Program-made: the position numbers and the translations under genes
Notes under the pieces: model-generated
Told to the model about the DNA's origin: nothing
What the model saw: the letters and a program-made list of their open reading frames with translations, nothing else
Database searches by the model: none
Shown here: positions 1-64,000 of the stretch, one piece after another
Layout of the letters: the number at the start of each line of letters is the position of its first letter
Position numbering within the stretch: the first letter of the stretch is position 1
NCBI GenBank assembly: GCA_028819345.1
Contig: JAPPLW010000004.1
Location: 3,530 to 67,529 of the forward strand
Source of the DNA: a bacterium
GTDB lineage: Bacteria; Actinomycetota; Acidimicrobiia; Spongiisociales; ZC4RG35
Direction of reading: 5' to 3'
Length of the DNA: 64,000 nt

Positions 1-195
1 GTCCACCAGCAACTCGATTCGCTGGCGGGCAAGGAGTTTTCCTCTAGCCAGGTGGCGCGCAACGTATTTGGGTCCACCCCCTTCCCGGGCCTGGGCCATC
101 AACTCCTCGAACCCCGCGAGCGTGGCGACCATGGACTCCCGGTTGGCCCCGAACTCCGCGGACGACCGGTCGATCTTGGTGGGCAGGACGGGCAT
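1..195 (-). CDS. acyl-CoA carboxylase carboxyltransferase (beta) subunit, N-terminal fragment (methylcrotonyl-/propionyl-CoA carboxylase beta-like); continues beyond window start
   Basis: Not in the ORF track (open at window edge). Reverse complement from ATG at 195..193 reads [65 protein letters not shown], which fits the conserved N-terminus (GGG..RH..RGKLL.R.RI..LLD) of carboxyltransferase beta subunits. Confidence 0.6.
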
Positions 196-242
196 AGACG
201 TTGGGAAGGCTACCGTCCGTTGATGTCTTATTCTTTGCGGGT

Positions 243-1052
243 GTGAGCTACAGACACATCCAGATCGAGACGGAGGGGCACATCGGGTGGCTGTGGCTCA
301 ACCGTCCTGAAAAGATGAACGCCTTCTCTCCCGACCTGTGGGAGGACCTGCCCCGGGCGGTTGAGGAGTTGGGCGACAATCCCGAGGTGAGGGTGATGGT
401 GGTGGCGGGCAGGGGCCGGGCGTTCACGGTGGGAATCGACCTGAACATGCTTGGCGACCTGGCACCCCGCGGGGAGTCGCCGGTGGCGGCCAGGAGGGTG
501 CTGTATCGCCGTCTCAAGGAACTCCAGCAGACCTTCAGCGCTCTGGAGCGTTCCCCCGTTCCCGTGATCGCCGCGGTTCACGGTTGGTGTATCGGGGCGG
601 GTATGGATCTCATCACCGCCTGCGACATCCGGCTGGCCGCTTCCGACGCGGTCTTCTCGGTTAGGGAGACCCGCATGGCGATGGTGGCCGACATGGGCAC
701 CCTGGAGCGGCTTCCCAAGGTGGTGTCGGCGGGCCATGTGGCTGAACTGGTCTACACGGGAAAGGACATAGACGCGGCCCGGGCGGAGCAGATAGGGCTG
801 GTCAACCAGGTCTATGCGGACCCCGAGGCGCTGATGGAGGGCGCCCGCTCCTGGGCGAGCCAGATCGCCTCCAACTCTCCTCTGGCCGTGCAGGGCGCCA
901 AAGCGGTGCTCTCGGCCGAAGAGGGCCGGTCGGTCACGGAAGCCCTGGACTATGTGGCCCTGTGGAACACCGCTTTTCTGGAGTCCAATGACGTGACCGA
1001 GGCTCTGGCCGCCTTCATGGAGCGGCGGCCTCCCCGGTTCACCGGAGATTGA
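243..1052 (+). CDS. enoyl-CoA hydratase/isomerase (crotonase) family protein
   Basis: ORF 201..1052. [29 protein letters not shown] and [11 protein letters not shown] are crotonase-fold motifs. Start placed at in-frame GTG 243 ([12 protein letters not shown]...); TTG 201 is the alternative. Divergent from the carboxyltransferase gene (liu-like pairing). Confidence 0.85.
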
Positions 1053-1928
1053 TCAAGCCGGGTCGGGGGCCCAATGGTGCACCCTGGGGGGATTGCGGAA
1101 CCCGAGTTCCTTACAAAGCGCCTGGTACTCCACGCGATTGACGCCGCGCCAGCGGATCTCGTCCAGGGTCGGGGAGATGGGGGCGTCCCGCCTAAGGGTG
1201 GTCAACTCCCTGAACAGCAGGACGTCGTCCTGTCGCTCGCTCAGGTTCCTGGCCAATCGGGCCGCCCCTCTCACTGTCACCTCCCAGTCCCGAGGATCGG
1301 GAGGGATGTACTCCAGGTGCTGGTAGTGTCCCAACACCGTCGCCGACGACTTGGCGCCCCAACCGGGGATGCCGGGAATGCCGTCTGCCGTGTCTCCCAC
1401 CAGCGCCAGGTAATCGGGGATCGACGCCGGCGCCACGCCGAATTTGGCCACCACGCCGTCCGCGTCAAGCATCTGGCCCTTGCGACGGTCGAAAGTGACT
1501 ACCTGCTGGCCCGTGACGCACTGGGTCAGGTCCTTGTCGGGGCTGACCAGTATCACTCTGTCGGCCTCCGGAGAGAATCGATGAGCGCCGCTGGCCATGG
1601 CGTCGTCGGCTTCGAACTGGGTCATCCCCCACACAGTGACTCCCAGGGCCCGGAAGGCCCGCTCCGCCAGGCCGAACTGGCCCATGAGGTCCTCGGGCAC
1701 ACCTTCCCCGGTCTTGTAGCCGTGGTACAGATCGTTGCGAAAACTCTCGATCACGGTGTCGGTGGCCGCGGCGATGTGGGTCAGGTCGGGGTCCCGCAAG
1801 AGCGAAAGGGTGGTGTTCAGCAATCCATAGACGGCTCCCACCTCGCGACCATCCGGCGACGTCCGGGAGGGAAACCCGAAATAGGCGCGGAAGAGTTCGT
1901 ATGTACCATCCAGCAGATGCACGAACAT
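1053..1928 (-). CDS. 5'-3' exonuclease (FEN / Pol I N-terminal domain family)
   Basis: ORF 1053..1976. MFVHLLDGTYELFRAYF..., FEADDAMAS, LVSPDKDLTQ and LVGDTADGIPGIPGWGAKSA are typical 5'-3' exonuclease/H3TH motifs. ATG 1928 preferred over the TTG at 1976. Confidence 0.8.
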   Translation of the reverse strand: MFVHLLDGTYELFRAYFGFPSRTSPDGREVGAVYGLLNTTLSLLRDPDLTHIAAATDTVIESFRNDLYHGYKTGEGVPEDLMGQFGLAERAFRALGVTVWGMTQFEADDAMASGAHRFSPEADRVILVSPDKDLTQCVTGQQVVTFDRRKGQMLDADGVVAKFGVAPASIPDYLALVGDTADGIPGIPGWGAKSSATVLGHYQHLEYIPPDPRDWEVTVRGAARLARNLSERQDDVLLFRELTTLRRDAPISPTLDEIRWRGVNRVEYQALCKELGFRNPPRVHHWAPDPA

Positions 1929-2018
1929 TCCGATGATGCTATGGGCGATCCCCGATGCGGTCAAGCCGGCTTCCAAGAAGAGGATCCGGGATCCGGTTGG
2001 CGTGAAGCAGGAGAAGAG

Positions 2019-2405
2019 TTGAATGACCTCCGGGAATCATTCCGCTCCAGCTACCAGCAGGGTTCGGCGGAGGGCCCGTCCCGAGATGACGTCATGGGAG
2101 CTCTTCGCACCCTGGGAGACGCCATTACCCACATCGCGGCGGGCGCCGGCAACACTCTGAAGGATCCCCAGGTCAAACAACAGGTCAAAAAGACCACTTC
2201 CTCTGCGATGTCGGCCATCAGCGGGATTCTCCTGGACTTCAGCGCCGACTTACGGCGCCGGATGGGGGAGAAGGAAGAACACAATGGGCAGGAGGAAGAT
2301 ACCCGCGCCGATGAGGCGACGCCCTCCTCCGATGCCGGCAGTGGCGACGCCGCAGAATCCAACGGCGGGGATGCCGATTCGGACACCGGCGGACCCAGAG
2401 GCTGA
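2019..2405 (+). CDS. hypothetical protein with acidic low-complexity C-terminus
   Basis: 3' part of track ORF 1074..2405 (its 5' part is antisense to the exonuclease gene). In-frame TTG at 2019 lies 5 nt after AGGAG (2009..2013); ATG 2094 is the alternative. No family recognised. Fills an otherwise ~450 bp gap. Confidence 0.35.
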   Translation: MNDLRESFRSSYQQGSAEGPSRDDVMGALRTLGDAITHIAAGAGNTLKDPQVKQQVKKTTSSAMSAISGILLDFSADLRRRMGEKEEHNGQEEDTRADEATPSSDAGSGDAAESNGGDADSDTGGPRG

Positions 2406-2423
2406 GCCGAACAGGGACTCGCG

Positions 2424-3269
2424 ATGGCACTGATGGCTGTCGAGGCATTGGCTGGGCGGCTTTCAGACCCGCGGACGGTGATCGGCGATGTGCGGTGGTA
2501 CCTCGCTGATCCCGACCAAGGTCGGGTGGAGTATGACCGCGGGCACTTGCCCGGTGCGCGGTTCGTCGATCTGGAAACCGACCTGAGCGGTACCGAAGGT
2601 CCGGGTCGTCACCCCCTGCCTCCGGTGGAGGTGTTCTGTCGCACCCTGGAGCGAATGGGCGTCAGCCCCGATCACACTGTGGTGGCTTACGATGCTTCCG
2701 GGGGGGCGATAGCCGCCCGCCTGTGGTGGATGCTGGACGCGATAGGGCACCGGTCGGTGTTCGTACTGGATGGGGGATTCCAGGCATGGGTGGAGGCGGG
2801 TCTGCCCCTTACCACCGCCATTCCCCGAATCTCGCCGGTTTACTACCCGCCGTCGCAGGGGTGGACGGGAGTGGTGAACGGGGATCAGGTGCGTTCGCTC
2901 CTGGGTCGGCGTCCCATCCTGGATGCCCGCTCCGAGGACCGCTACCGGGGCGAGAACGAGGTGGTGGACCCCCGGGCCGGCCACATTCCGACCGCCCGCG
3001 CCGCCTTTTTCGGGAAGAACCTGACTCCCGAGGGCAGGTTCCTCTCTCCTGGGTCGTTGCAACGCCGTTACCGGGCGCTGGGGGTAGGGGAGTCTGACTC
3101 CGCTGTCGCATATTGCGGAAGCGGGGTCACTGCATGCCACAACCTCTTGGCGCTGCGTCTCGCCGGGTATTCCGGCCAACTGTACGAGGGGTCCTGGAGC
3201 GACTGGTCCAGCCGTTCCGATCCGCTGGTGGCCACCGGGCCGCATCCGGGAGACGCCCCTGCTGAATGA
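2424..3269 (+). CDS. thiosulfate / 3-mercaptopyruvate sulfurtransferase (tandem rhodanese domains)
   Basis: Two rhodanese-like halves. Active-site loop AYCGSGVTACH. YDRGHLPGARFVD and RYRGENEVVDPRAGHIPTA are typical of SseA/CysA-type sulfurtransferases. Confidence 0.85.
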   Translation: MALMAVEALAGRLSDPRTVIGDVRWYLADPDQGRVEYDRGHLPGARFVDLETDLSGTEGPGRHPLPPVEVFCRTLERMGVSPDHTVVAYDASGGAIAARLWWMLDAIGHRSVFVLDGGFQAWVEAGLPLTTAIPRISPVYYPPSQGWTGVVNGDQVRSLLGRRPILDARSEDRYRGENEVVDPRAGHIPTARAAFFGKNLTPEGRFLSPGSLQRRYRALGVGESDSAVAYCGSGVTACHNLLALRLAGYSGQLYEGSWSDWSSRSDPLVATGPHPGDAPAE

Positions 3270-3343
3270 GGCCGATCGGCCTGCCCTGATCCCGGCCATC
3301 CCTCCCGATTCCCGGCGCGGATAGCTCGCCGTCCAAAGTATTC

Positions 3344-5092
3344 TTGGGGATCATGCGTTCTTTAATCTCTCGTTCTCACCACAGGATCGCCGGTGCGGTG
3401 GCGGCGGCGCTGGCTCTGGCGGTCGGCGAGTTGATCGCCGGGGTCTCTCCGGCTTCCGTCTCCCTCACCGAAGCGGTAGGCGGTCTGGCGATCGACTATG
3501 TTCCGCCACCGGTCAAGGACTTCGCCATTGCGGTGTTCGGGATCTACGACAAGTTGGCCCTGATCATCGGAATGGTGGTGGTGACGGTCCTGCTGGGGGC
3601 TCTGGTAGGAAAAAGGGCGGCTAATCGCTGGTCGGTGGCCGTGTGGGTGTTCGGCCTGTTCGGCCTGTTGGGCGCTTTCTCCCTGCAGCGGGAGCCTGAC
3701 ATCGGATGGCCCTCGTCGATCATCTACGCGGCTGTGGCCGCGGCGGTGGCGCTCGTCGCACTCAGAGTCCTCTACCGATGGCTCCCGGCGGCGGCAACCG
3801 AGAGTGGCGATGCCTCCCCCGTCGAGGCGGATGTGGAAGGAGACGAGCACGCCGACGACGAAGTCGACCCGAGCGAATCGGCTCCCGAGTCGGAGCCCGA
3901 GATCTCTCGGCGGAAGTTCCTGGTGGGAGTGGGGGCGGTATTCGGGCTGGCGGTGGCGGCGGCCGCTGGCGGTCGCCTGCTTCTGGAGCGCACCAAGCAG
4001 GCCCTGGCCGGCCGGGAAGATGTCGTGCTTCCCCAGGCCACCACGACGACCACCACGAGCCCGACCACAACCGCGGCCAGCCCGTCGACCACCGAGGCGG
4101 GCGCCGGCGCAGTCGAGGCGACCACCACCACCACCGAGGCGACCACCACCACCGCGCCGGCGGTGGAGGGAGCGGGACCGCTTCCTGCCGGACACTCTCT
4201 GGATGTGGATGGGATCAGCCCGATCATCACCCCCAACGAGCATTTCTACCTGATCGACACCGCCCTCAGCCCGCCTCAGGTGAACCTGGAGGAGTGGACC
4301 CTGAAGGTCACCGGCTTGGTGGAAAACCCCTACGAGATCAGCTTCGATGAGTTGTTGACCCGACCGTTGGTGGAGCGATACGTGACGCTGTCCTGCGTCT
4401 CCAACCAGGTGGGAGGCTCTCTGGTCGGTCACGCCAAGTGGCTGGGGGTGCCGCTCAGCTTGATCCTGGACGAGGCCGGACTCCTTCCCCAGGCGGAGCA
4501 GATCGTGGGGCGCTCGGTGGACGGCTTTACGGTTGGTTTCCCCTCAAGCATTCCCTACGACGGCAGGGACGCCCTGGTGGCGGTGGGGATGAACGACGAG
4601 CCCCTTCCCATCGAGCACGGGTTCCCGGTCCGGTTGGTGGTGGCCGGGCTGTACGGTTATGTGTCCGCCACCAAGTGGCTATCCGAGTTGGAGTTGACTA
4701 CTTGGGACGGGTTTGACGCCTACTGGGTACCGAGGGGATGGGCCAAGGAGGCGCCTGTCAAGACCCAGTCGCGGATCGACACTCCCCTGGAAGGGCGCAT
4801 CGCGGCCCGTGCAAGGGCCATCGCCGGCGTTGCGTGGGCCCCTCACCGGGGGGTTGACCGAGTTGAGGTGCGGATCGACGAGGGAGAGTGGATCGAGGCG
4901 GAGTTGTCCAGCGAGATCTCTGACAACTCGTGGCGGCAGTGGAAGGTTGACTGGGATCCGGAGCCGGGCCGGTACAGGCTCCAGGTGCGGGCCACCGACG
5001 GCGACGGGATCACCCAGACCGATTTGCGGGTTCCTCCCGCCCCCGACGGAGCGACCGGCTGGCACACCATTCACGTGACCGTGGTCGCCTGA
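3344..5092 (+). CDS. membrane-anchored molybdopterin-dependent oxidoreductase (sulfite-oxidase / YedY-like fold)
   Basis: N-terminal ~150 aa hydrophobic (about 4 TM helices), then an acidic stretch, an SRRKFLVGVGAV twin-arginine-like segment and a Thr-rich linker. The oxidoreductase molybdopterin-binding core follows (HFYLIDTAL, YVTLSCVSNQVGG, HGFPVRLVVAGLYGYVSATKWL) with a C-terminal Ig-like domain. Confidence 0.8.
   Translation: MGIMRSLISRSHHRIAGAVAAALALAVGELIAGVSPASVSLTEAVGGLAIDYVPPPVKDFAIAVFGIYDKLALIIGMVVVTVLLGALVGKRAANRWSVAVWVFGLFGLLGAFSLQREPDIGWPSSIIYAAVAAAVALVALRVLYRWLPAAATESGDASPVEADVEGDEHADDEVDPSESAPESEPEISRRKFLVGVGAVFGLAVAAAAGGRLLLERTKQALAGREDVVLPQATTTTTTSPTTTAASPSTTEAGAGAVEATTTTTEATTTTAPAVEGAGPLPAGHSLDVDGISPIITPNEHFYLIDTALSPPQVNLEEWTLKVTGLVENPYEISFDELLTRPLVERYVTLSCVSNQVGGSLVGHAKWLGVPLSLILDEAGLLPQAEQIVGRSVDGFTVGFPSSIPYDGRDALVAVGMNDEPLPIEHGFPVRLVVAGLYGYVSATKWLSELELTTWDGFDAYWVPRGWAKEAPVKTQSRIDTPLEGRIAARARAIAGVAWAPHRGVDRVEVRIDEGEWIEAELSSEISDNSWRQWKVDWDPEPGRYRLQVRATDGDGITQTDLRVPPAPDGATGWHTIHVTVVA
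4037..4153 (+). repeat. Thr/Ala/Pro-rich low-complexity linker (runs of ACC codons) inside the Mo-oxidoreductase gene
   Basis: Translation ATTTTTTSPTTTAASPSTTEAGAGAVEATTTTTEATTTTAP. The DNA shows repeated accacc tracts. Confidence 0.7.
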
Positions 5093-5131
5093 GGCGGTTC
5101 GGTCGAGTCAGAACCTGGGCAACCAACCCGG

Positions 5132-5752
5132 ATGGATCCCGGCCTGGTGACGGTGGGCCCCGATGGGGCGCGGCGCTGCTGGTGGGGGCCTGAGCCTGCG
5201 GAGTACCGCCGGTATCACGATAGGGAGTGGGGTTTTGGAGTCACCAGTGATGAGCGGCTGTTCGAGAAGATCTGCCTGGAAGGGTTTCAAGCGGGACTGT
5301 CGTGGCTGACCGTGCTCCGGAAGCGGGAGAACTTCAGGGACGCCTTCTCGGGCTTCGATCCCGAGCGGGTGGTCGAGTTCGGGGAGAGGGATGTGGAACG
5401 GCTGATGGGAGATGCCGGGATCATCCGCCATCAGGGGAAGATCCGCTCGGTGATCAACAATGCGGCCCGGGCATTGGAGGTCGTGGCTTCCCACGGGTCG
5501 CTCTCAGCATTCTTCTGGGAGTGGGCGGAGTTCGACTCGGCGCCGCATCGCGCTGCGCCCCCCGCACTGACCGGGGAGTCCACAGCCCTGGCCAAGGAAC
5601 TTCGCCGTCGCGGGTGGACGTTTGTCGGTCCCACCACCTGCTACGCCTTCATGCAGGCCATGGGTCTGGTCAACGATCACCTTGACGGCTGCTGGGTGCG
5701 GGAAGAGGCGGAGGAGTCCCGCCGCCGGGCTGGCATGGAGGTCCTGAAATAG
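5132..5752 (+). CDS. tag: DNA-3-methyladenine glycosylase I
   Basis: YHDREWGFGVTSDERLFEKICLEGFQAGLSWLTVLRKRENFRDAF and the C-terminal TCYAFMQAMGLVNDH are hallmark Tag sequences. Confidence 0.9.
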   Translation: MDPGLVTVGPDGARRCWWGPEPAEYRRYHDREWGFGVTSDERLFEKICLEGFQAGLSWLTVLRKRENFRDAFSGFDPERVVEFGERDVERLMGDAGIIRHQGKIRSVINNAARALEVVASHGSLSAFFWEWAEFDSAPHRAAPPALTGESTALAKELRRRGWTFVGPTTCYAFMQAMGLVNDHLDGCWVREEAEESRRRAGMEVLK

Positions 5753-5815
5753 GAGGGGGGACGCCGAGAGCGCAGGAAGCGCCTCATGGGAGCGCCCTCC
5801 TCCCGACCAGGCAAC

Positions 5816-6751
5816 CTAGGGGTCGGTGGTCCGGCTGCGGATGAAGGTGGCGGTCATAAGGTCGAGATGGCCTCCGCCTCCGTTCTCATACATGGTTATC
5901 TGGGTTCGGTCCCGCCGTCCGGGATGCTGTGCGCGGCAGAGTTCGAAGAGGTCGGCCTGGATGTCCCCGTCGTCAATCAGGCCGGAGCCCAGTGGGATCA
6001 CCAGATCACCGCATTCGTGAACCGCCGCGTCGCGGGAATCCACGAAGATGGTGGCCCTCCGTATGACCTCGTCATCCACCTCCCGGCAGTGGGGTAGGAA
6101 GGCTCCCACCAGGTCCAGGTGCGTTCCGGGCTGGAGCAGTTCTCCCCTGACCAGCGGTTCGACGGTCATGGTGGCGGTGGATATGATGTCGGCCACGGAC
6201 ACGGCTTCGTCCAGGCTGTCCGCCACCTCACCACCGGTGGCTTCGGCCAGTTCCTCTGCCTTGGAGCGGGTCCGGTTCCAGATCAACACCCGGCGGAGAG
6301 AAGGTCGCACCTCCCGATGAGCGGCGATCAGATGGGGCGCCAGGCCGCCTGCGCCCACCATCAACAGGGTTCGGCTGTCCGGTCGGGACAGCAGCCGGGA
6401 ACCGAGGGCGGAATCCGCCGAGGTCTTCCGGTAGGTGAGTTCGGTGCCGTCCATGATCGCCAGGGGCTTCCCGTCCGCTCCGTCGAACAGGACGTACACC
6501 GCCTGGACCGAGGGGAGACCGGAGACGAGGGGGTTGTCGGGGAAGACAGTCACCAGCTTGACTCCCAGGGATTCTCCGGGCTGCCAGGCGGGCAGGCCCA
6601 GGAAGACCTCCTCGGACCCCGGCGGCGAGTAGACCACCCGCCTGACGTGGGCGGGCGGGTCGAGATGGCTCCGATGCAGGTGGTCGACCAGCTCTCCATA
6701 GGGCGCCAGCCCTGCCACGGCGGCTCTGTCGAGAAAGGGGATGGATCTCAT
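5816..6751 (-). CDS. ornithine cyclodeaminase / mu-crystallin family protein
   Basis: GVKLVTVFPDNP, DGTELTYRKTSADSALGSRLL and the Rossmann segment LLMVGAGGLAPHLIAAH are typical of the OCD/mu-crystallin family. Confidence 0.85.
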   Translation of the reverse strand: MRSIPFLDRAAVAGLAPYGELVDHLHRSHLDPPAHVRRVVYSPPGSEEVFLGLPAWQPGESLGVKLVTVFPDNPLVSGLPSVQAVYVLFDGADGKPLAIMDGTELTYRKTSADSALGSRLLSRPDSRTLLMVGAGGLAPHLIAAHREVRPSLRRVLIWNRTRSKAEELAEATGGEVADSLDEAVSVADIISTATMTVEPLVRGELLQPGTHLDLVGAFLPHCREVDDEVIRRATIFVDSRDAAVHECGDLVIPLGSGLIDDGDIQADLFELCRAQHPGRRDRTQITMYENGGGGHLDLMTATFIRSRTTDP

Positions 6752-6953
6752 CCGGCCGGGAGGACCTTGGGATTCGGCACGACCGGAAGTCTAAGCGGGG
6801 GTCCTGGGAAGCCCCGGGGCGGGCTGCAGTGTCGCCGGCTGGATTCGATGGCCACAGCAGGAGCTAACCCGTTCGTGCACGGCCCTATTTGCACAAGGGA
6901 TTGAAGAAGGCAGATATCCTCGGTGGGCAATTGCTGACCCGAGAGGGAGACGT

Positions 6954-8111
6954 ATGGCTCTGCAGAGACCATCTTTCACAGTGGGAATCGAAGAAGAGTA
7001 CATGTTGATCGATCCCCAGACCCGAGACCTGATTTCTGATCCCGATCCCGACATGTTCGCCAGGTGCCAGGAGTTGTTGGGCGACCGCGTCACCCACGAG
7101 TTGTTGCGATCCCAGATCGAGGTGAACACCAGGCCCTACTCCTCGATCACGGCCCTGGGCGAGGACCTGCGGCATCTTCGCGGGACAGTGGTAAGCACCG
7201 CACGAGAATTCGGGATGGAGGTCATCGCCTCCTCCACCCACCCCTTTGCCCAGTGGTGGGAACAACAGGTGGTTGCCGACGAGCGATATCTGATGCTGGC
7301 CGGGGACATGCAGACCCTAGCCCATCGGCTGGTTACCGGAGGGATGCATGTCCATGTCGGCATCGAGGACCCGGACATGAGGATCGACCTGATGGGACAG
7401 GTCACCTACTTTCTTGCCCACCTGCTGGCGCTGAGCACTTCTTCTCCCTTTTGGGGGGGACAGGACACCGGATTGAAGAGTTATCGCCTCAACGTGTTCC
7501 GCAGCCTGCCGCGCACAGGCCTCCCCGAGGCATTCGAGAGTTGGAGCGCTTACCAAAGGCATGTCGATGTCCTGGTAGGGGCGGGGATCATAGAGGATGC
7601 CAGCAAGGTGTGGTGGGATATCCGACCCAGCGCCCGATATCCCACCCTCGAGATGCGCATCACCGATGTCTGCACCAAGATCGAGGATGCCCTGACGGTG
7701 GCCACGGCGTATGTGTGCCTGCTCAGCATGCTCTTTCGACTCAGGACCAACAACCAGAAGTGGCGCTCCTACGCGACCTTTCTCCTGGACGAGAACATCT
7801 GGCGCGCTCAGCGATACGGCTCGACCGACTCTCTGATGGACTTCGGACAGCGCCGGTTGGTGCCCTTCTCCGAGTTGGCGGAGGAGATGGTCGACATCCT
7901 CACGCCCGAGGCGGAGGAGTTGGGGTGTCTGCCGCAACTCAACCGCGTACGGCAGATAATCATGGACGGCACGTCCGCCGAACATCAACTGTGGGCGTTC
8001 CGCCGGGCGCTCAACAACGGGGCCACCCAGCGGGAAGCCCTGGTCGAAGTGGTGGATATGCTGGTAACCAACACGGCGGCGAACTTGAGCTCCGGCGCCG
8101 GGGACTTGTAG
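6954..8111 (+). CDS. carboxylate-amine ligase, YbdK / glutamate-cysteine ligase family 2
   Basis: FTVGIEEEYMLIDPQTRDL, GMHVHVGI and WWDIRPSARYPTLEMRITDVC match GCS2/YbdK. GAGGGAG RBS precedes ATG 6954. Confidence 0.85.
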   Translation: MALQRPSFTVGIEEEYMLIDPQTRDLISDPDPDMFARCQELLGDRVTHELLRSQIEVNTRPYSSITALGEDLRHLRGTVVSTAREFGMEVIASSTHPFAQWWEQQVVADERYLMLAGDMQTLAHRLVTGGMHVHVGIEDPDMRIDLMGQVTYFLAHLLALSTSSPFWGGQDTGLKSYRLNVFRSLPRTGLPEAFESWSAYQRHVDVLVGAGIIEDASKVWWDIRPSARYPTLEMRITDVCTKIEDALTVATAYVCLLSMLFRLRTNNQKWRSYATFLLDENIWRAQRYGSTDSLMDFGQRRLVPFSELAEEMVDILTPEAEELGCLPQLNRVRQIIMDGTSAEHQLWAFRRALNNGATQREALVEVVDMLVTNTAANLSSGAGDL

Positions 8112-8134
8112 ATACGACGAGCCGAGAGGAAGAA

Positions 8135-8914
8135 ATGAGCAAATACCCGATAAGGATCGGCGTCCACCTCCAACCCCAGCATGCCGATTACTCCACCATT
8201 CGCGCTGCAGCGTCGCGGGCCGAGGAGATCGGCGCCGATGTGGTGCTCAACTGGGACCACTTTTACCCGCTGTTCGGCGATTTGGGAGGTAAGCACTTCG
8301 AGTGCTTGACGATGTTGGCGGGGTGGGCGGAATCCACCAGTAGGGCGGAGATCGGCGCCCTCGTGCTCTGCAACTCCTATCGCAACCCGGATCTGCTGGC
8401 CGACATGTCCCGCACCATAGACCACATTTCCGGAGGGCGTTTCATTCTGGGGATCGGGTCCGGTTGGTTCCGGTGGGACTACGACTCATATGGCTACGAG
8501 TTCGGAACCGCGGGCAGCCGGCTGGATGATCTCGCCGCGGCTCTTCCGCGTATCGAGAACCGCTTCACCAAACTCAACCCGCCGCCGCTCCGCAAGATCC
8601 CCATCCTCATCGGAGGAGGGGGGGAGAAGAAGACCCTTCGACTGGTGGCTCGTCATGCCGACATCTGGCACGGGTTCGGTGACGTGGCAACCATTGCTCA
8701 CAAGAACTCGGTGATCGACCGGTGGTGTGAGGTGGAGGAGCGGGACCCCTCCGCCATCGAGCGGTCATGTTCGGTTCGAGACGTCGACGTCTCCATGGGA
8801 GACGACTTCGCCGAGGTAGGGGCGACCTTCTTCGTGGTGAGCACCGGCGGCCCGGACTATGACCTCTCCACCCTGGAGAAGTGGGTCGATTACCGCGACT
8901 CGAGGAACTCATAG
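8135..8914 (+). CDS. LLM-class (luciferase-like) F420-dependent oxidoreductase
   Basis: 3' part of track ORF 7064..8914. ATG 8135 lies after GAGAGGAAG. MSKYPIRIGVHLQPQHADY..., SGGRFILGIGSGW and IPILIGGGGEKKTLRLVARHADIWH fit the small LLM F420 family. Confidence 0.8.
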   Translation: MSKYPIRIGVHLQPQHADYSTIRAAASRAEEIGADVVLNWDHFYPLFGDLGGKHFECLTMLAGWAESTSRAEIGALVLCNSYRNPDLLADMSRTIDHISGGRFILGIGSGWFRWDYDSYGYEFGTAGSRLDDLAAALPRIENRFTKLNPPPLRKIPILIGGGGEKKTLRLVARHADIWHGFGDVATIAHKNSVIDRWCEVEERDPSAIERSCSVRDVDVSMGDDFAEVGATFFVVSTGGPDYDLSTLEKWVDYRDSRNS

Positions 8915-8958
8915 CGGCTATCCGGCGCCCGTTGACGGGGCTGGAACAACCAGGCAAA

Positions 8959-8988
8959 GAGAAGGGGCCCCGGTTGGGGCCCCTTCTC
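8959..8988. terminator. bidirectional intrinsic terminator hairpin between convergent genes
   Basis: Perfect 13-bp GC-rich stem gagaaggggcccc / ggggccccttctc with loop ggtt. A-rich 5' flank and T-containing 3' flank. Sits between the stops at 8914 (+) and 9011 (-). Confidence 0.7.
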
Positions 8989-9010
8989 CTCGTTGCTTCG
9001 TCGTTCCCGG

Positions 9011-11275
9011 CTACGGCAGTCCGATGCTGGGATCGATGAACTCGTTGGTGACGATGTCGGTGGCCGTCACGTTCGGGTCCCAGGTCTCCAGTCCCTGCGG
9101 GCCGTAGATGTCGGCCAGAAGGGCGATCACCTCGTTGACCCGATCCAGGTCGAAGTCGCCGAGGGTGTCGTTGGGACCGTTCCCGATCAGGCCCAACTCG
9201 AGCTGGGCGTCGTGGGAGAACTGGGCCACTCCGGGACTGTATGTCCAGAAGCTCTCCAGCGCGGCCACGATCTCGACGATCTGGGCGTTGGTGGCGGCCG
9301 GGTCGGCGGCGTAGTCCACCTGGGCCTGTTGCACTAGGGGCACGAACAGCTCCCAGCACTCGCGGTACTCCTCGACGATGTCGGGCTTGGTGGCCAACAA
9401 CTGCGCGTACATCTCCAAGCCGGAGTCGTGGATCAGCATGAAGTCCACCGGCTTGCCCCAGTCCTCGAACTCGTACTGGTACTGGAAGGGTTCAGCCGAA
9501 GCGAATCCCTGCTGTACGAGGTTGCCCTCGGCGATGAACCGGGCGGGCGACCCGTCGTAGGAAGCGTCGATCTGGTCTTCGGTGACCCAGCCCCTACCCA
9601 ACAGGAAGTCGATGTAGGTGGCGCCCTCGAAATATAGGAGGGTCCCGTCGTTCGCTCTGAGCTGATCGCCCAAGTCCTCGAAACTCTCCAAACTGTATAC
9701 CTCGGGATCCCACATCACGATCTGGGGGTTCTTGTCGCGGGGGGCGACGATTCCCAGGGTGGGCTGGGAGCCATAGAGTCTCACCTGCTCATCGGTGTTG
9801 GTGTACGCCAGGTGGATCGACGGGTCCTGGTAGAGGAGCGAGATGTCGTTCTGGAAGCCGATGTATGGGCCGCCGGCCCGGACTTCCAGCATCACGCCGG
9901 TGTCGCCGATCTCGTTGGTGTAGGTCCCGTTAGTGGAGTCGATCACGCCTCCAGGACCGGCCAGGTGGTACAACTCGGAGTGCTCGGCCTCGGGGAACCA
10001 GTCGGTCTGGACCACGATCGTGGCGGGGCACACATCAGCCAGGGAAGCCATGGCCATGTCGTCCATGTCCATCGAGGGCAGTCCGATGCTCGGGTCGATG
10101 AACTCGTTGGTGACGATGTCGGTGGCTGTGACGTTCGGATCCCAGGTCTCCAGTCCCTGCGGACCGTAGATGTCGGCCAGCAGGGCGATGACCTCGTTGA
10201 CCCGATCAAGGTCGAAGTCGCCGAGGGTGTCGTTGGGGCCGTTCCCGATCAGGCCCAACTCGAGTTGGGCGTCATGGGAGAACTGCGCCACTCCCGGGCT
10301 GTAGGTCCAGAAGCTCTCCAGCGCGGCCACGATCTCGACGATCTGTGCGTTGGTGGCGGCCGGGTCGGCGGCGTAGTCCACTTGAGCCTGCTGCACCAGG
10401 GGCACGAACAGTTCCCAGCACTCGCGGTGTTCCTCGATGATGTCGGGCTTGGTGGCCAGCAGCTGCGCGTACATCTCCAAGCCGGAGTCGTGGATCAGCA
10501 TGATCTCGACCGGCTTGCCCCAGTCCTGGAACTCGTTCTGGTACATGTACGGCTCGGCAGAGGCGAATCCCTGCTGTACCAGGTTGCCCTCGGCGATGAA
10601 CCGGGCGGGAGACCCGTCGTATGAGGCGTCGACCTGGTCTTCGGACACCCAACCCTTGCCCAGCAGGTAATCGATGTAGGTGGCTCCCTCGAAATAGAGG
10701 AGGGTCGCCCCCGACGCGCCGATGTCGGCGAAGCTGTCGAAGGAGTACACGGCCGGGTCCCACATCACCATCTGGGGGTTCTTCTCGCGAGGAGCGACGA
10801 TGCCCAGAGTGGGTTGGGAAGCGGAGAGTCTCACCTGCTCATCGGTGTTGGTGTACGCCAGGTGGATCGACGAATCCTGGTAGAGGAGCGAGATGTCGTT
10901 CTGGAAGCCGATGTAGGGGCCGCCGGCCCGGACTTCCAGCATCACGCCCGTGTTACCGATCTCGTTGGTGTAGGTCCCGTTGGTGGAGTCGATCACGCCG
11001 CCCGGACCGGCCAGGTGGTACAACTCCGAGTGCTCGGCCTCGGGGAACCAGTCGGTCTGGACCACGATCGTGGCGGGGCACACATCAGCCAGGGCCACGT
11101 CCGGCATTGCTGCGGTGGTCTCGGTGGGTGCTGCCGTGGTGGCCGGCGCGGCGGTGGTGGCCGGCGCGGCGGTGGTCTCGGCGACTTCCTCGTCACCGTC
11201 TCCGCAGGCCGCTACGACCAGGGCCAGCACAGCCAAGGCGGCCAGCCACCTCGGCACCTTGCGATGGTTCTTCAT
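9011..11275 (-). CDS. lipoprotein: tandem double NMT1/THI5 (ThiY/SsuA-like) ABC substrate-binding protein
   Basis: ORF 9011..11377. ATG 11275 gives MKNHRKVPRWLAALAVLALVVAACGDG (lipobox LVVAAC). Two consecutive ~340-aa near-identical binding-protein modules follow. Downstream of the permease and ATPase genes of the same family. Confidence 0.85.
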   Translation of the reverse strand: MKNHRKVPRWLAALAVLALVVAACGDGDEEVAETTAAPATTAAPATTAAPTETTAAMPDVALADVCPATIVVQTDWFPEAEHSELYHLAGPGGVIDSTNGTYTNEIGNTGVMLEVRAGGPYIGFQNDISLLYQDSSIHLAYTNTDEQVRLSASQPTLGIVAPREKNPQMVMWDPAVYSFDSFADIGASGATLLYFEGATYIDYLLGKGWVSEDQVDASYDGSPARFIAEGNLVQQGFASAEPYMYQNEFQDWGKPVEIMLIHDSGLEMYAQLLATKPDIIEEHRECWELFVPLVQQAQVDYAADPAATNAQIVEIVAALESFWTYSPGVAQFSHDAQLELGLIGNGPNDTLGDFDLDRVNEVIALLADIYGPQGLETWDPNVTATDIVTNEFIDPSIGLPSMDMDDMAMASLADVCPATIVVQTDWFPEAEHSELYHLAGPGGVIDSTNGTYTNEIGDTGVMLEVRAGGPYIGFQNDISLLYQDPSIHLAYTNTDEQVRLYGSQPTLGIVAPRDKNPQIVMWDPEVYSLESFEDLGDQLRANDGTLLYFEGATYIDFLLGRGWVTEDQIDASYDGSPARFIAEGNLVQQGFASAEPFQYQYEFEDWGKPVDFMLIHDSGLEMYAQLLATKPDIVEEYRECWELFVPLVQQAQVDYAADPAATNAQIVEIVAALESFWTYSPGVAQFSHDAQLELGLIGNGPNDTLGDFDLDRVNEVIALLADIYGPQGLETWDPNVTATDIVTNEFIDPSIGLP
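9014..11092 (-). repeat. intragenic tandem duplication: two ~1.02 kb units (9014..10042 and 10076..11092) joined by a 33-nt linker
   Basis: DNA at 9015.. and 10077.. aligns by eye (offset 1062 nt at the 3' ends, 1050 nt at the 5' ends, so a 12-nt indel). The two protein halves start LADVCPATIVVQTDWFPEAEHSELYHLAGPGG and end NEFIDPSIGLP. Confidence 0.9.
11138..11173 (-). repeat. 18-nt tandem repeat (x2, plus a degenerate third copy) encoding the PATTAA linker after the lipobox
   Basis: ggtggccggcgcggcggt occurs twice in a row on the + strand. Translation on the minus strand is TTAAPATTAAPATTAAPTETTAA. Confidence 0.6.
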
Positions 11276-11351
11276 GTTGAATCTCCTTTCGTTCGAACCC
11301 TTGAGGTCTTGTCGTCTGAATGCGTCATTTAAGATTGGTCGACAGTGGCTT

Positions 11352-12158
11352 TCAGGTGGTTTCGTGCCATTTTCCAACTACCAGCCTACCCAGGAAACCG
11401 AATCCCCAGAAAACCAGAATGCCCAGCAGAGAGGAGAAGACCAGAGCGGTGAAAAGCTGTTCGGTGAGCAGCCGGGCCCGGTAGAGGTCGAGCAATCTTC
11501 CCAAACCGGGGATCCCCTTGCGGAAGAAGAACTCGCCGACGATGGCGCCGATTACCGAGAGACCTGCTGAAATACGGAACCCGGCGAAAATGGCGGGGAG
11601 GGCATTGGGAAACTGGAGCTTCACCAGGCGGGTCAGCCGGCTTGACCGGTGCAAAGTGAAGAGGTCATGGAAGGAGGCGGGCACCGACTGGAGACCGAAG
11701 AGGGTGTTGGTGATGATCGGGAAAATGGAGATGATCACGCACACCACCACCCGGCTGGTGAACCCGAACCCGAGCCACAGACCCACCAGGGGAACGATGG
11801 CCAGGATGGGCACGGTCTGGATGATCACCGCGTAGGGGTAGAAGGAGGTCTCCACCCACTTGGCCTGGCTCATCATGATGGCCGAAGTCATTCCCAGCAC
11901 TATGGCGATCACCAGGCCGGTCATGGAGACCGCCACCGTCCAGAGCAGTCCCTCCAGCACTTGGAACAGGTTGTCCTGGTTGACGAAACCGACGTCTATC
12001 ACCTCGTTCGGGGTGGGCAGCAGGAACTGCCGGTCGGGATCGAGGCTCAGGCTGATGGCGTACCAGATGCCCAACACCACGAGGAACACCACGATCGGGG
12101 GTCCCAGCCGGTAAGTGGAGGAGCGGAGCCGGGAGGAGGTGTGTCGGGCGGTGCTCAT
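11352..12158 (-). CDS. ABC transporter permease (nitrate/sulfonate/taurine NitT/TauT family)
   Basis: Six hydrophobic segments and the EAA-like loop LTRLVKLQFPNALPAIFAGFRISAGLSVIGAIVGEF. Abuts the ATPase gene (stop 12159 / start 12158). Confidence 0.85.
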   Translation of the reverse strand: MSTARHTSSRLRSSTYRLGPPIVVFLVVLGIWYAISLSLDPDRQFLLPTPNEVIDVGFVNQDNLFQVLEGLLWTVAVSMTGLVIAIVLGMTSAIMMSQAKWVETSFYPYAVIIQTVPILAIVPLVGLWLGFGFTSRVVVCVIISIFPIITNTLFGLQSVPASFHDLFTLHRSSRLTRLVKLQFPNALPAIFAGFRISAGLSVIGAIVGEFFFRKGIPGLGRLLDLYRARLLTEQLFTALVFSSLLGILVFWGFGFLGRLVVGKWHETT

Positions 12159-12953
12159 CTATTCATCTCTCAGGACTTCGGAGACTTCTCCGGTCAACTC
12201 GGCGAACGCCGGGTCGAATCGAAGGTCCAGATCGCGGGGGTAGGGAAACGGGATACTGAAAGACTTGAGTATGCGCCCGGGCCGGGAGGACATCACCAGG
12301 ACGTCGGTTGACAGGAACACCGCCTCGTACAGGTTGTGGGTGATGAACACCGCCCCGAAACCGGCGTGGGCGAAAATCCGCAGCAACTCCAGGTTGAGGT
12401 ATTCCCGGGTGATCTCATCCAGGGCCCCGAACGGCTCGTCGAAGAAGAAGAGAGGAGGATCCAGGGTGAGGGACCTCGCCAGAGAAACCCTCATCTTCAT
12501 CCCGCCCGACAATGCGGCGGGGTAATGCCGGTTGAACCCGCTCAGGCCCACCAGTTCGATGGCGTCCTTGGCTCTCTTACGCCTCTCGCTCCGATCGAAA
12601 CCGCGCAGTTCGCAGAAGAGTTCCACGTTCTTCTGAACGGTCCGCCAGGGCAGGAGAGTGGCGTCCTGGAAGACGTAACCCAGGTTCCCCTCGGACCGGC
12701 GGACTTCACCGGAGCTGGCTGAGAGGAGGCCCGATCCCATTCTGAGCAATGTGGACTTACCGCAGCCGGAGGGGCCGACGACCGTCACGAACTGGCCCGG
12801 TTCCACCTTGAATGAGACACTGTCCACCGCATGGGTCCCGTCGGGGAAGGTCTTGCTGACGTTCTCGAAGGAGATCAGGGTGGAGGAAGAACCGCCGCCC
12901 CGCGTGTCTCCATGGTTCGAGGGCTGGATGTTTGAGATTTGTCGGTCCCCCAT
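12159..12953 (-). CDS. ABC transporter ATP-binding protein (NitT/TauT family)
   Basis: Walker A GPSGCGKSTLLRM, signature LSGGMKMRVSLARSL, Walker B LFFFDEPFGALD. Confidence 0.9.
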   Translation of the reverse strand: MGDRQISNIQPSNHGDTRGGGSSSTLISFENVSKTFPDGTHAVDSVSFKVEPGQFVTVVGPSGCGKSTLLRMGSGLLSASSGEVRRSEGNLGYVFQDATLLPWRTVQKNVELFCELRGFDRSERRKRAKDAIELVGLSGFNRHYPAALSGGMKMRVSLARSLTLDPPLFFFDEPFGALDEITREYLNLELLRIFAHAGFGAVFITHNLYEAVFLSTDVLVMSSRPGRILKSFSIPFPYPRDLDLRFDPAFAELTGEVSEVLRDE

Positions 12954-12965
12954 CCGTGTCTTGGA

Positions 12966-14171
12966 TTAGTTGCTTCCAGAGGCGACCACTACGCCCTCTC
13001 TCATGGTAATCCGCGCGGGGCGGATAGAAAGCGCTTCGTTGAGAGTTTTCGCTTCCACGAAGGCCAGATCGGCCCTCTCTCCCGACCTGGGAGCGGACCG
13101 GCCGTCACTGAGAGCGGAGAGGAGGAAGGCGTCGTCGTACAGGTGCCCGGCCAGCCTCGCCAGGTAGCCCACTTCCAGGGGGTCTGCGGTGGGAAAGGGA
13201 CAGAAGGTGTCGTCCACGTTGTCGACGCCCAGCCTCACATGCACCCCTTCATCGATCAGCAGGTTGATGGGCGCCAGGGCCCGGCGGGGTGAGTGGACCC
13301 GGTATTCGTGCAGGATCAGGTTGGTGCGCGGCTGGCAGTTGACGGTTATCCCCAGCCCGGCCATGCGTCGAGCGAGGGAGCGGGTCTGCTGTTCTCCCAG
13401 TGCGCTCAGGAGGCAGCAGTGGCTGAACGAGACCCGTCCCTCCAAACGTCGGCGCTCCACCTCGTCGAGGGCGAAGTCCATCAGGAGCCGGCTGGGATCC
13501 AGCGTCTCGTCTATGTGCACATCTACCTCCACGCCGGTTCTCACCGCCAGTTCCATCATCGAACTGATCGACTCGGACGGCCGGGAGTCATGATTGGGTG
13601 AGCCCCCGATCAGCTGGTACCTGCCCATGCTCAGGTCCCTGTGCAGCCTCGATGTCTCCTCCCGGTCTGTAAGGGTGTCCGCTACTGCGAAGGCAACCAA
13701 TTCGATCTCCATGACCTTCTTCATCTGCTCCCGCACTTCCCCCATCACCTCCCACCGGGGGGCGGCGATGTGTTCGGGGTGGCACCCGACATGGCCCCTG
13801 GCCCGGGTGGCGCCGTTGGTCGACAGGGTGGAGAAGAGTTTTCTGGCCCGTTCGGCGGCGGTCTCCGGTATGTAGCCCTCCGGCCTAGCCCCCGTCTCGA
13901 TGGCGTCCTCCAGGGAACGGGGTGGGCGGGGAGAGCCGACGTATGCGCGGTCGGGATGCAGGTGCGGCTCGGCGAAAGACGGCATGGCCAGGTGCGAAGG
14001 CTCCGGGACGAGCCCTCCCGGCCGGTCGGGGAAGGGTTTGATCTCGGTGATGAGGCCGCGGCGCATCGAGATGACCTGAGGTCTCGAATACTCGGATACG
14101 TTGACCGGCCCGACAGCCGCGGGCCGGTCTCCTTCAGCCAGGCGCCGGGGGTGGGTGGGCAATTCCCTCAT
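12966..14171 (-). CDS. cytosine-deaminase-like amidohydrolase (CodA / creatinine deaminase / AtzC family)
   Basis: FAEPHLHPD (HxH), VDVHIDETLDP, SFSHCC and RLGVDNVDD line up with the CodA metal/active-site motifs as I remember them. The start overlaps the upstream stop (ATGA at 14168..14171). Confidence 0.75.
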   Translation of the reverse strand: MRELPTHPRRLAEGDRPAAVGPVNVSEYSRPQVISMRRGLITEIKPFPDRPGGLVPEPSHLAMPSFAEPHLHPDRAYVGSPRPPRSLEDAIETGARPEGYIPETAAERARKLFSTLSTNGATRARGHVGCHPEHIAAPRWEVMGEVREQMKKVMEIELVAFAVADTLTDREETSRLHRDLSMGRYQLIGGSPNHDSRPSESISSMMELAVRTGVEVDVHIDETLDPSRLLMDFALDEVERRRLEGRVSFSHCCLLSALGEQQTRSLARRMAGLGITVNCQPRTNLILHEYRVHSPRRALAPINLLIDEGVHVRLGVDNVDDTFCPFPTADPLEVGYLARLAGHLYDDAFLLSALSDGRSAPRSGERADLAFVEAKTLNEALSIRPARITMREGVVVASGSN

Positions 14172-15622
14172 TGGTAGAGAACGGTGGTCAGGGGGATATC
14201 TGTTCTGCCCAGGCCGGCCCGGGTGCGGATGCCTGCGGCCCTCCTCCGGGCTTCGACGTGCAGTGCAGCCTCGTCGATGCCGATCACCCGGCCATTACGA
14301 AAGCAGGGCCGACCGTCTACCCAGGTCTCGTGCACCGAAGCCGTCGACGCCGACCAGACCAGCGCCGAGAGGGGGTCGCCGTAGGGTATCCACTCGGGGT
14401 GGTCGAGGTCCCACAACACGAAGTCGGCCTTCTTTCCCACCTCCAGCGAGCCGATCTGATCATCCATGCCCAGGGCCTTGGCCCCATCGATGGTGGCCAT
14501 ACGCAGCGCCTGGCGCGCCCCCACCAGCGAAGCATCCATGCGGGCATCCTTGAACAGACCGGCGGCGAGGTGCACCTGGCGGTGCAGGTTGAGATTGCCC
14601 GCGGCGGAGACGCCGTCGGTCCCCAGGCCCACCGTCACTTCCGCCTCCATCATCTCGGGGTACTTTCCGATCGAGGTGGCGCCTTTGGCGAGTTTCAGAG
14701 AAGTGGACGGACAGAAGGCCACCTTGGTCCGATGGGAGGAGAGAAGATCCACCTCCTCCGGCGTCACCGCCACCGCATGAGCGATCACCAGGTTGTCGCC
14801 CAAGCCTCCTGCTCGCGCCACCCTGGTGATCGGCCAGCTTCCATGGCGTCGTTGGGAGATCTCCGCTTCGGCCAGGGAGGTGGCGAGGTGGTAGGTCGTG
14901 CCCACCCCCAGTCTCGCCGCCAGTTCCCGCGCGCCCACATGAAGCTCCAGACTGCAGGGCTCCTTCCCCTCGATGTTCACCCACACCCCGAGTCGCCCCC
15001 CGGCCGACCCGTTCCAGGCGGAAACCGTCTCGGCCAGGGCTTCAAGCGCCGCCTCGGCGTCGGGAAAGAAGTGATGATCGACTATCTCGGTCGACCAGCC
15101 TCGGGGGATCTCGGTGGGTTTGACGTCGGCGGCGTGGCGGCCGGTGATACCCCGGATCCCGGTCTGTTCCACGGCGGAGGCCACCGGCGCCGGGTCGTTC
15201 TGGGCGCCCATGTCCAGAAAGCAGGTGGTCCCTCCCCGTAGCATCTCCGCGGTCCCCAGGAGCGCCCCCACCTCTTCGTCCTCGGGACTGACATGGGCGT
15301 AGAAGGGCTTCGCCCAGTGGAACACCCAGGTGCGGGTGTCGATCACATCGGGGAACACCGCCCTGGACAGCGTTTCGGAGAGGTGGACGTGGGAGTCAAC
15401 CAGTCCGGGAGTCAGTCCCAAGCGCCGACCATCCAGCCGATCCACGGGTTGGCCCCCGGCGCCCGAGTGCATCCTCTTTTCAACCTCGGCCGTGGCGCCC
15501 AAGTCCTTTATCCGATCGCCTTCTATCAGGATTGCTCCGTCGGTTATCACCCGGTCATCCCGGTCGCAGGTTATGGCGAATTCCAGGCGTTCTATAAGGA
15601 TCAATGAGGTCACGGGGATCAC
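14168..15622 (-). CDS. amidohydrolase, Atz/Trz / SsnA / MTA-SAH-deaminase-like family
   Basis: PGLVDSHVHLSE (HxH), GTTCFLDMG, TYHLATS, HAVAVTPEE and GLGTDGVSA are typical of the chlorohydrolase/aminohydrolase subgroup. Confidence 0.8.
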   Translation of the reverse strand: MIPVTSLILIERLEFAITCDRDDRVITDGAILIEGDRIKDLGATAEVEKRMHSGAGGQPVDRLDGRRLGLTPGLVDSHVHLSETLSRAVFPDVIDTRTWVFHWAKPFYAHVSPEDEEVGALLGTAEMLRGGTTCFLDMGAQNDPAPVASAVEQTGIRGITGRHAADVKPTEIPRGWSTEIVDHHFFPDAEAALEALAETVSAWNGSAGGRLGVWVNIEGKEPCSLELHVGARELAARLGVGTTYHLATSLAEAEISQRRHGSWPITRVARAGGLGDNLVIAHAVAVTPEEVDLLSSHRTKVAFCPSTSLKLAKGATSIGKYPEMMEAEVTVGLGTDGVSAAGNLNLHRQVHLAAGLFKDARMDASLVGARQALRMATIDGAKALGMDDQIGSLEVGKKADFVLWDLDHPEWIPYGDPLSALVWSASTASVHETWVDGRPCFRNGRVIGIDEAALHVEARRRAAGIRTRAGLGRTDIPLTTVLYQ

Positions 15623-15647
15623 GGCCTTTCCGAGAACTGGCCGCGTA

Positions 15648-16538
15648 CTAGGAAGGGTATGTGGCCCGATAACGCATGTACAAGTAGTCCCCCGCTTTGC
15701 GAACCGACAGGATCTTCATCCTCGGTATGTCATCGGGGAGCCAACCGGTTCCCTCCACCAGGCTGGGCCTTGGGTTGCCGGGACTCTCTCCCACCACCAG
15801 CGGCGACCGGGTGATGAAGGGCTCATGCATGATCCCGGCTTTGAGGAGGGCACCGTATAGCGTGGCGCCGCCCTCGCACAGGAGGAACTCGACACCGTAA
15901 TCTCCGGCCATTATGCGGGCGTAGCGCTCCAGGTTCACTCCGCTGCTTCCAAACTCGAGGATGTCGATCTTGCCGGCCGGCCGGACCGTGGCGCGAATTT
16001 TCCGGGCGCCGGCCCTGGTGGTGGCCACCACCACGTGGGCGTCCTCCATCGAGAACACCTTGGCCTCGGTTGGAAGGTTGCCGTCGAGGGTTATGTAGGA
16101 GATGATGGGGAGTTCCGAGCGGTTCTCGTGCCGGCGGAGGGCGGCGAAGGCATCCTTGTCTCCGGGATAGATGTCTTCGGATGTGTTGACGTGGCTGGGT
16201 TCGGCTCGGAGGGTTCCCTCGCCTATGACCACGGCGTCGGCTCGGGCGCGGAGCAAGCCCATCAGCCACACATCGTTGTCGTTGAACCCCGAGATCGGGC
16301 CGCCTCCCCGGTGGTCGGGGTGGTTGAAGGCCACTCGGCCGTCATGAGAGGTGACGAAATTGGCCGCCAGCAGGGGCAGGCCCTTGACAGGAGGCTTGAG
16401 TCGCAGGGGACCGCCGTACACCGCTGCGAGGTCAGGGTGCAGTTCCAGTCCCTCTCCGTCGGAGGCCGTTTCCTCATCGAACAACGTCTCGAACCGAAGA
16501 GCCGGTCCATGTACCGAGATGGGGGTGTCTTGTGTCAT
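15648..16538 (-). CDS. RibD C-terminal-domain (dihydrofolate-reductase-like) reductase family protein
   Basis: NFVTSHDGRVAF, DVWLMGLLRARADAVVIGEGTL and LLCEGGATLYGALLKAG resemble the pyrimidine-reductase domain of RibD. No deaminase domain is present. Confidence 0.7.
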   Translation of the reverse strand: MTQDTPISVHGPALRFETLFDEETASDGEGLELHPDLAAVYGGPLRLKPPVKGLPLLAANFVTSHDGRVAFNHPDHRGGGPISGFNDNDVWLMGLLRARADAVVIGEGTLRAEPSHVNTSEDIYPGDKDAFAALRRHENRSELPIISYITLDGNLPTEAKVFSMEDAHVVVATTRAGARKIRATVRPAGKIDILEFGSSGVNLERYARIMAGDYGVEFLLCEGGATLYGALLKAGIMHEPFITRSPLVVGESPGNPRPSLVEGTGWLPDDIPRMKILSVRKAGDYLYMRYRATYPS

Positions 16539-16654
16539 TCTTCTAGACCTGCTCCTGGTGATTGTCTACCGGGAGTGAACGATACAGGGTCCACCCAGAG
16601 GCCTGGCTGGCCGCCGGTTGTTACGATTCCATCGACCACCCGGAGGATCCCAGG

Positions 16655-17770
16655 ATGAGAGAACAGGTGATGGCCCGCCTTCGCCCGGCCTTGGAGGAAC
16701 AAGGCTGGGATGGTCTGGTGGTTTCCTCTCCGGAGAACTTCGCCTATCTGGCCGGGTTCGTTGTTCCCTCCCACCCGCTGATGCGCTGGCGCCATGCGGC
16801 GGTCGTGCTTCCGGCTGGCGGTGATCCGGCAGTGATGTGCATCGGGGTCGAAGAGGCCATGGTCCGCCAGAGGACCGGAGCCGCCGAGGTGGCGGTGTGG
16901 GACGAGTTCGGCGACGATCCGATGGCCTGCCTTGCCGGGTTGTTGGAGCGGCTGGGCCTGAGTCGGGGTCGGTTGGGCGTGGAACTGGGATACATGCCGG
17001 CGGCGGATTTCGCCCGTCTCCGGGAAGCAGCGCCCGGTGTGGAGTGGGTGGCGGCCGACCGATGGTTGGGGAGGCAGCGGCAGGTCAAGACCCCGGAGGA
17101 ATTGGCGCTCCTGGCCCGCTTGTCCCGTATCTCCGACGTCTCCATCGGCGCGGCGCTCGGGGCGGTGAAGGCTGGGGACACCGAGATGGAGATCGCCGCC
17201 GCGCTCACCGACGGCATCTACCGGGGTGGCGCCGAGGACTTCAAGCTGATGATCGTTGCCACCGGTCCCCGCAGCCAGTTGGCCAACGTTGGTCCTACCG
17301 AACGGGTCCTCGAGGAGGGGGACGTGTGCAGGGTGGAGATCTTCGCGGTGGCGGAGGGGTACCACGCCGGAGTATGCCGCACCGCCGTCGTAGGGTCGCC
17401 ACCACCGGAGGCGGTCGGGATCTGGGCCAATCTGGTGGAATGCCGCGATGTCTTGCTGGACGCCATCCGCCCGGGAGTCTCCAGCCGGTCGGTGTGGGAC
17501 CGCTTCGAGGCCCTGTGCGGCCCCCTAGGCCTGCCGCTCTTCTCCTTCGTCGGTCACGGGATCGGACTATCCCTGCACGAGCACCCCTACCTGAGTCCCC
17601 GCCACGACCAGGTGCTGGAAGAGGGAATGGTGTTCGGAGTGGAACCCCTGATCTACGACACCGGCCACGGCTTCGGGCTCCAACTCAAAGACATGGTCGA
17701 GGTAACCGCCCAGGGAGCAAGGCTCCTGTCGGATGTAAACCACAACCGGGAGTTAATCACCGTGGGTTGA
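16655..17770 (+). CDS. M24-family protein (creatinase / Xaa-Pro peptidase fold) with substituted metal ligands
   Basis: ORF 16562..17770; ATG 16655 gives MREQVMARLRPALEEQGWDGLVVSSPENFAYL (creatinase_N-like). Pita-bread motifs are GDVCRVEIF, GYHAGVCRT, VGHGIGLSLHE, GMVFGVEP and GLQLKDMVEV. Confidence 0.8.
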   Translation: MREQVMARLRPALEEQGWDGLVVSSPENFAYLAGFVVPSHPLMRWRHAAVVLPAGGDPAVMCIGVEEAMVRQRTGAAEVAVWDEFGDDPMACLAGLLERLGLSRGRLGVELGYMPAADFARLREAAPGVEWVAADRWLGRQRQVKTPEELALLARLSRISDVSIGAALGAVKAGDTEMEIAAALTDGIYRGGAEDFKLMIVATGPRSQLANVGPTERVLEEGDVCRVEIFAVAEGYHAGVCRTAVVGSPPPEAVGIWANLVECRDVLLDAIRPGVSSRSVWDRFEALCGPLGLPLFSFVGHGIGLSLHEHPYLSPRHDQVLEEGMVFGVEPLIYDTGHGFGLQLKDMVEVTAQGARLLSDVNHNRELITVG

Positions 17771-17879
17771 GCGGCGAGGCAGCTGTCCGGCCAACTTATA
17801 AAAGAGTCTCGGGTTTACGAAAGAACTTTTGTAAAGCGGGTCAAAAGGTGTATGTCGCTTGGCTGGTGATGAGAGCCGG

Positions 17880-18476
17880 CTACCCGGAGAAGAACCTCGG
17901 CAGGGTGCGTTCCACCTTTTCCAGGAATCTCGCCCGCTTGCGAGGCGAGTCCTTGTTCATGTTGTTCAGATCCAGCCACTTGGTGCGGGCGCCCCGGGCG
18001 AACATGACTCGGTGGCCCCGCTTCAGGACTTTCCTGGCGGGGTTGCCCACCGCCTTCACGTACCACCAGGGTGATCCGGTGGTGGTAACGGCCGCCACTC
18101 TGCGGATGCCCAGTATCCCGGGGATGATGGGGCCTCCCTCTTCTCTGAGCCCGAATGCCACGCCGGGGATCCACACCCGCTGGAGCCATCCGGTGAGGAT
18201 GGCCGGGAACCCGAAACTCCAGGTGGGGAAGACCAGGAGGAGGCCCTCGGCAGCGCGAAGTTGTTCCACGTAGGGTCGGACGTTGGCGACGTTGAGTTCC
18301 AGGTCGTGGTAGTCGATCCGCTCCTGGGCGGATAGCGCCGGGTCGAACTCCTCGGCGTAGAGATCGAGGAGATCGATGTCGTGCCCCGCGGATTGCAGTG
18401 CGCTCACCGCCCGGTCCTTGAGGGCCGCCGAGTAGCTGTCGGCCAGAGGATGGGCCCACACCACCAGAATTCTCAT
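17880..18476 (-). CDS. NAD(P)H dehydrogenase (quinone) / flavodoxin-like-fold FMN reductase
   Basis: MRILVVWAHPLADSYSAAL, LLVFPTWSFGFPAILTGWL and the ~198 aa length fit the NQO1/KefF-like flavodoxin_2 family. Confidence 0.8.
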   Translation of the reverse strand: MRILVVWAHPLADSYSAALKDRAVSALQSAGHDIDLLDLYAEEFDPALSAQERIDYHDLELNVANVRPYVEQLRAAEGLLLVFPTWSFGFPAILTGWLQRVWIPGVAFGLREEGGPIIPGILGIRRVAAVTTTGSPWWYVKAVGNPARKVLKRGHRVMFARGARTKWLDLNNMNKDSPRKRARFLEKVERTLPRFFSG

Positions 18477-18537
18477 CAGTCGCTCCTTGTGCCTGAGTGG
18501 CCGCTGATCACTGACATGCTATTCCCCTGACGGCCGT

Positions 18538-19884
18538 TCAGTCGGGTCGGGTCACACACAGGCCGTGGCCCAATGAATCGGGATCCACCTCTCCGTTGTC
18601 GAAGACCACGCTCCCGCGGCTGACCGTCGTCACCGGCCATCCCCGTAGCTCCATCCCCTCATAGATGCAAGTCCCGTTGCCGGTGTGGCGGACCGTGTCC
18701 ACCTGGTCGGGATCGACCAGCACCAGGTCGGCGTCGGCGCCGGGGATCATCGCCCCCTTGCGGGGGTAGAGGCCGAAGCGGCGCGCCGGCCCGTATGAAT
18801 TCATCCTGACCAGGTCGGAAAGGGAGAGTCCCCGGCGATGCACGCCGTGCTCCATGAGCAGGGCGAGCTCCCACGGAAAAGAGACGATTCCGGGCTTCTC
18901 CTCCCACAAGTCCTCGCCCTTCTTGGGGAAGAAGGGAACATGGTCGGATCCGATCGAGCCCACCTGGCCGGCCAGCATCCCCTCCCAGAGGCCCTCCTGC
19001 TGCTCAGCGTCCCGCAGGGGAGGAGAGATCTTGGCCCGCATGTCCAGGTCGGGGTCGTAGGCGGTGCGCACCAGATAGTGGGGACAGGTCTCGATGGTGA
19101 CGTCCACTCCCCGGGCGCGAGCCTGGGCAGCCAGTCTGGGTCCGGCCGCCACGCTGGTGTGCACCACGTACAGGGGACATCCGGTGAGTTCGGCCAGAAA
19201 GATCATCCGGGCGATGGTCTCCTCCTCGCAGAATGCGGGCCGGGACTCTGAGTAGGCGCCGAGGTCCTGGCGCCCGGTGGCCTGGATCGATCTCTTTATC
19301 CACCGGGCGATCTCGGTGTTCTCGCAGTGAACGGAGATCACTCCCTTGGGGAGACGGCGGATCTTGGTCATGGCGGTGTACACCCAGCCGTCGTTGGCGG
19401 GCACTATTCCGATCGGGTTCTCCTGTTCGTATCCGAAGTAGCACTTGAAGGACTGCACCCCGGTCTCGGTGGCGATGCGGGGGATCTCGGCGATATGCTC
19501 GGGGCGCTGGATACCGAAGTGGAACCCGAAGTCGATGCGGGCCACCGCCTCTCCCCGTCGCCGGCGGTCCCGGTAGAAGGGTATGTATGAGGGCTCGAGG
19601 TTCCTTATGTACAGGAGGACGGTGGTGATGCCACCCCGGGCGGCCGCCGCGGTCTCGGTGTCCATGTCCTGGTCGTAGGGATAGTTCACTCCCAGGTGGC
19701 AATGGGGGTCGATCACCCCCGGCATGAGCGCCAGCCCGTCGGCGTCGATCATCCTCCGACCGCGCGGCAACTCCCCGTTCTTGCCGACGGCCGAGATCTT
19801 CTCTCCCATGATGGACACCCCTCCATGGAACTCTCCGTTGTGAGTCACCACTCGGGCGTTGCGGATCACCAGGTCAGCCTTCAT
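18538..19884 (-). CDS. dihydropyrimidinase / D-hydantoinase-type cyclic amidohydrolase
   Basis: ORF 18538..19929; ATG 19884 (MKADLVIRNARVV) overlaps the upstream stop (ATGA). Contains GVIDPHCHLG (HxH), VQSFKCYFGY (carboxylated-Lys region), ISVHCEN, LYVVHTS and GSDHVP. Confidence 0.85.
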   Translation of the reverse strand: MKADLVIRNARVVTHNGEFHGGVSIMGEKISAVGKNGELPRGRRMIDADGLALMPGVIDPHCHLGVNYPYDQDMDTETAAAARGGITTVLLYIRNLEPSYIPFYRDRRRRGEAVARIDFGFHFGIQRPEHIAEIPRIATETGVQSFKCYFGYEQENPIGIVPANDGWVYTAMTKIRRLPKGVISVHCENTEIARWIKRSIQATGRQDLGAYSESRPAFCEEETIARMIFLAELTGCPLYVVHTSVAAGPRLAAQARARGVDVTIETCPHYLVRTAYDPDLDMRAKISPPLRDAEQQEGLWEGMLAGQVGSIGSDHVPFFPKKGEDLWEEKPGIVSFPWELALLMEHGVHRRGLSLSDLVRMNSYGPARRFGLYPRKGAMIPGADADLVLVDPDQVDTVRHTGNGTCIYEGMELRGWPVTTVSRGSVVFDNGEVDPDSLGHGLCVTRPD

Positions 19885-20780
19885 GCCACTCCTTCTATTC
19901 GTTCGATCCTCTTGCGTATCCCGTCCCACTGCGAGGCGCCCGCCGTAACCGGCGCACGGGCGCCCAGGCCCCTGGCCCAGGAGGTTATGTGCCCCAACTC
20001 GGCGGCTCTGTCCAGGTCCACGCCTCCCGGCGGCGCCGCCAGGTCCATGACCAGGCTCCCGGAGGGCAGGGCATCCAGCACATCCTTTTCCACAACCGGG
20101 ACGGGGACCGTGGAGAGGAGCATGTCAAGGCGGTGAGCATGCTGCGGAAGCTGATCCAGGGGCACCGCTTCGGCGCCGGTCACCTCAGCCTCCGCCCGCT
20201 GGACGGGGTTGCGGGCCGCCACCAGGACCTCGGCGCCCAGGAGCACCAGGGTGCGGGTGAGGAGGGATCCGACGGTCCCCTGGCCGACCACTCCTATCGT
20301 CGAGCCGTGGATAGTGATCTCGGTCAACTCGATGATTCTCTGCAGGGCGCCCTCCACGATGGTGGGGCCGCGGCGCAGCATCAACTCCCGGTCCTGCTCG
20401 TACTCCACGATGCCCACTCCGGCCGCCTGGGCCTCCGCCCGGAGGCGGTGATCGGCGGTCCCCAGTATGAGGTGAGCACCGGCAGCCATCCTTCCCAGCA
20501 CTTCCCGGCCGATCACGATGGGTCCGGGGGCATGGGGTGCGTAGAGAGATCCGTCCTCCGCCATTCCGGGGATGGGCAGCAGACCGTAATGGGCGTCCCG
20601 CAACACCTCGTCGGGGTCTCGGCACGGCGTCACTCCGGCGATCCCCTGCGCGGGCCAGGGAAACCCGTAGGCGCGCACCGCCGCTCCGGTGATCGCGGCC
20701 TGACGGGCTATCTCCCGCTCGCGGTGGTCGCCTCCCACCACGGCGATCACCCTTTCGCTCCAGGGAACTGTCACCTCCAC
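19881..20780 (-). CDS. dipicolinate-synthase-subunit-A-like (DpaA/SpoVFA family) NAD(P)-binding dehydrogenase
   Basis: VIAVVGGDHRE..., GPTIVEGALQRIIELTEITIHGSTIGVVGQGTVGSLLTRTLVLLGAEVLVAARN, LVMDLAAPPGGVD and GLGARAPVTAG parallel the B. subtilis SpoVFA pattern as I remember it. No DpaB-type flavoprotein gene is adjacent. Confidence 0.65.
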   Translation of the reverse strand: MEVTVPWSERVIAVVGGDHREREIARQAAITGAAVRAYGFPWPAQGIAGVTPCRDPDEVLRDAHYGLLPIPGMAEDGSLYAPHAPGPIVIGREVLGRMAAGAHLILGTADHRLRAEAQAAGVGIVEYEQDRELMLRRGPTIVEGALQRIIELTEITIHGSTIGVVGQGTVGSLLTRTLVLLGAEVLVAARNPVQRAEAEVTGAEAVPLDQLPQHAHRLDMLLSTVPVPVVEKDVLDALPSGSLVMDLAAPPGGVDLDRAAELGHITSWARGLGARAPVTAGASQWDGIRKRIERIEGVA

Positions 20781-20783
20781 CTC

Positions 20784-22454
20784 TTACCAGTATTCCTCGT
20801 AGTGGACGTTTGCCTTCACCCCCTGCTGGGGAAGCGTAAACCCTCGCTCGGCCAGGAGTTCGGCTACTCCGAGCGTCTCCCCGAAGACCGGTCGGCCGTC
20901 CACCCATTCAGGCACCCCGATCATCGCCGGGTTGCCGCACATGAAAACCTGCAGGCGGGAGGGGTCGAGTTCCAATCCGGTTTCCGCGGTCAGAAGGTCA
21001 TCTCCGATGAGTTGCTGGATGCGCATCCTCAGAGCGCCATGGGCGTCCTGGCGGGTGACCAGGGGGAGGTAGCGATAGTTGGGAAAGCGTTCTTCCAGGG
21101 CCCGGTGGCGAGCCACGTATCCCAGGTCCGCGGCGTAACGGCACGACACGACCGACACCACCCGTCCCTGATGTCCCTTTCGAAACAGCTCCACCACCAT
21201 GGCGTTGTGGGGCGCCTCCCCTGTCCCGGTGGCCAGGAAGAGCACATCGGAGAAGGGATCGGTCACCGTGGAAAGGGTGTAGCGGCCGGCCATCCGGGGA
21301 CCGAGGTAAATCCGGTCCCCCTCGTGCTTGAGGGCCAGTCGCGGCGTCAGGGCCGGCAGGCGGTCGACAGTGGGAGGGACCAACACGACGTAGAACTCAA
21401 GGGACCCTTCGTATGCGGGATCGGTGAGGTACCCTCGGGCGTCGAAGATCCGGGATGAGATGGAGTAGGACCTTCTCACCAGCCGCTCCGCCCCTGCCAG
21501 GCGGTCCTCGGCCCCGTCCGCTCTCGGCTCCCAATAGCCCAGGCCGAGAGTGGCGTACTGTCCCGGCACCAGGGGCGAGTCGCGCTGGTCGGGCCGTACC
21601 CTGACTATCCACAGGTCGGGGTTTATCCGGCGGAACCAGGTGATTGTGGCGTTGTAGTAACGACTCTCCAGGTCGAAGAGGTGCCCGGCCTGGACCGTGG
21701 TGACGGACGGGGCGGCAGGCGGCAGGGAAGGAAAGTGCCGGGACCGCATTCTCTCCCAGGCTTGATCGGCAGGAACGGTGACCACTCCCTCCAGATGCTC
21801 TTCGGCGCCCTGTTGGTGGAGGAGCAGGTGAATGGGGAGAGCGCCCTTCTCCACCTCTATGCCTGAATGGTCGAGCACCTGAGAAGCCGATGAGTCGGGT
21901 TCCGAGAGGAGAACGTTGTCGAATTGGAGGTCCGGCGTTTGACGACTGTCGAAGGCCACCATCGGGTAGCTATGCAGGTCATAGACCCGGGTGGGCCGGG
22001 CCCTCCAGAAGACCGTGATCTGGCGTTGGGCCTCCAGGCGCCGGACCATTCGTCTGGCCAGAAAGGACATCTTTCCGAACTCGGTGTGATGAATGCACAG
22101 GACCACCTTGGCTCCCTGCGCCAGAAGTTCGAAGGTCCACTCCACCGGTTCGTCGCCTTCGCCTATCACAACCACGTCTCCGGGAGGCCCCTCTATCTGG
22201 TCGGGATGCGTGTGGGCCCGGTGAGCGACCGAGGGATCTACCGAGATTCGGGGAGAACGCTGCTTGAGCGGGGGATAGGACAATCCCAACACCACTGACC
22301 GAGCGGCGACCGGGCCGGTGGAGGTCTCCACTACCAGCAGGGGTCCCGGAGCCTGCCGAACCCTGCGGGCGACAGTGTCGTAGCGCACCGTTACCCCCGG
22401 CGCCTCGAAGCGACTGGGGTAAACCTGGGGATCGGAAGGGGAGAGCACCAGCAC
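20784..22454 (-). CDS. fusion: degenerate two-dinucleotide-binding (thioredoxin-reductase-like) N-domain + plant-type ferredoxin-NADP reductase (FNR/Fpr) C-domain
   Basis: C-terminal half has RRSYSISS (FAD RxYS), VLFLATGTGEAPHNAMV, VFMCGNPAMI and the terminal HYEEYW. N-half has VVVIGEGDEPVEW. The reading frame stays open upstream to ~22616 and encodes WEIVVIGDRLAGLSLA, but no ATG/GTG/TTG occurs there, so the true 5' end is uncertain. Confidence 0.7.
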   Translation of the reverse strand: MLVLSPSDPQVYPSRFEAPGVTVRYDTVARRVRQAPGPLLVVETSTGPVAARSVVLGLSYPPLKQRSPRISVDPSVAHRAHTHPDQIEGPPGDVVVIGEGDEPVEWTFELLAQGAKVVLCIHHTEFGKMSFLARRMVRRLEAQRQITVFWRARPTRVYDLHSYPMVAFDSRQTPDLQFDNVLLSEPDSSASQVLDHSGIEVEKGALPIHLLLHQQGAEEHLEGVVTVPADQAWERMRSRHFPSLPPAAPSVTTVQAGHLFDLESRYYNATITWFRRINPDLWIVRVRPDQRDSPLVPGQYATLGLGYWEPRADGAEDRLAGAERLVRRSYSISSRIFDARGYLTDPAYEGSLEFYVVLVPPTVDRLPALTPRLALKHEGDRIYLGPRMAGRYTLSTVTDPFSDVLFLATGTGEAPHNAMVVELFRKGHQGRVVSVVSCRYAADLGYVARHRALEERFPNYRYLPLVTRQDAHGALRMRIQQLIGDDLLTAETGLELDPSRLQVFMCGNPAMIGVPEWVDGRPVFGETLGVAELLAERGFTLPQQGVKANVHYEEYW

Positions 22455-22655
22455 CCGTTCCAGGCCGCCGGCGGCGGCTTCCGACGCCAGGGACAGGCCG
22501 GCCAGCCGGTCACCTATGACTACGATCTCCCAGACGAAGGAGGGCTGCGGGGTGTCGGGCGTGTCTGTTGGGACGATGCTGTAAAGGCTATCGGGATCCG
22601 CTGTAAGGTGTTCGGCCTAAATTTAGGTGCGAAGGCCCGAAAAAGGAGCAGTGTC

Positions 22656-22850
22656 GTGCCGGTCGTCACCGTGGAGATGTGGGAAGGAAGGACCGTCGAG
22701 CAGAAGCGTCGGCTGGTCAAGGCCATTACCGAGGCAATGGTGGAACACGCCGATGCCCGACCCGACGCCCTGCATGTGATCATCCACGACGTTCCACGGG
22801 AGAGTTGGGGATTGGCCGGGGTTCTCGGTCCGGACCGCACCGACGTATGA
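22656..22850 (+). CDS. 4-oxalocrotonate tautomerase family protein
   Basis: ORF 22608..22850. GTG 22656 lies 7 nt after AAGGAG and gives (M)PVVTVEMWEGRTVEQKRRLVKAITEAMVEH, the Pro-1 tautomerase signature at ~64 aa. Confidence 0.75.
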   Translation: MPVVTVEMWEGRTVEQKRRLVKAITEAMVEHADARPDALHVIIHDVPRESWGLAGVLGPDRTDV

Positions 22851-23842
22851 GCGTTGCGGTCGGCCTGGACGCGCTTGCCCCCGATTCGGCGGCGCTCCTG
22901 GTCATCGACATGCAGAACGCCTTCTGCCACCCGGAGGGCACCCTGGGAGAGTCAGGGGTGGACGTGGGTCCGGTCCAAGAGGTCTATGAACCCATAGGCG
23001 GCCTGGTCGAGGCGTTCAGAGGATCCGGGATCCCGGTCATCTGGACTGTCCAAGAACATCTTCAACCGGACCGGAGCCGCCAACAGAAACGCCTGCCATC
23101 CCACACCGAGCGTCGTTCGAGGGTGGCGGCCCTGGCCGGCACCTGGGACGCGGAGATCGTTGAGGAATTGGCCGGATGGGCGGATGAACCGACCATGGTG
23201 GTGCGCAAGCACCGGTTCGGGGCGTTTTACGAGACGCGTCTTCAAACGCTGCTGGGGATGCTGGGGGTGCGAACCCTGTTCATCGCGGGGGTTACTCTCA
23301 ACGCCTGCGTCGAGACCACCATACGGGAGGCCTACCTGCGGGACTATGACGTGGTGGCGGTCACCGACTGCATCGCCGGAGTGCGGCCGCAATGGGAGCC
23401 CTCGGCCCTGGAGGTCTGGGCACAGTACCTGGCTCACCTGGCTACCTCCCGGGAGGTGACCGACTGGCTGGCCGAGAGCCGCCGGCCCGTGGTCAGGGGG
23501 ATCCGGCACGTGTTGTTGGAGACCACCGACCTGGACGCCGCGGAGCGCTTCTACGTGGACCTCCTGGGATTCAAGGTGAGGAACCGCACTCCGTTCCGCG
23601 ACGGCAGAAGATTCATCAGCACCGAGGAGGGCCTGGGACTGACCGAGGGGGGCGCAGGCAAGGGTGGACAGGTGGATCACATCGCCTTCGAGGTTGACGG
23701 CGTTGCGGAGTGGGAGCGGGTGGTAGCCGACGCCGGGCACCCGATCGTCCGTCCGCTCGGCCCCGGGCCCTACGGCCTAACCGTGTACGTGGCAGACCCT
23801 GACGGCAACGAGATCGAACTCTACGAGACGGAGGGTCCGTGA
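22847..23842 (+). CDS. fusion: isochorismatase-family cysteine hydrolase (RutB / N-carbamoylsarcosine-amidase-like) + VOC (glyoxalase/dioxygenase-fold) domain
   Basis: ORF 22679..23842; ATG 22847 overlaps the tautomerase stop (ATGA). LLVIDMQNAF (Asp), VVRKHRFGAF (Lys) and IAGVTLNACVETT (Cys) form the triad. The C-terminal IRHVLLETTDLDAAERFYVDLLGF...VDHIAFEV...DPDGNEIELYE is VOC fold. Confidence 0.8.
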   Translation: MSVAVGLDALAPDSAALLVIDMQNAFCHPEGTLGESGVDVGPVQEVYEPIGGLVEAFRGSGIPVIWTVQEHLQPDRSRQQKRLPSHTERRSRVAALAGTWDAEIVEELAGWADEPTMVVRKHRFGAFYETRLQTLLGMLGVRTLFIAGVTLNACVETTIREAYLRDYDVVAVTDCIAGVRPQWEPSALEVWAQYLAHLATSREVTDWLAESRRPVVRGIRHVLLETTDLDAAERFYVDLLGFKVRNRTPFRDGRRFISTEEGLGLTEGGAGKGGQVDHIAFEVDGVAEWERVVADAGHPIVRPLGPGPYGLTVYVADPDGNEIELYETEGP

Positions 23843-25029
23843 AGATAACCGCTGCCACCGTGTACATAGTGGCGCTGCCCACTCGACGCCACCACTCGTG
23901 GGCCTCCAAGATGACCGCTCCGATCGGTCGTCATGCCATCCTCCGGCTGCGGACCGACGAGGGACTTGAGGGATGGGGGGAGGCGCCCGCCGGCATCACC
24001 TGGGGCGGGTCGGCGATGCGGTACTACGGCGAGTCGCCCGAGACGGTGCGGATCGTGGCCCTCGACTACCTGCTTCCGGCCGTGGGGGGCTGCGACCCGC
24101 GTGAGATCGCGGTGGTCCACGCCCGGATGGACAGAGCCGTGAAGGGCCACCCCTATGCAAAGGCGATGATCGACATGGCCAGCCACGACCTGGCAGGACG
24201 GGCCATGGGCGTGGGAGTCTCAACCCTCCTCGGGGGATCTCACCGTCGAGGGATAGAGTTGGCCCACTCATTGGGGATAATGCCGATTGAACGCTGCCTG
24301 GAGGAGGCGGAGCAGGCGGTTTCGGAGGGCGCCCTCACCATCAAGTGCAAGACCGGCCTGGACCCCTTCCGGGATGTGGAGTTGGTGCGTCGCCTGCGGG
24401 AGTTGGTGGGCCCCGGGATCAAGATCAGGGTTGACGGCAACGAGGGGTATTCCCATGTCGCCGAGGCGGTGAGGGTAACCCGCGCCCAGGAGGAATATGA
24501 CATCATGCTGTGCGAGCAACCGGTGGCCGGCGCTGAGGGCCTGGCGGCGGTGGCCCAAAGGATCGAGGCGCCGGTGATGGCCGATGAGTCGGCTTGGACC
24601 GTCGAGGACATCTGGGAGTTGGCCGACTTGGGCGCTGCCGACTACATCTCGTGCTACGTCACCAAGCCGGGAGGGCTGTTCCGCGCCCGCCAGCAGGCCG
24701 AGACCGCCCGTCGCCTGGGGATGCTGTGCGACATAGGAGGCTCGATTGAGACCGGGATCGGCAACGCCGCAAACCTGGCTCTGGGAGCGGCGGTGGAGAA
24801 CGCCTCCCTTCCCAGCGTTTGTCCGGTATCCGGCCCGGAGGGCAGTGCCCGCCCGGAGATAGCGGGCATCTACTACACCGACGACTTGATCTCAGCCCCC
24901 TTCCGTTTCGAGGACGGTCGGGTGTCGGTCCCCGAAGGTCCGGGGCTGGGGGTGGAAGTCGAAGTGGCCAAGGTGGAGAAGTACTCGGTGGCGGAGGCGG
25001 TCAGCCTCGACCTGGGTGAGGATGGGTGA
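23839..25029 (+). CDS. mandelate racemase / muconate lactonizing enzyme (enolase superfamily) protein
   Basis: LRLRTDEGLEGWGEAP, KCKTG, IRVDGNEGY, LCEQPV, ADES and CDIGGSIETGIG match the MR/MLE capping and barrel motifs. The GTG start overlaps the upstream stop (GTGA). Confidence 0.85.
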   Translation: MKITAATVYIVALPTRRHHSWASKMTAPIGRHAILRLRTDEGLEGWGEAPAGITWGGSAMRYYGESPETVRIVALDYLLPAVGGCDPREIAVVHARMDRAVKGHPYAKAMIDMASHDLAGRAMGVGVSTLLGGSHRRGIELAHSLGIMPIERCLEEAEQAVSEGALTIKCKTGLDPFRDVELVRRLRELVGPGIKIRVDGNEGYSHVAEAVRVTRAQEEYDIMLCEQPVAGAEGLAAVAQRIEAPVMADESAWTVEDIWELADLGAADYISCYVTKPGGLFRARQQAETARRLGMLCDIGGSIETGIGNAANLALGAAVENASLPSVCPVSGPEGSARPEIAGIYYTDDLISAPFRFEDGRVSVPEGPGLGVEVEVAKVEKYSVAEAVSLDLGEDG

Positions 25030-25038
25030 GAGAGGTCC

Positions 25039-26148
25039 ATGACCCGGGTAGTCGTTATGGGGGGCGGAGCGGGAGGCATGGCGGCGACAGTCGACCTGAC
25101 CCTGCGGGGATTCGATGTGGTCTGGTGGCGACGCACCGTCCCGAAAGAGCCGCCCACCGGGTTCCGGCTTGCCTACCGGGGCGTGTGCGGGGACGGTGCG
25201 ATGCCCGTGACATGCACCGACGATCTGGCCCCGAGCCTTGCCGGAGCGGGAGGCGTGCTCGTGTGCCTGCCATCCACCGCCCATCGGCACATAGCCCGAC
25301 TCCTGGCCGAGGCCGGTTGTACGGCGCCGGTGGTGCTGGCCCCCGGCCACCTGGGCGGCGCCCTGGAGGTGGCCAAGGTGTGGCGCGACGCCGGGATGGA
25401 AGGCGTGCCTCCTCTGGCGGAGTGTTCCACGCTTCCCTACACGGTGCGGGCCTTCCCGGTGGACGCTGACGCAGGTGGGGACGGCCGGGCAGCGCAATGG
25501 GGAGTGAACATCACGGGTGCCGCCGCCCGGGTGCCGGTTGCCTGCCTCCCCGGGGGCGAGGCGGCTCTCCGGTTGGCCGGGCGGCTTTACCCCGGAGCCG
25601 TCACCCTGCCCGATGTCCTGGCGGTGGGACTGGCGGAGGTCAATATGGTTCTCCACCCTCCCGGAGCGGTTCTGGGAGCGGCCTGGGTAGAGGCCACGGG
25701 CGGGGACTTCCGCTTCTACGTGGACGGTATGACCCGGGGAGTGGCCTCGGTGATGGGGCGCCTTGACTCTGAGCGCCTGGCGGTGGCCGAGGCCTTCGGA
25801 TACCGCCTGGGGTCTCTGATGGAGGAGATGTCGGCGATCGGCACGGTGGAACCGGACGCCGACCTGGGGGACATACAGAGCGCCATTTCCAGTGGGAGCG
25901 CCAACGCCCGGATAATGGCGCCTGACTCTCTGGGCCACCGGTACTACACCGAGGACTTCGGGTATGGACTGTTGCCTCTGGTGGAGTTGGCCAAGGTGGC
26001 GGGGGTGGCTACCCCGGTGGCTCAAGCGCTGCTCAATCTGGCCTCAGCGGCAGGCTTGGAAGAGGCGATAGCCGGAGGCCGCACCCTGGAGCGGCTGGAC
26101 CTGGAGGGTCTCTCGACCGACGAGATCATCGCCCGGATCCGGCCATAG
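25039..26148 (+). CDS. NAD/NADP octopine/nopaline (opine) dehydrogenase family protein
   Basis: N-terminal VVVMGGGAGGMAATVDL Rossmann segment and C-terminal YYTEDFGYGLLPLVELAKVAGVATPVAQALLNLAS are typical of the Octopine_DH helical domain. Confidence 0.75.
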   Translation: MTRVVVMGGGAGGMAATVDLTLRGFDVVWWRRTVPKEPPTGFRLAYRGVCGDGAMPVTCTDDLAPSLAGAGGVLVCLPSTAHRHIARLLAEAGCTAPVVLAPGHLGGALEVAKVWRDAGMEGVPPLAECSTLPYTVRAFPVDADAGGDGRAAQWGVNITGAAARVPVACLPGGEAALRLAGRLYPGAVTLPDVLAVGLAEVNMVLHPPGAVLGAAWVEATGGDFRFYVDGMTRGVASVMGRLDSERLAVAEAFGYRLGSLMEEMSAIGTVEPDADLGDIQSAISSGSANARIMAPDSLGHRYYTEDFGYGLLPLVELAKVAGVATPVAQALLNLASAAGLEEAIAGGRTLERLDLEGLSTDEIIARIRP

Positions 26149-26321
26149 CCGCGACGACGCCCGTCCGCCGAAGCCTGCCTCGCTCTGGGACCTGACCCTC
26201 CAGCCCTGGAATCGGTCGGAGGTTTCGTCCCCGTTCGGGTTGCGGGCAGGGACTAGTTGGCGATCATCCTATGTGATCCCTTCCAGAGTCGCTCAGGGGG
26301 CCCAGTGCAAGATCCCGCCTA

Positions 26322-28589
26322 CTAAGCGGTAGGGCTCTCCTCCATGCGTCGCCCGATGGCGTCCCGCCAGGTGCGGGAGGCCACCGCCAGGCTGACGGCG
26401 CCGCGCACCCCGCCGCTCTCGAGGGAGATCTCCCGGCCGCCGAAGGTGCCGATCTGGGAGGCCGGAAGACCGTGTCGGGCGGTGATGGCGGTCAAGTGAG
26501 GAACGTCCCGCGGGGCCACCGCGGCCAGAAGCCTGTTCGGATCCTCGCTGAAGAGGCTGCGCCAGTCCCGGAAGGTAACGTTCACTCCCACCTGCGAGGC
26601 GATGGCTATCTCGGCCGCGGCCAGAGCCAGGCCGCCGTCTGAGATGTCATGCAGTACGGGCGTCACGCCTCCTTGCACCAGGTCCAGAGAGGTCTCGATC
26701 GCTGCCCGGCAGAGGGCGAAGTCGGCGGCGGAGGGGCGACCCCCCAGGTGACCGAAGGCGATCTTGGCGAAAGAACTTCCCGCCAGGTTTACCGCGTTAC
26801 CCAGTCCCAGCAGCCACAGTTCCATGCCTTCTTCGGCCCGGTCCATGCCTGGAGGGAACTCGGGGGCCGGATCGGCGACTCCAACCACCCCCACCACCGG
26901 GGTGGGATGGATGGGATACCCGTCGACTTCGTTGTGGAAGGAGACGTTGCCTGAAACCACCGGAAGGCCCAGCAGTTCGCAGGCTTCGGCCAGACCTTCC
27001 ACCGTCTCGCGAAACTGCCACATCACATCCGGGCTGTCGGGGCTCCCGAAGTTGAGATTGTCCACCACCGCCTTGGGTCGGGCGCCGGAGATGGCCACGT
27101 TCAGCGCCGCTTCGCAGACTAGCCTTCCCGCTCCGCGGCGAGGGTCGAGGTAACAGAGTCTCCCGTTGCCATCCGTGGACACGGCTACCGACTTGGAGGT
27201 GCCGGGGATCTGCACCAGGGCATGGTTCTGTCCCGGGCCGACCGTCACGTCCTCCCGTGGTTTGGTGGGGTACTGCTCGTATATCCAGCGCTTGGAAGCC
27301 AGGTGGGGGTCGTCCAGTAGGTCCAGGAGGGCACCTCCCAATGCCGGCCTTCGTAAGAACCGGATGCTGTTGGACCAGAGGTTCTCCATCCATCCCGGCT
27401 CCCCGATCTGATGGTGATCGACCACGGCTCCCTCGGCCAAGGACCGGATCGGCGCCTCCATCACCACCTCGCCCCGGCTCATGACCCGGAGCGTCTTCGA
27501 AGAGACGACTCTCCCGATCACCGAAGCCTCCACCCCCCGTCCGCGGGCGGTCTCCAGCACCTCATCCACCGAGCCGGGTTCTGCAAACGCCAGCATCCTC
27601 TCCTCCGTCTCCGCAGTCAGCACACCGGCGGCGTCGATCTCCTCGGGCCGGACGTGTACGGCGGACAGGTCGAGGTCGATCCCGACGTCCGAACGGGAAG
27701 CCGGCTCCGTCACCGCGCTGGCCAGTCCGGCGCCCCCCAGGTCCTGGAGACCCTTGACCAGGCCGAGGCGGGCCAGTTCCAGGCACACCTCCAGCAGTCG
27801 ACTCGCCAGTTCTGGATCCCCCTCCGGGATGATCTGAGGGGAGGAGTCGGCGAGACTGCGTGCGCCGGTGGTGGCGAGAGTCGCCACCCCTCCGACGCCG
27901 TCCGGCCCGGTTGGGGAGCCCAGCAAAACCAGCCTGGTTCCTTCGTCTCCGGCCCTTCCCAACACCAGTTCCTCCCGCCGGAGGATCCCCACGCACATCA
28001 CGTTCACCAGGGGATTGTTGAAATAGCTTTCCGAGAAGGCCACCTCGCCGCCCACGATCGGAACCCCCACATCCCTGCCGTATCCGGCCATCGCTCCCAC
28101 CACTTCCCGCAGTCTGAGCCGGCTCTCCGGTTCGCTCAGAGGCCCGAAGCGGATCTGATTCAACAGGGCCACCGGCCGGGCCCCCATGGCCGCCACGTCC
28201 CTGAGAACTCCTCCCACTCCCGTGGAGGCGCCCCGGCGGGAGTCCACGTTGGAAGCGTGATTGTGGCTCTCGATCCGCAGGGCCAGCAGCCATCCGTCAC
28301 CCAGGTCTATCACCCCTGCGTTCTCTCCAGGCCCGACCACCACCCACGGGGCGACGGATGTGAGCCGGCGCAGGTAGGGACCCGAGGACTTGTACGAGCG
28401 GGCTTCCGACCACATTCCTGCGTACACTGCCAACTCCACCGCGGAGGGGGCGCGACCCAGGTCGCGACGGATCGCCTCCAAGTCGGGGTCCGTCAGTCCC
28501 AGAAGTTGATGGAGGGGCGCCGGCGCTTGGCTCTCGGCCTCCCCCGGATCGGCGACCGTAGACCCGGGCGCCTCTGGGCCTTCTGTCAC
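26322..28589 (-). CDS. purL: phosphoribosylformylglycinamidine synthase subunit PurL-like protein (divergent)
   Basis: 755 aa with small-PurL architecture: GENAGVIDLG, RIESHNH, TGVGGVLRDV..MGARP, QDLGGAGL, and the second half VSGNVSFHNE. Several normally invariant motifs are altered (see findings). No purS/purQ adjacent. Confidence 0.8.
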   Translation of the reverse strand: MTEGPEAPGSTVADPGEAESQAPAPLHQLLGLTDPDLEAIRRDLGRAPSAVELAVYAGMWSEARSYKSSGPYLRRLTSVAPWVVVGPGENAGVIDLGDGWLLALRIESHNHASNVDSRRGASTGVGGVLRDVAAMGARPVALLNQIRFGPLSEPESRLRLREVVGAMAGYGRDVGVPIVGGEVAFSESYFNNPLVNVMCVGILRREELVLGRAGDEGTRLVLLGSPTGPDGVGGVATLATTGARSLADSSPQIIPEGDPELASRLLEVCLELARLGLVKGLQDLGGAGLASAVTEPASRSDVGIDLDLSAVHVRPEEIDAAGVLTAETEERMLAFAEPGSVDEVLETARGRGVEASVIGRVVSSKTLRVMSRGEVVMEAPIRSLAEGAVVDHHQIGEPGWMENLWSNSIRFLRRPALGGALLDLLDDPHLASKRWIYEQYPTKPREDVTVGPGQNHALVQIPGTSKSVAVSTDGNGRLCYLDPRRGAGRLVCEAALNVAISGARPKAVVDNLNFGSPDSPDVMWQFRETVEGLAEACELLGLPVVSGNVSFHNEVDGYPIHPTPVVGVVGVADPAPEFPPGMDRAEEGMELWLLGLGNAVNLAGSSFAKIAFGHLGGRPSAADFALCRAAIETSLDLVQGGVTPVLHDISDGGLALAAAEIAIASQVGVNVTFRDWRSLFSEDPNRLLAAVAPRDVPHLTAITARHGLPASQIGTFGGREISLESGGVRGAVSLAVASRTWRDAIGRRMEESPTA

Positions 28590-28755
28590 GTTGGTTGGTC
28601 TCTTACCGTTGACACGCCCCCTTACGATAGTTTGGGGCGCAGACTGTAGGCGGGGTGGTGTGTGTCACGCTCTTCGCGAGGGAGACGCCGCCGAACAGTA
28701 TCGCCTGACCCTGTCAACCATTCGAAATGTGCCTCTAAAGGTAAACTGCCCGGGT

Positions 28756-29448
28756 GTGAAGAGAGTGGTGGTCATCAAGCATTCCGGTGCATCGGCGGGC
28801 AGACTGGGGGAACGGCTGGACCGTTCGGGAGTGGAGTGGGTGGAGATCAACGCCGCGGAGGGCGACAGCCTTCCCCGGATGGAGGAGGTCGGAGCCCTGG
28901 TCATAATGGGCGGGCGAATGGGTGCCTATGAAACAGAGGAGCACCCCTTCCTGGCCGAGGAGATGGCGATGGCGCGCCGGGCGGTGGACGGGGAGGTGCC
29001 CGTCCTGGGGATCTGTCTGGGTTCCCAACTACTGGCCGCCGCTCTGGGGGGAAGCGCCTACCTGGCGGACCGCCCGGAGGTGGGGCCCATCTCGGTCCTC
29101 CTCACCGAGCCGGGTTACCGGCACCCGGTCGTATCCAGGGTCGCCGGTCGGCGGGTGTTCTCGATGCACCAGGACACGTTCGACCCTCCCCCGGGAAGCG
29201 TGCTATTGGCCTACTCGCGGCGCTTCCCGCAGGCTTTCAGCGTCGGATCGGCATTAGGCATCCAGTTCCATCCGGAGACCCCCAACGCCGAGGCCAACGA
29301 GTGGGCCTACAACGGAGCGCGAGGCATGTTGGAACGAGCGGGCCAGACTCCTGAGGGGTTCGCGGCGGAGATGGCAGAGGCTGAAGGAGAGATAGTCGAC
29401 GGCGGCCACCAACTCTTCGACGCCTGGATCGCCGGACTGGATGGCTGA
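28756..29448 (+). CDS. class I glutamine amidotransferase-like protein (GuaA-N / GATase1 type)
   Basis: ORF 28591..29448; GTG 28756 gives VKRVVVIKHSGASAGRLGERL. PVLGICLGSQLLA (nucleophile Cys) and IQFHPE (His-Glu) are present. Confidence 0.75.
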   Translation: MKRVVVIKHSGASAGRLGERLDRSGVEWVEINAAEGDSLPRMEEVGALVIMGGRMGAYETEEHPFLAEEMAMARRAVDGEVPVLGICLGSQLLAAALGGSAYLADRPEVGPISVLLTEPGYRHPVVSRVAGRRVFSMHQDTFDPPPGSVLLAYSRRFPQAFSVGSALGIQFHPETPNAEANEWAYNGARGMLERAGQTPEGFAAEMAEAEGEIVDGGHQLFDAWIAGLDG

Positions 29449-29583
29449 ATCGCCTGGCCGTGCCGTTCGATGGAGACGACATCCGCCCGGCTCGACGCGC
29501 CGGTTGCCGCCGATCGGGGAAGGGTACCCTTCTTGGGCGGGGCGCGGTGACGCCTCTGCATTGTCGAATAGGGACTTGAAAGG

Positions 29584-30792
29584 TTGACCTCCAGAACCGC
29601 GCTCCGTATGAAGCGGCGCAAGACGCAACGCCGGATCTGGATAGGGGTTGCCGCATTGGTGGTGTTGCTCATGGCGCTGGCGGGATGGCGCGTGTACGGG
29701 GGTTTCAGGGAGATCGCCGATCAGCCCTTTGCGCCGGATGTGGCGGGGGCGGCTTTGGAGGATCGCACTCCGGAGGAGGTCGAGGAGGGTCGTCAGGAGA
29801 TAGAAGCCCAGGAAGTGCAGAACCCCGACCGCCAGGAGGAGGAGGCGACCGAGGCCGTACCGCCGCCGGAGGACCGGGAGGGGATAGCGTCGGAACCCGA
29901 AGCAGGGGATGGAGTGGCGCCGGAACCCGAAGCGGCGGCCGGGGAGGTTGCCGGAGAACCCGGGGAAGAGGAGATGCCGGAACCCCCTCCCGTTGCCCAT
30001 GCCCGCAGTTCGGTGAAGGTGCCCGACGCCAGATACGACTCGGTGTTGCTGATGGGCGCCGACGCCAGCGGGTACCTGGCCGACGCCATCCTCTTTGCCT
30101 TGTTCCCCGACGACGGCTCGGCGCCGGCTCTTGTTTCCATCCCGCGAGATCTCTATCTCTACAACTTTTGCTCGAATGACTACCGGCGTGTGAACGCCAA
30201 CCTGGGAGGATGCACCGGGTTCGCCAATGGTCCCGAGCTCTTGGCCCTGGCCATAGAAGACTTCACCGGTATCGCGGTGGACCACTTCGCGAAGGTGGAC
30301 TTCGACGGATTCGTCGAGTTGGTGGACGGCCTGGGAGGGATCGAGATCTGCTTCGATTACCCAACCTATGACGAGAAAGCCCATCTGGACGTCACCGAGC
30401 CGGGCTGCCGCATGGCGGACGGCGCCACCGCGCTGGCCTACGCCCGGTCTCGCAATGCCCGCCACCTGGTGGATGGGGAGTGGCAGCGAGCCTGGTCTTC
30501 GGACTTCACTCGCCAGGCACACCAGCAGGAGTTGCTTCTGACGCTGGCCGGCCAGCTTCGGCTCAACTCCCCGACCGACCTGCTTTCCACCATGGACAGT
30601 CTTTCCCATACCATTCGCTTGGACAAGAGATGGTCGATCGCCCAGGCGGTGGACTGGGCGGTGCGATATCGGGATCTCGATCCCTCCTCGGTTTCCCGGC
30701 TGACTATCCCGGTGGCCGACTACACGGCTCCCTCCGGCGCTCAGGTGCTGGTCCCCACCACGTCTTTCGGCGAGGTTCTCTCCAACTGGTGA
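29584..30792 (+). CDS. LytR-CpsA-Psr (LCP) family cell-envelope phosphotransferase
   Basis: N-terminal basic segment plus TM (RRIWIGVAALVVLLMALAGW), acidic/Pro-rich linker, then the LCP core SVLLMGADASGYLADAILFALF...VSIPRDLY...LGGIEICFDYP...GATALAYARSRN. Start TTG 29584 or ATG 29608. Confidence 0.8.
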   Translation: MTSRTALRMKRRKTQRRIWIGVAALVVLLMALAGWRVYGGFREIADQPFAPDVAGAALEDRTPEEVEEGRQEIEAQEVQNPDRQEEEATEAVPPPEDREGIASEPEAGDGVAPEPEAAAGEVAGEPGEEEMPEPPPVAHARSSVKVPDARYDSVLLMGADASGYLADAILFALFPDDGSAPALVSIPRDLYLYNFCSNDYRRVNANLGGCTGFANGPELLALAIEDFTGIAVDHFAKVDFDGFVELVDGLGGIEICFDYPTYDEKAHLDVTEPGCRMADGATALAYARSRNARHLVDGEWQRAWSSDFTRQAHQQELLLTLAGQLRLNSPTDLLSTMDSLSHTIRLDKRWSIAQAVDWAVRYRDLDPSSVSRLTIPVADYTAPSGAQVLVPTTSFGEVLSNW

Positions 30793-30875
30793 GAAACCCA
30801 CCGCCGCGGGTGGTCCGGACCACTCGGCGCCGGCTCCGCTCTGAGCGTCTACCGGGCCACTAGCCTCATCCGGCT

Positions 30876-31361
30876 ATGAACGTCGAGGGATCCCTGGGTC
30901 TGGATGGGGTTGTGAAGAGGTTTGACCACGTGTCGTGGGCGGTGGGTGACATCAGAGACGCCCTTCCGCTTGTCGAGTTGCTGGGAGGCCGTTTTTACCA
31001 GGGCGCCGATCATGCCCGCAACTCCTTCCGGTGGGTACAGTTCCGGCTTCCGCTCGGGATGTTGGAGATCATGGCCCCGCTTGGAACCGACTCCTTCCTC
31101 CACAAGTTCCTGAGGGAGCGGGGTGAGGGTCTGCACCATCTCACTTTCGAAGTCGCCGACCTGTCGGATGCGGTGCGGATCGCCGAGGAGAAGGGTTTTC
31201 GGATCACCGGACTCAACTTCAGTGAGCATTGGAGCGAGGCCTTCCTGCATCCCCGCACCACCAACGGGGTGCTCATCCAACTCGCCCAGTGGGAAGAGGA
31301 CATCTGGGTCGGTTACACCCTGGAGGAGGTACTGGCCGGGCTTTCCATCGACGCCTCCTAG
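30876..31361 (+). CDS. VOC family protein (glyoxalase / methylmalonyl-CoA epimerase-like)
   Basis: RFDHVSWAVGDIRDALPLVELLGG, LHHLTFEVADLSDAVRIAEEKGF and VLIQLAQ fit the paired beta-alpha-beta-beta-beta VOC pattern. Confidence 0.7.
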   Translation: MNVEGSLGLDGVVKRFDHVSWAVGDIRDALPLVELLGGRFYQGADHARNSFRWVQFRLPLGMLEIMAPLGTDSFLHKFLRERGEGLHHLTFEVADLSDAVRIAEEKGFRITGLNFSEHWSEAFLHPRTTNGVLIQLAQWEEDIWVGYTLEEVLAGLSIDAS

Positions 31362-31370
31362 CTCCCGGCG

Positions 31371-31985
31371 ATGGAGGTCCTGGCGGCGGTTCCTGTTAGG
31401 CAGGCCATTTCCCCCAAGTCCCGACTGGCGACGGTTCTCTCGCCCCGGGCCCGGCGTCTTCTGAGCCTGGAGATGGCTGCCAGGGTTGTGGGCGCCATCG
31501 AGGAGGCAGGCGCTCAACCGGTCGTGCTGGCTGCAGACCAGGTGGTCATGGAGTGGGCCTGCGAGCGTGGATGGGAGGGTATCCGGGACCGGGCGCCGTC
31601 ATTGAATGCGGCTGCGGCCGGAGCTGTGGCGGAGGCCACGAGGCGCCAGGCCGGGTGGATGATCGTGCATGCCGACCTTCCTCTGTTGACCGCCGCCGAC
31701 CTGGGGGACAGTCTGGCCGCGGTGGGTTCGGGACACTGGGTCCTGGCCCCCTCCTCGGACGGCGGCACGTCGCTGATAGGGGGATCGGGTGATCCCCACT
31801 TTGACTTCGCCTACGGGGAGGGAAGTTTCCACCGGCATCTGGCCCGACTCCGCCGGCGGTCCCCGAAGGTTGTCTTCCGGCCCGGTCTGGCCTTGGATCT
31901 CGACCGCCCATCCGATCTGCAGGCGGCCCTCTCCCATCCCCGCGGCCGGTGGCTGGCGGACTGGGTGACGGAAGTGGAGGGGTAG
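31371..31985 (+). CDS. cofC: 2-phospho-L-lactate / phosphoenolpyruvate guanylyltransferase (F420 biosynthesis, CofC/FbiD)
   Basis: AAVPVRQAISPKSRLATVLSP..R..L...M, IVHADLPLLTAADL, LAPSSDGGTSLIG and DLDRPSDL follow the CofC/FbiD pattern. Confidence 0.75.
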   Translation: MEVLAAVPVRQAISPKSRLATVLSPRARRLLSLEMAARVVGAIEEAGAQPVVLAADQVVMEWACERGWEGIRDRAPSLNAAAAGAVAEATRRQAGWMIVHADLPLLTAADLGDSLAAVGSGHWVLAPSSDGGTSLIGGSGDPHFDFAYGEGSFHRHLARLRRRSPKVVFRPGLALDLDRPSDLQAALSHPRGRWLADWVTEVEG

Positions 31986-32153
31986 CCAGGCCTGGGGGGC
32001 AAGGGTTGAAGTAAGCTGTGATGAGCGGCCTGGCAAGGTGGTCCAATCGGGTATCAGCAGGCCGCGCCGCCTCAGCGGAGGCGGGCTGGCAGCCATGGTC
32101 GAAAGCCATCGAGAACGCGAAATCGTCGGCAAACTGACAGGGGAATTATCGAG

Positions 32154-32882
32154 GTGAGCGAGCAGTTGCCTACTCCGGACCGGGCGCTGACTATCGGCGC
32201 TCATCCCGACGACGCCGAGTTCGGGGCGGGAGGCGTTCTCTCCAAGTGGTCCGACAGGGGATGCGAGGCCTCGATGTTGGTGATAACCGACGGATCGAAG
32301 GGGAGTTGGGACCCGGCCGCGGATCAGGACGATCTGGTGGAGACCCGGCGCGCCGAGCAGCACCGGTCGGCGTCCGTCCTGGGCATAACCGGGGAGGTGG
32401 TGATGTTGGGCCGGGTGGACGGGGAGTTGGAGTACGGCATGGAGCTTCGGGAGACGCTGTGCTGGTGGATCAGGCGGTTGCGTCCCAACGTGGTGATCAC
32501 CCATGATCCTTGGAAGCGCTACATGCTGCATCCCGATCATCGGGTGACGGGGTTGGCAGCTACCGATGGGGTCATCGCCGCCCGAGACCATCTCTTCTTT
32601 CCGGCCCAGTTGGGCTCAGGGATCGGAAAGCACCGACCGGACGCGGTGCTCTACTGGCAGGCGGACGAGCCCGACCATCGGGAGGACATCACAGGGTATG
32701 TGGACCGGAAGGTCTCCGCTCTCCTGTGCCACTCCAGCCAAACCCAGACCACGATGGACGATGCGGGTGCCTCCGCCTCGCACCGGGAGAGGTTCGCGGC
32801 CAGGATCACCCAGCGAGCCGTGGAGATCGGAAAACCGGCGGGCCTGGCCGCGGCGGAGGCCTTCAAGCTCGTCGTGCCCTGA
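32154..32882 (+). CDS. PIG-L / LmbE family N-acetylglucosaminyl deacetylase
   Basis: LTIGAHPDDAEFGAGGVLSKW, VITDGSKG and HPDHRVTG are the PIG-L zinc-site motifs. Confidence 0.8.
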   Translation: MSEQLPTPDRALTIGAHPDDAEFGAGGVLSKWSDRGCEASMLVITDGSKGSWDPAADQDDLVETRRAEQHRSASVLGITGEVVMLGRVDGELEYGMELRETLCWWIRRLRPNVVITHDPWKRYMLHPDHRVTGLAATDGVIAARDHLFFPAQLGSGIGKHRPDAVLYWQADEPDHREDITGYVDRKVSALLCHSSQTQTTMDDAGASASHRERFAARITQRAVEIGKPAGLAAAEAFKLVVP

Positions 32883-32884
32883 GG

Positions 32885-34153
32885 ATGGCGAACCGGTCCG
32901 TGCGAGGGGCGTTCCTGGCCGCCTACCGGGCGGCCCTCCGCTCGGTGGATCCCTGCCTCGTTACCGAGAGGAACCTGTCAGGTTCCGGGGAGCGGCTGGA
33001 AGTGGGAGGCCATATGGTCGAAGCCAGGCGGGGAGTGCGGATCCTGGCGGTGGGGAAGGCGGCGCACGGCATGGCCCGCGGTGCTGCCGGGTTCCTTTCC
33101 TCCCGCCTGGTGGGCGGCTTGATCATCTCCGATCACCACCGACTCTCTCCCCATCCTCGGCTGAAGGTGATGGTCGGTGATCATCCCTACCCGGGCCGGG
33201 CCAGCCTGGCGGCGGGGCGGGCTGCGCTTTCTCTGGCAGCGGACGGGCATCCCGACGAGTTGCTTCTGGCGCTGGTGTCGGGCGGGGGATCGTCCCTGAT
33301 GGAAGTCCCCGCCCCGGGGATCACCTTCGATGATCTGGCGGCGGCGGGTCGGGCGCTGGTGACCGGGGGAGTCCCCATCTCGGAGATGAACGTGGTCCGC
33401 CGGCATCTCTCTTCCATAAAGGACGGGGGGATAACCCGGATGGCCGGTGGTCGACCTCTGGCCACCCTGCTCATCTCCGATGTGGTGGACGGTCCCGCCT
33501 CGGCGGTGGCCTCCGGTCCCACGCTGGCGGACGGAACAACTGCTGAGGATGCCCGGGCGGTGCTGGCCGCCTACCGGCTGGAGGAGAGGGTGCCGCCCTC
33601 CGTGACGGCCTATCTCGGGTCCTCCCGTCCGGTGGCCCGATCTTCGGTTCGGCGCCCGCACCGGGTGATAGCGGACGGGTTGGAAGCGGCGCGGGCGGCC
33701 TGCGTCGAACTGGGGGCCCGCGGGATTCCGGCCGTGATCGTGACGTCCCCGGTGGTGGGGGAGGCGGCGCCAGCCGCCCGGGAGGCGATGGAAAAGGCCG
33801 TGGCGGGTCAGGTGCGCGTCTACTGGGGGGAAACCACGGTGAGGATCGACGTCTCGGCGCCTGGACGGGGAGGGCGGAACCAGCACGCCGCCCTGGTGGC
33901 CGCCGGGAGGCTGGCCGAGCGGGGACGGGGGGTCTTCGGAGGCTTCGCAACCGACGGCGTGGACGGCGACAGCGACGCCGCCGGGGGTTTGGTGGACTCC
34001 GGGACCATCGAGCGGGGCAGAGCCGCCGGCCTCGATTGGCGGGAACACCTCCGCCGTTACGACTCCTCTTCCTTTCTGGCCTCTTCGGGCGACCTGGTTG
34101 TCACCGGGCCCACCGGCGTCAACGTGGGCGACCTGTGGTTGGTGGCAGGATGA
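32885..34153 (+). CDS. glycerate 2-kinase / hydroxypyruvate reductase family (DUF4147 + MOFRL domains)
   Basis: 3' part of ORF 32510..34153; ATG 32885 lies 2 nt after the PIG-L stop. ILAVGKAAHGMA, LVSGGGSSL, RRHLSSIKDGG, LLISDVVD, GGRNQHAAL and ATDGVDGDSDAAG are present. Confidence 0.8.
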   Translation: MANRSVRGAFLAAYRAALRSVDPCLVTERNLSGSGERLEVGGHMVEARRGVRILAVGKAAHGMARGAAGFLSSRLVGGLIISDHHRLSPHPRLKVMVGDHPYPGRASLAAGRAALSLAADGHPDELLLALVSGGGSSLMEVPAPGITFDDLAAAGRALVTGGVPISEMNVVRRHLSSIKDGGITRMAGGRPLATLLISDVVDGPASAVASGPTLADGTTAEDARAVLAAYRLEERVPPSVTAYLGSSRPVARSSVRRPHRVIADGLEAARAACVELGARGIPAVIVTSPVVGEAAPAAREAMEKAVAGQVRVYWGETTVRIDVSAPGRGGRNQHAALVAAGRLAERGRGVFGGFATDGVDGDSDAAGGLVDSGTIERGRAAGLDWREHLRRYDSSSFLASSGDLVVTGPTGVNVGDLWLVAG

Positions 34154-34196
34154 GCAGGGACGACCGGTCGGAGCCAGGTCGTAAGATGGGGCGGAG

Positions 34197-35492
34197 ATGA
34201 ACCTTAACAGGTCGGCGGAGCTATTCGAGCGGGCCAGGAGAGTGCTGGCCGGAGGGGTTTCCAGTCAGTTCCGGTCGCACGACCATCCCCATCCCATGTT
34301 CTATGAGTCGGGTCGGGGAACCCGGATCACCGACGTGGATGGGAACACTTTCCTGGACTTCACCCTCAGCCAGGGTCCCCTGATTCTCGGCCACTCCCGG
34401 CCCGAGGTGGTGGAGGCTGTGGCCAGGGCGACCGCCTCCGGGCAGATCTTCGCCGGACAGCACCTTGCCGAGGTGGAATTGGCCGAGACGGTCGGGCGGT
34501 TGGTTCCCTGCGCCGATCTGGTGCGGTTCAGCCTTAGCGGCTCGGAGGCGGTGCACGCCGCCATCCGGGCGGCGCGGGTGCACACGGGGAGGGAGCGCTT
34601 CTTGAAGTTCGAAGGCCACTATCACGGCTGGTTCGACAATGTGGCGGTGAGTGTCTCCGCCCCCTCTGCGGACGCGCTCGGCTCCCGGCTGCGCCCGCGG
34701 CCGCTGCCCTGGACGGAAGGCCGTCCGGTCTCCTCGGACGCCGAAGTGACCACTGCCTGCTGGAACGACCTGGACGCAGTGGAGAGAGCCCTGGCCTCCG
34801 ATCCGGACGGGATAGCAGCGGTGATCACCGAGCCGGTGATGTGCAACAGCGGCTGCATCCTTCCCGTCGGGGGATTCCTGGAGGGCCTGCGTTCTCTTTG
34901 CTCTTCTTATGGAGCGCTTCTGATCTTCGATGAGGTCATCACCGGATTCCGGCTGGGAATGGCCGGCGCTCAAGGGCATTTCGGGGTGGTTCCCGACCTC
35001 GCCACCTTCGGCAAGGCCATGGCCAACGGGTTTCCGATCAGCGCGCTGGCGGGGAGAGCCGAGATCATGACGCACGTTGCCGAGGGGAGGGCTCTGCATG
35101 CCGGGACCATGAACACTTCTAATCCCACCGTGGCGGCTGCGGCGGCCACCCTGGCCATCCTGGAGAGAGAAAGGGTTCACGAACACCTTTACCTCCTGGG
35201 CGCCGAGCTCATGGAAGGTCTCCGGCGGGTCTCCGCGGAGGCGGGGCAGCCTCTTCGAGTGGAGGGTCCCGGCCCCATGTTCCACGCCGGATTCACGGCC
35301 GCCGAGCGCATCCGGGACTATCGGGATACCCTCTCCTACGATACGGCCCGCTATGGGCGCTTCGTGGCAGGGATGCACCGACGGGGCATAAGACTGATCG
35401 GAAGGGGCCTCTGGTACCTGTCGGCGGCCCACACCACGGACGATGTGGATGCGGCCCTCGCTGCGGCTGCCGAGGCGCTTTCGGAGATCTGA
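34197..35492 (+). CDS. class III aminotransferase (glutamate-1-semialdehyde 2,1-aminomutase-like)
   Basis: ARRVLAGGVSSQFR, GPLILGH, SGSEAVHAAIRAAR, LIFDEVITGFR and TFGKAMANGFPISA (PLP Lys) are present. Confidence 0.85.
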   Translation: MNLNRSAELFERARRVLAGGVSSQFRSHDHPHPMFYESGRGTRITDVDGNTFLDFTLSQGPLILGHSRPEVVEAVARATASGQIFAGQHLAEVELAETVGRLVPCADLVRFSLSGSEAVHAAIRAARVHTGRERFLKFEGHYHGWFDNVAVSVSAPSADALGSRLRPRPLPWTEGRPVSSDAEVTTACWNDLDAVERALASDPDGIAAVITEPVMCNSGCILPVGGFLEGLRSLCSSYGALLIFDEVITGFRLGMAGAQGHFGVVPDLATFGKAMANGFPISALAGRAEIMTHVAEGRALHAGTMNTSNPTVAAAAATLAILERERVHEHLYLLGAELMEGLRRVSAEAGQPLRVEGPGPMFHAGFTAAERIRDYRDTLSYDTARYGRFVAGMHRRGIRLIGRGLWYLSAAHTTDDVDAALAAAAEALSEI

Positions 35493-35511
35493 GAACCACG
35501 GAGGCTGGCAA

Positions 35512-36234
35512 ATGGCATCTGAGAAGGATATGGAAGGTCACGGGGATGGCGCCGAGAACCCCGATCATCACGGCTCGGGGCATTATCACGGGCATGAACA
35601 CGAGGGATGGTGGCACCAGGTCCGGTACCTGCGGCATGCCCCCCAACTCTGGACGTCGCCCATCAACGTGGCAGTGGTGGGTTTGATCGACCCGCGCGAG
35701 GGGGAGACGATGTTGGACGTGGGGGCGGGAATGGGCCCGGCGGTCCTGGCCGCCGCCCGGAGGGTGGGCAACGGCAGGGTCATTGCCTTGGACCCTTCGC
35801 CGCTGATGAGAGGGATCATGAGGTTTCGCCGCCGGACGGCGGGATTGGTGGATCGCCTGTCAATCATGAAGGGCAAGGCCGAGGAGATCCCTCTCGAAGC
35901 CGCCTCGGTGAACGGCGCCTGGTCCATAAACTGCGTCCACCACTGGGGCGACGATCAAGTTGCATGTACGGAGTTGGGGAGGGTGATGAGGCCGGACGGA
36001 CGCCTCCTGCTCTTGGACGAGCAGTTCAGTGATCCCGACCATCCCCGGCATGAGTCCTACGACGACACCCGGCACGGTGAGCCGGGCTTCTTCCACGAGA
36101 TAGACACCGATCGCCTCGGTGGCCTGTTGGAGCAGGCGGGCTTCCGGATCGAACGAGCTGGTGACGAACGCTTGGACGGGGTCCCGGTGAGGCTGATCCG
36201 GGCCGTTCGCCTGTCGGGCCACCCCGGCTCGTAG
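35512..36234 (+). CDS. class I SAM-dependent methyltransferase with His-rich N-terminal extension
   Basis: ORF 35443..36234; ATG 35512 follows GGAGG. Motif I MLDVGAGMGPAV and motif II-like VIALDPS. N-terminus is GHGDGAENPDHHGSGHYHGHEHEGWWH. Confidence 0.75.
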   Translation: MASEKDMEGHGDGAENPDHHGSGHYHGHEHEGWWHQVRYLRHAPQLWTSPINVAVVGLIDPREGETMLDVGAGMGPAVLAAARRVGNGRVIALDPSPLMRGIMRFRRRTAGLVDRLSIMKGKAEEIPLEAASVNGAWSINCVHHWGDDQVACTELGRVMRPDGRLLLLDEQFSDPDHPRHESYDDTRHGEPGFFHEIDTDRLGGLLEQAGFRIERAGDERLDGVPVRLIRAVRLSGHPGS

Positions 36235-36327
36235 CCACCGGTGAAGTAGCTCGCCCGGGCCTGGGTCTCCCCGAGGAGCAGCGCGGTGGATTTGCCTGAA
36301 CGGCGGGTACTGTTTCCCCATGAGGTA

Positions 36328-37872
36328 ATGACTTACGAATCTCTGGTTGAGGCTTTCCGGTGGGAGATCCCCGATAGTTTCAACCTGGGAGTGGCATGCG
36401 CCGACCATCAGGATCCCGACGCCCTTGCTCTGGTGGCGGAGCATCGGTCGGGGAGGATCTCCCGGCACACCTTTGGAGAGTTGGCCGAAGGTTCGGACCG
36501 GCTCGCCGGCGGTCTGGCTCGGCAGGGGATCAAAAGGGGTGATCGAGTGGCGATCGTGGCGCCGCAATCGGTCGAGGTCGGCCTGGCCCATCTCGCTCTG
36601 TGGAAACTGGGGGCAGTGTCGCTCCCGCTGGCCTCCCTGTTCGGGCCGGACGCCATTTCCTACCGGCTCTCAGATTCGGGAGCCAAGGCGGCCATCGTCC
36701 ACCCTGCCAACCGGGCGAAGGTGAACGAGGCTGCGCCCCGCTTGCCGGTGATCGAAACCGGCCCGGAGTTCGACGCCCTCTGTTCCGGTCCGGCACTTGA
36801 TCTGGCGCCGGACACCGCCGCAGAGGATCCGGCCTACCTGATATACACCTCCGGCACCACCGGACCCCCCAAGGGTGCGCTCCATGCCCACCGGTCCCTC
36901 TTCGGGCATCTACCTGCCTTCGAGTGTTACTACGAGTTCGCTCCCCGCCCCGGCGATCTGATCTGGACGCCGGCCGACTGGGCGTGGATGGGCGGCCTGA
37001 TGGATGTGCTGATCCCCGCCTGGTATTACGGGATGGCAGTGCTAACCGTCGAGGCGGACTTTGATCCTGCCGGTTCCTTCGATCTGATGGCGGAGCACGG
37101 CGTGACCCTCGCCTTCCTCCCGCCCACCGCCCTGAAGATGATGCGGGCGTCGGGCGCCGGTTGTTCCGATCTGTCGCTCCGGGCCATCTTCACCGCTGGG
37201 GAACCGCTGGGATCTGAGGTGCTGGATTGGGCGAAGCGAAACCTCGGGTGCCGCATCAACGAGGGCTATGGGCAGACTGAGGCCAACCTGGTGGTGGGCA
37301 ACTGCGCATCGGTGTGGCCGGTGCGCCCCGGGTCGATGGGTCGGGCGATCCCCGGCCATGAAGTGGCAATCCAGGACGAGAACGGTAACCGGCTCATTGA
37401 TGAGGAGGGAGAGATATGCGTGCGCGCCCCCGACCCGGTGATGATGCTCGGCTACTGGAACCGACCGGAGTCCACTGCAGAGAAGTTCCGGGACGGGTGG
37501 CTTCTCACGGGCGACCTGGGTGTCGAGGACTCCGACGGGTACCTCTGGTTCCGCAGCCGGAAGGACGATGTGATCACCTCGATGGGGTACCGGATCGGTC
37601 CGGGAGAGATCGAGGAGTGCCTCATGGGCCACCCGGCGGTGGCGATGTGCGCGGTGGTGGGGGTTCCCGATGAGATCCGGGGCCATGTCCCCGCAGCTTT
37701 CGTGGTGCCGCGCTCGGGCATCGCACCGTCGGAGGAACTGGCTGCAGAACTACAGCAGCATGTCCGCACCCGGCTGGCCGCCCACGAGACCCCTCGCCGG
37801 GTGACCTTTCTCGACGAACTCCCCCGGACCACCACGGGCAAGATCATGCGCCGGGTTCTCCGTCCTTCCTGA
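36328..37872 (+). CDS. AMP-dependent acyl-CoA synthetase / ligase
   Basis: ORF 36286..37872 (GTG). ATG 36328 (MTYESLVEAFRWEIPDSFNLG) preferred by similarity to usual N-termini. AMP-binding box YLIYTSGTTGPPKGALHAH, then GYGQTE, GDLG..DSDGYLWFRSRKDD and LPRTTTGKI. Confidence 0.85.
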   Translation: MTYESLVEAFRWEIPDSFNLGVACADHQDPDALALVAEHRSGRISRHTFGELAEGSDRLAGGLARQGIKRGDRVAIVAPQSVEVGLAHLALWKLGAVSLPLASLFGPDAISYRLSDSGAKAAIVHPANRAKVNEAAPRLPVIETGPEFDALCSGPALDLAPDTAAEDPAYLIYTSGTTGPPKGALHAHRSLFGHLPAFECYYEFAPRPGDLIWTPADWAWMGGLMDVLIPAWYYGMAVLTVEADFDPAGSFDLMAEHGVTLAFLPPTALKMMRASGAGCSDLSLRAIFTAGEPLGSEVLDWAKRNLGCRINEGYGQTEANLVVGNCASVWPVRPGSMGRAIPGHEVAIQDENGNRLIDEEGEICVRAPDPVMMLGYWNRPESTAEKFRDGWLLTGDLGVEDSDGYLWFRSRKDDVITSMGYRIGPGEIEECLMGHPAVAMCAVVGVPDEIRGHVPAAFVVPRSGIAPSEELAAELQQHVRTRLAAHETPRRVTFLDELPRTTTGKIMRRVLRPS

Positions 37873-37954
37873 GGCGCGGGCAACCTCGCCCGGTTGAGAG
37901 GGCGCGAAGAGACGGCACAGAGTCTCAACACCCCCATGTCCGGGAGCCGTCGAG

Positions 37955-38506
37955 TCAAAGGCTGATGGGGCCCGGCCGCAGCACCTTGGGCTGGCGGTTG
38001 GCCAACGCCTCTATAACCGTGGAGGCCACGCCTCCCGGACACAAACCCGGCAGATAGAGTTCTATCCGGTCGCCGAAGACGTCCCGGGCTTCCACGTGCG
38101 AGTGGGCCGGGGAATCCCCCGACCGGTTGGCGGATGTGACGGCGAGCGGTCCGCACAGGTTCAGCAGTTCCAGGGCGACCGGATGATCCGGCATCCGGAG
38201 TCCCACGGTCGTCGGGCCGTCTTCCTCCGTGGAGCCTTTGGAAGATACGACCAGGGTCAGCGGGCCCGGCCAATGGGCGTCGGCCAACTCTCGAGCGACC
38301 CGGGGAAACAATGCCATTTCCATGGCGTCGGCCACAGATCCCACCAGCACGGCGATCGCCTTATCCGGGGGGCGTCCCTTCACTGCGAAGAGTTCCTGCT
38401 GGGCCGAGAGGTGGGTGGCCAGCCCGTAGACGGTATCGGTGGGCACGCCCACCACCTTCCCCTCTGCGAGCAGGGCGCGGGCGCGGTCCAGCAGCCGGGT
38501 TGTCAC
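37955..38506 (-). CDS. tsaC: L-threonylcarbamoyladenylate synthase (TsaC/YrdC/Sua5 family, single domain)
   Basis: ORF 37955..38764; GTG 38506 overlaps the prmC stop (GTGA). VVGVPTDTVYGLA, FAVKGRPPDKAIAVLV, WPGPLTLV and LAVTSANRSG are present. Confidence 0.8.
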   Translation of the reverse strand: MTTRLLDRARALLAEGKVVGVPTDTVYGLATHLSAQQELFAVKGRPPDKAIAVLVGSVADAMEMALFPRVARELADAHWPGPLTLVVSSKGSTEEDGPTTVGLRMPDHPVALELLNLCGPLAVTSANRSGDSPAHSHVEARDVFGDRIELYLPGLCPGGVASTVIEALANRQPKVLRPGPISL

Positions 38507-39333
38507 GGTTCGATCGGCCCTCCCCACACGAACCGGGAACGACCGGCAAGGTCGTTGTGGATCTTGGCGGCGATGCCTCCGGCCCGAAAGGCCTCCTGCA
38601 CCTCTTCGGCCTGGGTCTCCCCGATTTCGACGGCGACGGTTCCTGACGGTCTCAGCCAATCGCCAACCTCGGCAGCCAGTCGCTCCAGTATCTCGGTGCC
38701 CCGAGGGCCCGCCACCAGGGCCCCGTAGGGTTCGGTTCTCACCTCGGCCGGAAGACCGGACCACTCCGACTCAGCAACGTAGGGCGGATTGGAGACCACT
38801 ATGTCCACCTCGCCCCGCAGGGAACACGGCACGGCGTCAAAGAGATCGCCCTCCCGGACGTCGATCCGCCCCGCCTCCCAGTGATTGTCCCTGATGTTCT
38901 CCCGGGCCAACTCCACGGCTGCCGGAGAGATGTCGGTTGCTATCACCTCCGCTCGTGGATAGGTGTGCGCCAGCGCCAGGGCCAGGGCGCCCGAGCCGGT
39001 TCCGATATCCACGATCACCGACGCCAGAGAAGCCGGGACCAACCGGGTGACCAGTTCCCACAGCTGCTCGGTCTCGGGTCTGGGTATCAGCGCCCTCTCG
39101 TCCACGGCCACTCGTACCGGGCCAAAGTCCACGTACCCCTCCAGGTATTGGAGCGGGACCCCCGATTGGCGTTTTCTGATCAGCGTCTCGGTCGCCGCCG
39201 CGATGGGTGGGGGCAGGGGCCGGTCGGCCTCCACGCGGTCCTCTGTGAGAGTCTCGATCAGACGCCGCACCTCGTGGTAGGGGATCCGACTGCGGCGGGA
39301 GATCTGGAGGGGAGAGAGAGCCAGGGGAGCCAT
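38503..39333 (-). CDS. prmC: peptide chain release factor N5-glutamine methyltransferase
   Basis: ORF 38503..39672; ATG 39333 lies 14 nt after the prfA stop. PLQYLEGYVDFG, ALIPRPETE, VDIGTGSGALALALA and IVVSNPPYV (NPPY) are present. Confidence 0.85.
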   Translation of the reverse strand: MAPLALSPLQISRRSRIPYHEVRRLIETLTEDRVEADRPLPPPIAAATETLIRKRQSGVPLQYLEGYVDFGPVRVAVDERALIPRPETEQLWELVTRLVPASLASVIVDIGTGSGALALALAHTYPRAEVIATDISPAAVELARENIRDNHWEAGRIDVREGDLFDAVPCSLRGEVDIVVSNPPYVAESEWSGLPAEVRTEPYGALVAGPRGTEILERLAAEVGDWLRPSGTVAVEIGETQAEEVQEAFRAGGIAAKIHNDLAGRSRFVWGGPIEP

Positions 39334-39347
39334 CGGGGCCGAAAGGG

Positions 39348-40442
39348 TCACTCCGTGGGTGACGCCGAGAGTGAGGAGACCAGTCTCTCGGACCGGTCCC
39401 GGGCCGCCAACTCGCCGGTTATCTGGTCGATCTCCCCTTCGAGCACCCTGTCGAGCGACTTCAGGACAAGCCCGATCCGATGGTCGGTCACCCGGTTCTC
39501 CCGGAAGTTGTAGGTGCGGATCTTCTCGGATCGGTCGCCACCCCCCACCTGGGACCGTCTCTGGCCGGCGATGCCGGCTCGGCGACGCTCGATCTCCAAC
39601 TGGTACAGCCGGGCGCGCAGCACGCGGAAGGCCTTCTCTTTGTTCTGGAACTGGCTTTTCTGGTCCTGGCAACTCACCACCAGACCGGTGGGGAGATGGG
39701 TGATGCGGACCGCCGAGTCCGTGGTGTTGACCGACTGGCCGCCGGGGCCGGAGGAGCGGAACACGTCCACCCGGACTTCATCGGGGCTCACCTCCACCTC
39801 CACCTCGTCAGCCTCCGGCAGAACGGCAACGGTGGCCGTTGAGGTGTGGACCCGCCCCTGCGACTCGGTCCTGGGCACCCGCTGCACGCGGTGCACGCCG
39901 CCTTCATAACGAAGCATTCCATACGATCCGCGACCCTTGACGGCGAAGGAGATCTTGCTGTATCCGCCCACCCCGGAGGGAGAGGCGTCCATCTCCTCCG
40001 TGCGCAGACCGTGCCGGTCGGCGAACTTCTGGTACATGCGAAGCAGATCACCGGCCCAAATGGCGGCTTCGTCGCCTCCGGCCGCCGCTCTGATCTCCAG
40101 GATCACGTCCCGATGGTCGTCGGGATCGGCGGGGACCATGAGGATCTCCAACTCCTTTTCCAGGCATACGGCGTCGCGTCGCCGCTCCTCGGCCATTTCC
40201 AGCAGTTCGTCGCGGAGCCCCGGGTCGGACTGGGCCAACTCCTCGGCTTCCCCGGCCTCGTCCACGGCTGCCAGCCAGGCGCGGGCGGTCTTCACGATCG
40301 GCCAAAGCTCGGCGCGGCGCCGGCCCGCCTCGGCCAACCGCCGGTGGTCGGAGATCACATCCGGCTGTGCCATGGAACTCTCCACTTCGGCCAACTGCCG
40401 TTCCAACACGGGGATACGCTCCCGCCAAACCGGATCGGTCAT
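39348..40442 (-). CDS. prfA: peptide chain release factor 1
   Basis: SGPGGQSVNTTDSAVRITHLPTG (GGQ), the PxT-type region and RIRTYNFRENRVTDHR are classic RF1. Confidence 0.95.
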   Translation of the reverse strand: MTDPVWRERIPVLERQLAEVESSMAQPDVISDHRRLAEAGRRRAELWPIVKTARAWLAAVDEAGEAEELAQSDPGLRDELLEMAEERRRDAVCLEKELEILMVPADPDDHRDVILEIRAAAGGDEAAIWAGDLLRMYQKFADRHGLRTEEMDASPSGVGGYSKISFAVKGRGSYGMLRYEGGVHRVQRVPRTESQGRVHTSTATVAVLPEADEVEVEVSPDEVRVDVFRSSGPGGQSVNTTDSAVRITHLPTGLVVSCQDQKSQFQNKEKAFRVLRARLYQLEIERRRAGIAGQRRSQVGGGDRSEKIRTYNFRENRVTDHRIGLVLKSLDRVLEGEIDQITGELAARDRSERLVSSLSASPTE

Positions 40443-41422
40443 CGCGCCAGGGCCTCTATGACCACCGAGGGTATGGCCCCGGTAGTCACCAGACGGTCGG
40501 ATTCAGCGGCGTCCACCGCCGCCAGCAGGCTGGTCATAGCCACCTCGACCTGGTCTGGGGCGGGTTGTTTGGTGGTTAGCTTCTGCAGCCACAGTCCGGG
40601 CGCGGCAAGCCATCTGCCCAGGACATCCGATTGCTTCCTCCCGGCGAATTTCAGGATCTCGTACGCGATGGCCGCGATTACCGGGATGAGGACCACCCGG
40701 CTCAGGATCAGGACCAGCCAACCGGGGTTGCCCACCAGGGCGAAGGCCAGTATCGAGATGATCACCACCAGCAAGAGGAAGTTGGTCCCGCACCGTGGGT
40801 GCTCGGGCGGGTACTTGAGAACAGTCTCCACGGATAGAGGCTCTCCCTGCTCGTAGGCGTGGATGGTCATGTGCTCGGCGCCGTGGTAGGCGAATACTCT
40901 CTTGATGTCCGCCATCCGGCCGATCGCCCACAGATAGCCAATGAACAGGCCGAGTCGGATGACCGCTTCCAAGAACCCGAACGCCAACCCGGATTCGCCC
41001 GCCGTCAGCCGGGCGACGGTGGCGGGAACCACCATGAAAAACGCCACGAAGAAGGAGAGAGCCACCGCCATCCACACCCAGAGTTGCCAGCCGAGCGTTT
41101 CCCGGGGGCCCTCGGCTCCGTCCGGATCTTCCCCCGGTTCCTGGGCGGCGATCTCCGCGGACCAGGCCAGGGAGCGGAATCCCAGGTTGAGAGATTCAAA
41201 CAGGACCAGGATGCCTCGCAGGAAGGGGACTCGAGCAGCCCAGCTTCGGGTGGAGAGGCGGGGAAGCTCCCTCCGCTCGGCCACGATCACGCCATCCGGG
41301 CGTCGAGCCGCCACAGCCCAGGCCTCCGGGGCGCGTACCATCACACCCTCGATCAGGGCTTGCCCCCCTACCGTCAGTAATTCGGATTGAGGCGCAGGGA
41401 CAGGTTGGGATTCGGCCCTCAA
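40439..41422 (-). CDS. DUF1385 (YqhQ-like) membrane protein
   Basis: GGQALIEGVMVR, AYHGAEHMTIHAYE and EHPRCGTNFLLLV are the DUF1385 signature. The stop overlaps the prfA start (ATGA). Confidence 0.8.
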   Translation of the reverse strand: MRAESQPVPAPQSELLTVGGQALIEGVMVRAPEAWAVAARRPDGVIVAERRELPRLSTRSWAARVPFLRGILVLFESLNLGFRSLAWSAEIAAQEPGEDPDGAEGPRETLGWQLWVWMAVALSFFVAFFMVVPATVARLTAGESGLAFGFLEAVIRLGLFIGYLWAIGRMADIKRVFAYHGAEHMTIHAYEQGEPLSVETVLKYPPEHPRCGTNFLLLVVIISILAFALVGNPGWLVLILSRVVLIPVIAAIAYEILKFAGRKQSDVLGRWLAAPGLWLQKLTTKQPAPDQVEVAMTSLLAAVDAAESDRLVTTGAIPSVVIEALAR

Positions 41423-41438
41423 AGCGAACAGGGGTTGG

Positions 41439-41801
41439 TTAGGCGCCGTCGGTCCTCAGCACCTCGGGTCCTGTTTCCGGAGTTGACTCTCCGGCGGCGG
41501 GTGTCGAAGACCCCTCGGCGTTCGCCTCCTCGGGGACAGGCGAAGGTGCTTCAGTAGGAGCCGTGGTTTTCTTGCGGTACCGCTTGGAGCGGACTTCGGC
41601 CGCTTTTCCGTAGCGCCTCTGAAAGTGCTCCACCCTTCCGCCGGTGTCGACCAGCCGTTGCTCTCCGGTGTAGAAGGGGTGACACTCATTGCACAACTCC
41701 ACGCTCATGGCGGGCGGCCTGGTGGTCCTGGTCACGAAACTGGCCCCGCAGGAGCAGGTGACCGTGGTCAGGTCGTATTGGGGATGTATTCCTGTTTTCA
41801 T
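41439..41801 (-). CDS. rpmE: 50S ribosomal protein L31 (Zn-ribbon type) with ~50-aa C-terminal extension
   Basis: MKTGIHPQY...CSCG...CNECHPFYTGEQRLVDTGGRVEHFQRRYGK is L31 type A. It is followed by a Pro/Thr/Glu-rich tail. The start overlaps the rho stop (ATGA). Confidence 0.9.
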   Translation of the reverse strand: MKTGIHPQYDLTTVTCSCGASFVTRTTRPPAMSVELCNECHPFYTGEQRLVDTGGRVEHFQRRYGKAAEVRSKRYRKKTTAPTEAPSPVPEEANAEGSSTPAAGESTPETGPEVLRTDGA

Positions 41802-43366
41802 ACCGATCTGACTCGATCTCCGGTGTTTCTGGCCACCTCGGCCAAGAACACCTTGTTGGAAGGGGAACTCTGGAGTTTATCGATGAGCAACTCGATAGCG
41901 GCACTCGGGTCGAGCGAGAGAAGCACCCGCCGGAGTTTCCAGACCTGAGGCAGTTCGTCTACGGTGAACAGCAGTTCTTCCCGCCGGGTGCCGGACAACT
42001 CGATGTCCACCGCCGGATAGATCCGCTTGTCGGCGAGCTTCCGGTCCAGGCGCAGCTCCATGTTGCCGGTGCCCTTGAACTCCTCGAAGATCACTTCGTC
42101 CATCTTGGACCGGGTCTCCACCAGGGCGGTGCCCAGGATGGTCAGACTCCCGCCTTCCTCTATGTTGCGGGCTGCTCCGAAGAATCGCTTGGGCGGATAG
42201 AGGGCGGTGGCGTCGATTCCGCCCGAGAGCATCCGTCCCGATGCGGGGGCCGCCAGGTTGTGAGCCCGGGCCAGACGGGTTATGGAGTCCAGCAGGATCA
42301 CCACGTCCAGTCCGGTCTCCACCATGCGCTTGGCGCGCTCCAAAGCGAGATCGGCGATCTGGGTGTGCTGATCGGCGGGCCGGTCGAAGGTGGAGTAGAC
42401 CACGTCACCCTTGACCGATCTCTGCATGTCGGTCACCTCTTCGGGACGCTCGTCCACCAGCACCACCATCAGCCGGCACTCCGGGTTGTTGATGATTATC
42501 GACTGGGCGATCTCCTTGAGCACGGTGGTCTTACCGGCCTTGGGTGGGGAGACGATCAGTCCCCGCTGCCCCTTGCCTATCGGAGAGATGAGGTCGATGA
42601 GGCGGGCCAGGGTTCGATTGGGCATTCCCTCCAACTCCAAGCGGAGCCGCTGATCGGGGAAGAGGGGTGTCAGCCTATCGAACTTGGGGCGACGCATTGC
42701 CTCGCCGGGGTCCATCTTGTTGACATGTTCCACTCTCACCATTCCCGGGTACTTTTCCTGCGAGCGGGGAGGTCTGATCGGCCCGCCCACCAGGTCACCC
42801 TTGCGAAGCTGCATACGGCGGATAAGCCCGGCGGAGACGTAGACGTCCCTCTCTCCCGGCCCGTATCCCGACACCCGGAGGAACCCGTAGCCCTCGGGGA
42901 GGATGTCCAGCAGCCCTTCCCTCACCTCCATCTCGCTCTCGGGGATGTTGGAGTGAGAAGACTGCCGCCGGCCCCGTCCACGTCGGCGTCGACCTCCGCC
43001 GGAATGCGAAGGCCCCGGGTTCTCGGTCACTTTGAAATCAAAGTCCGGGGAGGCGCCATCCGACGGACGACGGCTGTCGCTGTCCTGGGAGGCGCCGCCC
43101 TGGGGTCGTCTGGAGGCCGGGGAAGGGGGCACCGGAGCGGGAGGGGCCTGCTGGCGTCCGCCGCTGCGCGCTCGGGACGCCTGAGGCGCCTTGCCGCCGC
43201 CCGGGTTGGTTTCGGCGCCGCTGCCTGTTATGGCCTTTATCAGCTGCTCCTTGCCCATCCCGCCGGAGTCGATGCCGATCGCCGAGGCGATTTGGCGCAG
43301 GTCATTGACCGATTTGGATAGGAGTTGTCCGTTTTCGGATTCACTGGTCATTAGAGAATTCCTCAT
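41798..43366 (-). CDS. rho: transcription termination factor Rho (with R/G/S-rich N-terminal insertion)
   Basis: Rho_N ([10 protein letters not shown]), a ~110-aa R/G/P/S-rich insert, cold-shock-like GYGFLR, Walker [14 protein letters not shown], Walker [14 protein letters not shown], and SGTRREELL. Confidence 0.95.
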
Positions 43367-43503
43367 CTTCTCGAAGTTTCCGAATTGCCTATTGCTTGCT
43401 CTGTGGAGGTATGGGGCTGTAACGCGTTACAGAAAACCGCCTTGAAGAGTTTCTTGGGTGTTCGCCGCCGGACCCAGATGGGCGGACGAACCAGACGGCA
43501 CCG

Positions 43504-43533
43504 ACTATAACAGATCGGGCGTCTATATGTCAA
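43504..43533 (-). promoter_or_regulatory. candidate sigma-70-type promoter of rho (TTGACA-N18-TATAGT)
   Basis: On the minus strand TTGACA (43533..43528) and TATAGT (43509..43504) are separated by 18 nt in a locally AT-richer stretch. It lies ~135 nt upstream of the rho ATG and just downstream of the thrC terminator-like hairpin. Confidence 0.5.
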
Positions 43534-43548
43534 ACTCATAAACGGGAC

Positions 43549-43570
43549 GGCCCCGGTCCGGCCGGGGGCC
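43549..43570 (-). terminator. putative intrinsic terminator after thrC
   Basis: The minus-strand RNA ggcccccggccggaccggggcc forms a GC-rich stem (one bulge) followed by GUCCCGUUUAUGAGUUUG. It begins 16 nt after the thrC stop. Confidence 0.45.
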
Positions 43571-43585
43571 ACCGGTTGGCCCGGG

Positions 43586-44953
43586 CTAGGGGCGGGTCTC
43601 CTCCAGAACGGACAGGAGCCTGCCAAGCCGGGCGGGGATCACGGTTATCCGCTCCCGACGCCGGGAGAGGTCGGCCAGGCGGGAGGGCGGATGGGGGGAG
43701 GAGCCCACCGCCTCCGCCACCGCTTCGGGGAACTTGGCGGGATGAGCCGTGGCGATGCTAACAACTTCCTCCCCGGCGGCGCGCAATGGCTCCGCCATAG
43801 CCCAACCCAGGGCGCTGTGGGGGTCGAGCAGGAGTCCGTGCCTGTGGTGGACGGCGGCGATTACCTCGACTATGGAGCGGTCGTCCAGCCATCCCGCTTC
43901 GAAGTCATCCGACAGGCTGGAGTGAAGTTCTCTGTCGAGCCGCAGTTCGCCGCGGCTGCGGTAGGCGTCCATCATCTCCGACATCCACCCGCCCCGTCGG
44001 CAACCCAGTTCAAAAAGGTATCTCTCCAGGTTGGAGGGGATTTGAATGTCCATTGCGGGCGCGAGCGTGGGACGTACCTCTTCGATGGAGAGCACACCCT
44101 CGGAGATGAGTCGGGTCAATCCCCGGTTGTGGTTGTTGGCCACCACCAGCCGCCCGACCGGTCCACCCATCCTGCGGGCCGCCCATCCGGCCAGCACGTT
44201 GCCGAAATTGCCGGTGGGAACCGAGAAGCTGACCTCCCGGCCCAGTCGGTGTCCCACCCACAGGTAGTAGGCGATCTGGGCGAGGATCCGCGCCCAGTTG
44301 ATCGAGTTGATGGCGGCCAGGGCCATCCGGCTCCGCACCTCGGCGTTGGCGAACGCCGCCTTCACCAGGTCCTGGCAGTCGTCGAAAGTCCCTTCAACCG
44401 CCACTGCGTGGACATTGGGAGACTCCACGGTCGTCATCTGCCGACGTTGGATGTCGGAGACCCGACCTTGGGGATAGAGAATCACGATGTCGATGGCCGC
44501 CCGGTCCCGGCAGGCCTCGATGGCCGCGGAGCCGGTGTCCCCGGAGGTGGCGCCCAGCACGAGAATCCGCTTTCCTTGGATTTCCAGCAGTTGATCGAAC
44601 AGCCTTCCCAGCAGTTGGAGGGCATAGTCCTTGAAGGAGAGGGTCGGCCCCGAAGTCAGATCCAGAAGCCATCGCCTGTCGGCTACCTCCCGGAGTGGCG
44701 CGGGCCCCTGCGGTCCGAAGTCGGAGTAAGCCTCGGCGGCCAGTCGGGGGAGGTGCTCGGACAGCAGGCTGTCGCCCATGAAGGGGGCGGCGACGGCGGC
44801 CACCATCTCGTGATATGACGCCCCCGGGGCCAGCCGTGGAGCGTCCGGCCACCGAACGGGAACGTAGAGTCCTCCGTCGGGCGCTGGACCGGCCAACAGG
44901 ATCTCATCGAAGGAGGCGGGCCCGGTTCCTCCCCGGGTCGAGACGTATCTCAC
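43586..44953 (-). CDS. thrC: threonine synthase
   Basis: MRYVSTRGG, GPTLSFKDYALQ (PLP Lys), GATSGDTGSAA and PTGNFGN are present. Confidence 0.9.
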   Translation of the reverse strand: MRYVSTRGGTGPASFDEILLAGPAPDGGLYVPVRWPDAPRLAPGASYHEMVAAVAAPFMGDSLLSEHLPRLAAEAYSDFGPQGPAPLREVADRRWLLDLTSGPTLSFKDYALQLLGRLFDQLLEIQGKRILVLGATSGDTGSAAIEACRDRAAIDIVILYPQGRVSDIQRRQMTTVESPNVHAVAVEGTFDDCQDLVKAAFANAEVRSRMALAAINSINWARILAQIAYYLWVGHRLGREVSFSVPTGNFGNVLAGWAARRMGGPVGRLVVANNHNRGLTRLISEGVLSIEEVRPTLAPAMDIQIPSNLERYLFELGCRRGGWMSEMMDAYRSRGELRLDRELHSSLSDDFEAGWLDDRSIVEVIAAVHHRHGLLLDPHSALGWAMAEPLRAAGEEVVSIATAHPAKFPEAVAEAVGSSPHPPSRLADLSRRRERITVIPARLGRLLSVLEETRP

Positions 44954-44981
44954 AGCCGGCCCGCGCCGGCGGTGAGCTCCA

Positions 44982-46259
44982 TCAGGGGCCGGCGCCTGCT
45001 ACTCGAATGGTGGCGGCTACCTGCCTCACCACCTCCAGCCCCTCCAGGTCCTTGACGGCCGCCCGATGATCGGTCTCCCGTGCATGGTGGGTGACCAGGA
45101 GCAGCGTCGCGTAGTCTCCCCGTCCGTCCTGCCACACCGACATGATCGACACCTGGTGGATCCCGAAAACGGCCGCGATCCGGGCCAGGACTCCCGGGCG
45201 GTCCCGCACCTCCAGGCGCAGGTACCACTGGGTCTCCACCTCTGAGAAGTCCCGTATGTCCCCGTTGCCGAATCGAACCCGAGGGGCCACCTTCGTTCCC
45301 GCCAGGAATTCACGGGAGGCGAGGATCACATCTCCCAGCACCGCGGTTGCGGTTGGCTCCCCTCCCGCTCCCGGACCCAAGAACAGAAGCTCGCCGATGG
45401 AGGGCCCCTCCAGGAAGACGCCGTTGTTGGCGCCACGGATCAGCGCCAAGGGGTGGTCCAACGGCACCAGGGCGGGGTGAACCCGTACCGTCGGCCCTTG
45501 GGGTGAACTCTCCGCCACGGCCAGTAACTTGATGGTGTATCCAAGCTGGCGGGCAAACCCGAGATCCTGCGAGGTGAGGTCGGCGATTCCCTCGGTGTGG
45601 ACGCGGTCGATACTCACCCATCGGCCGAAAGCCAGGCCTGCCAGGATGGCGGCCTTGGCTGCCGCATCGCTCCCGCTCACGTCGGCGGTTGGATCCGCCT
45701 CGGCGTATCCACGTCGCTGCGCATCGGCGAGGGCCTCGCCATAGGGTATGCCCTCGGAGTCCATGGCGGTAAGGATGAAATTGGTGGTCCCGTTGACGAT
45801 TCCCATCACCCGCTCGATCCGCTCCCCGGCCAATGACTCCGAGAGTGGGCGGATCAGGGGTATTCCTCCGCCAACAGCCGCCTCGAAGAGTAGGGACACC
45901 CCTTTCGCCGCCGCCCGAGCGAACAACTCGGGTCCGTGGAGCGAAAGGAGCTCCTTGTTGGCGGTGATCACCGGTTTGCCCAGGTCCAGGGCGGAGAGAA
46001 CCATCTCCCGGGCGGGATCGACCCCTCCCATCAACTCCACGACCAGGTCGACTTCAGGGTGAGAGACCACCAGGTCGGCGCGGTCGACGATGTACCGAGA
46101 GGGAAAGAGGCGGGGTTTGTCCAACTCCCGCACCGCAACCGCCCGCAGTCGCAGATGGATGCCCGACTTGGCGAGTATGGCTTCCCGGTCTTCGAGCAGC
46201 CGCCGGGCCAACTCTCCGCCGACCGTGCCTCCTCCCAGGATGCCTACGCCTATTTCCAT
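44982..46259 (-). CDS. hom: homoserine dehydrogenase (with C-terminal ACT domain)
   Basis: IGVGILGGGTVGG, VITANKELL, FEAAVGGGIPLIRPL, GIVNGTTNFILT, ADPTADVSG.DAA.K and an ACT-like tail WYLRLEVRDRPGVLARIAAVFG. Confidence 0.9.
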   Translation of the reverse strand: MEIGVGILGGGTVGGELARRLLEDREAILAKSGIHLRLRAVAVRELDKPRLFPSRYIVDRADLVVSHPEVDLVVELMGGVDPAREMVLSALDLGKPVITANKELLSLHGPELFARAAAKGVSLLFEAAVGGGIPLIRPLSESLAGERIERVMGIVNGTTNFILTAMDSEGIPYGEALADAQRRGYAEADPTADVSGSDAAAKAAILAGLAFGRWVSIDRVHTEGIADLTSQDLGFARQLGYTIKLLAVAESSPQGPTVRVHPALVPLDHPLALIRGANNGVFLEGPSIGELLFLGPGAGGEPTATAVLGDVILASREFLAGTKVAPRVRFGNGDIRDFSEVETQWYLRLEVRDRPGVLARIAAVFGIHQVSIMSVWQDGRGDYATLLLVTHHARETDHRAAVKDLEGLEVVRQVAATIRVAGAGP

Positions 46260-46320
46260 AGCGGGAATGCTAGAGGCAATCAGGTACCCTTCGGCAAACG
46301 TAAGCGCCCCCTAAGACCAA

Positions 46321-47601
46321 GTGGTCATGGCCGGACCTCTGCCTTTTCATCTTCTTCCCATCACCTCCGAGGTGGTTGGCGGACGCCTGAAGGTAGGTGG
46401 CTGCGACCTGGTCGGCTTGGCGGAACGGTACGGGACTCCCTTGTTTGTCTATGACGAAGCGCACCTGCGCCGCCGGTGCCGGGAGGCGTCGGAGGCCTTC
46501 GGTGGGGGAGTCTCCTATGCGGCCAAGGCTTTCTTGTGCCTGGCCATGGCCAGGCTGGTGGAATCGGAGGGCCTGGGCATGGATGTGGCCACCGGAGGGG
46601 AGTTGGCGATGGCCCTGCAGGCGGGCTTCCCACCCTCCAGGCTGGTCTTCCACGGCAACAACAAGTCTGTGGAGGAACTGACCATGGCGATCGAGTCGGG
46701 CGTGGGCAGGGTGGTGGTGGACTCCTTCGACGAGATGGATCGAATCGACCGACTTCATTCCCGGATGGGATGTGCGCCAGTAGACGTCCTGATCCGGATC
46801 ACGCCCGGGGTGGACGCTCACACTCATGAGTTCGTGGCAACCGGTCACGACGACACCAAGTTCGGCTTCACCGTGTCGTCGGGCGCGGCCGACCGGGCCG
46901 TGCGCAGGGCCAAGGAGTCTCCCTCCATGAACGCCCGGGGCGTGCACGCCCACATCGGCAGCCAGGTCTTCCGGCTCGAGTCGTTCCGGGAGGCCGCCCG
47001 GATCGTGTCGAGTATGGCTGCTCCCTTCGGCTTGGAGGAGTTGTCCCTAGGAGGCGGGTTGGGGGTCCCCTATGTGGAGGGAGAGTCGGCGCCGACCATC
47101 GGCGAGTGGGCCGAGGCTCTGGTGGGGGCCTGCCGGGCCGAGGGAGTCACGGGAACGATCATGGCCGAGCCGGGGAGGGCGATCGCGGCTGCGGCGGCGA
47201 TCACTCTCTACCGGGTGGGGACCATCAAGGAGATTCCGGGCGTGCGCACCTACCTGGCGGTGGACGGAGGCATGAGCGACAACCCCCGGCCGGTGCTGTA
47301 CGGGAGCGGCTATGAGGTGTTCCTGCCCCGGGCGGTGTGCGCCCCGAGGGAGCGGGAGGTGACGGTGGTGGGGAAGCACTGTGAGAGCGGTGATCGACTG
47401 GTTACTTCGGGCTGGCTTCCCGGAGAGGTCGAGGTGGGCGATGTTGTCGCCACCCCGGTCACCGGCGCTTACGGTCACTCGATGGGCTCGGGCTATCAGA
47501 AGGTCCCCCGGCCCCCGGTGGTCTTCGTCTCCGATGGGGAGTCCCGTCTCGTGGTGCGCCGGGAGGAGTACGACGACTTGTTCCGCCTGGAGGTGGGGTG
47601 A
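46321..47601 (+). CDS. lysA: diaminopimelate decarboxylase
   Basis: YGTPLFVYDE, YAAKAF (PLP Lys), HAHIGSQ, LSLGGGLG, EPGRAI, CESGD and GAYG are present. Confidence 0.9.
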   Translation: MVMAGPLPFHLLPITSEVVGGRLKVGGCDLVGLAERYGTPLFVYDEAHLRRRCREASEAFGGGVSYAAKAFLCLAMARLVESEGLGMDVATGGELAMALQAGFPPSRLVFHGNNKSVEELTMAIESGVGRVVVDSFDEMDRIDRLHSRMGCAPVDVLIRITPGVDAHTHEFVATGHDDTKFGFTVSSGAADRAVRRAKESPSMNARGVHAHIGSQVFRLESFREAARIVSSMAAPFGLEELSLGGGLGVPYVEGESAPTIGEWAEALVGACRAEGVTGTIMAEPGRAIAAAAAITLYRVGTIKEIPGVRTYLAVDGGMSDNPRPVLYGSGYEVFLPRAVCAPREREVTVVGKHCESGDRLVTSGWLPGEVEVGDVVATPVTGAYGHSMGSGYQKVPRPPVVFVSDGESRLVVRREEYDDLFRLEVG

Positions 47602-47630
47602 CGGGGTCAAGCGCCCCGGGATAAGGAGAG

Positions 47631-48452
47631 CTAGCTGACCGCCCTTTGGGCAGGGGAGGGGTCGTGGCCCTCGGCAGCCATCCTGGTGGCCTCCACGCTG
47701 GCTTTGAGTGCGGCCAGCAGGTCGACGACCTCCCCAGGCTCGGTGGCGGCGTCCACCGAGACGACTTCCTTTCCCTCCACTTTGAGACGGGCCGCCTCCT
47801 CGATGTTCTCCCTGGTCTTGTCCTTGTAGTCATCACCCACGAAGGGGCCGCTCATCGTCTCTATGAGAAGCTTGGCCATCTCCACCTCCTCGGGGCGGAT
47901 CTCTGCGTCCTCGTGTTCTTCGGGGGCGGGTATATCGCGGATTTCATCAGGCCAGAACATGGTCTCCAGCAGGAGACTCTCCTCGTGGAAGCGAAGAGTC
48001 GAGAGATGCTCCTTGCCTCGCATGGAGAAGCGGGCGACTCCCACCCTTCCCGCCGCGCGGAGCGCCTCCAGGAGGATCCGGTAAGCGCGCAGGCCGGTCT
48101 TCTCGGGCTTCAGGTAGTAGGAGGACTTGTAGTAGACGGGATCGATCTCCGTGCCTTCCACGAACCGGATCACCTCGATCAGGGGGAGGCCCTTTTTGCC
48201 CATCCCGGCCGCGGACAGCTCCGAGTCGGTGAACACCACATAGGCGCCGCGGTCCACCTCATAGCCGCGCACGATCTCGCTCCAGGCGACTTCCCGGCCG
48301 TCGGCTTCGGCCACCCTTTTGTAGCGGATAGGGCTCCGGTCGCTCTGGCGCAACTGCTTGAACTTGGGCCGCCGGTCCTCGGTGGCCGAGTAGAGGACCA
48401 CCGGGATGCTCACCAAGCCAAAGGAGATGGCGCCTTTCCAAACGGGACGCAT
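47631..48452 (-). CDS. ku: non-homologous end-joining protein Ku
   Basis: MRPVWKGAISFGLVSIPVVLYSAT, IRYKRV, KGYEV-like RGYEVDRGAYV and YYLKPEK are present. Confidence 0.9.
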   Translation of the reverse strand: MRPVWKGAISFGLVSIPVVLYSATEDRRPKFKQLRQSDRSPIRYKRVAEADGREVAWSEIVRGYEVDRGAYVVFTDSELSAAGMGKKGLPLIEVIRFVEGTEIDPVYYKSSYYLKPEKTGLRAYRILLEALRAAGRVGVARFSMRGKEHLSTLRFHEESLLLETMFWPDEIRDIPAPEEHEDAEIRPEEVEMAKLLIETMSGPFVGDDYKDKTRENIEEAARLKVEGKEVVSVDAATEPGEVVDLLAALKASVEATRMAAEGHDPSPAQRAVS

Positions 48453-48473
48453 CAGACTCCTGATTGTACAGGT

Positions 48474-48962
48474 CTAACCGGTGGCTAGCTCCTCGGACAC
48501 CAGCCGGGAGATCAGACCTCCGTCCACTTCCTGCCGATGGGCCTTCATTATGTGCCCCATCACCCTTCCCTGGGCACGGGGTTGGCCCTTCACTCCCAAC
48601 AGCGCCACCGTCTCCGCCACCAGCCTGCGACTCTGCTCCTCATCCAGGTGGGCGGGCAGCCACCGGGACAGGTATTCGGCTTCGAACGAGAGCTTCTCGG
48701 ACATGTCCTTACCGCGTTCTCCCAGTTCGGCGTACTCGGAGGCGGCCTTTCGCATCTTCTTCACGTACCCCCCGATCACCTGCTGGTAGAACTCGTCGTC
48801 CTCGCCGGTTCCCGAGAAACCGGGGGCGGTCCTCCGGGTCTGCACCTCTGCCTGGACCGAGCGGATTGCGTCCCGCCGGCCGCGGTCCCCCGACTTCATG
48901 GCCTTGACCAACTCGCTGCGCAGTTCGTTCTTGATGCTCATGCGATGTCGGTTCTCGGCCAC
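48474..48962 (-). CDS. GatB/YqeY domain-containing protein
   Basis: LRSELVKAMKSGD, FEAEYLSRWLP and GRVMGHIMKAHRQEVDGGLISRLV follow the YqeY pattern. Confidence 0.8.
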   Translation of the reverse strand: MAENRHRMSIKNELRSELVKAMKSGDRGRRDAIRSVQAEVQTRRTAPGFSGTGEDDEFYQQVIGGYVKKMRKAASEYAELGERGKDMSEKLSFEAEYLSRWLPAHLDEEQSRRLVAETVALLGVKGQPRAQGRVMGHIMKAHRQEVDGGLISRLVSEELATG

Positions 48963-48993
48963 CGCCTCGGTCTGTCCAGCCTGATCACGGTTC

Positions 48994-49734
48994 TCAGAGG
49001 TGCATCAGCCCGGCGCCGAAGGCCGCCAGTAGGTTCTCTCTGGTCAGAACCTCGAAGGGGGGTCCTGAGATAACCTGTTTCTTCCCCAAGAGGAGCACGT
49101 GGTCGGCGGTTCTTGCCTCTCCGAGGTCGTGGGTGGACACCAGGACCGCGCAACCGTGAGCCTTCTCCTCGTGAATCGTCCTGTCCACCGCTTCCGCCGA
49201 AACAACATCCAGGCCGGTGAGGGGCTCATCCAAGAGCATGATGCGGTGGTCTTGCGCGATTCCCTGCGCCATGAAGACCCGCTGGCGCTGGCCCCCGGAG
49301 AGTTCGGTGAGGTGACGGCTGGACAGGTCGGTGATGCTCATCCTCTCCATGGCCTCTTGCACCCGCGCCTTGTCATCGGTCTTCAATGGCTTGACCATGC
49401 CCCGGTTGGCGTACCGTCCCATTGCCACGACCTGGGCGACCGTCAGGGGCAGAGACTGGTTGATTTCCTTGGACTGGACCACGTAAGCAACCTGCCTTCG
49501 AGCCTTTTGCGGGGAGGCGCCCATAACGCGGATGTGGCCGCCGGTGGGATCCACCAAGCCGACCATGGAGTGAAGCAGGGTCGACTTACCGGCGCCGTTC
49601 GGGCCGATCAGGGCGGTGATCGCCCCCATCGGGGCCGTGAAGGACGAGGGCTCCAGCACCACGTTCGCACCGTAACGCAACTCCAGGCCCACAGCGTCGA
49701 CGGCGTTTTCGAAGCTCTCTACCGGTGTCGTCAC
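48994..49734 (-). CDS. znuC: metal (Zn/Mn) ABC transporter ATP-binding protein
   Basis: ORF 48994..49917; GTG 49734 overlaps the Fur-family gene stop (GTGA). Walker A GPNGAGKSTLLHS, signature LSGGQRQRVFMAQ, Walker B IMLLDEPLTGLD. Confidence 0.8.
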   Translation of the reverse strand: MTTPVESFENAVDAVGLELRYGANVVLEPSSFTAPMGAITALIGPNGAGKSTLLHSMVGLVDPTGGHIRVMGASPQKARRQVAYVVQSKEINQSLPLTVAQVVAMGRYANRGMVKPLKTDDKARVQEAMERMSITDLSSRHLTELSGGQRQRVFMAQGIAQDHRIMLLDEPLTGLDVVSAEAVDRTIHEEKAHGCAVLVSTHDLGEARTADHVLLLGKKQVISGPPFEVLTRENLLAAFGAGLMHL

Positions 49735-50168
49735 GAAGCGCAATCGGGGCACAGACCCTCGATCTCCAGCGAGTGGCCGGTTACCCGGTATCCGCTGGCG
49801 GCCGCTGCGCTCTCGGCCAACCGGGCGAGGCGGCGTTCGGAGTCGGGAGACAGGGAGACATCGGAGATTGCCATGCACGGCACGCACACCAGGTGATGAT
49901 GATGCCCCGACAGCCACTCGGCCAGTTCGAACCGGTTGGACCGGTCGGCGCCGTGATGGAGGGTGAGCACCTGGGTGTCGGTCAAGACCCGCACGTCCCT
50001 ATATATGGAGGAGTAGGGGATCCTCGGCTCCGTCACCCGATAAAGCTCCTCGACGGTGAGAGGACCCGGGGTGTTGTCCAGCGCCTCGATGAGCGCCCTG
50101 CGGTTGGTGGTGTAGCGCACCCCCTGTGAGCGGAGGCTCTTTTCCACCTTGGCGTGAAGTCCAACCAT
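49731..50168 (-). CDS. zur: Fur-family metalloregulator, probably Zur
   Basis: ORF 49731..50210; ATG 50168 gives MVGLHAKVEKSLRSQGVRYTTNRRALIEAL. HHHHLVCVPC and GLCPDC metal sites. Co-operonic with znuC and preceded by a Zur-type box. Confidence 0.8.
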   Translation of the reverse strand: MVGLHAKVEKSLRSQGVRYTTNRRALIEALDNTPGPLTVEELYRVTEPRIPYSSIYRDVRVLTDTQVLTLHHGADRSNRFELAEWLSGHHHHLVCVPCMAISDVSLSPDSERRLARLAESAAAASGYRVTGHSLEIEGLCPDCAS

Positions 50169-50179
50169 CGCGATTAATA

Positions 50180-50194
50180 TGATAATGATTATCA
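50180..50194. promoter_or_regulatory. Zur/Fur box, perfect 7-1-7 palindrome TGATAATGATTATCA
   Basis: Seen directly in the only strongly AT-rich stretch of this region. It lies 12 nt upstream of the zur ATG (minus strand) and 40 nt upstream of the znuB GTG (plus strand). Same architecture as actinobacterial Zur boxes (TGAAAATGATTTTCA-like). Confidence 0.65.
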
Positions 50195-50234
50195 AATTGT
50201 TAAAGGACACTTTAAGGCTCGACGAAGTAGCGGC

Positions 50235-51077
50235 GTGGACTGGTTGCTAGAGCCCTTTGAATTCGCCTTCCAGCAGCGGGCCCTCCTGGCCGGAGTGCTG
50301 GCCGGGTTGCTCACCTCGGTGGTGGGCACCTGGGTGGTGATCCGGGGGATGTCATTTATGGGAGACGCGGTGGCGCACGGGATCATTCCGGGCGTGGCCA
50401 TCGCCCTGGTCCTGGGAGTCAATCCTCTGTGGGGAGCCCTGGCCGCCGGGATTGTGATGGTCTGGGGGATCAACCAGGTTCACCAGCACACCAAGCTGAG
50501 CGCCGACATCGGGATCGGACTCCTGTTCGTGGGCATGCTGTCCCTGGGGGTGGTGATCATCTCGCTGACCGCTTCCTTCTCGGTCTCGATCACCGCGGTT
50601 CTGTTCGGCGACCTTCTGGGAGTGACCACCGGCGGCATCCTGCTGCAGACCGTGAGCCTGGTGGTCGCCGCGGCGATCTCGGTGGTGATGTACCGGTCGT
50701 TCCTTGCTCTTGCCTTCAATGAAGCCAAGGCCGAGATGATGGACCTCCGGCCCCGTATGGCCCACCTGATGTTGCTGGCCCTTATCACCGGGACCATGGT
50801 GGTGCTGTTCCAGGGGGTGGGCGCCATCCTGGTGTTCGGCTTGCTGATCGGGCCTCCGGCCACCGCCATAATCCTGGTCCGCCGGGTGGTGCTGGTGATG
50901 GCGGTCTCCGCCGTGATAGCGGTCTTCTCGGTGGTGAGCGGCCTGGTGATCAGCTATCAGTTCTCGACGGCCGCCTCGGCCAGCATCGTGGTCATCTCGG
51001 TGGCCCTGTTCTTCGTCGCCCTCACGGGATCGCGGATACGCGATCACTTCCGTCGGAAGACTCCTGCCCTGGCCTGA
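50235..51077 (+). CDS. znuB: metal (Zn/Mn) ABC transporter permease
   Basis: FQQRALLAGVLAGLL, MSFMGDAVAHGIIPGVA and 8 hydrophobic segments are typical of ZnuB/MntB (ABC-3 family). Confidence 0.85.
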   Translation: MDWLLEPFEFAFQQRALLAGVLAGLLTSVVGTWVVIRGMSFMGDAVAHGIIPGVAIALVLGVNPLWGALAAGIVMVWGINQVHQHTKLSADIGIGLLFVGMLSLGVVIISLTASFSVSITAVLFGDLLGVTTGGILLQTVSLVVAAAISVVMYRSFLALAFNEAKAEMMDLRPRMAHLMLLALITGTMVVLFQGVGAILVFGLLIGPPATAIILVRRVVLVMAVSAVIAVFSVVSGLVISYQFSTAASASIVVISVALFFVALTGSRIRDHFRRKTPALA

Positions 51078-51086
51078 ACTCGCCCG

Positions 51087-52073
51087 CTACTCGGGCGACG
51101 GGCGACGGGCTTTCGCCAACACCTCGTCGATCGAGCTTCGGTCCACATCGCCCAGATTCTGGACATAGTCGTAGCCGAACCGGCCCTTGATGCACAGATG
51201 GCCGTTGGTCACGTCGTGGTCCTGGGGGGAGGTCACCTTCACGATCCGGTTGTCCTGGGTGTGCAGCTCCAGGTTGCAGCCCACCCCGCAGTAGGAGCAG
51301 ACCGTCCGGGTGACCGACTGGGCGTCCGGGTTCCACATCTCCGCCCGCCGCAGTTCCCACTCGGAGCGGAACATGAGAGCGCCTGTGGGACAGACCCCGA
51401 TGCAGTTGCCACAGAACACGCAGGCCCCGTCGCCCAGGGGAAGATCCATCTCGGTTGAGATCCGGGCGTCGAACCCCCGGCCGGCCACCGCAATGGCGTA
51501 GGTCCCCTGCGCGTCGATCCCGCACGCCTCCACGCATTTGTAACAGAGGATGCAGCGGGAGTAGTCGCGGACATAGAGGGTGTTGTCCACCTTGGTCGGC
51601 TGATGAACGCCTTCGGCGGTCCGGCCGTTTACCTCGCCGTGATGTCCCGGATGGCGCCGGTCCCTCTCGCCGGCAGCGCTGGGCTCCGACTGCGGGCCGT
51701 AGCGGTCCGGCTCGGCTTCGTATTGGCGCATCCACTCTCCGACCTCGTCTTCGGCCGCCGAGAGGTCGACCGAGGAGCCCAGGAATTCCAGGATCATCTT
51801 CCGGCTGTGGCGGACCCTGTCGGAGTCCGTCTTCACCACCATGCCCTCTTCGGCGATCCGTGAACATGCGGGGACCAGGGTGCGGTTGCGTTCCACCTCC
51901 ACCACGCAGATCCGGCACACGTTCACCGGCGTGAGGGTCTCCAGGTAACAGAGGGTCGGCACTTCGGTGCCCATCTGGCGGCATGCCTCCAGGAGAGTGG
52001 CGCCCGGCCGGACTTCCACCGGAGCGCCATCGATGGTCAGGCGCACGGACTGTTGAGTCTCGGGTCGGGTCAT
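51087..52073 (-). CDS. formate dehydrogenase Fe-S protein: NuoG-N-terminal-like clusters plus the Mo/W-bisPGD-type FS0 [4Fe-4S] motif (N-terminal fragment of an FdsA/FdhA-type alpha subunit)
   Basis: ORF 51087..52262; ATG 52073 overlaps the upstream stop (ATGA). 2Fe-2S LCYLETLTPVNVCRICVVEV..PAC, ferredoxin motifs CILCYKCVEAC and CVFCGNCIGVCPTGAL, then CSYCGVGCNLELH...GHLCIKGRFGYDYVQN. It stops after 22 more residues. Confidence 0.8.
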   Translation of the reverse strand: MTRPETQQSVRLTIDGAPVEVRPGATLLEACRQMGTEVPTLCYLETLTPVNVCRICVVEVERNRTLVPACSRIAEEGMVVKTDSDRVRHSRKMILEFLGSSVDLSAAEDEVGEWMRQYEAEPDRYGPQSEPSAAGERDRRHPGHHGEVNGRTAEGVHQPTKVDNTLYVRDYSRCILCYKCVEACGIDAQGTYAIAVAGRGFDARISTEMDLPLGDGACVFCGNCIGVCPTGALMFRSEWELRRAEMWNPDAQSVTRTVCSYCGVGCNLELHTQDNRIVKVTSPQDHDVTNGHLCIKGRFGYDYVQNLGDVDRSSIDEVLAKARRPSPE

Positions 52074-53881
52074 TCCATGAGTCCAAGTTCGAGGGCCGAG
52101 CGCAGCGCGATGGCGGCGGTGTGCCCCAGGCCGCAGATGGATGCGTCCCTCATGGCCAGGTCGATTTCTTCGATCAGTTCCAGGTCTCCGGGCTGGGGGT
52201 CGCGCCGTATTCTCGCCAGCGCCTCTTCGACCCGTACAGTACCAACCCGGCACGGAACGCACTGTCCGCAGGTCTCGTCACGGAAGAAGGCGGCGATCCT
52301 TGCCAGGATGTCTCCGAAGTCGGTGTGCTGATCGAAGGCCATTATCACCCCCGAGCCCAGGGAGACCCCGGCTTCGGAGGCCGCCTCGAAGGTGAGGGGC
52401 ATCTCCAGTAGGTCGGGAAGCACGAAGGAGCCGGCGGCTCCTCCCAGGAGTACGGCCCGCAGCCGGCGGCCCTCGGGTAATCCGCCGGCCAAGGCGATCA
52501 AATCGCCCAGAGTGGCGCCGAACTCCACCTCGTAGGTGCCCGGCCGGCGCACGGATCCCGACAGGCAGAAGAGCTTGGGCCCGGTCGACTGGGGAGTGCC
52601 CAACGAAGCGAAGTTGCTCCCCCCGTCACTGACGATATCGAGGACGTTGCAGAGCGTCTCCACGTTGTTGATGACGGTCGGTTTCCCGAACAGTCCCGAG
52701 ACCGTCGGGAATGGCGGTTTGTTGCGGGGTTCTCCCCGCAGGCCTTCGATGGAGTTCATCAGGGCGGTCTCCTCGCCGCAGATGTACGCGCCCTGCCCGC
52801 GTCGGAGATCGATGTCGAAGGAGACTCCGTTTCTCATCGACTCCCCCAGGAGACCTGCCCGCCGCGCCTGGTGGATGGCTGACCGGAGGCGCCGGGTGGC
52901 CAGGGGGTACTCCCCCCTGATGTAGAGATAGCCCTGGCGTGCGCCGACCGCATAACCGGAGATGGTCATCGCCTCGATCACCGAGAAGGGATCGTCCTCC
53001 ATCAGCACCCGGTCCTTGAAGGTGCCGGGCTCCGACTCGTCGGCGTTGCAGATCAGGTAGCGGACCGCGTCGGGGGAGTTGGCCACCGCCTCCCATTTGA
53101 TCCAGGCGGGGAAGGCCGCCCCGCCCCGTCCGCGGAGACCGGACGCTTTGACCTCGGCCACAACCGCCGCAGGTCCCATCTCCACCGCCTCCTCCAAGGC
53201 CCTGTAGCCGCCCGCCTCCAGGTAGGAGTCGAGGGACCCGGGGTCCACCGTCCCCACCCTCCGCAGGAGCCGGAGATGCGGCTCTCCGGCCTGGGGCACA
53301 GCAAGGCTCTCTGGTTGACCGTTGGTCGAGACGATGCTCCCGTCCGGTTCCATGGGCCGCGCCTGGGGATCGATGGAGACCAGCACATGGTCTTCTTCTC
53401 CGGCCCGCTGGACGTAGGCCGCAGGGGCGCGGTCGCACTGGCCCAGGCAGGGCGAAGGCAGCCAACGGGTGTTGGGTATCCGGCCGTTGGCTTCCAGACC
53501 TTCCATCAACTCCAGGGCCCCGGCCCTGCGACAGACGATGTCGTCACAGACGTGGACAACAACCGGTGGGGAAGGGTCGACCGAGATCAGGGAATAGAAG
53601 GTGGCGACTCCCCAAGCTTCGGCTGGCGGGACCGACAGTTCCCGGCAGATGTGCATCAGCGCTCCCTCCGAGACCCAACCTATCTCGGATTGGACGGTCT
53701 CCAGGGCCGGCAGCAGGAGGTGGCGTCGATCGGCGACGCTCTGCATCCCCGTGGCGAAGATCCTGAGATTGGAGGCGGTCCGGACCCGCTGGTGGCTCTC
53801 CACCCCGGCCGGGCCGAGGACCGACTCCACCGCCTCCCGCTCGGCTGCGGTGGGTTGAGCATCTGTGAAGCGCAGGTCCAT
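52070..53881 (-). CDS. NAD-reducing formate dehydrogenase diaphorase subunit, NuoE-like + NuoF-like fusion (FdsG/FdsB-type)
   Basis: NuoE part: HVCDDIVCRRAG...PCLGQCDRAPA. NuoF part: GLRGRGGAAFPAWIKW, YLICNADESEPGTFKDR, and 4Fe-4S ETCGQCVPCRVG...ICGLGHTA. Confidence 0.85.
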   Translation of the reverse strand: MDLRFTDAQPTAAEREAVESVLGPAGVESHQRVRTASNLRIFATGMQSVADRRHLLLPALETVQSEIGWVSEGALMHICRELSVPPAEAWGVATFYSLISVDPSPPVVVHVCDDIVCRRAGALELMEGLEANGRIPNTRWLPSPCLGQCDRAPAAYVQRAGEEDHVLVSIDPQARPMEPDGSIVSTNGQPESLAVPQAGEPHLRLLRRVGTVDPGSLDSYLEAGGYRALEEAVEMGPAAVVAEVKASGLRGRGGAAFPAWIKWEAVANSPDAVRYLICNADESEPGTFKDRVLMEDDPFSVIEAMTISGYAVGARQGYLYIRGEYPLATRRLRSAIHQARRAGLLGESMRNGVSFDIDLRRGQGAYICGEETALMNSIEGLRGEPRNKPPFPTVSGLFGKPTVINNVETLCNVLDIVSDGGSNFASLGTPQSTGPKLFCLSGSVRRPGTYEVEFGATLGDLIALAGGLPEGRRLRAVLLGGAAGSFVLPDLLEMPLTFEAASEAGVSLGSGVIMAFDQHTDFGDILARIAAFFRDETCGQCVPCRVGTVRVEEALARIRRDPQPGDLELIEEIDLAMRDASICGLGHTAAIALRSALELGLME

Positions 53882-53902
53882 AAGGAGATCGGTGGGCGGA
53901 GG

Positions 53903-55801
53903 TTAGCCAACCGGAGCAGTCATCTTCTCCACTCGCACCGCGGTGGCCTTGAACTCGGCGGTGCCGCTCTTCGGATCCCACGCTTCGATGGTGAGTTGAT
54001 TGATGTCGACTTCCTCAGGGAAGTGAAGGGACATGAAGACCAGCCCGGGCCGCAGGCTCCCGTCCACCCGGGCGGGAACGGTGATGGATCCTCTCCGGGA
54101 CGTGACCCGTACCTCTTCTCCCTCCGAGACCCCCCACTCAGAGCAGTCCTCGGGTGAGATGTCGATGGTGCCGCCGATCCGGATCGGGGACTTCATGGAG
54201 CCGCTCTGGACCCCCGTGTTGTAGGAATCGAGGTGGCGGCCGGTGGTGAGCCGGATGGGATAGTCCTCGGTCAGGCGGTCCACCGGAGGCGCCCACTCCA
54301 CCGGGGTGAAGGGTGCCAGCGGGCCGCCCGGCGGGTCTGCCCACAGGCGGGAATGGAGGAACAGCTCCCCGGGATGGTCCTCGTCGTAGCAGGGCCATTG
54401 CAACCCGTCCTCCTCCAATCGACTGTACGACATGCCCCCGTGCATGGGGGAGAGGCTGCGCATCTCGTCCCAGACCTCCTCGGCGGCCGGGCGACCCCAG
54501 TCATGGCCCATGGCGGTGGCCAGGGAGCAGATGATGTGCGAGTCGGTGCGGGCCTCGCCCGGAGGCCGGAGGGCGGGACGCACCCGCTGCACCCGTCGTT
54601 CGCTGGAAGTGACCGTGCCCTCGGCCTCGCACCAGTCGGCCGCGGCCGGGAACACCACGTCGGCCATCTGGGCGGTCCGGGTCAGGAAGATGTCCTGGAC
54701 CACTATGAAATCCAGTCCCTCCAGGAGGCCGCGGGCCCGGTTGACGTCGGCCTCGGACTCGGCGGGATTCTCTCCGATGACATACAAGCCTCTCAGGTGT
54801 CCCTCTTCCATGGCTTCGAACATCTGGGTGAGGTGAAGTCCCTTGCGAGGCGGGACGGACGCCTGCCATGCCGCTTCGAAACGGCCCCGGATCTCGTCGG
54901 ACTCGACGTCCTGGAAACCGGGGAACTTGTTGGGGATCGCCCCCATGTCGCCGCCCCCCTGCACGTTGTTCTGGCCCCGGAGGGGCACCAGGCCCGACCC
55001 GTAGCGGCCCACGTGTCCGCAGAGCAGGGCCAGGTTGATGAGAGCCAGCACATTGTCGGTGGCGTTGTGATGCTCGGTTATTCCCAGCGTCCAGCACAAC
55101 TGGGCGCGATCGGCCTTTGCGTAGGTATGGGCCAGGGAGCGGATGGCTTCGGCGGGTACGCCGGTGACCTCCTCGCCGCGTTCGAGGGTCCACTCCTCCA
55201 CGCTTTCGGCGTATTCGTCGAAGTTGAGGGTCGCCCGCTCGATGAACTCCCGGTTCTCCAGTCCATTTGCCAGGATCTCGCGGGCCACCGCGTTGGAGAG
55301 GGCGATGTCGGACCCGACGTCGATTCCCAGCCACAGGTCGGCCCATTCCGCGGACTCGCTCCGCCGAGGGTCCACGCAGAACAAGGTGGCGCCGCGGCGG
55401 ACCGCCCGGATGATCCGGTGAAAGAAGATGGGATGTGCGGCCCGGGCGTTCGATCCCCACAGGATCACCACCTCTGCGTCATCCATCTCCTCATAGGAAC
55501 TGGTTCCCCCTCCGGCTCCGAAAACCGTCGCCAGACCGGCGACGCTGGGAGCGTGTCAGGTCCGGTTACAGGAATCTACGTTGTTGGTGCTCAACACCAC
55601 CCGAGCGAACTTCTGTGCCAGATAGTTGGTCTCGTTGGTGGCCTTGGAGCAGGAAAACAGCCCTATAGCCTCTCCGCCGTGAGCATCGCGCACCCCGCCC
55701 AGGCCACGGGCCGCCGCGGCCAGAGCCTCGGCCCAGGTGGCTTGTCGAAGTGCGCCGTTCTGTCGCACCAGCGGATGGGTCAGCCGGGTCTTTCTTCCCA
55801 T
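53903..55801 (-). CDS. fdhA: formate dehydrogenase catalytic (Mo/W-bisPGD) subunit, selenocysteine-containing, lacking the N-terminal FS0 cluster domain
   Basis: Joins track ORFs 55556..55852 and 53903..55486 through the in-frame TGA 55558..55556: ...STNNVDSCNRT-U-HAPSVAGLATVFGAGGGTSSYEEMDDAEVVILWGSNA..., which parallels the FdhF NNVDCCARV-U-HGPSVAGL site. ATG 55801 lies 6 nt after AAGGAGAG. The C-terminal molybdopterin dinucleotide-binding domain is present. Confidence 0.8.
55515..55558 (-). other. UGA selenocysteine codon plus downstream SECIS-like stem-loop
   Basis: The mRNA reads UGA CAC GCUCC cag CGUCGCC GGUCU GGCGACG guuuuc GGAGC. There is a 7-bp upper stem (55544..55538 / 55532..55526), a GGUCU apical loop and a 5-bp lower stem (55552..55548 / 55519..55515), starting 14 nt after the UGA. 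Confidence 0.65.
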
Positions 55802-55918
55802 TCTTGACTCTCCTTGACTTGAAGGGGCTGGTCCGGCCCCATGGGGGAGCATTTTAGCAATCTGTAAAGAGGGGGCTCACCGTTCGACGCGGAGAATCGA
55901 GCGGCCGCCGGGCCGATC

Positions 55919-57685
55919 TCAGAACAGGCCCACCACCTTACCGGACGAGTCGAGATCCACATTGAGATAGGCCGGCGCTGACGAGAGGCCGGGCATGGTG
56001 CGCACCGCGCCGACCAACGGATAGATGAACCCGGCTCCCACCGAGGCGCGCACTTCCCGGATGGGCAGCGTGTATCCCCGCGGCGCCCCCCTGAGACTGG
56101 GGTCATGGCTGATCGAGAGGTGGGTTTTGGCCATGCAGATCGGCAGGTCACCGAACCCGGCCTGCTCGTACTGGGCGAGTTGACGGTTGGCCAGGGCGGT
56201 GTACGAGACATCCGCCGCGCCGTAGACCTTCCGGGCGATGGTCGAGATCTTCTCCTTGAGGGACAGTTCATCGGGGTAGAGCAGGGAGAAGTCGCCCGGT
56301 AGGGTGCAGGCGTCCTCGACCGCCTCGGCCATCTCCAGGGCGCCCTGGCCTCCGTTGGCCCAGTGGGTGGTGGCGGCGACGGCATGGGCTCCGGCCTCGG
56401 AGGCCGCCGCCCGGAGGTATTCGATCTCCCGCTCGGTGTCGGTGGGAAACACGTTCACCGCCACCACGGCCGGCACCCCGAACTGCTTCACGTTGTTGAG
56501 GTGGGCCTGGAGGTTTGCCACGCCTTCTCCCAGCAACTCCAGGTTCTCCTCGACGTAGGCTCTGGGCAGGGGCCGCCCCGGTCTCACCGGCGGGCCTCCT
56601 CCCTGGGCTTTGAGGGCTCGGATGGTGGTGGTCAGCACCACGCAGTCCGGGACCAGCCCCGAGGTCCGGCATTTTATGTTGAAGAACTTCTCCATTCCCA
56701 TGTCGGCGCCGAACCCCGACTCGGTGACCACGTAGTCGGACAGTTGGAGGGCCACCCGGTCGGCCAGCACCGAAGAATTTCCGTGGGCGATGTTGGCGAA
56801 GGGCCCGGCGTGCACGAAGACCCCCTGTCCCTCCAGGGTCTGCATCAGGGTCGGATGAAGAGCGTCCTTCATCAGCACTGTCACCGCTCCCGCCACCCCC
56901 AGGTCCTCAAGGGTGAGCGGATCCCCACCCTTGGACGTGCCGAACACGATCTTCCCGCAACGCTCCCTCAGGTTGCGGAGAGCGGAGGCGTAGTCCTGTC
57001 CGTCCACCAGCGCCAGGATGGCCATGATCTCGCTCGCTACCGTGATGTCATAGCCGGTTTCCCGCGGCAGCCCGTCGGCCCGGCCTCCCAGTCCCAGCAC
57101 GATGCTGCGAAGGGCCCGGTCGTTCACGTCGACGACCCGCCGCCACAGGATGCGGTGCTGGTCGATATTCAGACGCTTCAGTCCCCTCTCCGCCAGTTTC
57201 GCGTCGCTGAGCCTCTCCTCGAAGTACCAGCGGGCGTCGATGGCGGCGGCCGCCAGGTTGTGGGCCACCCCGATGGCGTGCAGGTCACCGGTCAGGTGAA
57301 GGTTGAACTCCTCCATGGGGATCACCTGGCTGTAGCCACCTCCCGCTGCACCTCCCTTGATGCCGAAGGTGGGACCCATGCTGGGCTGGCGAATGCAGGC
57401 CATCACGTCTCGACCCCGGGCTCCCAGGCCCTGGGTCAGGCCGATGGTGGTGGTGGTCTTCCCCTCCCCGAGGGGAGTCGGAGTGATGGCGGTCACGTCC
57501 ACGTAGCGGCCCCGCGGGCGGTTGCGAACCCGCTTCAGGATGTCGAGGTGCACCTTGGCCTTGTCGTGCCCGTAGGGGATCAGCTCTTCGGTTCTGATTC
57601 CCACCCGGTCGGCTATGTCGGTGATGGGAATTACCTGGGCGGCTTGGGCGATGTCCAGGTCGGAGGGGATGGGGGACGAGTTCAA
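55919..57685 (-). CDS. fhs: formate--tetrahydrofolate ligase
   Basis: PTPLGEGKTTTTIGL, EFNLHLTGD.HA, and the C-terminal MAKT.LS.S and G.I.TMPGL patterns at 588 aa are classic FTHFS. Confidence 0.95.
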   Translation of the reverse strand: MNSSPIPSDLDIAQAAQVIPITDIADRVGIRTEELIPYGHDKAKVHLDILKRVRNRPRGRYVDVTAITPTPLGEGKTTTTIGLTQGLGARGRDVMACIRQPSMGPTFGIKGGAAGGGYSQVIPMEEFNLHLTGDLHAIGVAHNLAAAAIDARWYFEERLSDAKLAERGLKRLNIDQHRILWRRVVDVNDRALRSIVLGLGGRADGLPRETGYDITVASEIMAILALVDGQDYASALRNLRERCGKIVFGTSKGGDPLTLEDLGVAGAVTVLMKDALHPTLMQTLEGQGVFVHAGPFANIAHGNSSVLADRVALQLSDYVVTESGFGADMGMEKFFNIKCRTSGLVPDCVVLTTTIRALKAQGGGPPVRPGRPLPRAYVEENLELLGEGVANLQAHLNNVKQFGVPAVVAVNVFPTDTEREIEYLRAAASEAGAHAVAATTHWANGGQGALEMAEAVEDACTLPGDFSLLYPDELSLKEKISTIARKVYGAADVSYTALANRQLAQYEQAGFGDLPICMAKTHLSISHDPSLRGAPRGYTLPIREVRASVGAGFIYPLVGAVRTMPGLSSAPAYLNVDLDSSGKVVGLF

Positions 57686-57945
57686 GGGGCGCCTCCTGGG
57701 CTCGGGGGATTCGGTATCGCAAGTGACACCGCCGCATCGGTTTTACATAATGTTAACCCATTGGCAGGGTGTTTGGCATTCCGACGGCCCTCTTTCTGGA
57801 AGCGGGGTTGTGGAAAGGCCGCGCCGCCGACGGCGTCGGCGACCGGATTCCGGGGTGGGGAGGAAGGGTTTTGTTATGGGGGTGGGCGTTTCTAATCTTT
57901 CACATAGGCCGTGGCAGCGCTCTATTTCCTGGTGACAACCCTCTG

Positions 57946-59061
57946 ATGGACTGGGTGGATCTGTTATTGGTGGCTGCCCGCGTGGTGGGGGTGTTCGCCC
58001 TGCTGGTGGTGCTCACCATCGTCAACATCTGGTTGGAGCGCAAGGTCGTGGCGGACATGCAGAACCGCGTGGGGCCGGCCCGGGCGGGGCCATGGGGGAT
58101 ACTCCAGACCCTCGCCGACGGGGTGAAGTTGTTCTTCAAGGAGCAGGTGACGCCGCGGAAGGTGGACCTGGGCGCCTACCTGCTGGCGCCTTTCCTGGCG
58201 GTGGTCCCGGCCTTCTTGATCTTCATGATGGTTCCCCTCGGTCCGGGCCTCGAGATCGCGGGTCGCCAGGTGCCGCTTCAGGGAGCGGACCTGAACATCG
58301 GGATCCTGTTCATCCTGGCGATGTCGTCGATGGCCGTGTACGCGGTGGTGCTGGCCGGGTGGTCGTCGGGGTCCAAGTACCCGTTGCTGGGAGGCGTGCG
58401 GGCCACCGCGCAGGCCATCTCCTACGAGGCGGCCATGGGTCTGGCGATGGTGGCGGTCGTGATGTTCTCCGCCACCGCTCCCGGGGCCGAGAGCGGGACC
58501 CTCTCCCTCGCCGAGATCGTGGAGCGCCAGTCGGGGACCTGGTCGGGGACGGTTGCCTTCCTCGACCCGGTGGTGAGCTTCATTCCCCGTTGGTATGTCT
58601 TCCCCCAGGTGGTGGCGTTCGTGATCTTTTTCCTGGCGGCGGTGGCGGAGACCAACCGGGCGCCGTTCGACCTGGTGGAGGCGGAGCAGGAGTTGGTGGG
58701 CGGATTCCACACCGAGTACTCGGGAATCCGCTTCGCCATGTTCTTTCTGGCCGAGTACATCAACATCCTCTCCATGTGCGCCATCGCCGCCACGCTCTTC
58801 TTTGGCGGGTGGAACGGCCCGACCTGGGAAGGAGTCGTCCCCGGGTGGGTTTCGGCCATCCTGCCCGTGGTGTGGCTGATGTTGAAGAGCTATGTGCTGG
58901 TGGTTGCGTTCTTCTGGATCAGGGCCACGCTCCCGCGGTTGCGCTACGACCAGTTGATGACCCTGGGGTGGAAGCGGTTGATACCGGCCTCGATGCTGTG
59001 GCTGGTGATCTCCACCGTGGTGATCGGGTTCCGCCAGTTCGGGCTTCCCTTTATAGGGTGA
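57946..59061 (+). CDS. nuoH: NADH-quinone oxidoreductase subunit H
   Basis: ORF 57769..59061; ATG 57946. ERKVVADMQNRVGPARAGPWGILQTLADGVKLFFKE, ETNRAPFDLVEAEQELVGGFHTEYSG and LPRLRYDQLM are present. Confidence 0.9.
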   Translation: MDWVDLLLVAARVVGVFALLVVLTIVNIWLERKVVADMQNRVGPARAGPWGILQTLADGVKLFFKEQVTPRKVDLGAYLLAPFLAVVPAFLIFMMVPLGPGLEIAGRQVPLQGADLNIGILFILAMSSMAVYAVVLAGWSSGSKYPLLGGVRATAQAISYEAAMGLAMVAVVMFSATAPGAESGTLSLAEIVERQSGTWSGTVAFLDPVVSFIPRWYVFPQVVAFVIFFLAAVAETNRAPFDLVEAEQELVGGFHTEYSGIRFAMFFLAEYINILSMCAIAATLFFGGWNGPTWEGVVPGWVSAILPVVWLMLKSYVLVVAFFWIRATLPRLRYDQLMTLGWKRLIPASMLWLVISTVVIGFRQFGLPFIG

Positions 59062-59069
59062 GGTGAGAA

Positions 59070-59708
59070 ATGGGAATACTGAGAGAATTCTGGAAGGGCT
59101 TCAAGGTAACCGGCTCGATAGGGCTGCGAGGTTTCTTCGGCAAAGACATCGTCACCACCCGGTACCCCTCGGAGATGCGGGAGAAGCCCACCCGGTTCCA
59201 TGGTCGCCACGTCCTTAACCGCTATCCCGACGGAATGGAGAAGTGCATCGGATGCGAACTTTGCGCGGGGGCCTGCCCGGCTCGATGCATCTACGTGCGG
59301 GGGGCGGACAACCCGCCCGATGACCCCCGGAGTCCGGGAGAGCGCTTCGGGTACGTGTATGAGATCAACATGCTGCGCTGCATCTTCTGCGGGCTGTGCG
59401 TGGAGGCCTGTCCGACGGAGGCCATCACCATGACCCACCTCTTCGAGATGTCGGTGACCAACCGCAACGACGCCATCCACACCAGGAAGGAACTGTTGAT
59501 GGCGGAGGACGGGTCGGTTCCCCACATCTACCCCGAGGACCCGTTCGCCGACCTCTCCGAACTGGACGCCGCCGACGGCTGGCTGCGGGCCACTTCTCCC
59601 AGCGGCGTAGCGGCCTACGAGGGGGAGACCATGTGGCAGGCCACCCCCGGCCCGGCCTCCTGGACGCCCGAGCCCGATCAGGAGACCAGGGACTCCCAGC
59701 ATGGTTGA
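59070..59708 (+). CDS. nuoI: NADH-quinone oxidoreductase subunit I (2x[4Fe-4S]) with C-terminal extension
   Basis: CIGCELCAGACPARCI and CIFCGLCVEACPTEAI, followed by a ~70-aa tail. Confidence 0.9.
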   Translation: MGILREFWKGFKVTGSIGLRGFFGKDIVTTRYPSEMREKPTRFHGRHVLNRYPDGMEKCIGCELCAGACPARCIYVRGADNPPDDPRSPGERFGYVYEINMLRCIFCGLCVEACPTEAITMTHLFEMSVTNRNDAIHTRKELLMAEDGSVPHIYPEDPFADLSELDAADGWLRATSPSGVAAYEGETMWQATPGPASWTPEPDQETRDSQHG

Positions 59709-60234
59709 ACTGGTGATCTTCGTGCTGATGGGGGCGGGGACATTGGCCGGCGGGGTGACGGTGGTCCTGGCCCGCAACCCGGTCCGCTCCGCGTTGGGTC
59801 TCCTGGGAGCCTTGGTCTCCCTGGCTGTCATATACGTGGTCAACCTGGCCCACCTGGTGGCTGCCGTGCAGGTGGTGGTTTATGCGGGAGCGGTGTTGAC
59901 TCTGTTCCTGTTCGTGATCATGTTCATCGGCGTGGACCGCGCCGAGGACACTTCCGAGACCATCCCCCTCCAGCGCAAACTGGTGGCCGGGCTCGCCACC
60001 GTGGTGGCCCTGGGAGCGGCGGTCCTGGTGTCGAGGGGCCGGTTCACCTGGACCCCCGCTTCGGGGGAGGCGGCCGAGATCCCCAACGGCACGGTTCAGG
60101 CTCTGGGAGGAGAGCTCTTCACCACCTGGGTGCTGGGAGTTGAGGTGACCGCTCTGTTGCTGACCATCGCCGCGGTGGGGGCGATCGCCCTGGCTTTCCA
60201 CCGACGGTCCGCCGAGTCGCCGACGGAGGACTGA
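59701..60234 (+). CDS. nuoJ: NADH-quinone oxidoreductase subunit J
   Basis: Five hydrophobic helices. [10 protein letters not shown] and [16 protein letters not shown] are typical NuoJ. Position between nuoI and nuoK. Confidence 0.85.
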
Positions 60235-60538
60235 TGCCCGTCGTAACCCCGGGCTGGTACATGACGCTGGCGGCCGTCCTGTTCGTCCTGGGGATGACCG
60301 GGGTCCTGATCAGACGGAACGCCCTGGTGATGTTCATGTGCGTGGAGTTGATGCTCAATGCGGTCAACCTGACCTTCGTGGCCGCCGGCCGGGCGGCGGG
60401 AGTGCTGGACGGGCAGGTGGCGGTGTTCTTCGTGCTGGTGGTGGCGGCCGCCGAGGTGGTGGTGGGCCTGGCCATCATCGTCGCCATATTCAGGAGGCGG
60501 GAGACCGCCTCCGTCGACGAGTTGGCGGCGCTCCGGGG

Positions 60539-60542
<4 letters not shown>
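60234..60542 (+). CDS. nuoK: NADH-quinone oxidoreductase subunit K
   Basis: 102 aa with [31 protein letters not shown] and [11 protein letters not shown]. Confidence 0.9.
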
Positions 60543-62440
<1,898 letters not shown>

Positions 62441-62450
62441 GTCGCCGGCC

Positions 62451-63995
62451 ATGCTGACCCTGCTGGTTCTCACGCCCCTCCTGGGGGCGGTGGTGGTCTC
62501 CCTGGTCCCGGCCCGTCGTCGGGAACTGCACCTGCCGCTGGGCATAGCCCTGTCCGTGGCGCCCCTGGGGCTGGCGGGAGCGATGTTTTTCTCCTTCGAC
62601 GCGGGGGAGGCTTCCTTCCAGATGGTCGAGAAGGTGGTGTGGTGGGAACCGTGGGGGGTGTCCTGGCAACTGGGCGTGGACGGGATCTCGCTGGGGATGG
62701 TGGCTCTCACGGCCATCCTGTTCCCCCTCAGCCTGGCGGTCTCCGACTCCATCTCCCACCGGCGCAAGGCATTCGTGGTGGCCATGCTCTTTCTGGAGAC
62801 GGGCCTGATCGGCACCTTCCTCGCCCTGGACCTGCTGCTGTTCTTCGTGTTCTTCGAGGTGATCCTGGTCCCCATGTACCTGATAATCGGTGTGTGGGGA
62901 GGCAAGCGCCGGGTTTACGCGGCCGTGAAGTTCTTCATCTACACCGCGTTCGGTTCGGCGCTGCTGCTGGCGGCGATCATCGCCCTGGCTGTCATGCATG
63001 CCTCCCAGGCCCCCGACGGCCTGCTCAGCTTTGACTACCTGGCTTTGCTGGCTCTGGACATCTCTCCGACCGCCCAGATGTGGCTGTTCGGAGCATTCGC
63101 CCTGGCCTTCGCCATCAAGGTGCCCCTGTTTCCCTTCCACACCTGGCTTCCCGACGCCCATGTGGAAGCGCCCACGGCCGGGTCGGTGCTCCTGGCGGGA
63201 GTCCTCCTGAAGCTCGGAACATACGGGTTGCTCCGGTTCAACCTCACGCTCTTTCCCGAGGCCACGGTCTCCCTGGTGCCGGTCCTGGCGGTCCTGGCCG
63301 TGGTGGGAATCATCTACGGGGCGGTGGTGGCCATCGTCCAGCCCGACCTGAAGAAGTTGGTCGCCTATTCGTCGGTCAGCCACCTGGGGTTCGTGGTGCT
63401 GGGGATTTTCGCCCTCACTTCAGCCGGACTCCAGGGCGCGGTTATTCAGAACGTCAACCACGGGCTCACCACCGGCGCGCTGTTCCTCCTCGTCGGGATG
63501 CTGTATGACCGGCGTCACACCAAACAGATCAGCGACTTCGGGGGCCTGGCCACACCGGCTCCCCTCATGGCCGGGTTCTTCCTGTTCATGGCCTTCGCCT
63601 CCATCGGCCTGCCCGGTCTCAACGGGTTCGTGGGGGAATTCCTGGTGTTGGTGGGTAGCTTCCCCTCTCTTCCGGGCCTGACGGTGGTGGCGGCGTTCGG
63701 CGTCGTGCTGGCCGCCATATACATGTTGTGGGCCTACCAGCGGGTGTTCACGGGACCGCTGAAGGGAGCCGAGAACCGGAAACTCACCGACCTCTCGGCC
63801 AAGGAGACGGCGGTGATGGCGCCCCTGGCGGCCTTGGTCTTGCTGCTTGGCCTGTATCCGGGCATCCTCCTGGAGCGGACCGCTCCATCCGTGGAGGCGA
63901 TTCTCGACCGCATCGAGCAGTACACCGACTATGAGGCGCCCGATCCGGGAAGATTGGCGGACGTTTTCAACACCGCCTCGGAGGATGAATCGTGA
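62451..63995 (+). CDS. nuoM: NADH-quinone oxidoreductase subunit M
   Basis: FFEVILVPMYLIIGVWGG, KVPLFPFHTWLPDAHVEAPTAGSVLLAGVLLKLGTYG and KKLVAYSSVSHLGF are present. Confidence 0.9.
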   Translation: MLTLLVLTPLLGAVVVSLVPARRRELHLPLGIALSVAPLGLAGAMFFSFDAGEASFQMVEKVVWWEPWGVSWQLGVDGISLGMVALTAILFPLSLAVSDSISHRRKAFVVAMLFLETGLIGTFLALDLLLFFVFFEVILVPMYLIIGVWGGKRRVYAAVKFFIYTAFGSALLLAAIIALAVMHASQAPDGLLSFDYLALLALDISPTAQMWLFGAFALAFAIKVPLFPFHTWLPDAHVEAPTAGSVLLAGVLLKLGTYGLLRFNLTLFPEATVSLVPVLAVLAVVGIIYGAVVAIVQPDLKKLVAYSSVSHLGFVVLGIFALTSAGLQGAVIQNVNHGLTTGALFLLVGMLYDRRHTKQISDFGGLATPAPLMAGFFLFMAFASIGLPGLNGFVGEFLVLVGSFPSLPGLTVVAAFGVVLAAIYMLWAYQRVFTGPLKGAENRKLTDLSAKETAVMAPLAALVLLLGLYPGILLERTAPSVEAILDRIEQYTDYEAPDPGRLADVFNTASEDES

Positions 63996-64000
63996 TCCCC
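63992..64000 (+). CDS. nuoN: probable start of nuoN (only 9 nt visible)
   Basis: GTG at 63992 overlaps the nuoM stop (GTGA), and nuoN is the expected next gene. No sequence is available to confirm it. Confidence 0.3.

Follow-up and report, generated by a model that had tools for sequence, protein, structure and literature searches.

The window, the whole 64-kb stretch of DNA analyzed here, very probably carries a functional operon for a cytoplasmic, three-subunit, NAD+-linked formate dehydrogenase (FDH) of the FDH3 type, a selenocysteine (Sec)-containing enzyme with Mo (or W)-bisPGD at its active site. Alignments support the reading that one alpha-subunit sequence is spread over two genes with complementary breakpoints, the metal site lying in one product and the proximal [4Fe-4S] cluster (FS0) in the other. 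The three-subunit arrangement itself is already in the literature, and what is gained here is detail and scope.

Gene organization and the divided alpha subunit

The minus-strand order is fhs, catalytic gene, NuoE-NuoF fusion gene and small Fe-S gene. The three FDH genes were found exactly where the initial annotation of this DNA had placed them. The features, in window coordinates, are as follows.

55919..57685 (-), fhs (formate-tetrahydrofolate ligase), 588-aa ORF adjoining the catalytic gene upstream on the same strand
55808..55815 (-), Shine-Dalgarno AAGGAGAG, read from the sequence; a 6-nt spacer, then ATG at 55801
53903..55801 (-), catalytic subunit, 632 aa, Mo/W-bisPGD domains; Pfam PF00384 and PF01568 only; TIGR01591
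55556..55558 (-), in-frame TGA, Sec codon (residue 82), context SCNRT-TGA-HAPS at the active-site Cys/Sec position
55515..55558 (-), bacterial SECIS element (alignment A3, 61 distinct sequences)
52070..53881 (-), NuoE-NuoF fusion, 603 aa; Pfam 2Fe-2S_thioredx (PF01257), Complex1_51K (PF01512), SLBB and NADH_4Fe-4S (PF10589)
51087..52073 (-), small Fe-S subunit, 328 aa; Pfam Fer2_4, 2x[4Fe-4S] ferredoxin domain and Molybdop_Fe4S4
51579..51776 (-), Cys-free insert, residues ~100-165 of the small subunit with HPGHH at 141-145, replacing the His/Cys3 [4Fe-4S] site
51156..51317 (-), FS0 (proximal [4Fe-4S]) domain; PF04879 over residues 253-306, TIGR01591 positions 1-50 over residues 257-306
51090..51155 (-), 22-aa C-terminal tail LGDVDRSSIDEVLAKARRPSPE of the small subunit, from alignments and a tail comparison

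PF01268 (FTHFS) is recorded for the identical fhs gene in locus L087, and several relatives (e.g., L001, L005-L007) also have fhs upstream of the cassette. The 117 nt from the fhs stop to the catalytic start encode no Cys motif, and no terminator-like site was found between the two genes. Thus, fhs and the three FDH genes are probably co-transcribed. The strong ribosome binding site with an N6 spacer previously described ahead of the catalytic ATG is present (AAGGAGAG at 55815-55808), as is the ATGA coupling of the small gene, whose ATG overlaps the upstream stop. No obvious Shine-Dalgarno sequence precedes nuoEF, and no fdsD or fdsC gene adjoins the cassette in the window.

Residues 3-624 of the catalytic protein match TIGR01591 (Fdh-alpha) positions 50-672 of 672 with 647.5 bits, just under the full-length cut-off of 666.25 bits because positions 1-49 are missing. 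The model is thus shared out, with positions 1-50 in the small protein and 50-672 in the catalytic protein. On Rhodobacter capsulatus FdsA (6tg9_A), small subunit residues 9-307 align to 24-306 and catalytic residues 5-630 to 307-937, and on a fused homologue (P0257) the two window proteins meet with a gap of two residues. Against its best solved relatives, the alignment of the catalytic protein begins at residue ~61-64 in FdhF-type enzymes and at residue 307 in FdsA. The breakpoints are therefore complementary on all three references, as the initial annotation had proposed.

The catalytic subunit retains its active-site residues, Sec82-His83 and Arg275 (LRGQNN of the RGQ motif). Neither Pfam nor inspection of the sequence revealed an Fe-S cluster motif or other redox cofactor motif in this protein, and no Cys motif occurs in it or upstream of 55801, in line with the earlier statement that it has no FS0. 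The motif had been assigned to the C-terminus of the small protein, where it was located at residues 259-297, with ligands C259, C262, C266 and C294 and with Lys296 as the counterpart of Lys44 in Escherichia coli FdhH. The split had been placed at a domain boundary, and this is true of the Pfam domains. In the FdhH structure the FS0 segment belongs to structural domain I, so in three dimensions the cut would fall inside a domain.

Both pieces had been said to keep intact motifs, and both genes are indeed intact and conserved among relatives. The conserved split loci and invariant ligands agree with the earlier suggestion of a functional heteromer; these sequences are by far best explained by an enzyme that carries FS0 on one polypeptide and the Mo site on another. 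An FdsA-type ORF that was cut and translocated is one conceivable origin of the split. The 22-aa tail of the small subunit, originally described as non-conserved, is in fact conserved (LGDLxxTPIDxVLxxAR) in relatives labeled Acidimicrobiia or Nitriliruptoria; elsewhere it is absent. The tail resembles residues ~15-33 of the catalytic subunit. A sliding-profile test put the expected segment in first place in 39 of 61 catalytic subunits and among the top three in 54 of 61, as compared with an average of 0.25 of 61 in column-shuffled controls.

Cofactors, selenocysteine and the proposed electron path

The small subunit matches HoxU (NF005745, 137 bits) and NuoG (TIGR01973, 147 bits). It has ligands for a [2Fe-2S] cluster (C42/53/56/70) and two ferredoxin-type [4Fe-4S] clusters (C174/177/180/184 and C218/221/224/228) in addition to FS0. 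All ligand Cys of its four clusters, along with the FS0 Lys, are invariant in the alignments (A1, A2, A4). An AF2 model of this subunit is of too low confidence to be informative (mean pLDDT 52). The identification of the second gene as a NuoE+NuoF fusion is confirmed by its Pfam domains and by a match to TIGR01959 (nuoF, 440 bits). The fusion protein has [2Fe-2S] ligands C112/117/145/149, the FMN motif GRGGAAFP at 251-258, and N3-type [4Fe-4S] ligands C538/541/544/583. No additional ferredoxin-type Fe-S domains were found by Pfam in the 603-aa protein, so the NuoF part looks like a simple diaphorase.

Of the FdsA-type alpha-subunit complement, ligands for A1, A2, A3 and A5 are present in the window, and those for A4 are not. 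This His/Cys3 cluster is A4 in R. capsulatus FdsA, where it is ligated by His117 and Cys121/124/130 at the dimer interface, and N5 in complex I. The R. capsulatus electron chain runs Mo-A1-A2-A3-A5-B6-FMN, with A4 off-pathway (PMC7171172). The insert that aligns to the ISDHPLDCLTCAANGDCELQ region of FdsA contains no Cys, PF10588 has no match in the small subunit, and the A4 motif (H-x3-C-x2-C-x5-C) is absent from the window protein and from all homologues (0 of 83). The stretch has no Cys in 71 of the 83 homologues and contains GHH in 69. Judged from these alignments, the off-pathway His-ligated cluster is lost in the three-gene FDH family. The loss of this cluster was overlooked in the initial annotation.

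The in-frame TGA in the catalytic ORF is a selenocysteine codon and not a defect. The codon at this site is TGA in all 69 related loci in which the site is readable. A SECIS element follows, with an upper hairpin in which 55543-55538 pairs with 55532-55527 around a GGUCU loop (55537-55533) and a weaker lower helix in which 55552-55548 pairs with 55519-55515. In alignment A3 the upper helix is 99.2% paired, with double compensatory changes in two pairs, the loop is invariant, and the whole structure is 96.1% paired versus 28-69% in slid controls. The SECIS of E. coli fdhF has a GGUC loop in the same register after UGA. A single-sequence fold of the region was no better than shuffles (z = -0.07). 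Genes for SelA, SelB, SelD and FdhD were not identified within the 64-kb window, where 40 neighboring ORFs were scanned against Pfam, and the window contains no tRNA gene. The initial annotation did not mention the TGA at 55558-55556.

From this gene content we infer how the complex may assemble and function. In the 632-aa subunit, itself free of Fe-S clusters, formate would be oxidized at the Mo/Sec82-His83-Arg275 site, with the C-terminal 55-residue FS0 module of the 328-aa subunit completing the catalytic subunit's fold in trans. Electrons would then cross the subunit interface to FS0, with its adjacent Lys296, and pass through the two ferredoxin-type [4Fe-4S] clusters to the [2Fe-2S] cluster, all in the small subunit. 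From there they would reach the N3-type [4Fe-4S] cluster and FMN of NuoE-NuoF, where the probable acceptor, NAD+, would be reduced. The metal may be Mo or W. Formate oxidation is the favored direction, for example of C1 units released through Fhs.

Relatives and known systems

The genome scan returned at least 567 relatives, the best 80 of which were analyzed in detail. The split small gene is present in all 80 and the catalytic gene in 70, always in the same order. Among 83 related loci, the order catalytic gene, nuoEF, small gene is kept in all 73 that retain the catalytic gene; the other 10 are truncated by contig ends or lack a catalytic match. The small ORF ends 2-81 codons past GRFGxxxVQ in 83 of 83 loci, and no FS0 motif was found upstream of the catalytic gene in about 65. 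At least 120 protein clusters, with lengths of 314-338 aa and in one case 392 aa, share the shortened small-protein architecture. The best 80 loci are labeled Actinomycetota, Chloroflexota, Acidobacteriota, Gemmatimonadota, Planctomycetota, Eisenbacteria, Bacillota and Binatia; complete chromosomes are among them, as are cultured Pseudonocardia and Actinomycetospora. The comparison of related genomes, which the initial annotation had suggested, thus finds the split version in the same order in loci labeled with at least eight phyla. The three-gene FDH is not peculiar to this genome, and its family seems to be common among Actinomycetota, Chloroflexota, Acidobacteriota and Gemmatimonadota.

The arrangement had been thought undescribed, but Rohwerder et al. 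(2020) published "FDH3" of Actinomycetospora chiangmaiensis DSM 45062, consisting of FdhA3 (640 aa, U80), FdhB3 (614 aa) and FdhC3 (316 aa), and described FdhC3, the counterpart of the N-terminal Fe-S domain, as 'separate but homologous' (PMC7176365). All three proteins were found by proteomics, increased 2.2-3.1-fold on 2-HIBA; formate removal required selenium, and SelA, SelB and SelD were detected (PMC7176365). The window proteins are similar (632/603/328 versus 640/614/316 aa, U82 versus U80), and both sets have a NuoE+NuoF fusion as the beta subunit and a separate small protein related to the Fe-S domain at the N-terminus of FdsA/Fdh1A. The link to FDH3 is drawn from the matching sizes and from the congener A. 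rhizophila. The A. rhizophila cassette (L037) has best-segment identities to the window of 62% (small) and 65% (catalytic). The window differs in its lineage (probably Acidimicrobiia), the placement of the operon after fhs and the clade-specific 22-aa tail. The FDH3 paper is silent on which side of the cut FS0 lies, the missing A4 cluster and the wide distribution (PMC7176365).

FdsABG(D) of R. capsulatus and Cupriavidus necator (6tg9/6tga) has the same chain of Mo-bisPGD, FS0 (A1), A2, A3, A5 [2Fe-2S], NuoF [4Fe-4S] and FMN. However, FdsA is a single 958-aa chain with active-site Cys386, whereas the window has two polypeptides and Sec; NuoE and NuoF are separate (FdsG, FdsB) and A4 is present, whereas in the window NuoE and NuoF are fused and A4 is missing. 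Fdh1AB of Methylorubrum extorquens AM1 (7vw6/7e5z), a soluble NAD-linked enzyme, shares the NuoE-NuoF fusion beta subunit, but Fdh1A, which the catalytic part matches with 432 bits, is a single ~990-aa alpha subunit with W and Cys in place of the split, Sec-containing one. E. coli FdhH (FdhF, 1aa6; 497 bits) and Thermoanaerobacter kivui HDCR FdhF (7qv7_S; 439 bits) rank among the solved structures closest to the catalytic part, which starts at residue ~61-62 of both, just past the FS0 segment. FdhH is, like the window subunit, a Sec enzyme, but FdhH and T. kivui FdhF carry FS0 and Lys44 on the Mo-site chain and have no NuoG-like module. HoxU (of HoxEFU) and the N-terminal part of NuoG have the same role as the small subunit, an Fe-S wire onto a NuoEF flavoprotein; the small subunit differs in its extra C-terminal Molybdop_Fe4S4 (FS0) module and in the absence of the His-ligated cluster.

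In formylmethanofuran dehydrogenase (5t5i) the Mo/W-bisPGD fold is divided over two polypeptides, FwdB and FwdD. There the C-terminal domain IV is cut off and FS0 stays with the Mo subunit, whereas in the window it is the N-terminal FS0 module that is cut off; FwdB matches the catalytic protein weakly. We know of no other metal-dependent FDH or Mo-bisPGD enzyme with FS0 on a separate chain. In the literature we found no statement of FS0 and the essential Lys acting in trans, and no record of the breadth of the family or of its universal Sec. Radon et al. describe an extra subunit that takes the place of the FdsA C-terminus in Methanothermobacter wolfeii (PMC7171172).

Alternative readings and significance

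The window comes from a metagenome scaffold, and in gene-caller output the catalytic gene is broken at the TGA, giving products of 81 and 527 aa, as might be expected if the pieces and the TGA reflected an assembly artifact or a decayed single fdsA, i.e., a pseudogene. This is effectively refuted: about 70-80 independent assemblies, complete chromosomes and isolate genomes among them, share the break point, gene order and TGA, the cofactor ligands are invariant, the SECIS shows compensatory changes, and the A. chiangmaiensis products were detected (PMC7176365). We also consider it highly improbable that NuoEF and the small protein form a self-contained HoxEFU-like diaphorase, with FS0 a structural relic and the catalytic subunit either lacking a proximal cluster or using another partner. 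The HoxU match is to a type of protein that occurs as an independent subunit (NF005745), and complex I keeps a disconnected relic of this motif in N7 (PMC7171172). Yet linkage of the three genes holds in every locus of sufficient length, no other redox cofactor motif occurs in the catalytic subunit, and the small protein keeps its second ferredoxin cluster (the A2 equivalent), the link between FS0 and the chain. Moreover, the FS0 Cys and Lys are invariant, and replacement of the Lys in E. coli FdhH (Lys44) abolishes activity, except for Arg, with which 7.1% is kept (PMC12176258).

Two further alternatives concern what the complex does. The placement of fhs directly upstream on the same strand, in the window and several relatives, and the reversibility of metal-dependent FDHs (PMC7171172) would suit a physiological CO2 reductase that uses NADH to supply formate to Fhs for a tetrahydrofolate or reductive-glycine route. 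We regard this as unlikely: most loci, the close relative L085 among them, lack the fhs linkage, the A. chiangmaiensis enzyme is tied to formate removal (PMC7176365), and NADH-driven CO2 reduction is thermodynamically unfavorable, the formate/CO2 potential being -420 mV (PMC7171172). An electron-bifurcating (Bfu/HydABC-type) or ferredoxin-coupled FDH would be built from the same NuoE, NuoF and NuoG-N-like subunit types, common to Bfu enzymes, and the second- and fourth-best solved matches of the small subunit are Bfu-related (8oh5_C, 9bov_A). The NuoF part, however, has only FMN, SLBB and the N3 cluster, with no additional ferredoxin-type domains, and the labeled host lineages are mostly aerobic heterotrophs of soil or sea. 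A bifurcating or ferredoxin-coupled enzyme is thus very improbable, and an NAD+-linked formate-oxidizing FDH remains our preferred reading.

We consider the chances about even that these loci represent a large, essentially unrecognized class of Mo/W-bisPGD enzymes, with FS0 and the essential Lys provided in trans, an Fe-S-free Mo/Sec subunit, universal Sec dependence and members in at least eight labeled phyla, hidden by UGA-truncated annotation. In the usual picture the proximal [4Fe-4S] cluster and the lysine share a chain with the metal site; here both are located on a different protein, and the first electron-transfer step would therefore cross a subunit interface. If the class is real, the catalytic module and the vestigial copy of the junction in the small-subunit tail would record the splitting of a cofactor-binding domain by duplication and degeneration, with function kept. 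An Fe-S-free catalytic subunit could interest engineers of CO2/formate catalysts. Because gene calling breaks the catalytic gene at its UGA, surveys of formate metabolism and selenium use may undercount the family.

An alpha subunit divided between two genes

The window encodes a formate dehydrogenase (FDH) operon of three tightly packed genes, for a catalytic subunit, a NuoE-NuoF fusion (NuoEF) and a small Fe-S subunit. The features discussed here are as follows.

57685..55919, minus strand: fhs, directly 5' of the three FDH genes
55815-55808, minus strand: strong ribosome binding site of the catalytic gene, AAGGAGAG, followed by a 6-nt spacer and ATG
55801..53903, minus strand: catalytic gene, 632 aa on read-through of an in-frame TGA (55558-55556)
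55515-55558, minus strand: TGA and SECIS hairpin, recognized by covariation and a GGUCU loop
53881..52070, minus strand: NuoE-NuoF fusion, 603 aa, with PF01257, PF01512, SLBB and PF10589 domains and all cluster and FMN motifs intact
52073..51087, minus strand: small-subunit gene, 328 aa, its start in an ATGA overlap with the NuoEF gene
51579-51776, minus strand: Cys-free stretch of ~65 residues in the small subunit replacing cluster A4, with HPGHH at residues 141-145
51090-51155, minus strand: 22-aa C-terminal tail of the small subunit, resembling catalytic residues ~15-33

The sole Pfam domains of the catalytic subunit are Molybdopterin and Molydop_binding. In the small subunit, a [2Fe-2S] Fer2_4 domain and a 2x[4Fe-4S] ferredoxin domain are followed by Molybdop_Fe4S4 at the C-terminus (residues 253-306). 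The latter is the site of FS0, the proximal [4Fe-4S] cluster of FDH (A1 of Rhodobacter capsulatus FdsA). Positions 1-50 of the 672-position NCBIfam Fdh-alpha model TIGR01591 are matched by small-subunit residues 257-306 and positions 50-672 by catalytic-subunit residues 3-624, so the breakpoints are exactly complementary. The same was found with FdsA of R. capsulatus (6tg9_A), residues 24-306 of which align to the small subunit and 307-937 to the catalytic subunit, and with the fused homologue P0257 (911 aa), in which the small-subunit part extends to residue 278 (...CIKGRYAYDFVHH) and the catalytic part begins at residue 281 (RLTRPLIRR). Gene structure and complementary breakpoints thus confirm the proposal of the initial annotation that an alpha subunit is split over two genes around NuoEF. 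The catalytic protein, as also proposed, has no FS0 cysteines upstream of 55801: no Cys motif is encoded in the 117 nt that separate its gene from fhs. A second FDH, nuoE, nuoF or nuoG was not found elsewhere in the window by tblastn with the three proteins. An AF2 model of the small subunit (40-sequence alignment) was of too low quality to be of use, with a mean pLDDT of 52 and pTM of 0.43.

Selenocysteine and the cofactor chain

The in-frame TGA is codon 82 of the catalytic gene and lies at the active-site Cys/Sec position (SCNRT-TGA-HAPS). This selenocysteine codon went unmentioned in the initial annotation, and gene callers break the gene there into 81-aa and 527-aa products. The TGA is kept in all 69 related loci with a readable site; Cys occurs in none. 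A 6-bp hairpin begins 13 nt 3' of the TGA and has an invariant GGUCU loop; the E. coli fdhF SECIS presumably places its GGUC loop at the same register after the UGA. The single-sequence RNA fold of the post-UGA region is no better than shuffles (z = -0.07), so support for the SECIS rests on covariation. Across 61 distinct sequences the hairpin is 99.2% paired, with compensatory changes from C-G to G-C (6 sequences) and G-C to A-U (3), and one further pair alternates between U-G, C-G and U-A. The whole structure is 96.1% paired, versus 28-69% in slid controls, with partial support for the lower helix (22 of the 61 sequences lack pair 15-48). No Rfam match at gathering thresholds and no tRNA or tRNA-Sec (ARAGORN) was identified in the window, and none of 40 other window ORFs scanned against Pfam was recognized as a sel, fdhD, fdsD or Moco-biosynthesis gene. 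The U-H and RGQ motifs place the predicted active site in the FdhF/FdsA-like class of Arias-Cartin et al. (PMC8808070).

A gene for a fused, Sec-containing FDH alpha subunit (P0214) was identified in the related locus L084 (7001-9715), where gene calls of 362 aa and 525 aa are split at the TGA. Its NuoG-like N-terminus seemingly also lacks the His-ligated cluster motif, and nuoEF is not adjacent. Sec use is therefore not restricted to the split form, which weakens a proposed link between the two.

The small subunit retains the ligands of A5 (C42/53/56/70), A2 and A3 (C174/177/180/184 and C218/221/224/228) and A1 (C259/262/266/294), all invariant across the family. Lacking is the motif for A4, the counterpart of the His/Cys3 [4Fe-4S] cluster N5 of complex I; it is absent from the small subunit and from all 83 homologues examined. 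Family-conserved motifs of the stretch that replaces it are SSVDLS, ERD.R..GHH and QP.KVDN.LYVRDY, with GHH present in 69 of the 83. In R. capsulatus FDH, electrons pass from bis-MGD via A1, A2, A3, A5 ([2Fe-2S]) and B6 to FMN, and A4 (His117/Cys121/124/130) is off this pathway, at the dimer interface (Radon et al., PMC7171172). Thus, the main electron wire is intact. Lys296 of the small subunit (C-I-K-G, after FS0) is the counterpart of Lys44 in E. coli FdhH, where every tested substitution abolishes activity except Arg (7.1% kept; PMC12176258). An essential residue beside the active site is therefore also supplied in trans.

Conservation, origin of the split and genomic neighbourhood

A protein search listed at least 120 clusters at 68-87% identity to the small subunit. 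The listed clusters are 314-338 aa long, except one (392 aa), and all have Fer2_4, Fer4 and Molybdop_Fe4S4 but no Molybdopterin domain; the few with source names are labelled Acidimicrobiia, Actinomycetota, Euzebyales or Ca. Poriferisocius. A scan of GTDB species, each represented by a single genome, yielded at least 567 relatives. The best 80 of these carry Actinomycetota labels (Acidimicrobiia, Nitriliruptoraceae, Thermoleophilia, Gaiellales, Geodermatophilaceae) and others (Chloroflexota, Acidobacteriota, Gemmatimonadota, Planctomycetota, Eisenbacteria, Bacillota, Binatia), include the cultured Pseudonocardia yunnanensis, P. ammonioxydans and Actinomycetospora rhizophila, and lie in part on Mb-size contigs (several) and complete chromosomes. 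In the representative search, gene fragments are numerous among the top 150 rows, so lengths there are of limited use.

Among 83 related loci, the order catalytic gene, nuoEF, small-subunit gene occurs in all 73 with a catalytic match; the other 10 are contig-truncated or have no such match in the stretch examined. The small ORF stops 2-81 codons past GRFG(Y/F/W)xxVQ in 83 of 83, and in about 65 related loci no FS0 motif lies upstream of the catalytic gene. A few loci have miscellaneous genes between the catalytic gene and nuoEF (DUF5946, GYD, an SLT/SBP protein, an MFS transporter); DUF5946 was seen there in a Limnocylindrales-labelled MAG (L017, 4289-4783) and a Chloroflexia-labelled MAG (L035, 4517-4945). 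Four metagenomic proteins (P0155, P0201, P0233, P0259) are single chains in which a NuoF-like C-terminal part runs directly into a small-subunit-like part; they may be genuine NuoEF-small subunit fusions, or artefacts of gene calling where the stop and start overlap.

The small-subunit tail, initially described as non-conserved, is conserved as LGDLxxTPIDxVLxxAR in Acidimicrobiia/Nitriliruptoria-type relatives; elsewhere the tail is absent or variable. We slid the tail profile along 61 catalytic subunits (about 610 positions each). The segment xG.L....WDEAL..AA.G (catalytic residues ~15-33) was the best position in 39 of 61 and among the top three in 54, versus an average of 0.25 and a maximum of 20 of 61 in 500 column shuffles, effectively one comparison because the catalytic subunits are homologous. 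This segment comes after FS0 and the RLTxPLVR block in the fused enzymes. The resemblance suggests that the tail could be a remnant copy of the junction. This would be consistent with a split that arose through duplication and degeneration, not through a clean cut. The present order may reflect relocation of either part, the catalytic one to an upstream position or the Fe-S one to a downstream position.

The upstream fhs suggests a link of the FDH to tetrahydrofolate C1 metabolism, but the family as a whole does not conserve the association with fhs. Divergent from fhs are nuoH, nuoI, nuoJ, nuoK, nuoL and nuoM (57769-64000, plus strand). Besides the nuo-like genes of the FDH operon, no nuoA-G were identified anywhere in the window, and the complex I genes of this organism therefore seem split between loci. 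The close relative L085 has the cassette with the same downstream synteny and different upstream genes. The idea that the FDH feeds complex I via the adjacent nuoHIJKLM was dropped, as this adjacency is absent in L085 and in a further related locus, L001.

Elsewhere in the window, a 582-aa protein (3344-5089, plus strand) has a sulfite-oxidase-type Oxidored_molyb domain in residues 310-461 only, after a long N-terminal part with no domain assigned; it is a second molybdoenzyme, unrelated to the FDH. ORFs of 788 aa and 356 aa (9014-11377 and 32981-34048, minus strand) have coding-like codon bias and no Pfam match at E <= 1e-5.

Interpretation and relation to FDH3

We consider it very probable that the operon encodes a functional, NAD+-linked Sec/Mo(W) formate dehydrogenase of three subunits, with assembly, acceptor, metal and direction inferred. 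In it, the small subunit would, through its FS0 module, complete the catalytic subunit in trans and wire it to the NuoEF flavoprotein. An assembly artefact or pseudogene is excluded by the conservation of the arrangement and the SECIS covariation. The case for a diaphorase that acts independently and carries FS0 as a relic is weak, given that neither the strict gene linkage nor the invariance of FS0 and the Lys fits it. Also weak is that for a Bfu-type bifurcating enzyme, which the domain content does not fit: additional ferredoxin domains are missing from the NuoF part.

The initial annotation knew of no description of the arrangement. It has been published as FDH3 of Actinomycetospora chiangmaiensis DSM 45062 (Rohwerder et al., 2020, PMC7176365), in which FdhB3 is a NuoE/NuoF fusion of 614 aa. 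Proteomics detected each of the three proteins there, up 2.2-3.1-fold on 2-hydroxyisobutyrate, and selenite was needed for formate removal (PMC7176365). Full-text searches found no description of such a split FDH beyond that study, which is silent on FS0 location, the missing A4 and distribution. By its matching sizes and Sec position, and by the occurrence of the cassette in the congener A. rhizophila (L037), the window operon is identified as of the same kind. The operon is thus a further member of a known, barely characterised kind, to which the present analysis adds the in-trans placement of FS0 with its Lys, the absence of A4, universal Sec, phylum-level breadth and a possible junction remnant.

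Follow-up and report, generated by a model that had tools for sequence, protein, structure and literature searches.

We analysed a window of 64,000 nucleotides (the whole stretch of DNA under study) from an uncultured sponge-associated bacterium of the Acidimicrobiia. The features of interest, all on the minus strand, are the three genes of a formate dehydrogenase (FDH) in the order catalytic subunit, NuoE-NuoF fusion and Fe-S subunit, the formate--tetrahydrofolate ligase gene that precedes them, and a hairpin inside the catalytic gene (Table 1).

Table 1. Genes and sequence elements at the FDH locus, in window coordinates.
Feature	Position	Strand	Basis
Formate--tetrahydrofolate ligase gene (fhs), directly upstream of the catalytic gene	55919..57685	-	NF010031, 819 bits (cutoff 800)
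FDH catalytic (Mo/W-bisPGD) subunit gene, FdhF/FdsA-type, 632 codons with the UGA read through	53903..55801	-	PDB, TIGR01591
Shine-Dalgarno AAGGAGAG of the catalytic gene	55815..55808	-	sequence
Start codon (ATG) of the catalytic gene	55801	-	sequence
Predicted selenocysteine codon, in-frame UGA, residue 82 of 632	55556..55558	-	sequence, alignment to the Sec/Cys site
SECIS-like hairpin	55515..55552	-	RNAfold on the window; same helices by RNAalifold on 81 sequences
Lower stem, 5 bp, GCUCC/GGAGC	55552..55548 with 55519..55515	-	RNAfold
Upper stem, 7 bp, CGUCGCC/GGCGACG	55544..55538 with 55532..55526	-	RNAfold
Conserved core of the upper stem	55543..55538 with 55532..55527	-	relatives
Apical loop, GGUCU	55537..55533	-	RNAfold
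Stop codon of the catalytic gene	53905..53903	-	sequence
NuoE-NuoF-like fusion gene, 603 residues: 2Fe-2S thioredoxin-like and FMN/NADH-binding 51-kDa domains	52070..53881	-	NCBIfam nuoF_fam (439.6 bits), NuoE and FDH-gamma matches, Pfam
Fe-S subunit gene: NuoG-N-terminal-like 2Fe-2S and 4Fe-4S, Molybdop_Fe4S4 (PF04879)	51087..52073	-	TIGR01591 positions 1-50, Pfam

Every PDB chain matched by the catalytic subunit at E values of 6e-148 to 1e-119 is an FDH or FDH-like enzyme, the best being HDCR FdhF, the FDH of a methanogen complex, F420-FDH and E. coli FDH-H (E 1e-130 to 6e-148). The publicly called fragments of the gene carry the Pfam domains PF00384 (molybdopterin oxidoreductase) and PF01568 (molydopterin-binding). 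The Fdh-alpha profile TIGR01591 scores 647.5 bits, below its curated cutoff of 666.25, and covers profile positions 50-672 only, while NCBIfam formate_DH_Act matches over just 144 residues (166.7 bits, cutoff 1400). The N-terminal Fe-S domains, including the [4Fe-4S] domain, are missing from this polypeptide: the alignments begin at about residue 57-64 of the PDB chains, and fhs ends 117 nt upstream. The missing positions 1-50 of TIGR01591 match residues 257-306 of the separate Fe-S gene at 57.8 bits.

Normally the FDH alpha subunit begins with the Molybdop_Fe4S4 domain. At this locus the subunit is split, its Fe-S domains being encoded by a separate gene downstream, past the NuoEF gene. In every related locus the catalytic gene is followed directly by the NuoE-NuoF fusion, the predicted diaphorase partner. 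The Fe-S gene was identified in 74 loci, apparently in all those whose contig extends far enough, and 45 loci have fhs no more than 10 kb from the FDH gene. The adjacent nuoH-N cluster was also considered as a functional partner of the FDH and rejected as unsupported: the two are neighbours only in the closest clade (10 loci), not at the other loci or in the Cys-type operons.

Around the UGA the minus strand reads AAC AAC GTA GAT TCC TGT AAC CGG ACC TGA CAC GCT CCC AGC GTC GCC GGT CTG GCG ACG GTT TTC GGA GCC, which translates as NNVDSCNRT, the TGA, and then HAPSVAGLATVFGA. The first-pass annotation had placed an in-frame TGA between the flanks NNVDSCNRT and HAPSVAGL, and sequence and translation are identical to what it gave. 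The TGA aligns with the catalytic Sec/Cys site of PDB FdhF-type chains, the flanks continuing without a break, and it occupies the position of TGA/Sec140 of E. coli fdhF. NRT-U-HAPSVAGL thus aligns with ARV-U-HGPSVAGL of the E. coli enzyme, within its motif CCARV-(UGA)-HGPSVAGL. Alignment to the PDB chains also places the catalytic His directly after the UGA position and reveals the conserved Arg motif, here LRGQNNVQG.

Could the TGA be a genuine stop, leaving either a pseudogene or two polypeptides, one of 81 aa and another of 527 aa that starts at ATG 55486? Public gene calls make exactly this split, here and in every relative (81 aa plus about 527-528 aa), and TGA is the commonest stop codon of the window, ending 30 of its 50 ORFs; nor were genes for selenocysteine insertion found in the window, in additional scaffold or in the flanks of the relatives (see below). 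Nevertheless, we regard this explanation as highly unlikely. All 80 related loci that we compared (from the closest species-level genomes, mostly Acidimicrobiia MAGs, at 62-98% pairwise protein identity) have TGA at this codon, which has therefore been kept across up to 38% protein divergence. The 23 codons from the TGA to the next ATG, which include the catalytic His and on this explanation would not be translated, are conserved better than any other part of the protein, with a majority-residue fraction of 0.93 versus 0.76-0.78 elsewhere; therefore, the region 3′ of the TGA is translated. Moreover, neither of the called fragments contains the catalytic Sec/Cys residue.

Since TGA terminates 30 of the 50 ORFs, a reassigned genetic code is rejected. 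A scan of the window for further same-frame TGA junctions raised one other selenoprotein candidate, at 25027..25029, which proved to be a normal stop codon with another start after it. The scan is an insensitive screen, since its composition filters missed the TGA of the FDH gene itself.

The mRNA immediately 3′ of the UGA can fold into a hairpin whose first upper-stem base is separated from the UGA by 11 nt; counted from the end of the UGA, the Gs of its loop are nt 19 and 20. The distance of fourteen nucleotides given in the first-pass annotation is right only if the UGA itself is counted. Its description of a 7-bp GC stem capped by GGUCU above a 5-bp lower stem is reproduced by RNAfold, although only six of the seven upper pairs are conserved in relatives. 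Its likeness to the fdhF-type SECIS with a GGUC apical loop is borne out: the gap between UGA and GGUCU is 18 nt both here and in E. coli fdhF, that is, in the same register. The hairpin of E. coli likewise covers the V-A-G-L codons, behind a UGA whose motif and next residue, His, are the same, and has an identical GGUCU loop. A bulged U in the upper stem of the E. coli fdhF SECIS is important. The hairpin described here differs in having no such bulge; RNAfold and RNAalifold both give an uninterrupted, perfect G+C-rich upper stem of 6-7 bp. In bacterial SECIS elements generally, the apical stem measures 6-8 bp and the loop has a conserved G some 20 nt away from the UGA (PMC4605307), a description that fits the present hairpin in its location inside the ORF just 3′ of the UGA, its 6-7 bp G+C stem and the distance of its loop G.

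Considered as a single sequence, the hairpin is no more stable than dinucleotide shuffles (RNAfold, z = -0.30, 68 of 200 shuffles equal). Since the sequence is 66% G+C, this thermodynamic test is uninformative. Hairpins with a 6-bp stem and a 5-nt loop occur at 0.34% of the positions in the window, and only two GGTCT loops closed by a stem of at least 6 bp are found in both strands of its 64 kb; GGT is the rarest Gly codon there (12%). At gathering thresholds, Rfam gave no match on the hairpin stretch. The best of 4227 families is SECIS_3 (RF01989), which places its model UGA on the TGA at 55558..55556 and also aligns the apical GCC-GUCU-GGC region; at 17.6 bits versus a gathering score of 63, the hairpin is not a SECIS_3 member by the Rfam criterion.

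It is the comparison among relatives that, at the level of sequence, is decisive, for unlike fold stability it puts the hairpin far beyond chance. The hairpin is kept in the 80 related loci as is the TGA, and the GGUCU loop is invariant in all 81 sequences, from which RNAalifold recovers the same helices unaided. In the given structure 92.3% of the cells are paired, versus 30-66% when the partners are slid. Compensatory changes in the stems include G-C/A-U, C-G/U-G/U-A and U-A/C-G/G-C. At pair 9-42, which joins two synonymous third positions, U-A, U-G, C-G, G-C and G-U are all seen, and C-G arose three separate times. Pair 19-29 is G-C in 63 sequences and A-U in 13, with two amino acids changing together; since the 13 form one clade, the A-U state is probably a single inherited event. 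Pair 15-33 of the upper stem is unpaired in 51 of the 77 distinct sequences.

The third codon positions tell the same story. Five of them within the hairpin are frozen in the 80 genomes, as is the loop, and among 287 columns with a conserved amino acid only four have an invariant third base, three of these being the Val, Gly and Leu of the hairpin. The mean third-base entropy of the 38 conserved Gly columns is 1.73 bits, and only the GGU of the loop is fixed. The earlier argument, from the dependence of the pairing on particular synonymous codons to selection on the RNA, is upheld by the frozen third bases, by the covariation and by the loss of the hairpin in Cys-type orthologues. Judged from these alignments, the hairpin is kept by selection beyond the coding constraint.

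The comparison with Cys-containing orthologues, which had been put forward as a check, was made with the split FDH operons of the Actinomycetes Thermopolyspora, Actinomadura, Streptomyces, Saccharopolyspora and Actinacidiphila. Their catalytic subunits are 63-65% identical to ours and equally short, have the identical active-site peptide DSCNRT-x-HAPSVAGL and, in the two operons fetched in full, the same three-gene order. At the catalytic codon, however, they have TGC or TGT in place of TGA, and the hairpin is missing: all five encode the same SVAGL peptide with Gly as GGC, GGA or GGG, and form only 4-5 of the 7 upper and 2-3 of the 5 lower pairs. The hairpin is therefore specific to the Sec-type genes. 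The two groups also differ in that fdhD follows the operon in Actinomycetes, whereas there is no fdhD in this window.

These patterns bear on the possibility that a TGC or TGT was turned into TGA by faulty sequencing or assembly and that the hairpin arose by chance from G+C-rich coding sequence. The window is a metagenome scaffold and the fold z-score is only -0.30, as such an origin would allow. But the same TGA is found in 80 independently assembled genomes, including long-read chromosomes, and the synonymous-site pattern is specific to TGA-bearing genes, so that an error combined with chance is extremely unlikely. Taken together, the alignments establish an in-frame UGA at the catalytic position and a hairpin that is conserved, covarying and Sec-type-specific.

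What of the machinery for selenocysteine insertion that such recoding implies? No selA, selB or selD was found in the 64-kb window, along a further 7.6 kb of its scaffold (together less than 5% of the genome) or in the 10 kb on either side of the gene in the 80 relatives. With E. coli SelA, SelB and SelD as queries, tblastn matched only TypA and one tRNA-flanked gene, which is probably EF-Tu. NCBIfam detected no sel families among 20 large ORFs of the window, and tRNA-Sec (selC) was found neither by ARAGORN in the window and 83 loci nor in the additional 7.6 kb. The view of the first-pass annotation that selenoproteins are uncommon in actinobacterial lineages was overstated. Zhang et al. (2006) count Actinobacteria among three phyla rich in selenoprotein families (PMC1794560), and about 40% of 244 mycobacterial genomes have the Sec machinery and a Sec-FDH (PMC13449736). 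Within the class of the source bacterium, to which the order Actinomarina belongs, a 2026 preprint finds selA, selC and selD in all 84 Actinomarina genomes, together with a divergent selB that scores under the profile threshold (10.64898/2026.04.03.716425).

That no Sec genes were found in the sequence searched would also be consistent with readthrough of the UGA that does not involve selenocysteine, the codon being decoded by a tRNA that is near-cognate (for Trp, Cys or Arg) or by tRNA-Sec charged with Cys, and the hairpin being a generic stimulator; one soil contig even has CGA (Arg) at this codon with the hairpin intact. We find this quite unlikely. The SelB-binding element of E. coli fdhF has the same loop sequence, which is invariant in the 81 sequences, at the same distance from its UGA; homologues carry only Sec or Cys at the catalytic position, and Trp or Arg as the Mo ligand would be expected to inactivate the enzyme.

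We therefore hold it very likely that the UGA at 55558..55556 is recoded as selenocysteine by means of the SECIS and that the product is the catalytic subunit of a Sec-containing FDH; the apparent stop inside the gene almost certainly encodes selenocysteine, with the help of a SECIS hairpin of the classic bacterial kind. We propose that the mRNA just 3′ of the UGA folds into the lower stem, the upper stem of 6-7 bp and the GGUCU loop, 18 nt on, and that a SelB-type elongation factor carrying Sec-tRNA(Sec) would bind this loop and deliver Sec, so that translation goes on. The product would be a 632-residue Mo/W-bisPGD subunit with a Sec82-His83 active site. Most likely it would join the separate Fe-S subunit and the NuoE/NuoF-like flavoprotein to form an NAD(P)-linked FDH. 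With the adjacent formate-THF ligase, such an enzyme would connect the tetrahydrofolate C1 pool, formate and CO2, in whichever direction the reactions may run.

Among bacterial selenoproteins the archetype is Sec-FDH with its fdhF-type SECIS, a textbook mechanism to which the present case, in an uncultured sponge-associated Acidimicrobiia bacterium, adds nothing new. FdsABG-type FDHs, in turn, use Cys, where the active site here has a predicted Sec. Like the NAD-dependent FdsABG enzymes of Rhodobacter capsulatus and Cupriavidus necator (PDB 6tg9, 9wxb; catalytic domain E about 1e-119), the present FDH has NuoE-like, NuoF-like and NuoG-N-terminal-like electron-transfer modules encoded alongside it. 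Those enzymes, however, have a single alpha subunit of about 950 residues (PDB chains of 957-958) in place of two gene products, and another gene order. E. coli FdhF shares the MopB catalytic fold (PDB 1aa6, E 2.6e-130) but its partner is hydrogenase 3, in place of the NuoE/F-like proteins here, and its N-terminal 4Fe-4S domain is part of the same chain, not of a second polypeptide as in the present system. Mycobacterial FdoG/FdnG-type FDH is also an actinobacterial Sec-FDH with a SECIS directly after the UGA (PMC13449736), yet it is an FdoG-type protein of about 1064 residues from another MopB branch.

At this locus a SECIS can be demonstrated cleanly by sequence alone, which makes it a worked example of the method: synonymous sites are frozen, changes in the stems compensate one another, and the Cys orthologues lack the hairpin. 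Since the called gene is split and its catalytic residue lost, formate oxidation is scored wrongly in metabolic reconstructions of these Acidimicrobiia from sponges, sea and soil, and a probable need for selenium goes unnoticed. The chances are about even, in our estimate, that the Sec form of the split-alpha, NuoEF-linked FDH is a trait of the whole class Acidimicrobiia, across sponge, marine and soil members, with Actinomycetes having the Cys form. If so, it would be a previously undescribed architecture of NAD-linked Sec-FDH, missed entirely by current annotation, and a large, abundant and mostly aerobic actinobacterial group would need selenium for its C1 (formate/THF) metabolism.

With Cys placed at the UGA position for protein comparisons, the catalytic protein of the formate dehydrogenase (FDH) aligns over its whole length to solved FdhF-type formate dehydrogenases in the PDB: FdhF of HDCR (7qv7, E 6e-148), 7bkb (E 1.5e-147), an F420-dependent FDH (9t1s, E 5e-143) and E. 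coli FDH-H (1aa6, E 2.6e-130), with FdsA-type enzymes at about 1e-119. The UGA falls on the Cys/Sec residue of the FdhF-type chains, the catalytic His comes next, and LRGQNNVQG is conserved between the window FDH and the PDB chains. In E. coli fdhF (K-12 genome), too, the TGA lies within this motif, NNVDCCARV*HGPSVAGL. Thus, the first-pass annotation, which proposed a selenocysteine FDH matching the FdhF-type Sec site, is borne out.

On the minus strand, 55585..55515 reads AAC AAC GTA GAT TCC TGT AAC CGG ACC TGA CAC GCT CCC AGC GTC GCC GGT CTG GCG ACG GTT TTC GGA GCC. Both before and after the TGA the frame stays open, and it translates as NNVDSCNRT*HAPSVAGLATVFGA, as had been claimed of the flanking translation. 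The likely start codon is the ATG at 55801, which has AAGGAGAG ahead of it with a spacer of 6 nt; read-through would give 632 residues, with UGA as codon 82. The mechanical ORF list cuts the gene at the TGA, and so do the public gene calls (81 aa and 527 aa) for the source, a 98,995-bp scaffold of a metagenome-assembled genome (MAG; ENA ERZ23495468, ROBB21-1_SAMN13943215).

Coordinates of the features discussed (window positions unless a fetched locus, L, is named)
Feature	Position	Strand	Remark
FDH catalytic gene	55801..53903	-	
In-frame TGA	55558..55556	-	
ORF-list fragments of the gene	55852..55556; 55486..53903	-	
Hairpin lower stem, GCUCC/GGAGC	55552..55548; 55519..55515	-	RNAfold
Hairpin upper stem, CGUCGCC/GGCGACG	55544..55538; 55532..55526	-	RNAfold
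Apical loop, GGUCU	55537..55533	-	RNAfold
NuoE-NuoF fusion	53881..52070	-	603 residues; directly downstream of catalytic gene
Fe-S protein	52073..51087	-	328 residues; NuoG-like 2Fe-2S and 4Fe-4S, plus Molybdop_Fe4S4 domain
Three-gene FDH operon	51087..55801	-	catalytic, NuoEF, Fe-S
nuoH-I-J-K-L-M(N)	57769..64000	+	begins divergently from fhs
Mn/Zn ABC transporter and Fur-family regulator	49000..51077; L089:12752-15793; L090:12534-15506		
fdhD	L089:11660-12484		
MttB-like homologue	L026:19627-21150	-	
Sec-codon region with CGA	L091:413-457		
TGA between two ORFs	25027..25029	+	408 and 372 codons
Long ORF	9014..11377	-	788 codons
Gene without Pfam matches	L086:3367-5742		791 aa; just outside window start

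Is the TGA simply a stop? The nearest database proteins (84-95% identity) and a second group (71-74%) are all truncated at the same site, and a scan with one genome per species yielded 80 loci, the majority labelled as Acidimicrobiia MAGs, with 67-98% identity to the window protein and down to 62% between one another. All 80 carry TGA at the catalytic codon, and the 23 codons from the TGA to the next ATG are the best-conserved part of the protein (majority-residue fraction 0.93, versus 0.76 upstream and 0.78 downstream). A real stop or a pseudogene is excluded by this conservation of the TGA and the codons after it, and an assembly error by the presence of the TGA in 80 independent assemblies. 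Judged from the sequences, translation runs on past the TGA. A reassigned genetic code is ruled out, since TGA terminates 30 of 50 ORFs.

Elsewhere in the window, a TGA at 25027 links two long same-frame ORFs of coding-like composition. We rejected it as a second selenoprotein because the second ORF starts with an ATG of its own and its N-terminus is of Rossmann type (MTRVVVMGGGAG); the TGA has the look of a normal stop after which a new gene begins. The 788-codon ORF is strongly coding in composition (GC3 0.87) and has no NCBIfam match at E <= 1e-10.

Several loci deserve separate mention. Twelve Sec-type genes at 67-71% identity (L016, L023, L031, L040, L042, L048, L053, L056-L058, L080, L081) come from MAGs labelled 'Ca. 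Marinacidobacterales', Acidobacteria/Acidobacteriota, Gemmatimonadota, Vicinamibacteria, Dormiibacterota or Gammaproteobacteria, which could reflect mis-binning, mislabelling or horizontal transfer. MAG RHO1_bin_22 has the whole fhs-fdh region twice (contigs L003 and L006, 98% and 97% identity to the window), probably two strains in one bin. On a 2183-bp farmland-soil contig (L091, protein P0013, 69% identity), CGA (Arg) replaces the TGA, while the hairpin is intact, with perfect 7 + 5 bp, a GGUCU loop and U-A at pair 20-28 (columns counted from the UGA); the CGA reflects a read error or, alternatively, an inactivating or recoding mutation that arose very recently.

RNAfold, run on 59 nt starting at the UGA, returned the 7-bp GC stem, GGUCU cap and 5-bp lower stem described in the first-pass annotation. 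From the UGA it is 11 nt to the upper stem and 18 nt to the loop; the GGUCU of E. coli fdhF likewise lies 18 nt after its UGA and is made by the same Gly-Leu codons, in keeping with the suggested fdhF-type SECIS. The hairpin also agrees with the general bacterial SECIS, whose stem has 6-8 bp and whose loop carries a conserved G roughly 20 nt past the UGA (PMC4605307). By thermodynamics alone, its stability is unremarkable for its composition (z = -0.30). It falls below the gathering score of every Rfam family; in a permissive scan of a 171-nt stretch against 4227 families, SECIS_3 (RF01989) came top, UGA on UGA, but at only 17.6 bits versus a gathering score of 63.

The Cys-type orthologues separate the RNA from the peptide. 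In full-length relatives with 63-65% identity (Streptomyces, Nonomuraea, Saccharopolyspora, Thermopolyspora and others), the peptide is DSCNRT-C-HAPSVAGL. In the five for which DNA was compared, the codon at the Sec position is TGC or TGT, the identical SVAGL peptide is encoded with GGC, GGA or GGG, never GGT, and just 4-5 of 7 and 2-3 of 5 pairs form. Therefore, the hairpin, missing in 5/5, tracks the UGA and not the peptide.

When 81 sequences (77 distinct) are aligned without gaps over 60 nt from the UGA onwards, the two-helix structure pairs 92.3% of cells, against 30-66% with the 3' partners slid by 1-3 columns; none of 500 shuffles matched the observed covariation score, and RNAalifold recovered the same helices with no structure supplied. 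At pair 19-29, 63 sequences have G-C and 13 have A-U, a change from Ala to Thr in one arm and from Ala to Val in the other; since these 13 make up one clade, the change is probably a single event. Pair 20-28 is C-G or U-G (U-A in one additional contig), and 17-31 alternates between U-G and U-A. Pair 9-42 links the third base of an Ala codon with that of a Gly codon (U-A 55, U-G 6, C-G 3, G-C 2, G-U 1, unpaired 10), and its three C-G cases are mutually unrelated. Pair 15-33 is not conserved, and therefore the conserved upper stem is 6 bp. Across the whole-gene codon alignment, only 4 of 287 columns with a conserved amino acid have an invariant third base, and three of these are the hairpin's Val, Gly and Leu codons, whose frozen third bases substantiate the earlier argument that pairing rests on synonymous choices under RNA selection. 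The loop GGU is the sole fixed codon among 38 conserved Gly columns (mean third-base entropy 1.73 bits), and GGT is the rarest Gly codon in window genes (12%). The third bases of the stem's two variable-residue codons are invariant too.

The catalytic gene lacks the Fe-S domain: PDB alignments begin at residue ~57-64 of the full enzymes. Against the NCBIfam Fdh-alpha model the protein scores 647.5 bits (profile positions 50-672) and narrowly misses the cutoff of 666.25, since it lacks the first 50 positions; residues 257-306 of the downstream Fe-S protein correspond to positions 1-50. Thus, a domain boundary marks the split of the alpha subunit, whose halves flank the flavoprotein gene, an architecture of which we found no discussion in the literature searched. 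All 80 Sec-type loci share the three-gene order, as do two Cys-type operons that were retrieved completely (Thermopolyspora, Actinomadura); it is therefore old within Actinomycetota.

Directly upstream is fhs (formate-THF ligase, 819 bits), ending 117 nt before the FDH start codon; it lies within 10 kb of FDH in 45 loci. We infer an NAD(P)-linked FDH through which formate and CO2 would exchange with the THF-bound C1 pool. Locus L026 has, about 8 kb away from its Sec-FDH operon, an MttB-like trimethylamine-corrinoid methyltransferase homologue (309.8 bits, cutoff 525), which would fit an involvement of the FDH in methyl-group oxidation via THF. The nuo cluster, with no nuoA-G upstream, adjoins the FDH operon in the closest clade alone (10 loci), not in other Sec-type loci or Cys-type operons, and this adjacency is probably coincidental. 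The sulfurtransferase FdhD is normally required for FDH maturation; no fdhD occurs in the 64-kb window; among relatives, it adjoins the Fe-S gene in 14 of the Sec type and in the two Cys-type operons retrieved completely. The Mn/Zn transporter and Fur-family genes beside the operon are syntenic across classes of the phylum (Acidimicrobiia, Actinomycetes), with a ZnuA-type binding-protein gene next to it in the two Cys-type operons only.

Where, then, is the Sec machinery? No bacterial selenoprotein is more widespread than FdhA, and Actinobacteria have been listed among the phyla rich in selenoprotein families (PMC1794560). Machinery and Sec-FDH occur in about 40% of 244 mycobacterial genomes (PMC13449736); in Actinomarina, an order of Acidimicrobiia, selA, selC and selD are reported in 84/84 complete genomes, along with a divergent selB whose score stays under the profile threshold (preprint 10.64898/2026.04.03.716425). 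Sponge-symbiont bins are enriched in SelA and SelB (PMC5649159). In the window and 83 fetched loci no tRNA-Sec was found, and tblastn with E. coli SelA, SelB and SelD gave no genuine match there; the SelB matches examined were TypA, and one further match is probably EF-Tu. None of 20 large window ORFs matched a sel family in NCBIfam scans, and the 7.6 kb of scaffold searched beyond the window hold no sel genes either. Within the sequence covered, sel genes are therefore unlinked to fdh in this lineage.

Read-through of the UGA without selenium is formally conceivable, but it leaves unexplained why the loop matches the SelB-binding loop of E. coli exactly and sits equally far from the UGA. The selenocysteine-FDH finding stands, with the classic mechanism: a known type of system, in a lineage where it is apparently undescribed and where the FDH gene is systematically mis-annotated.
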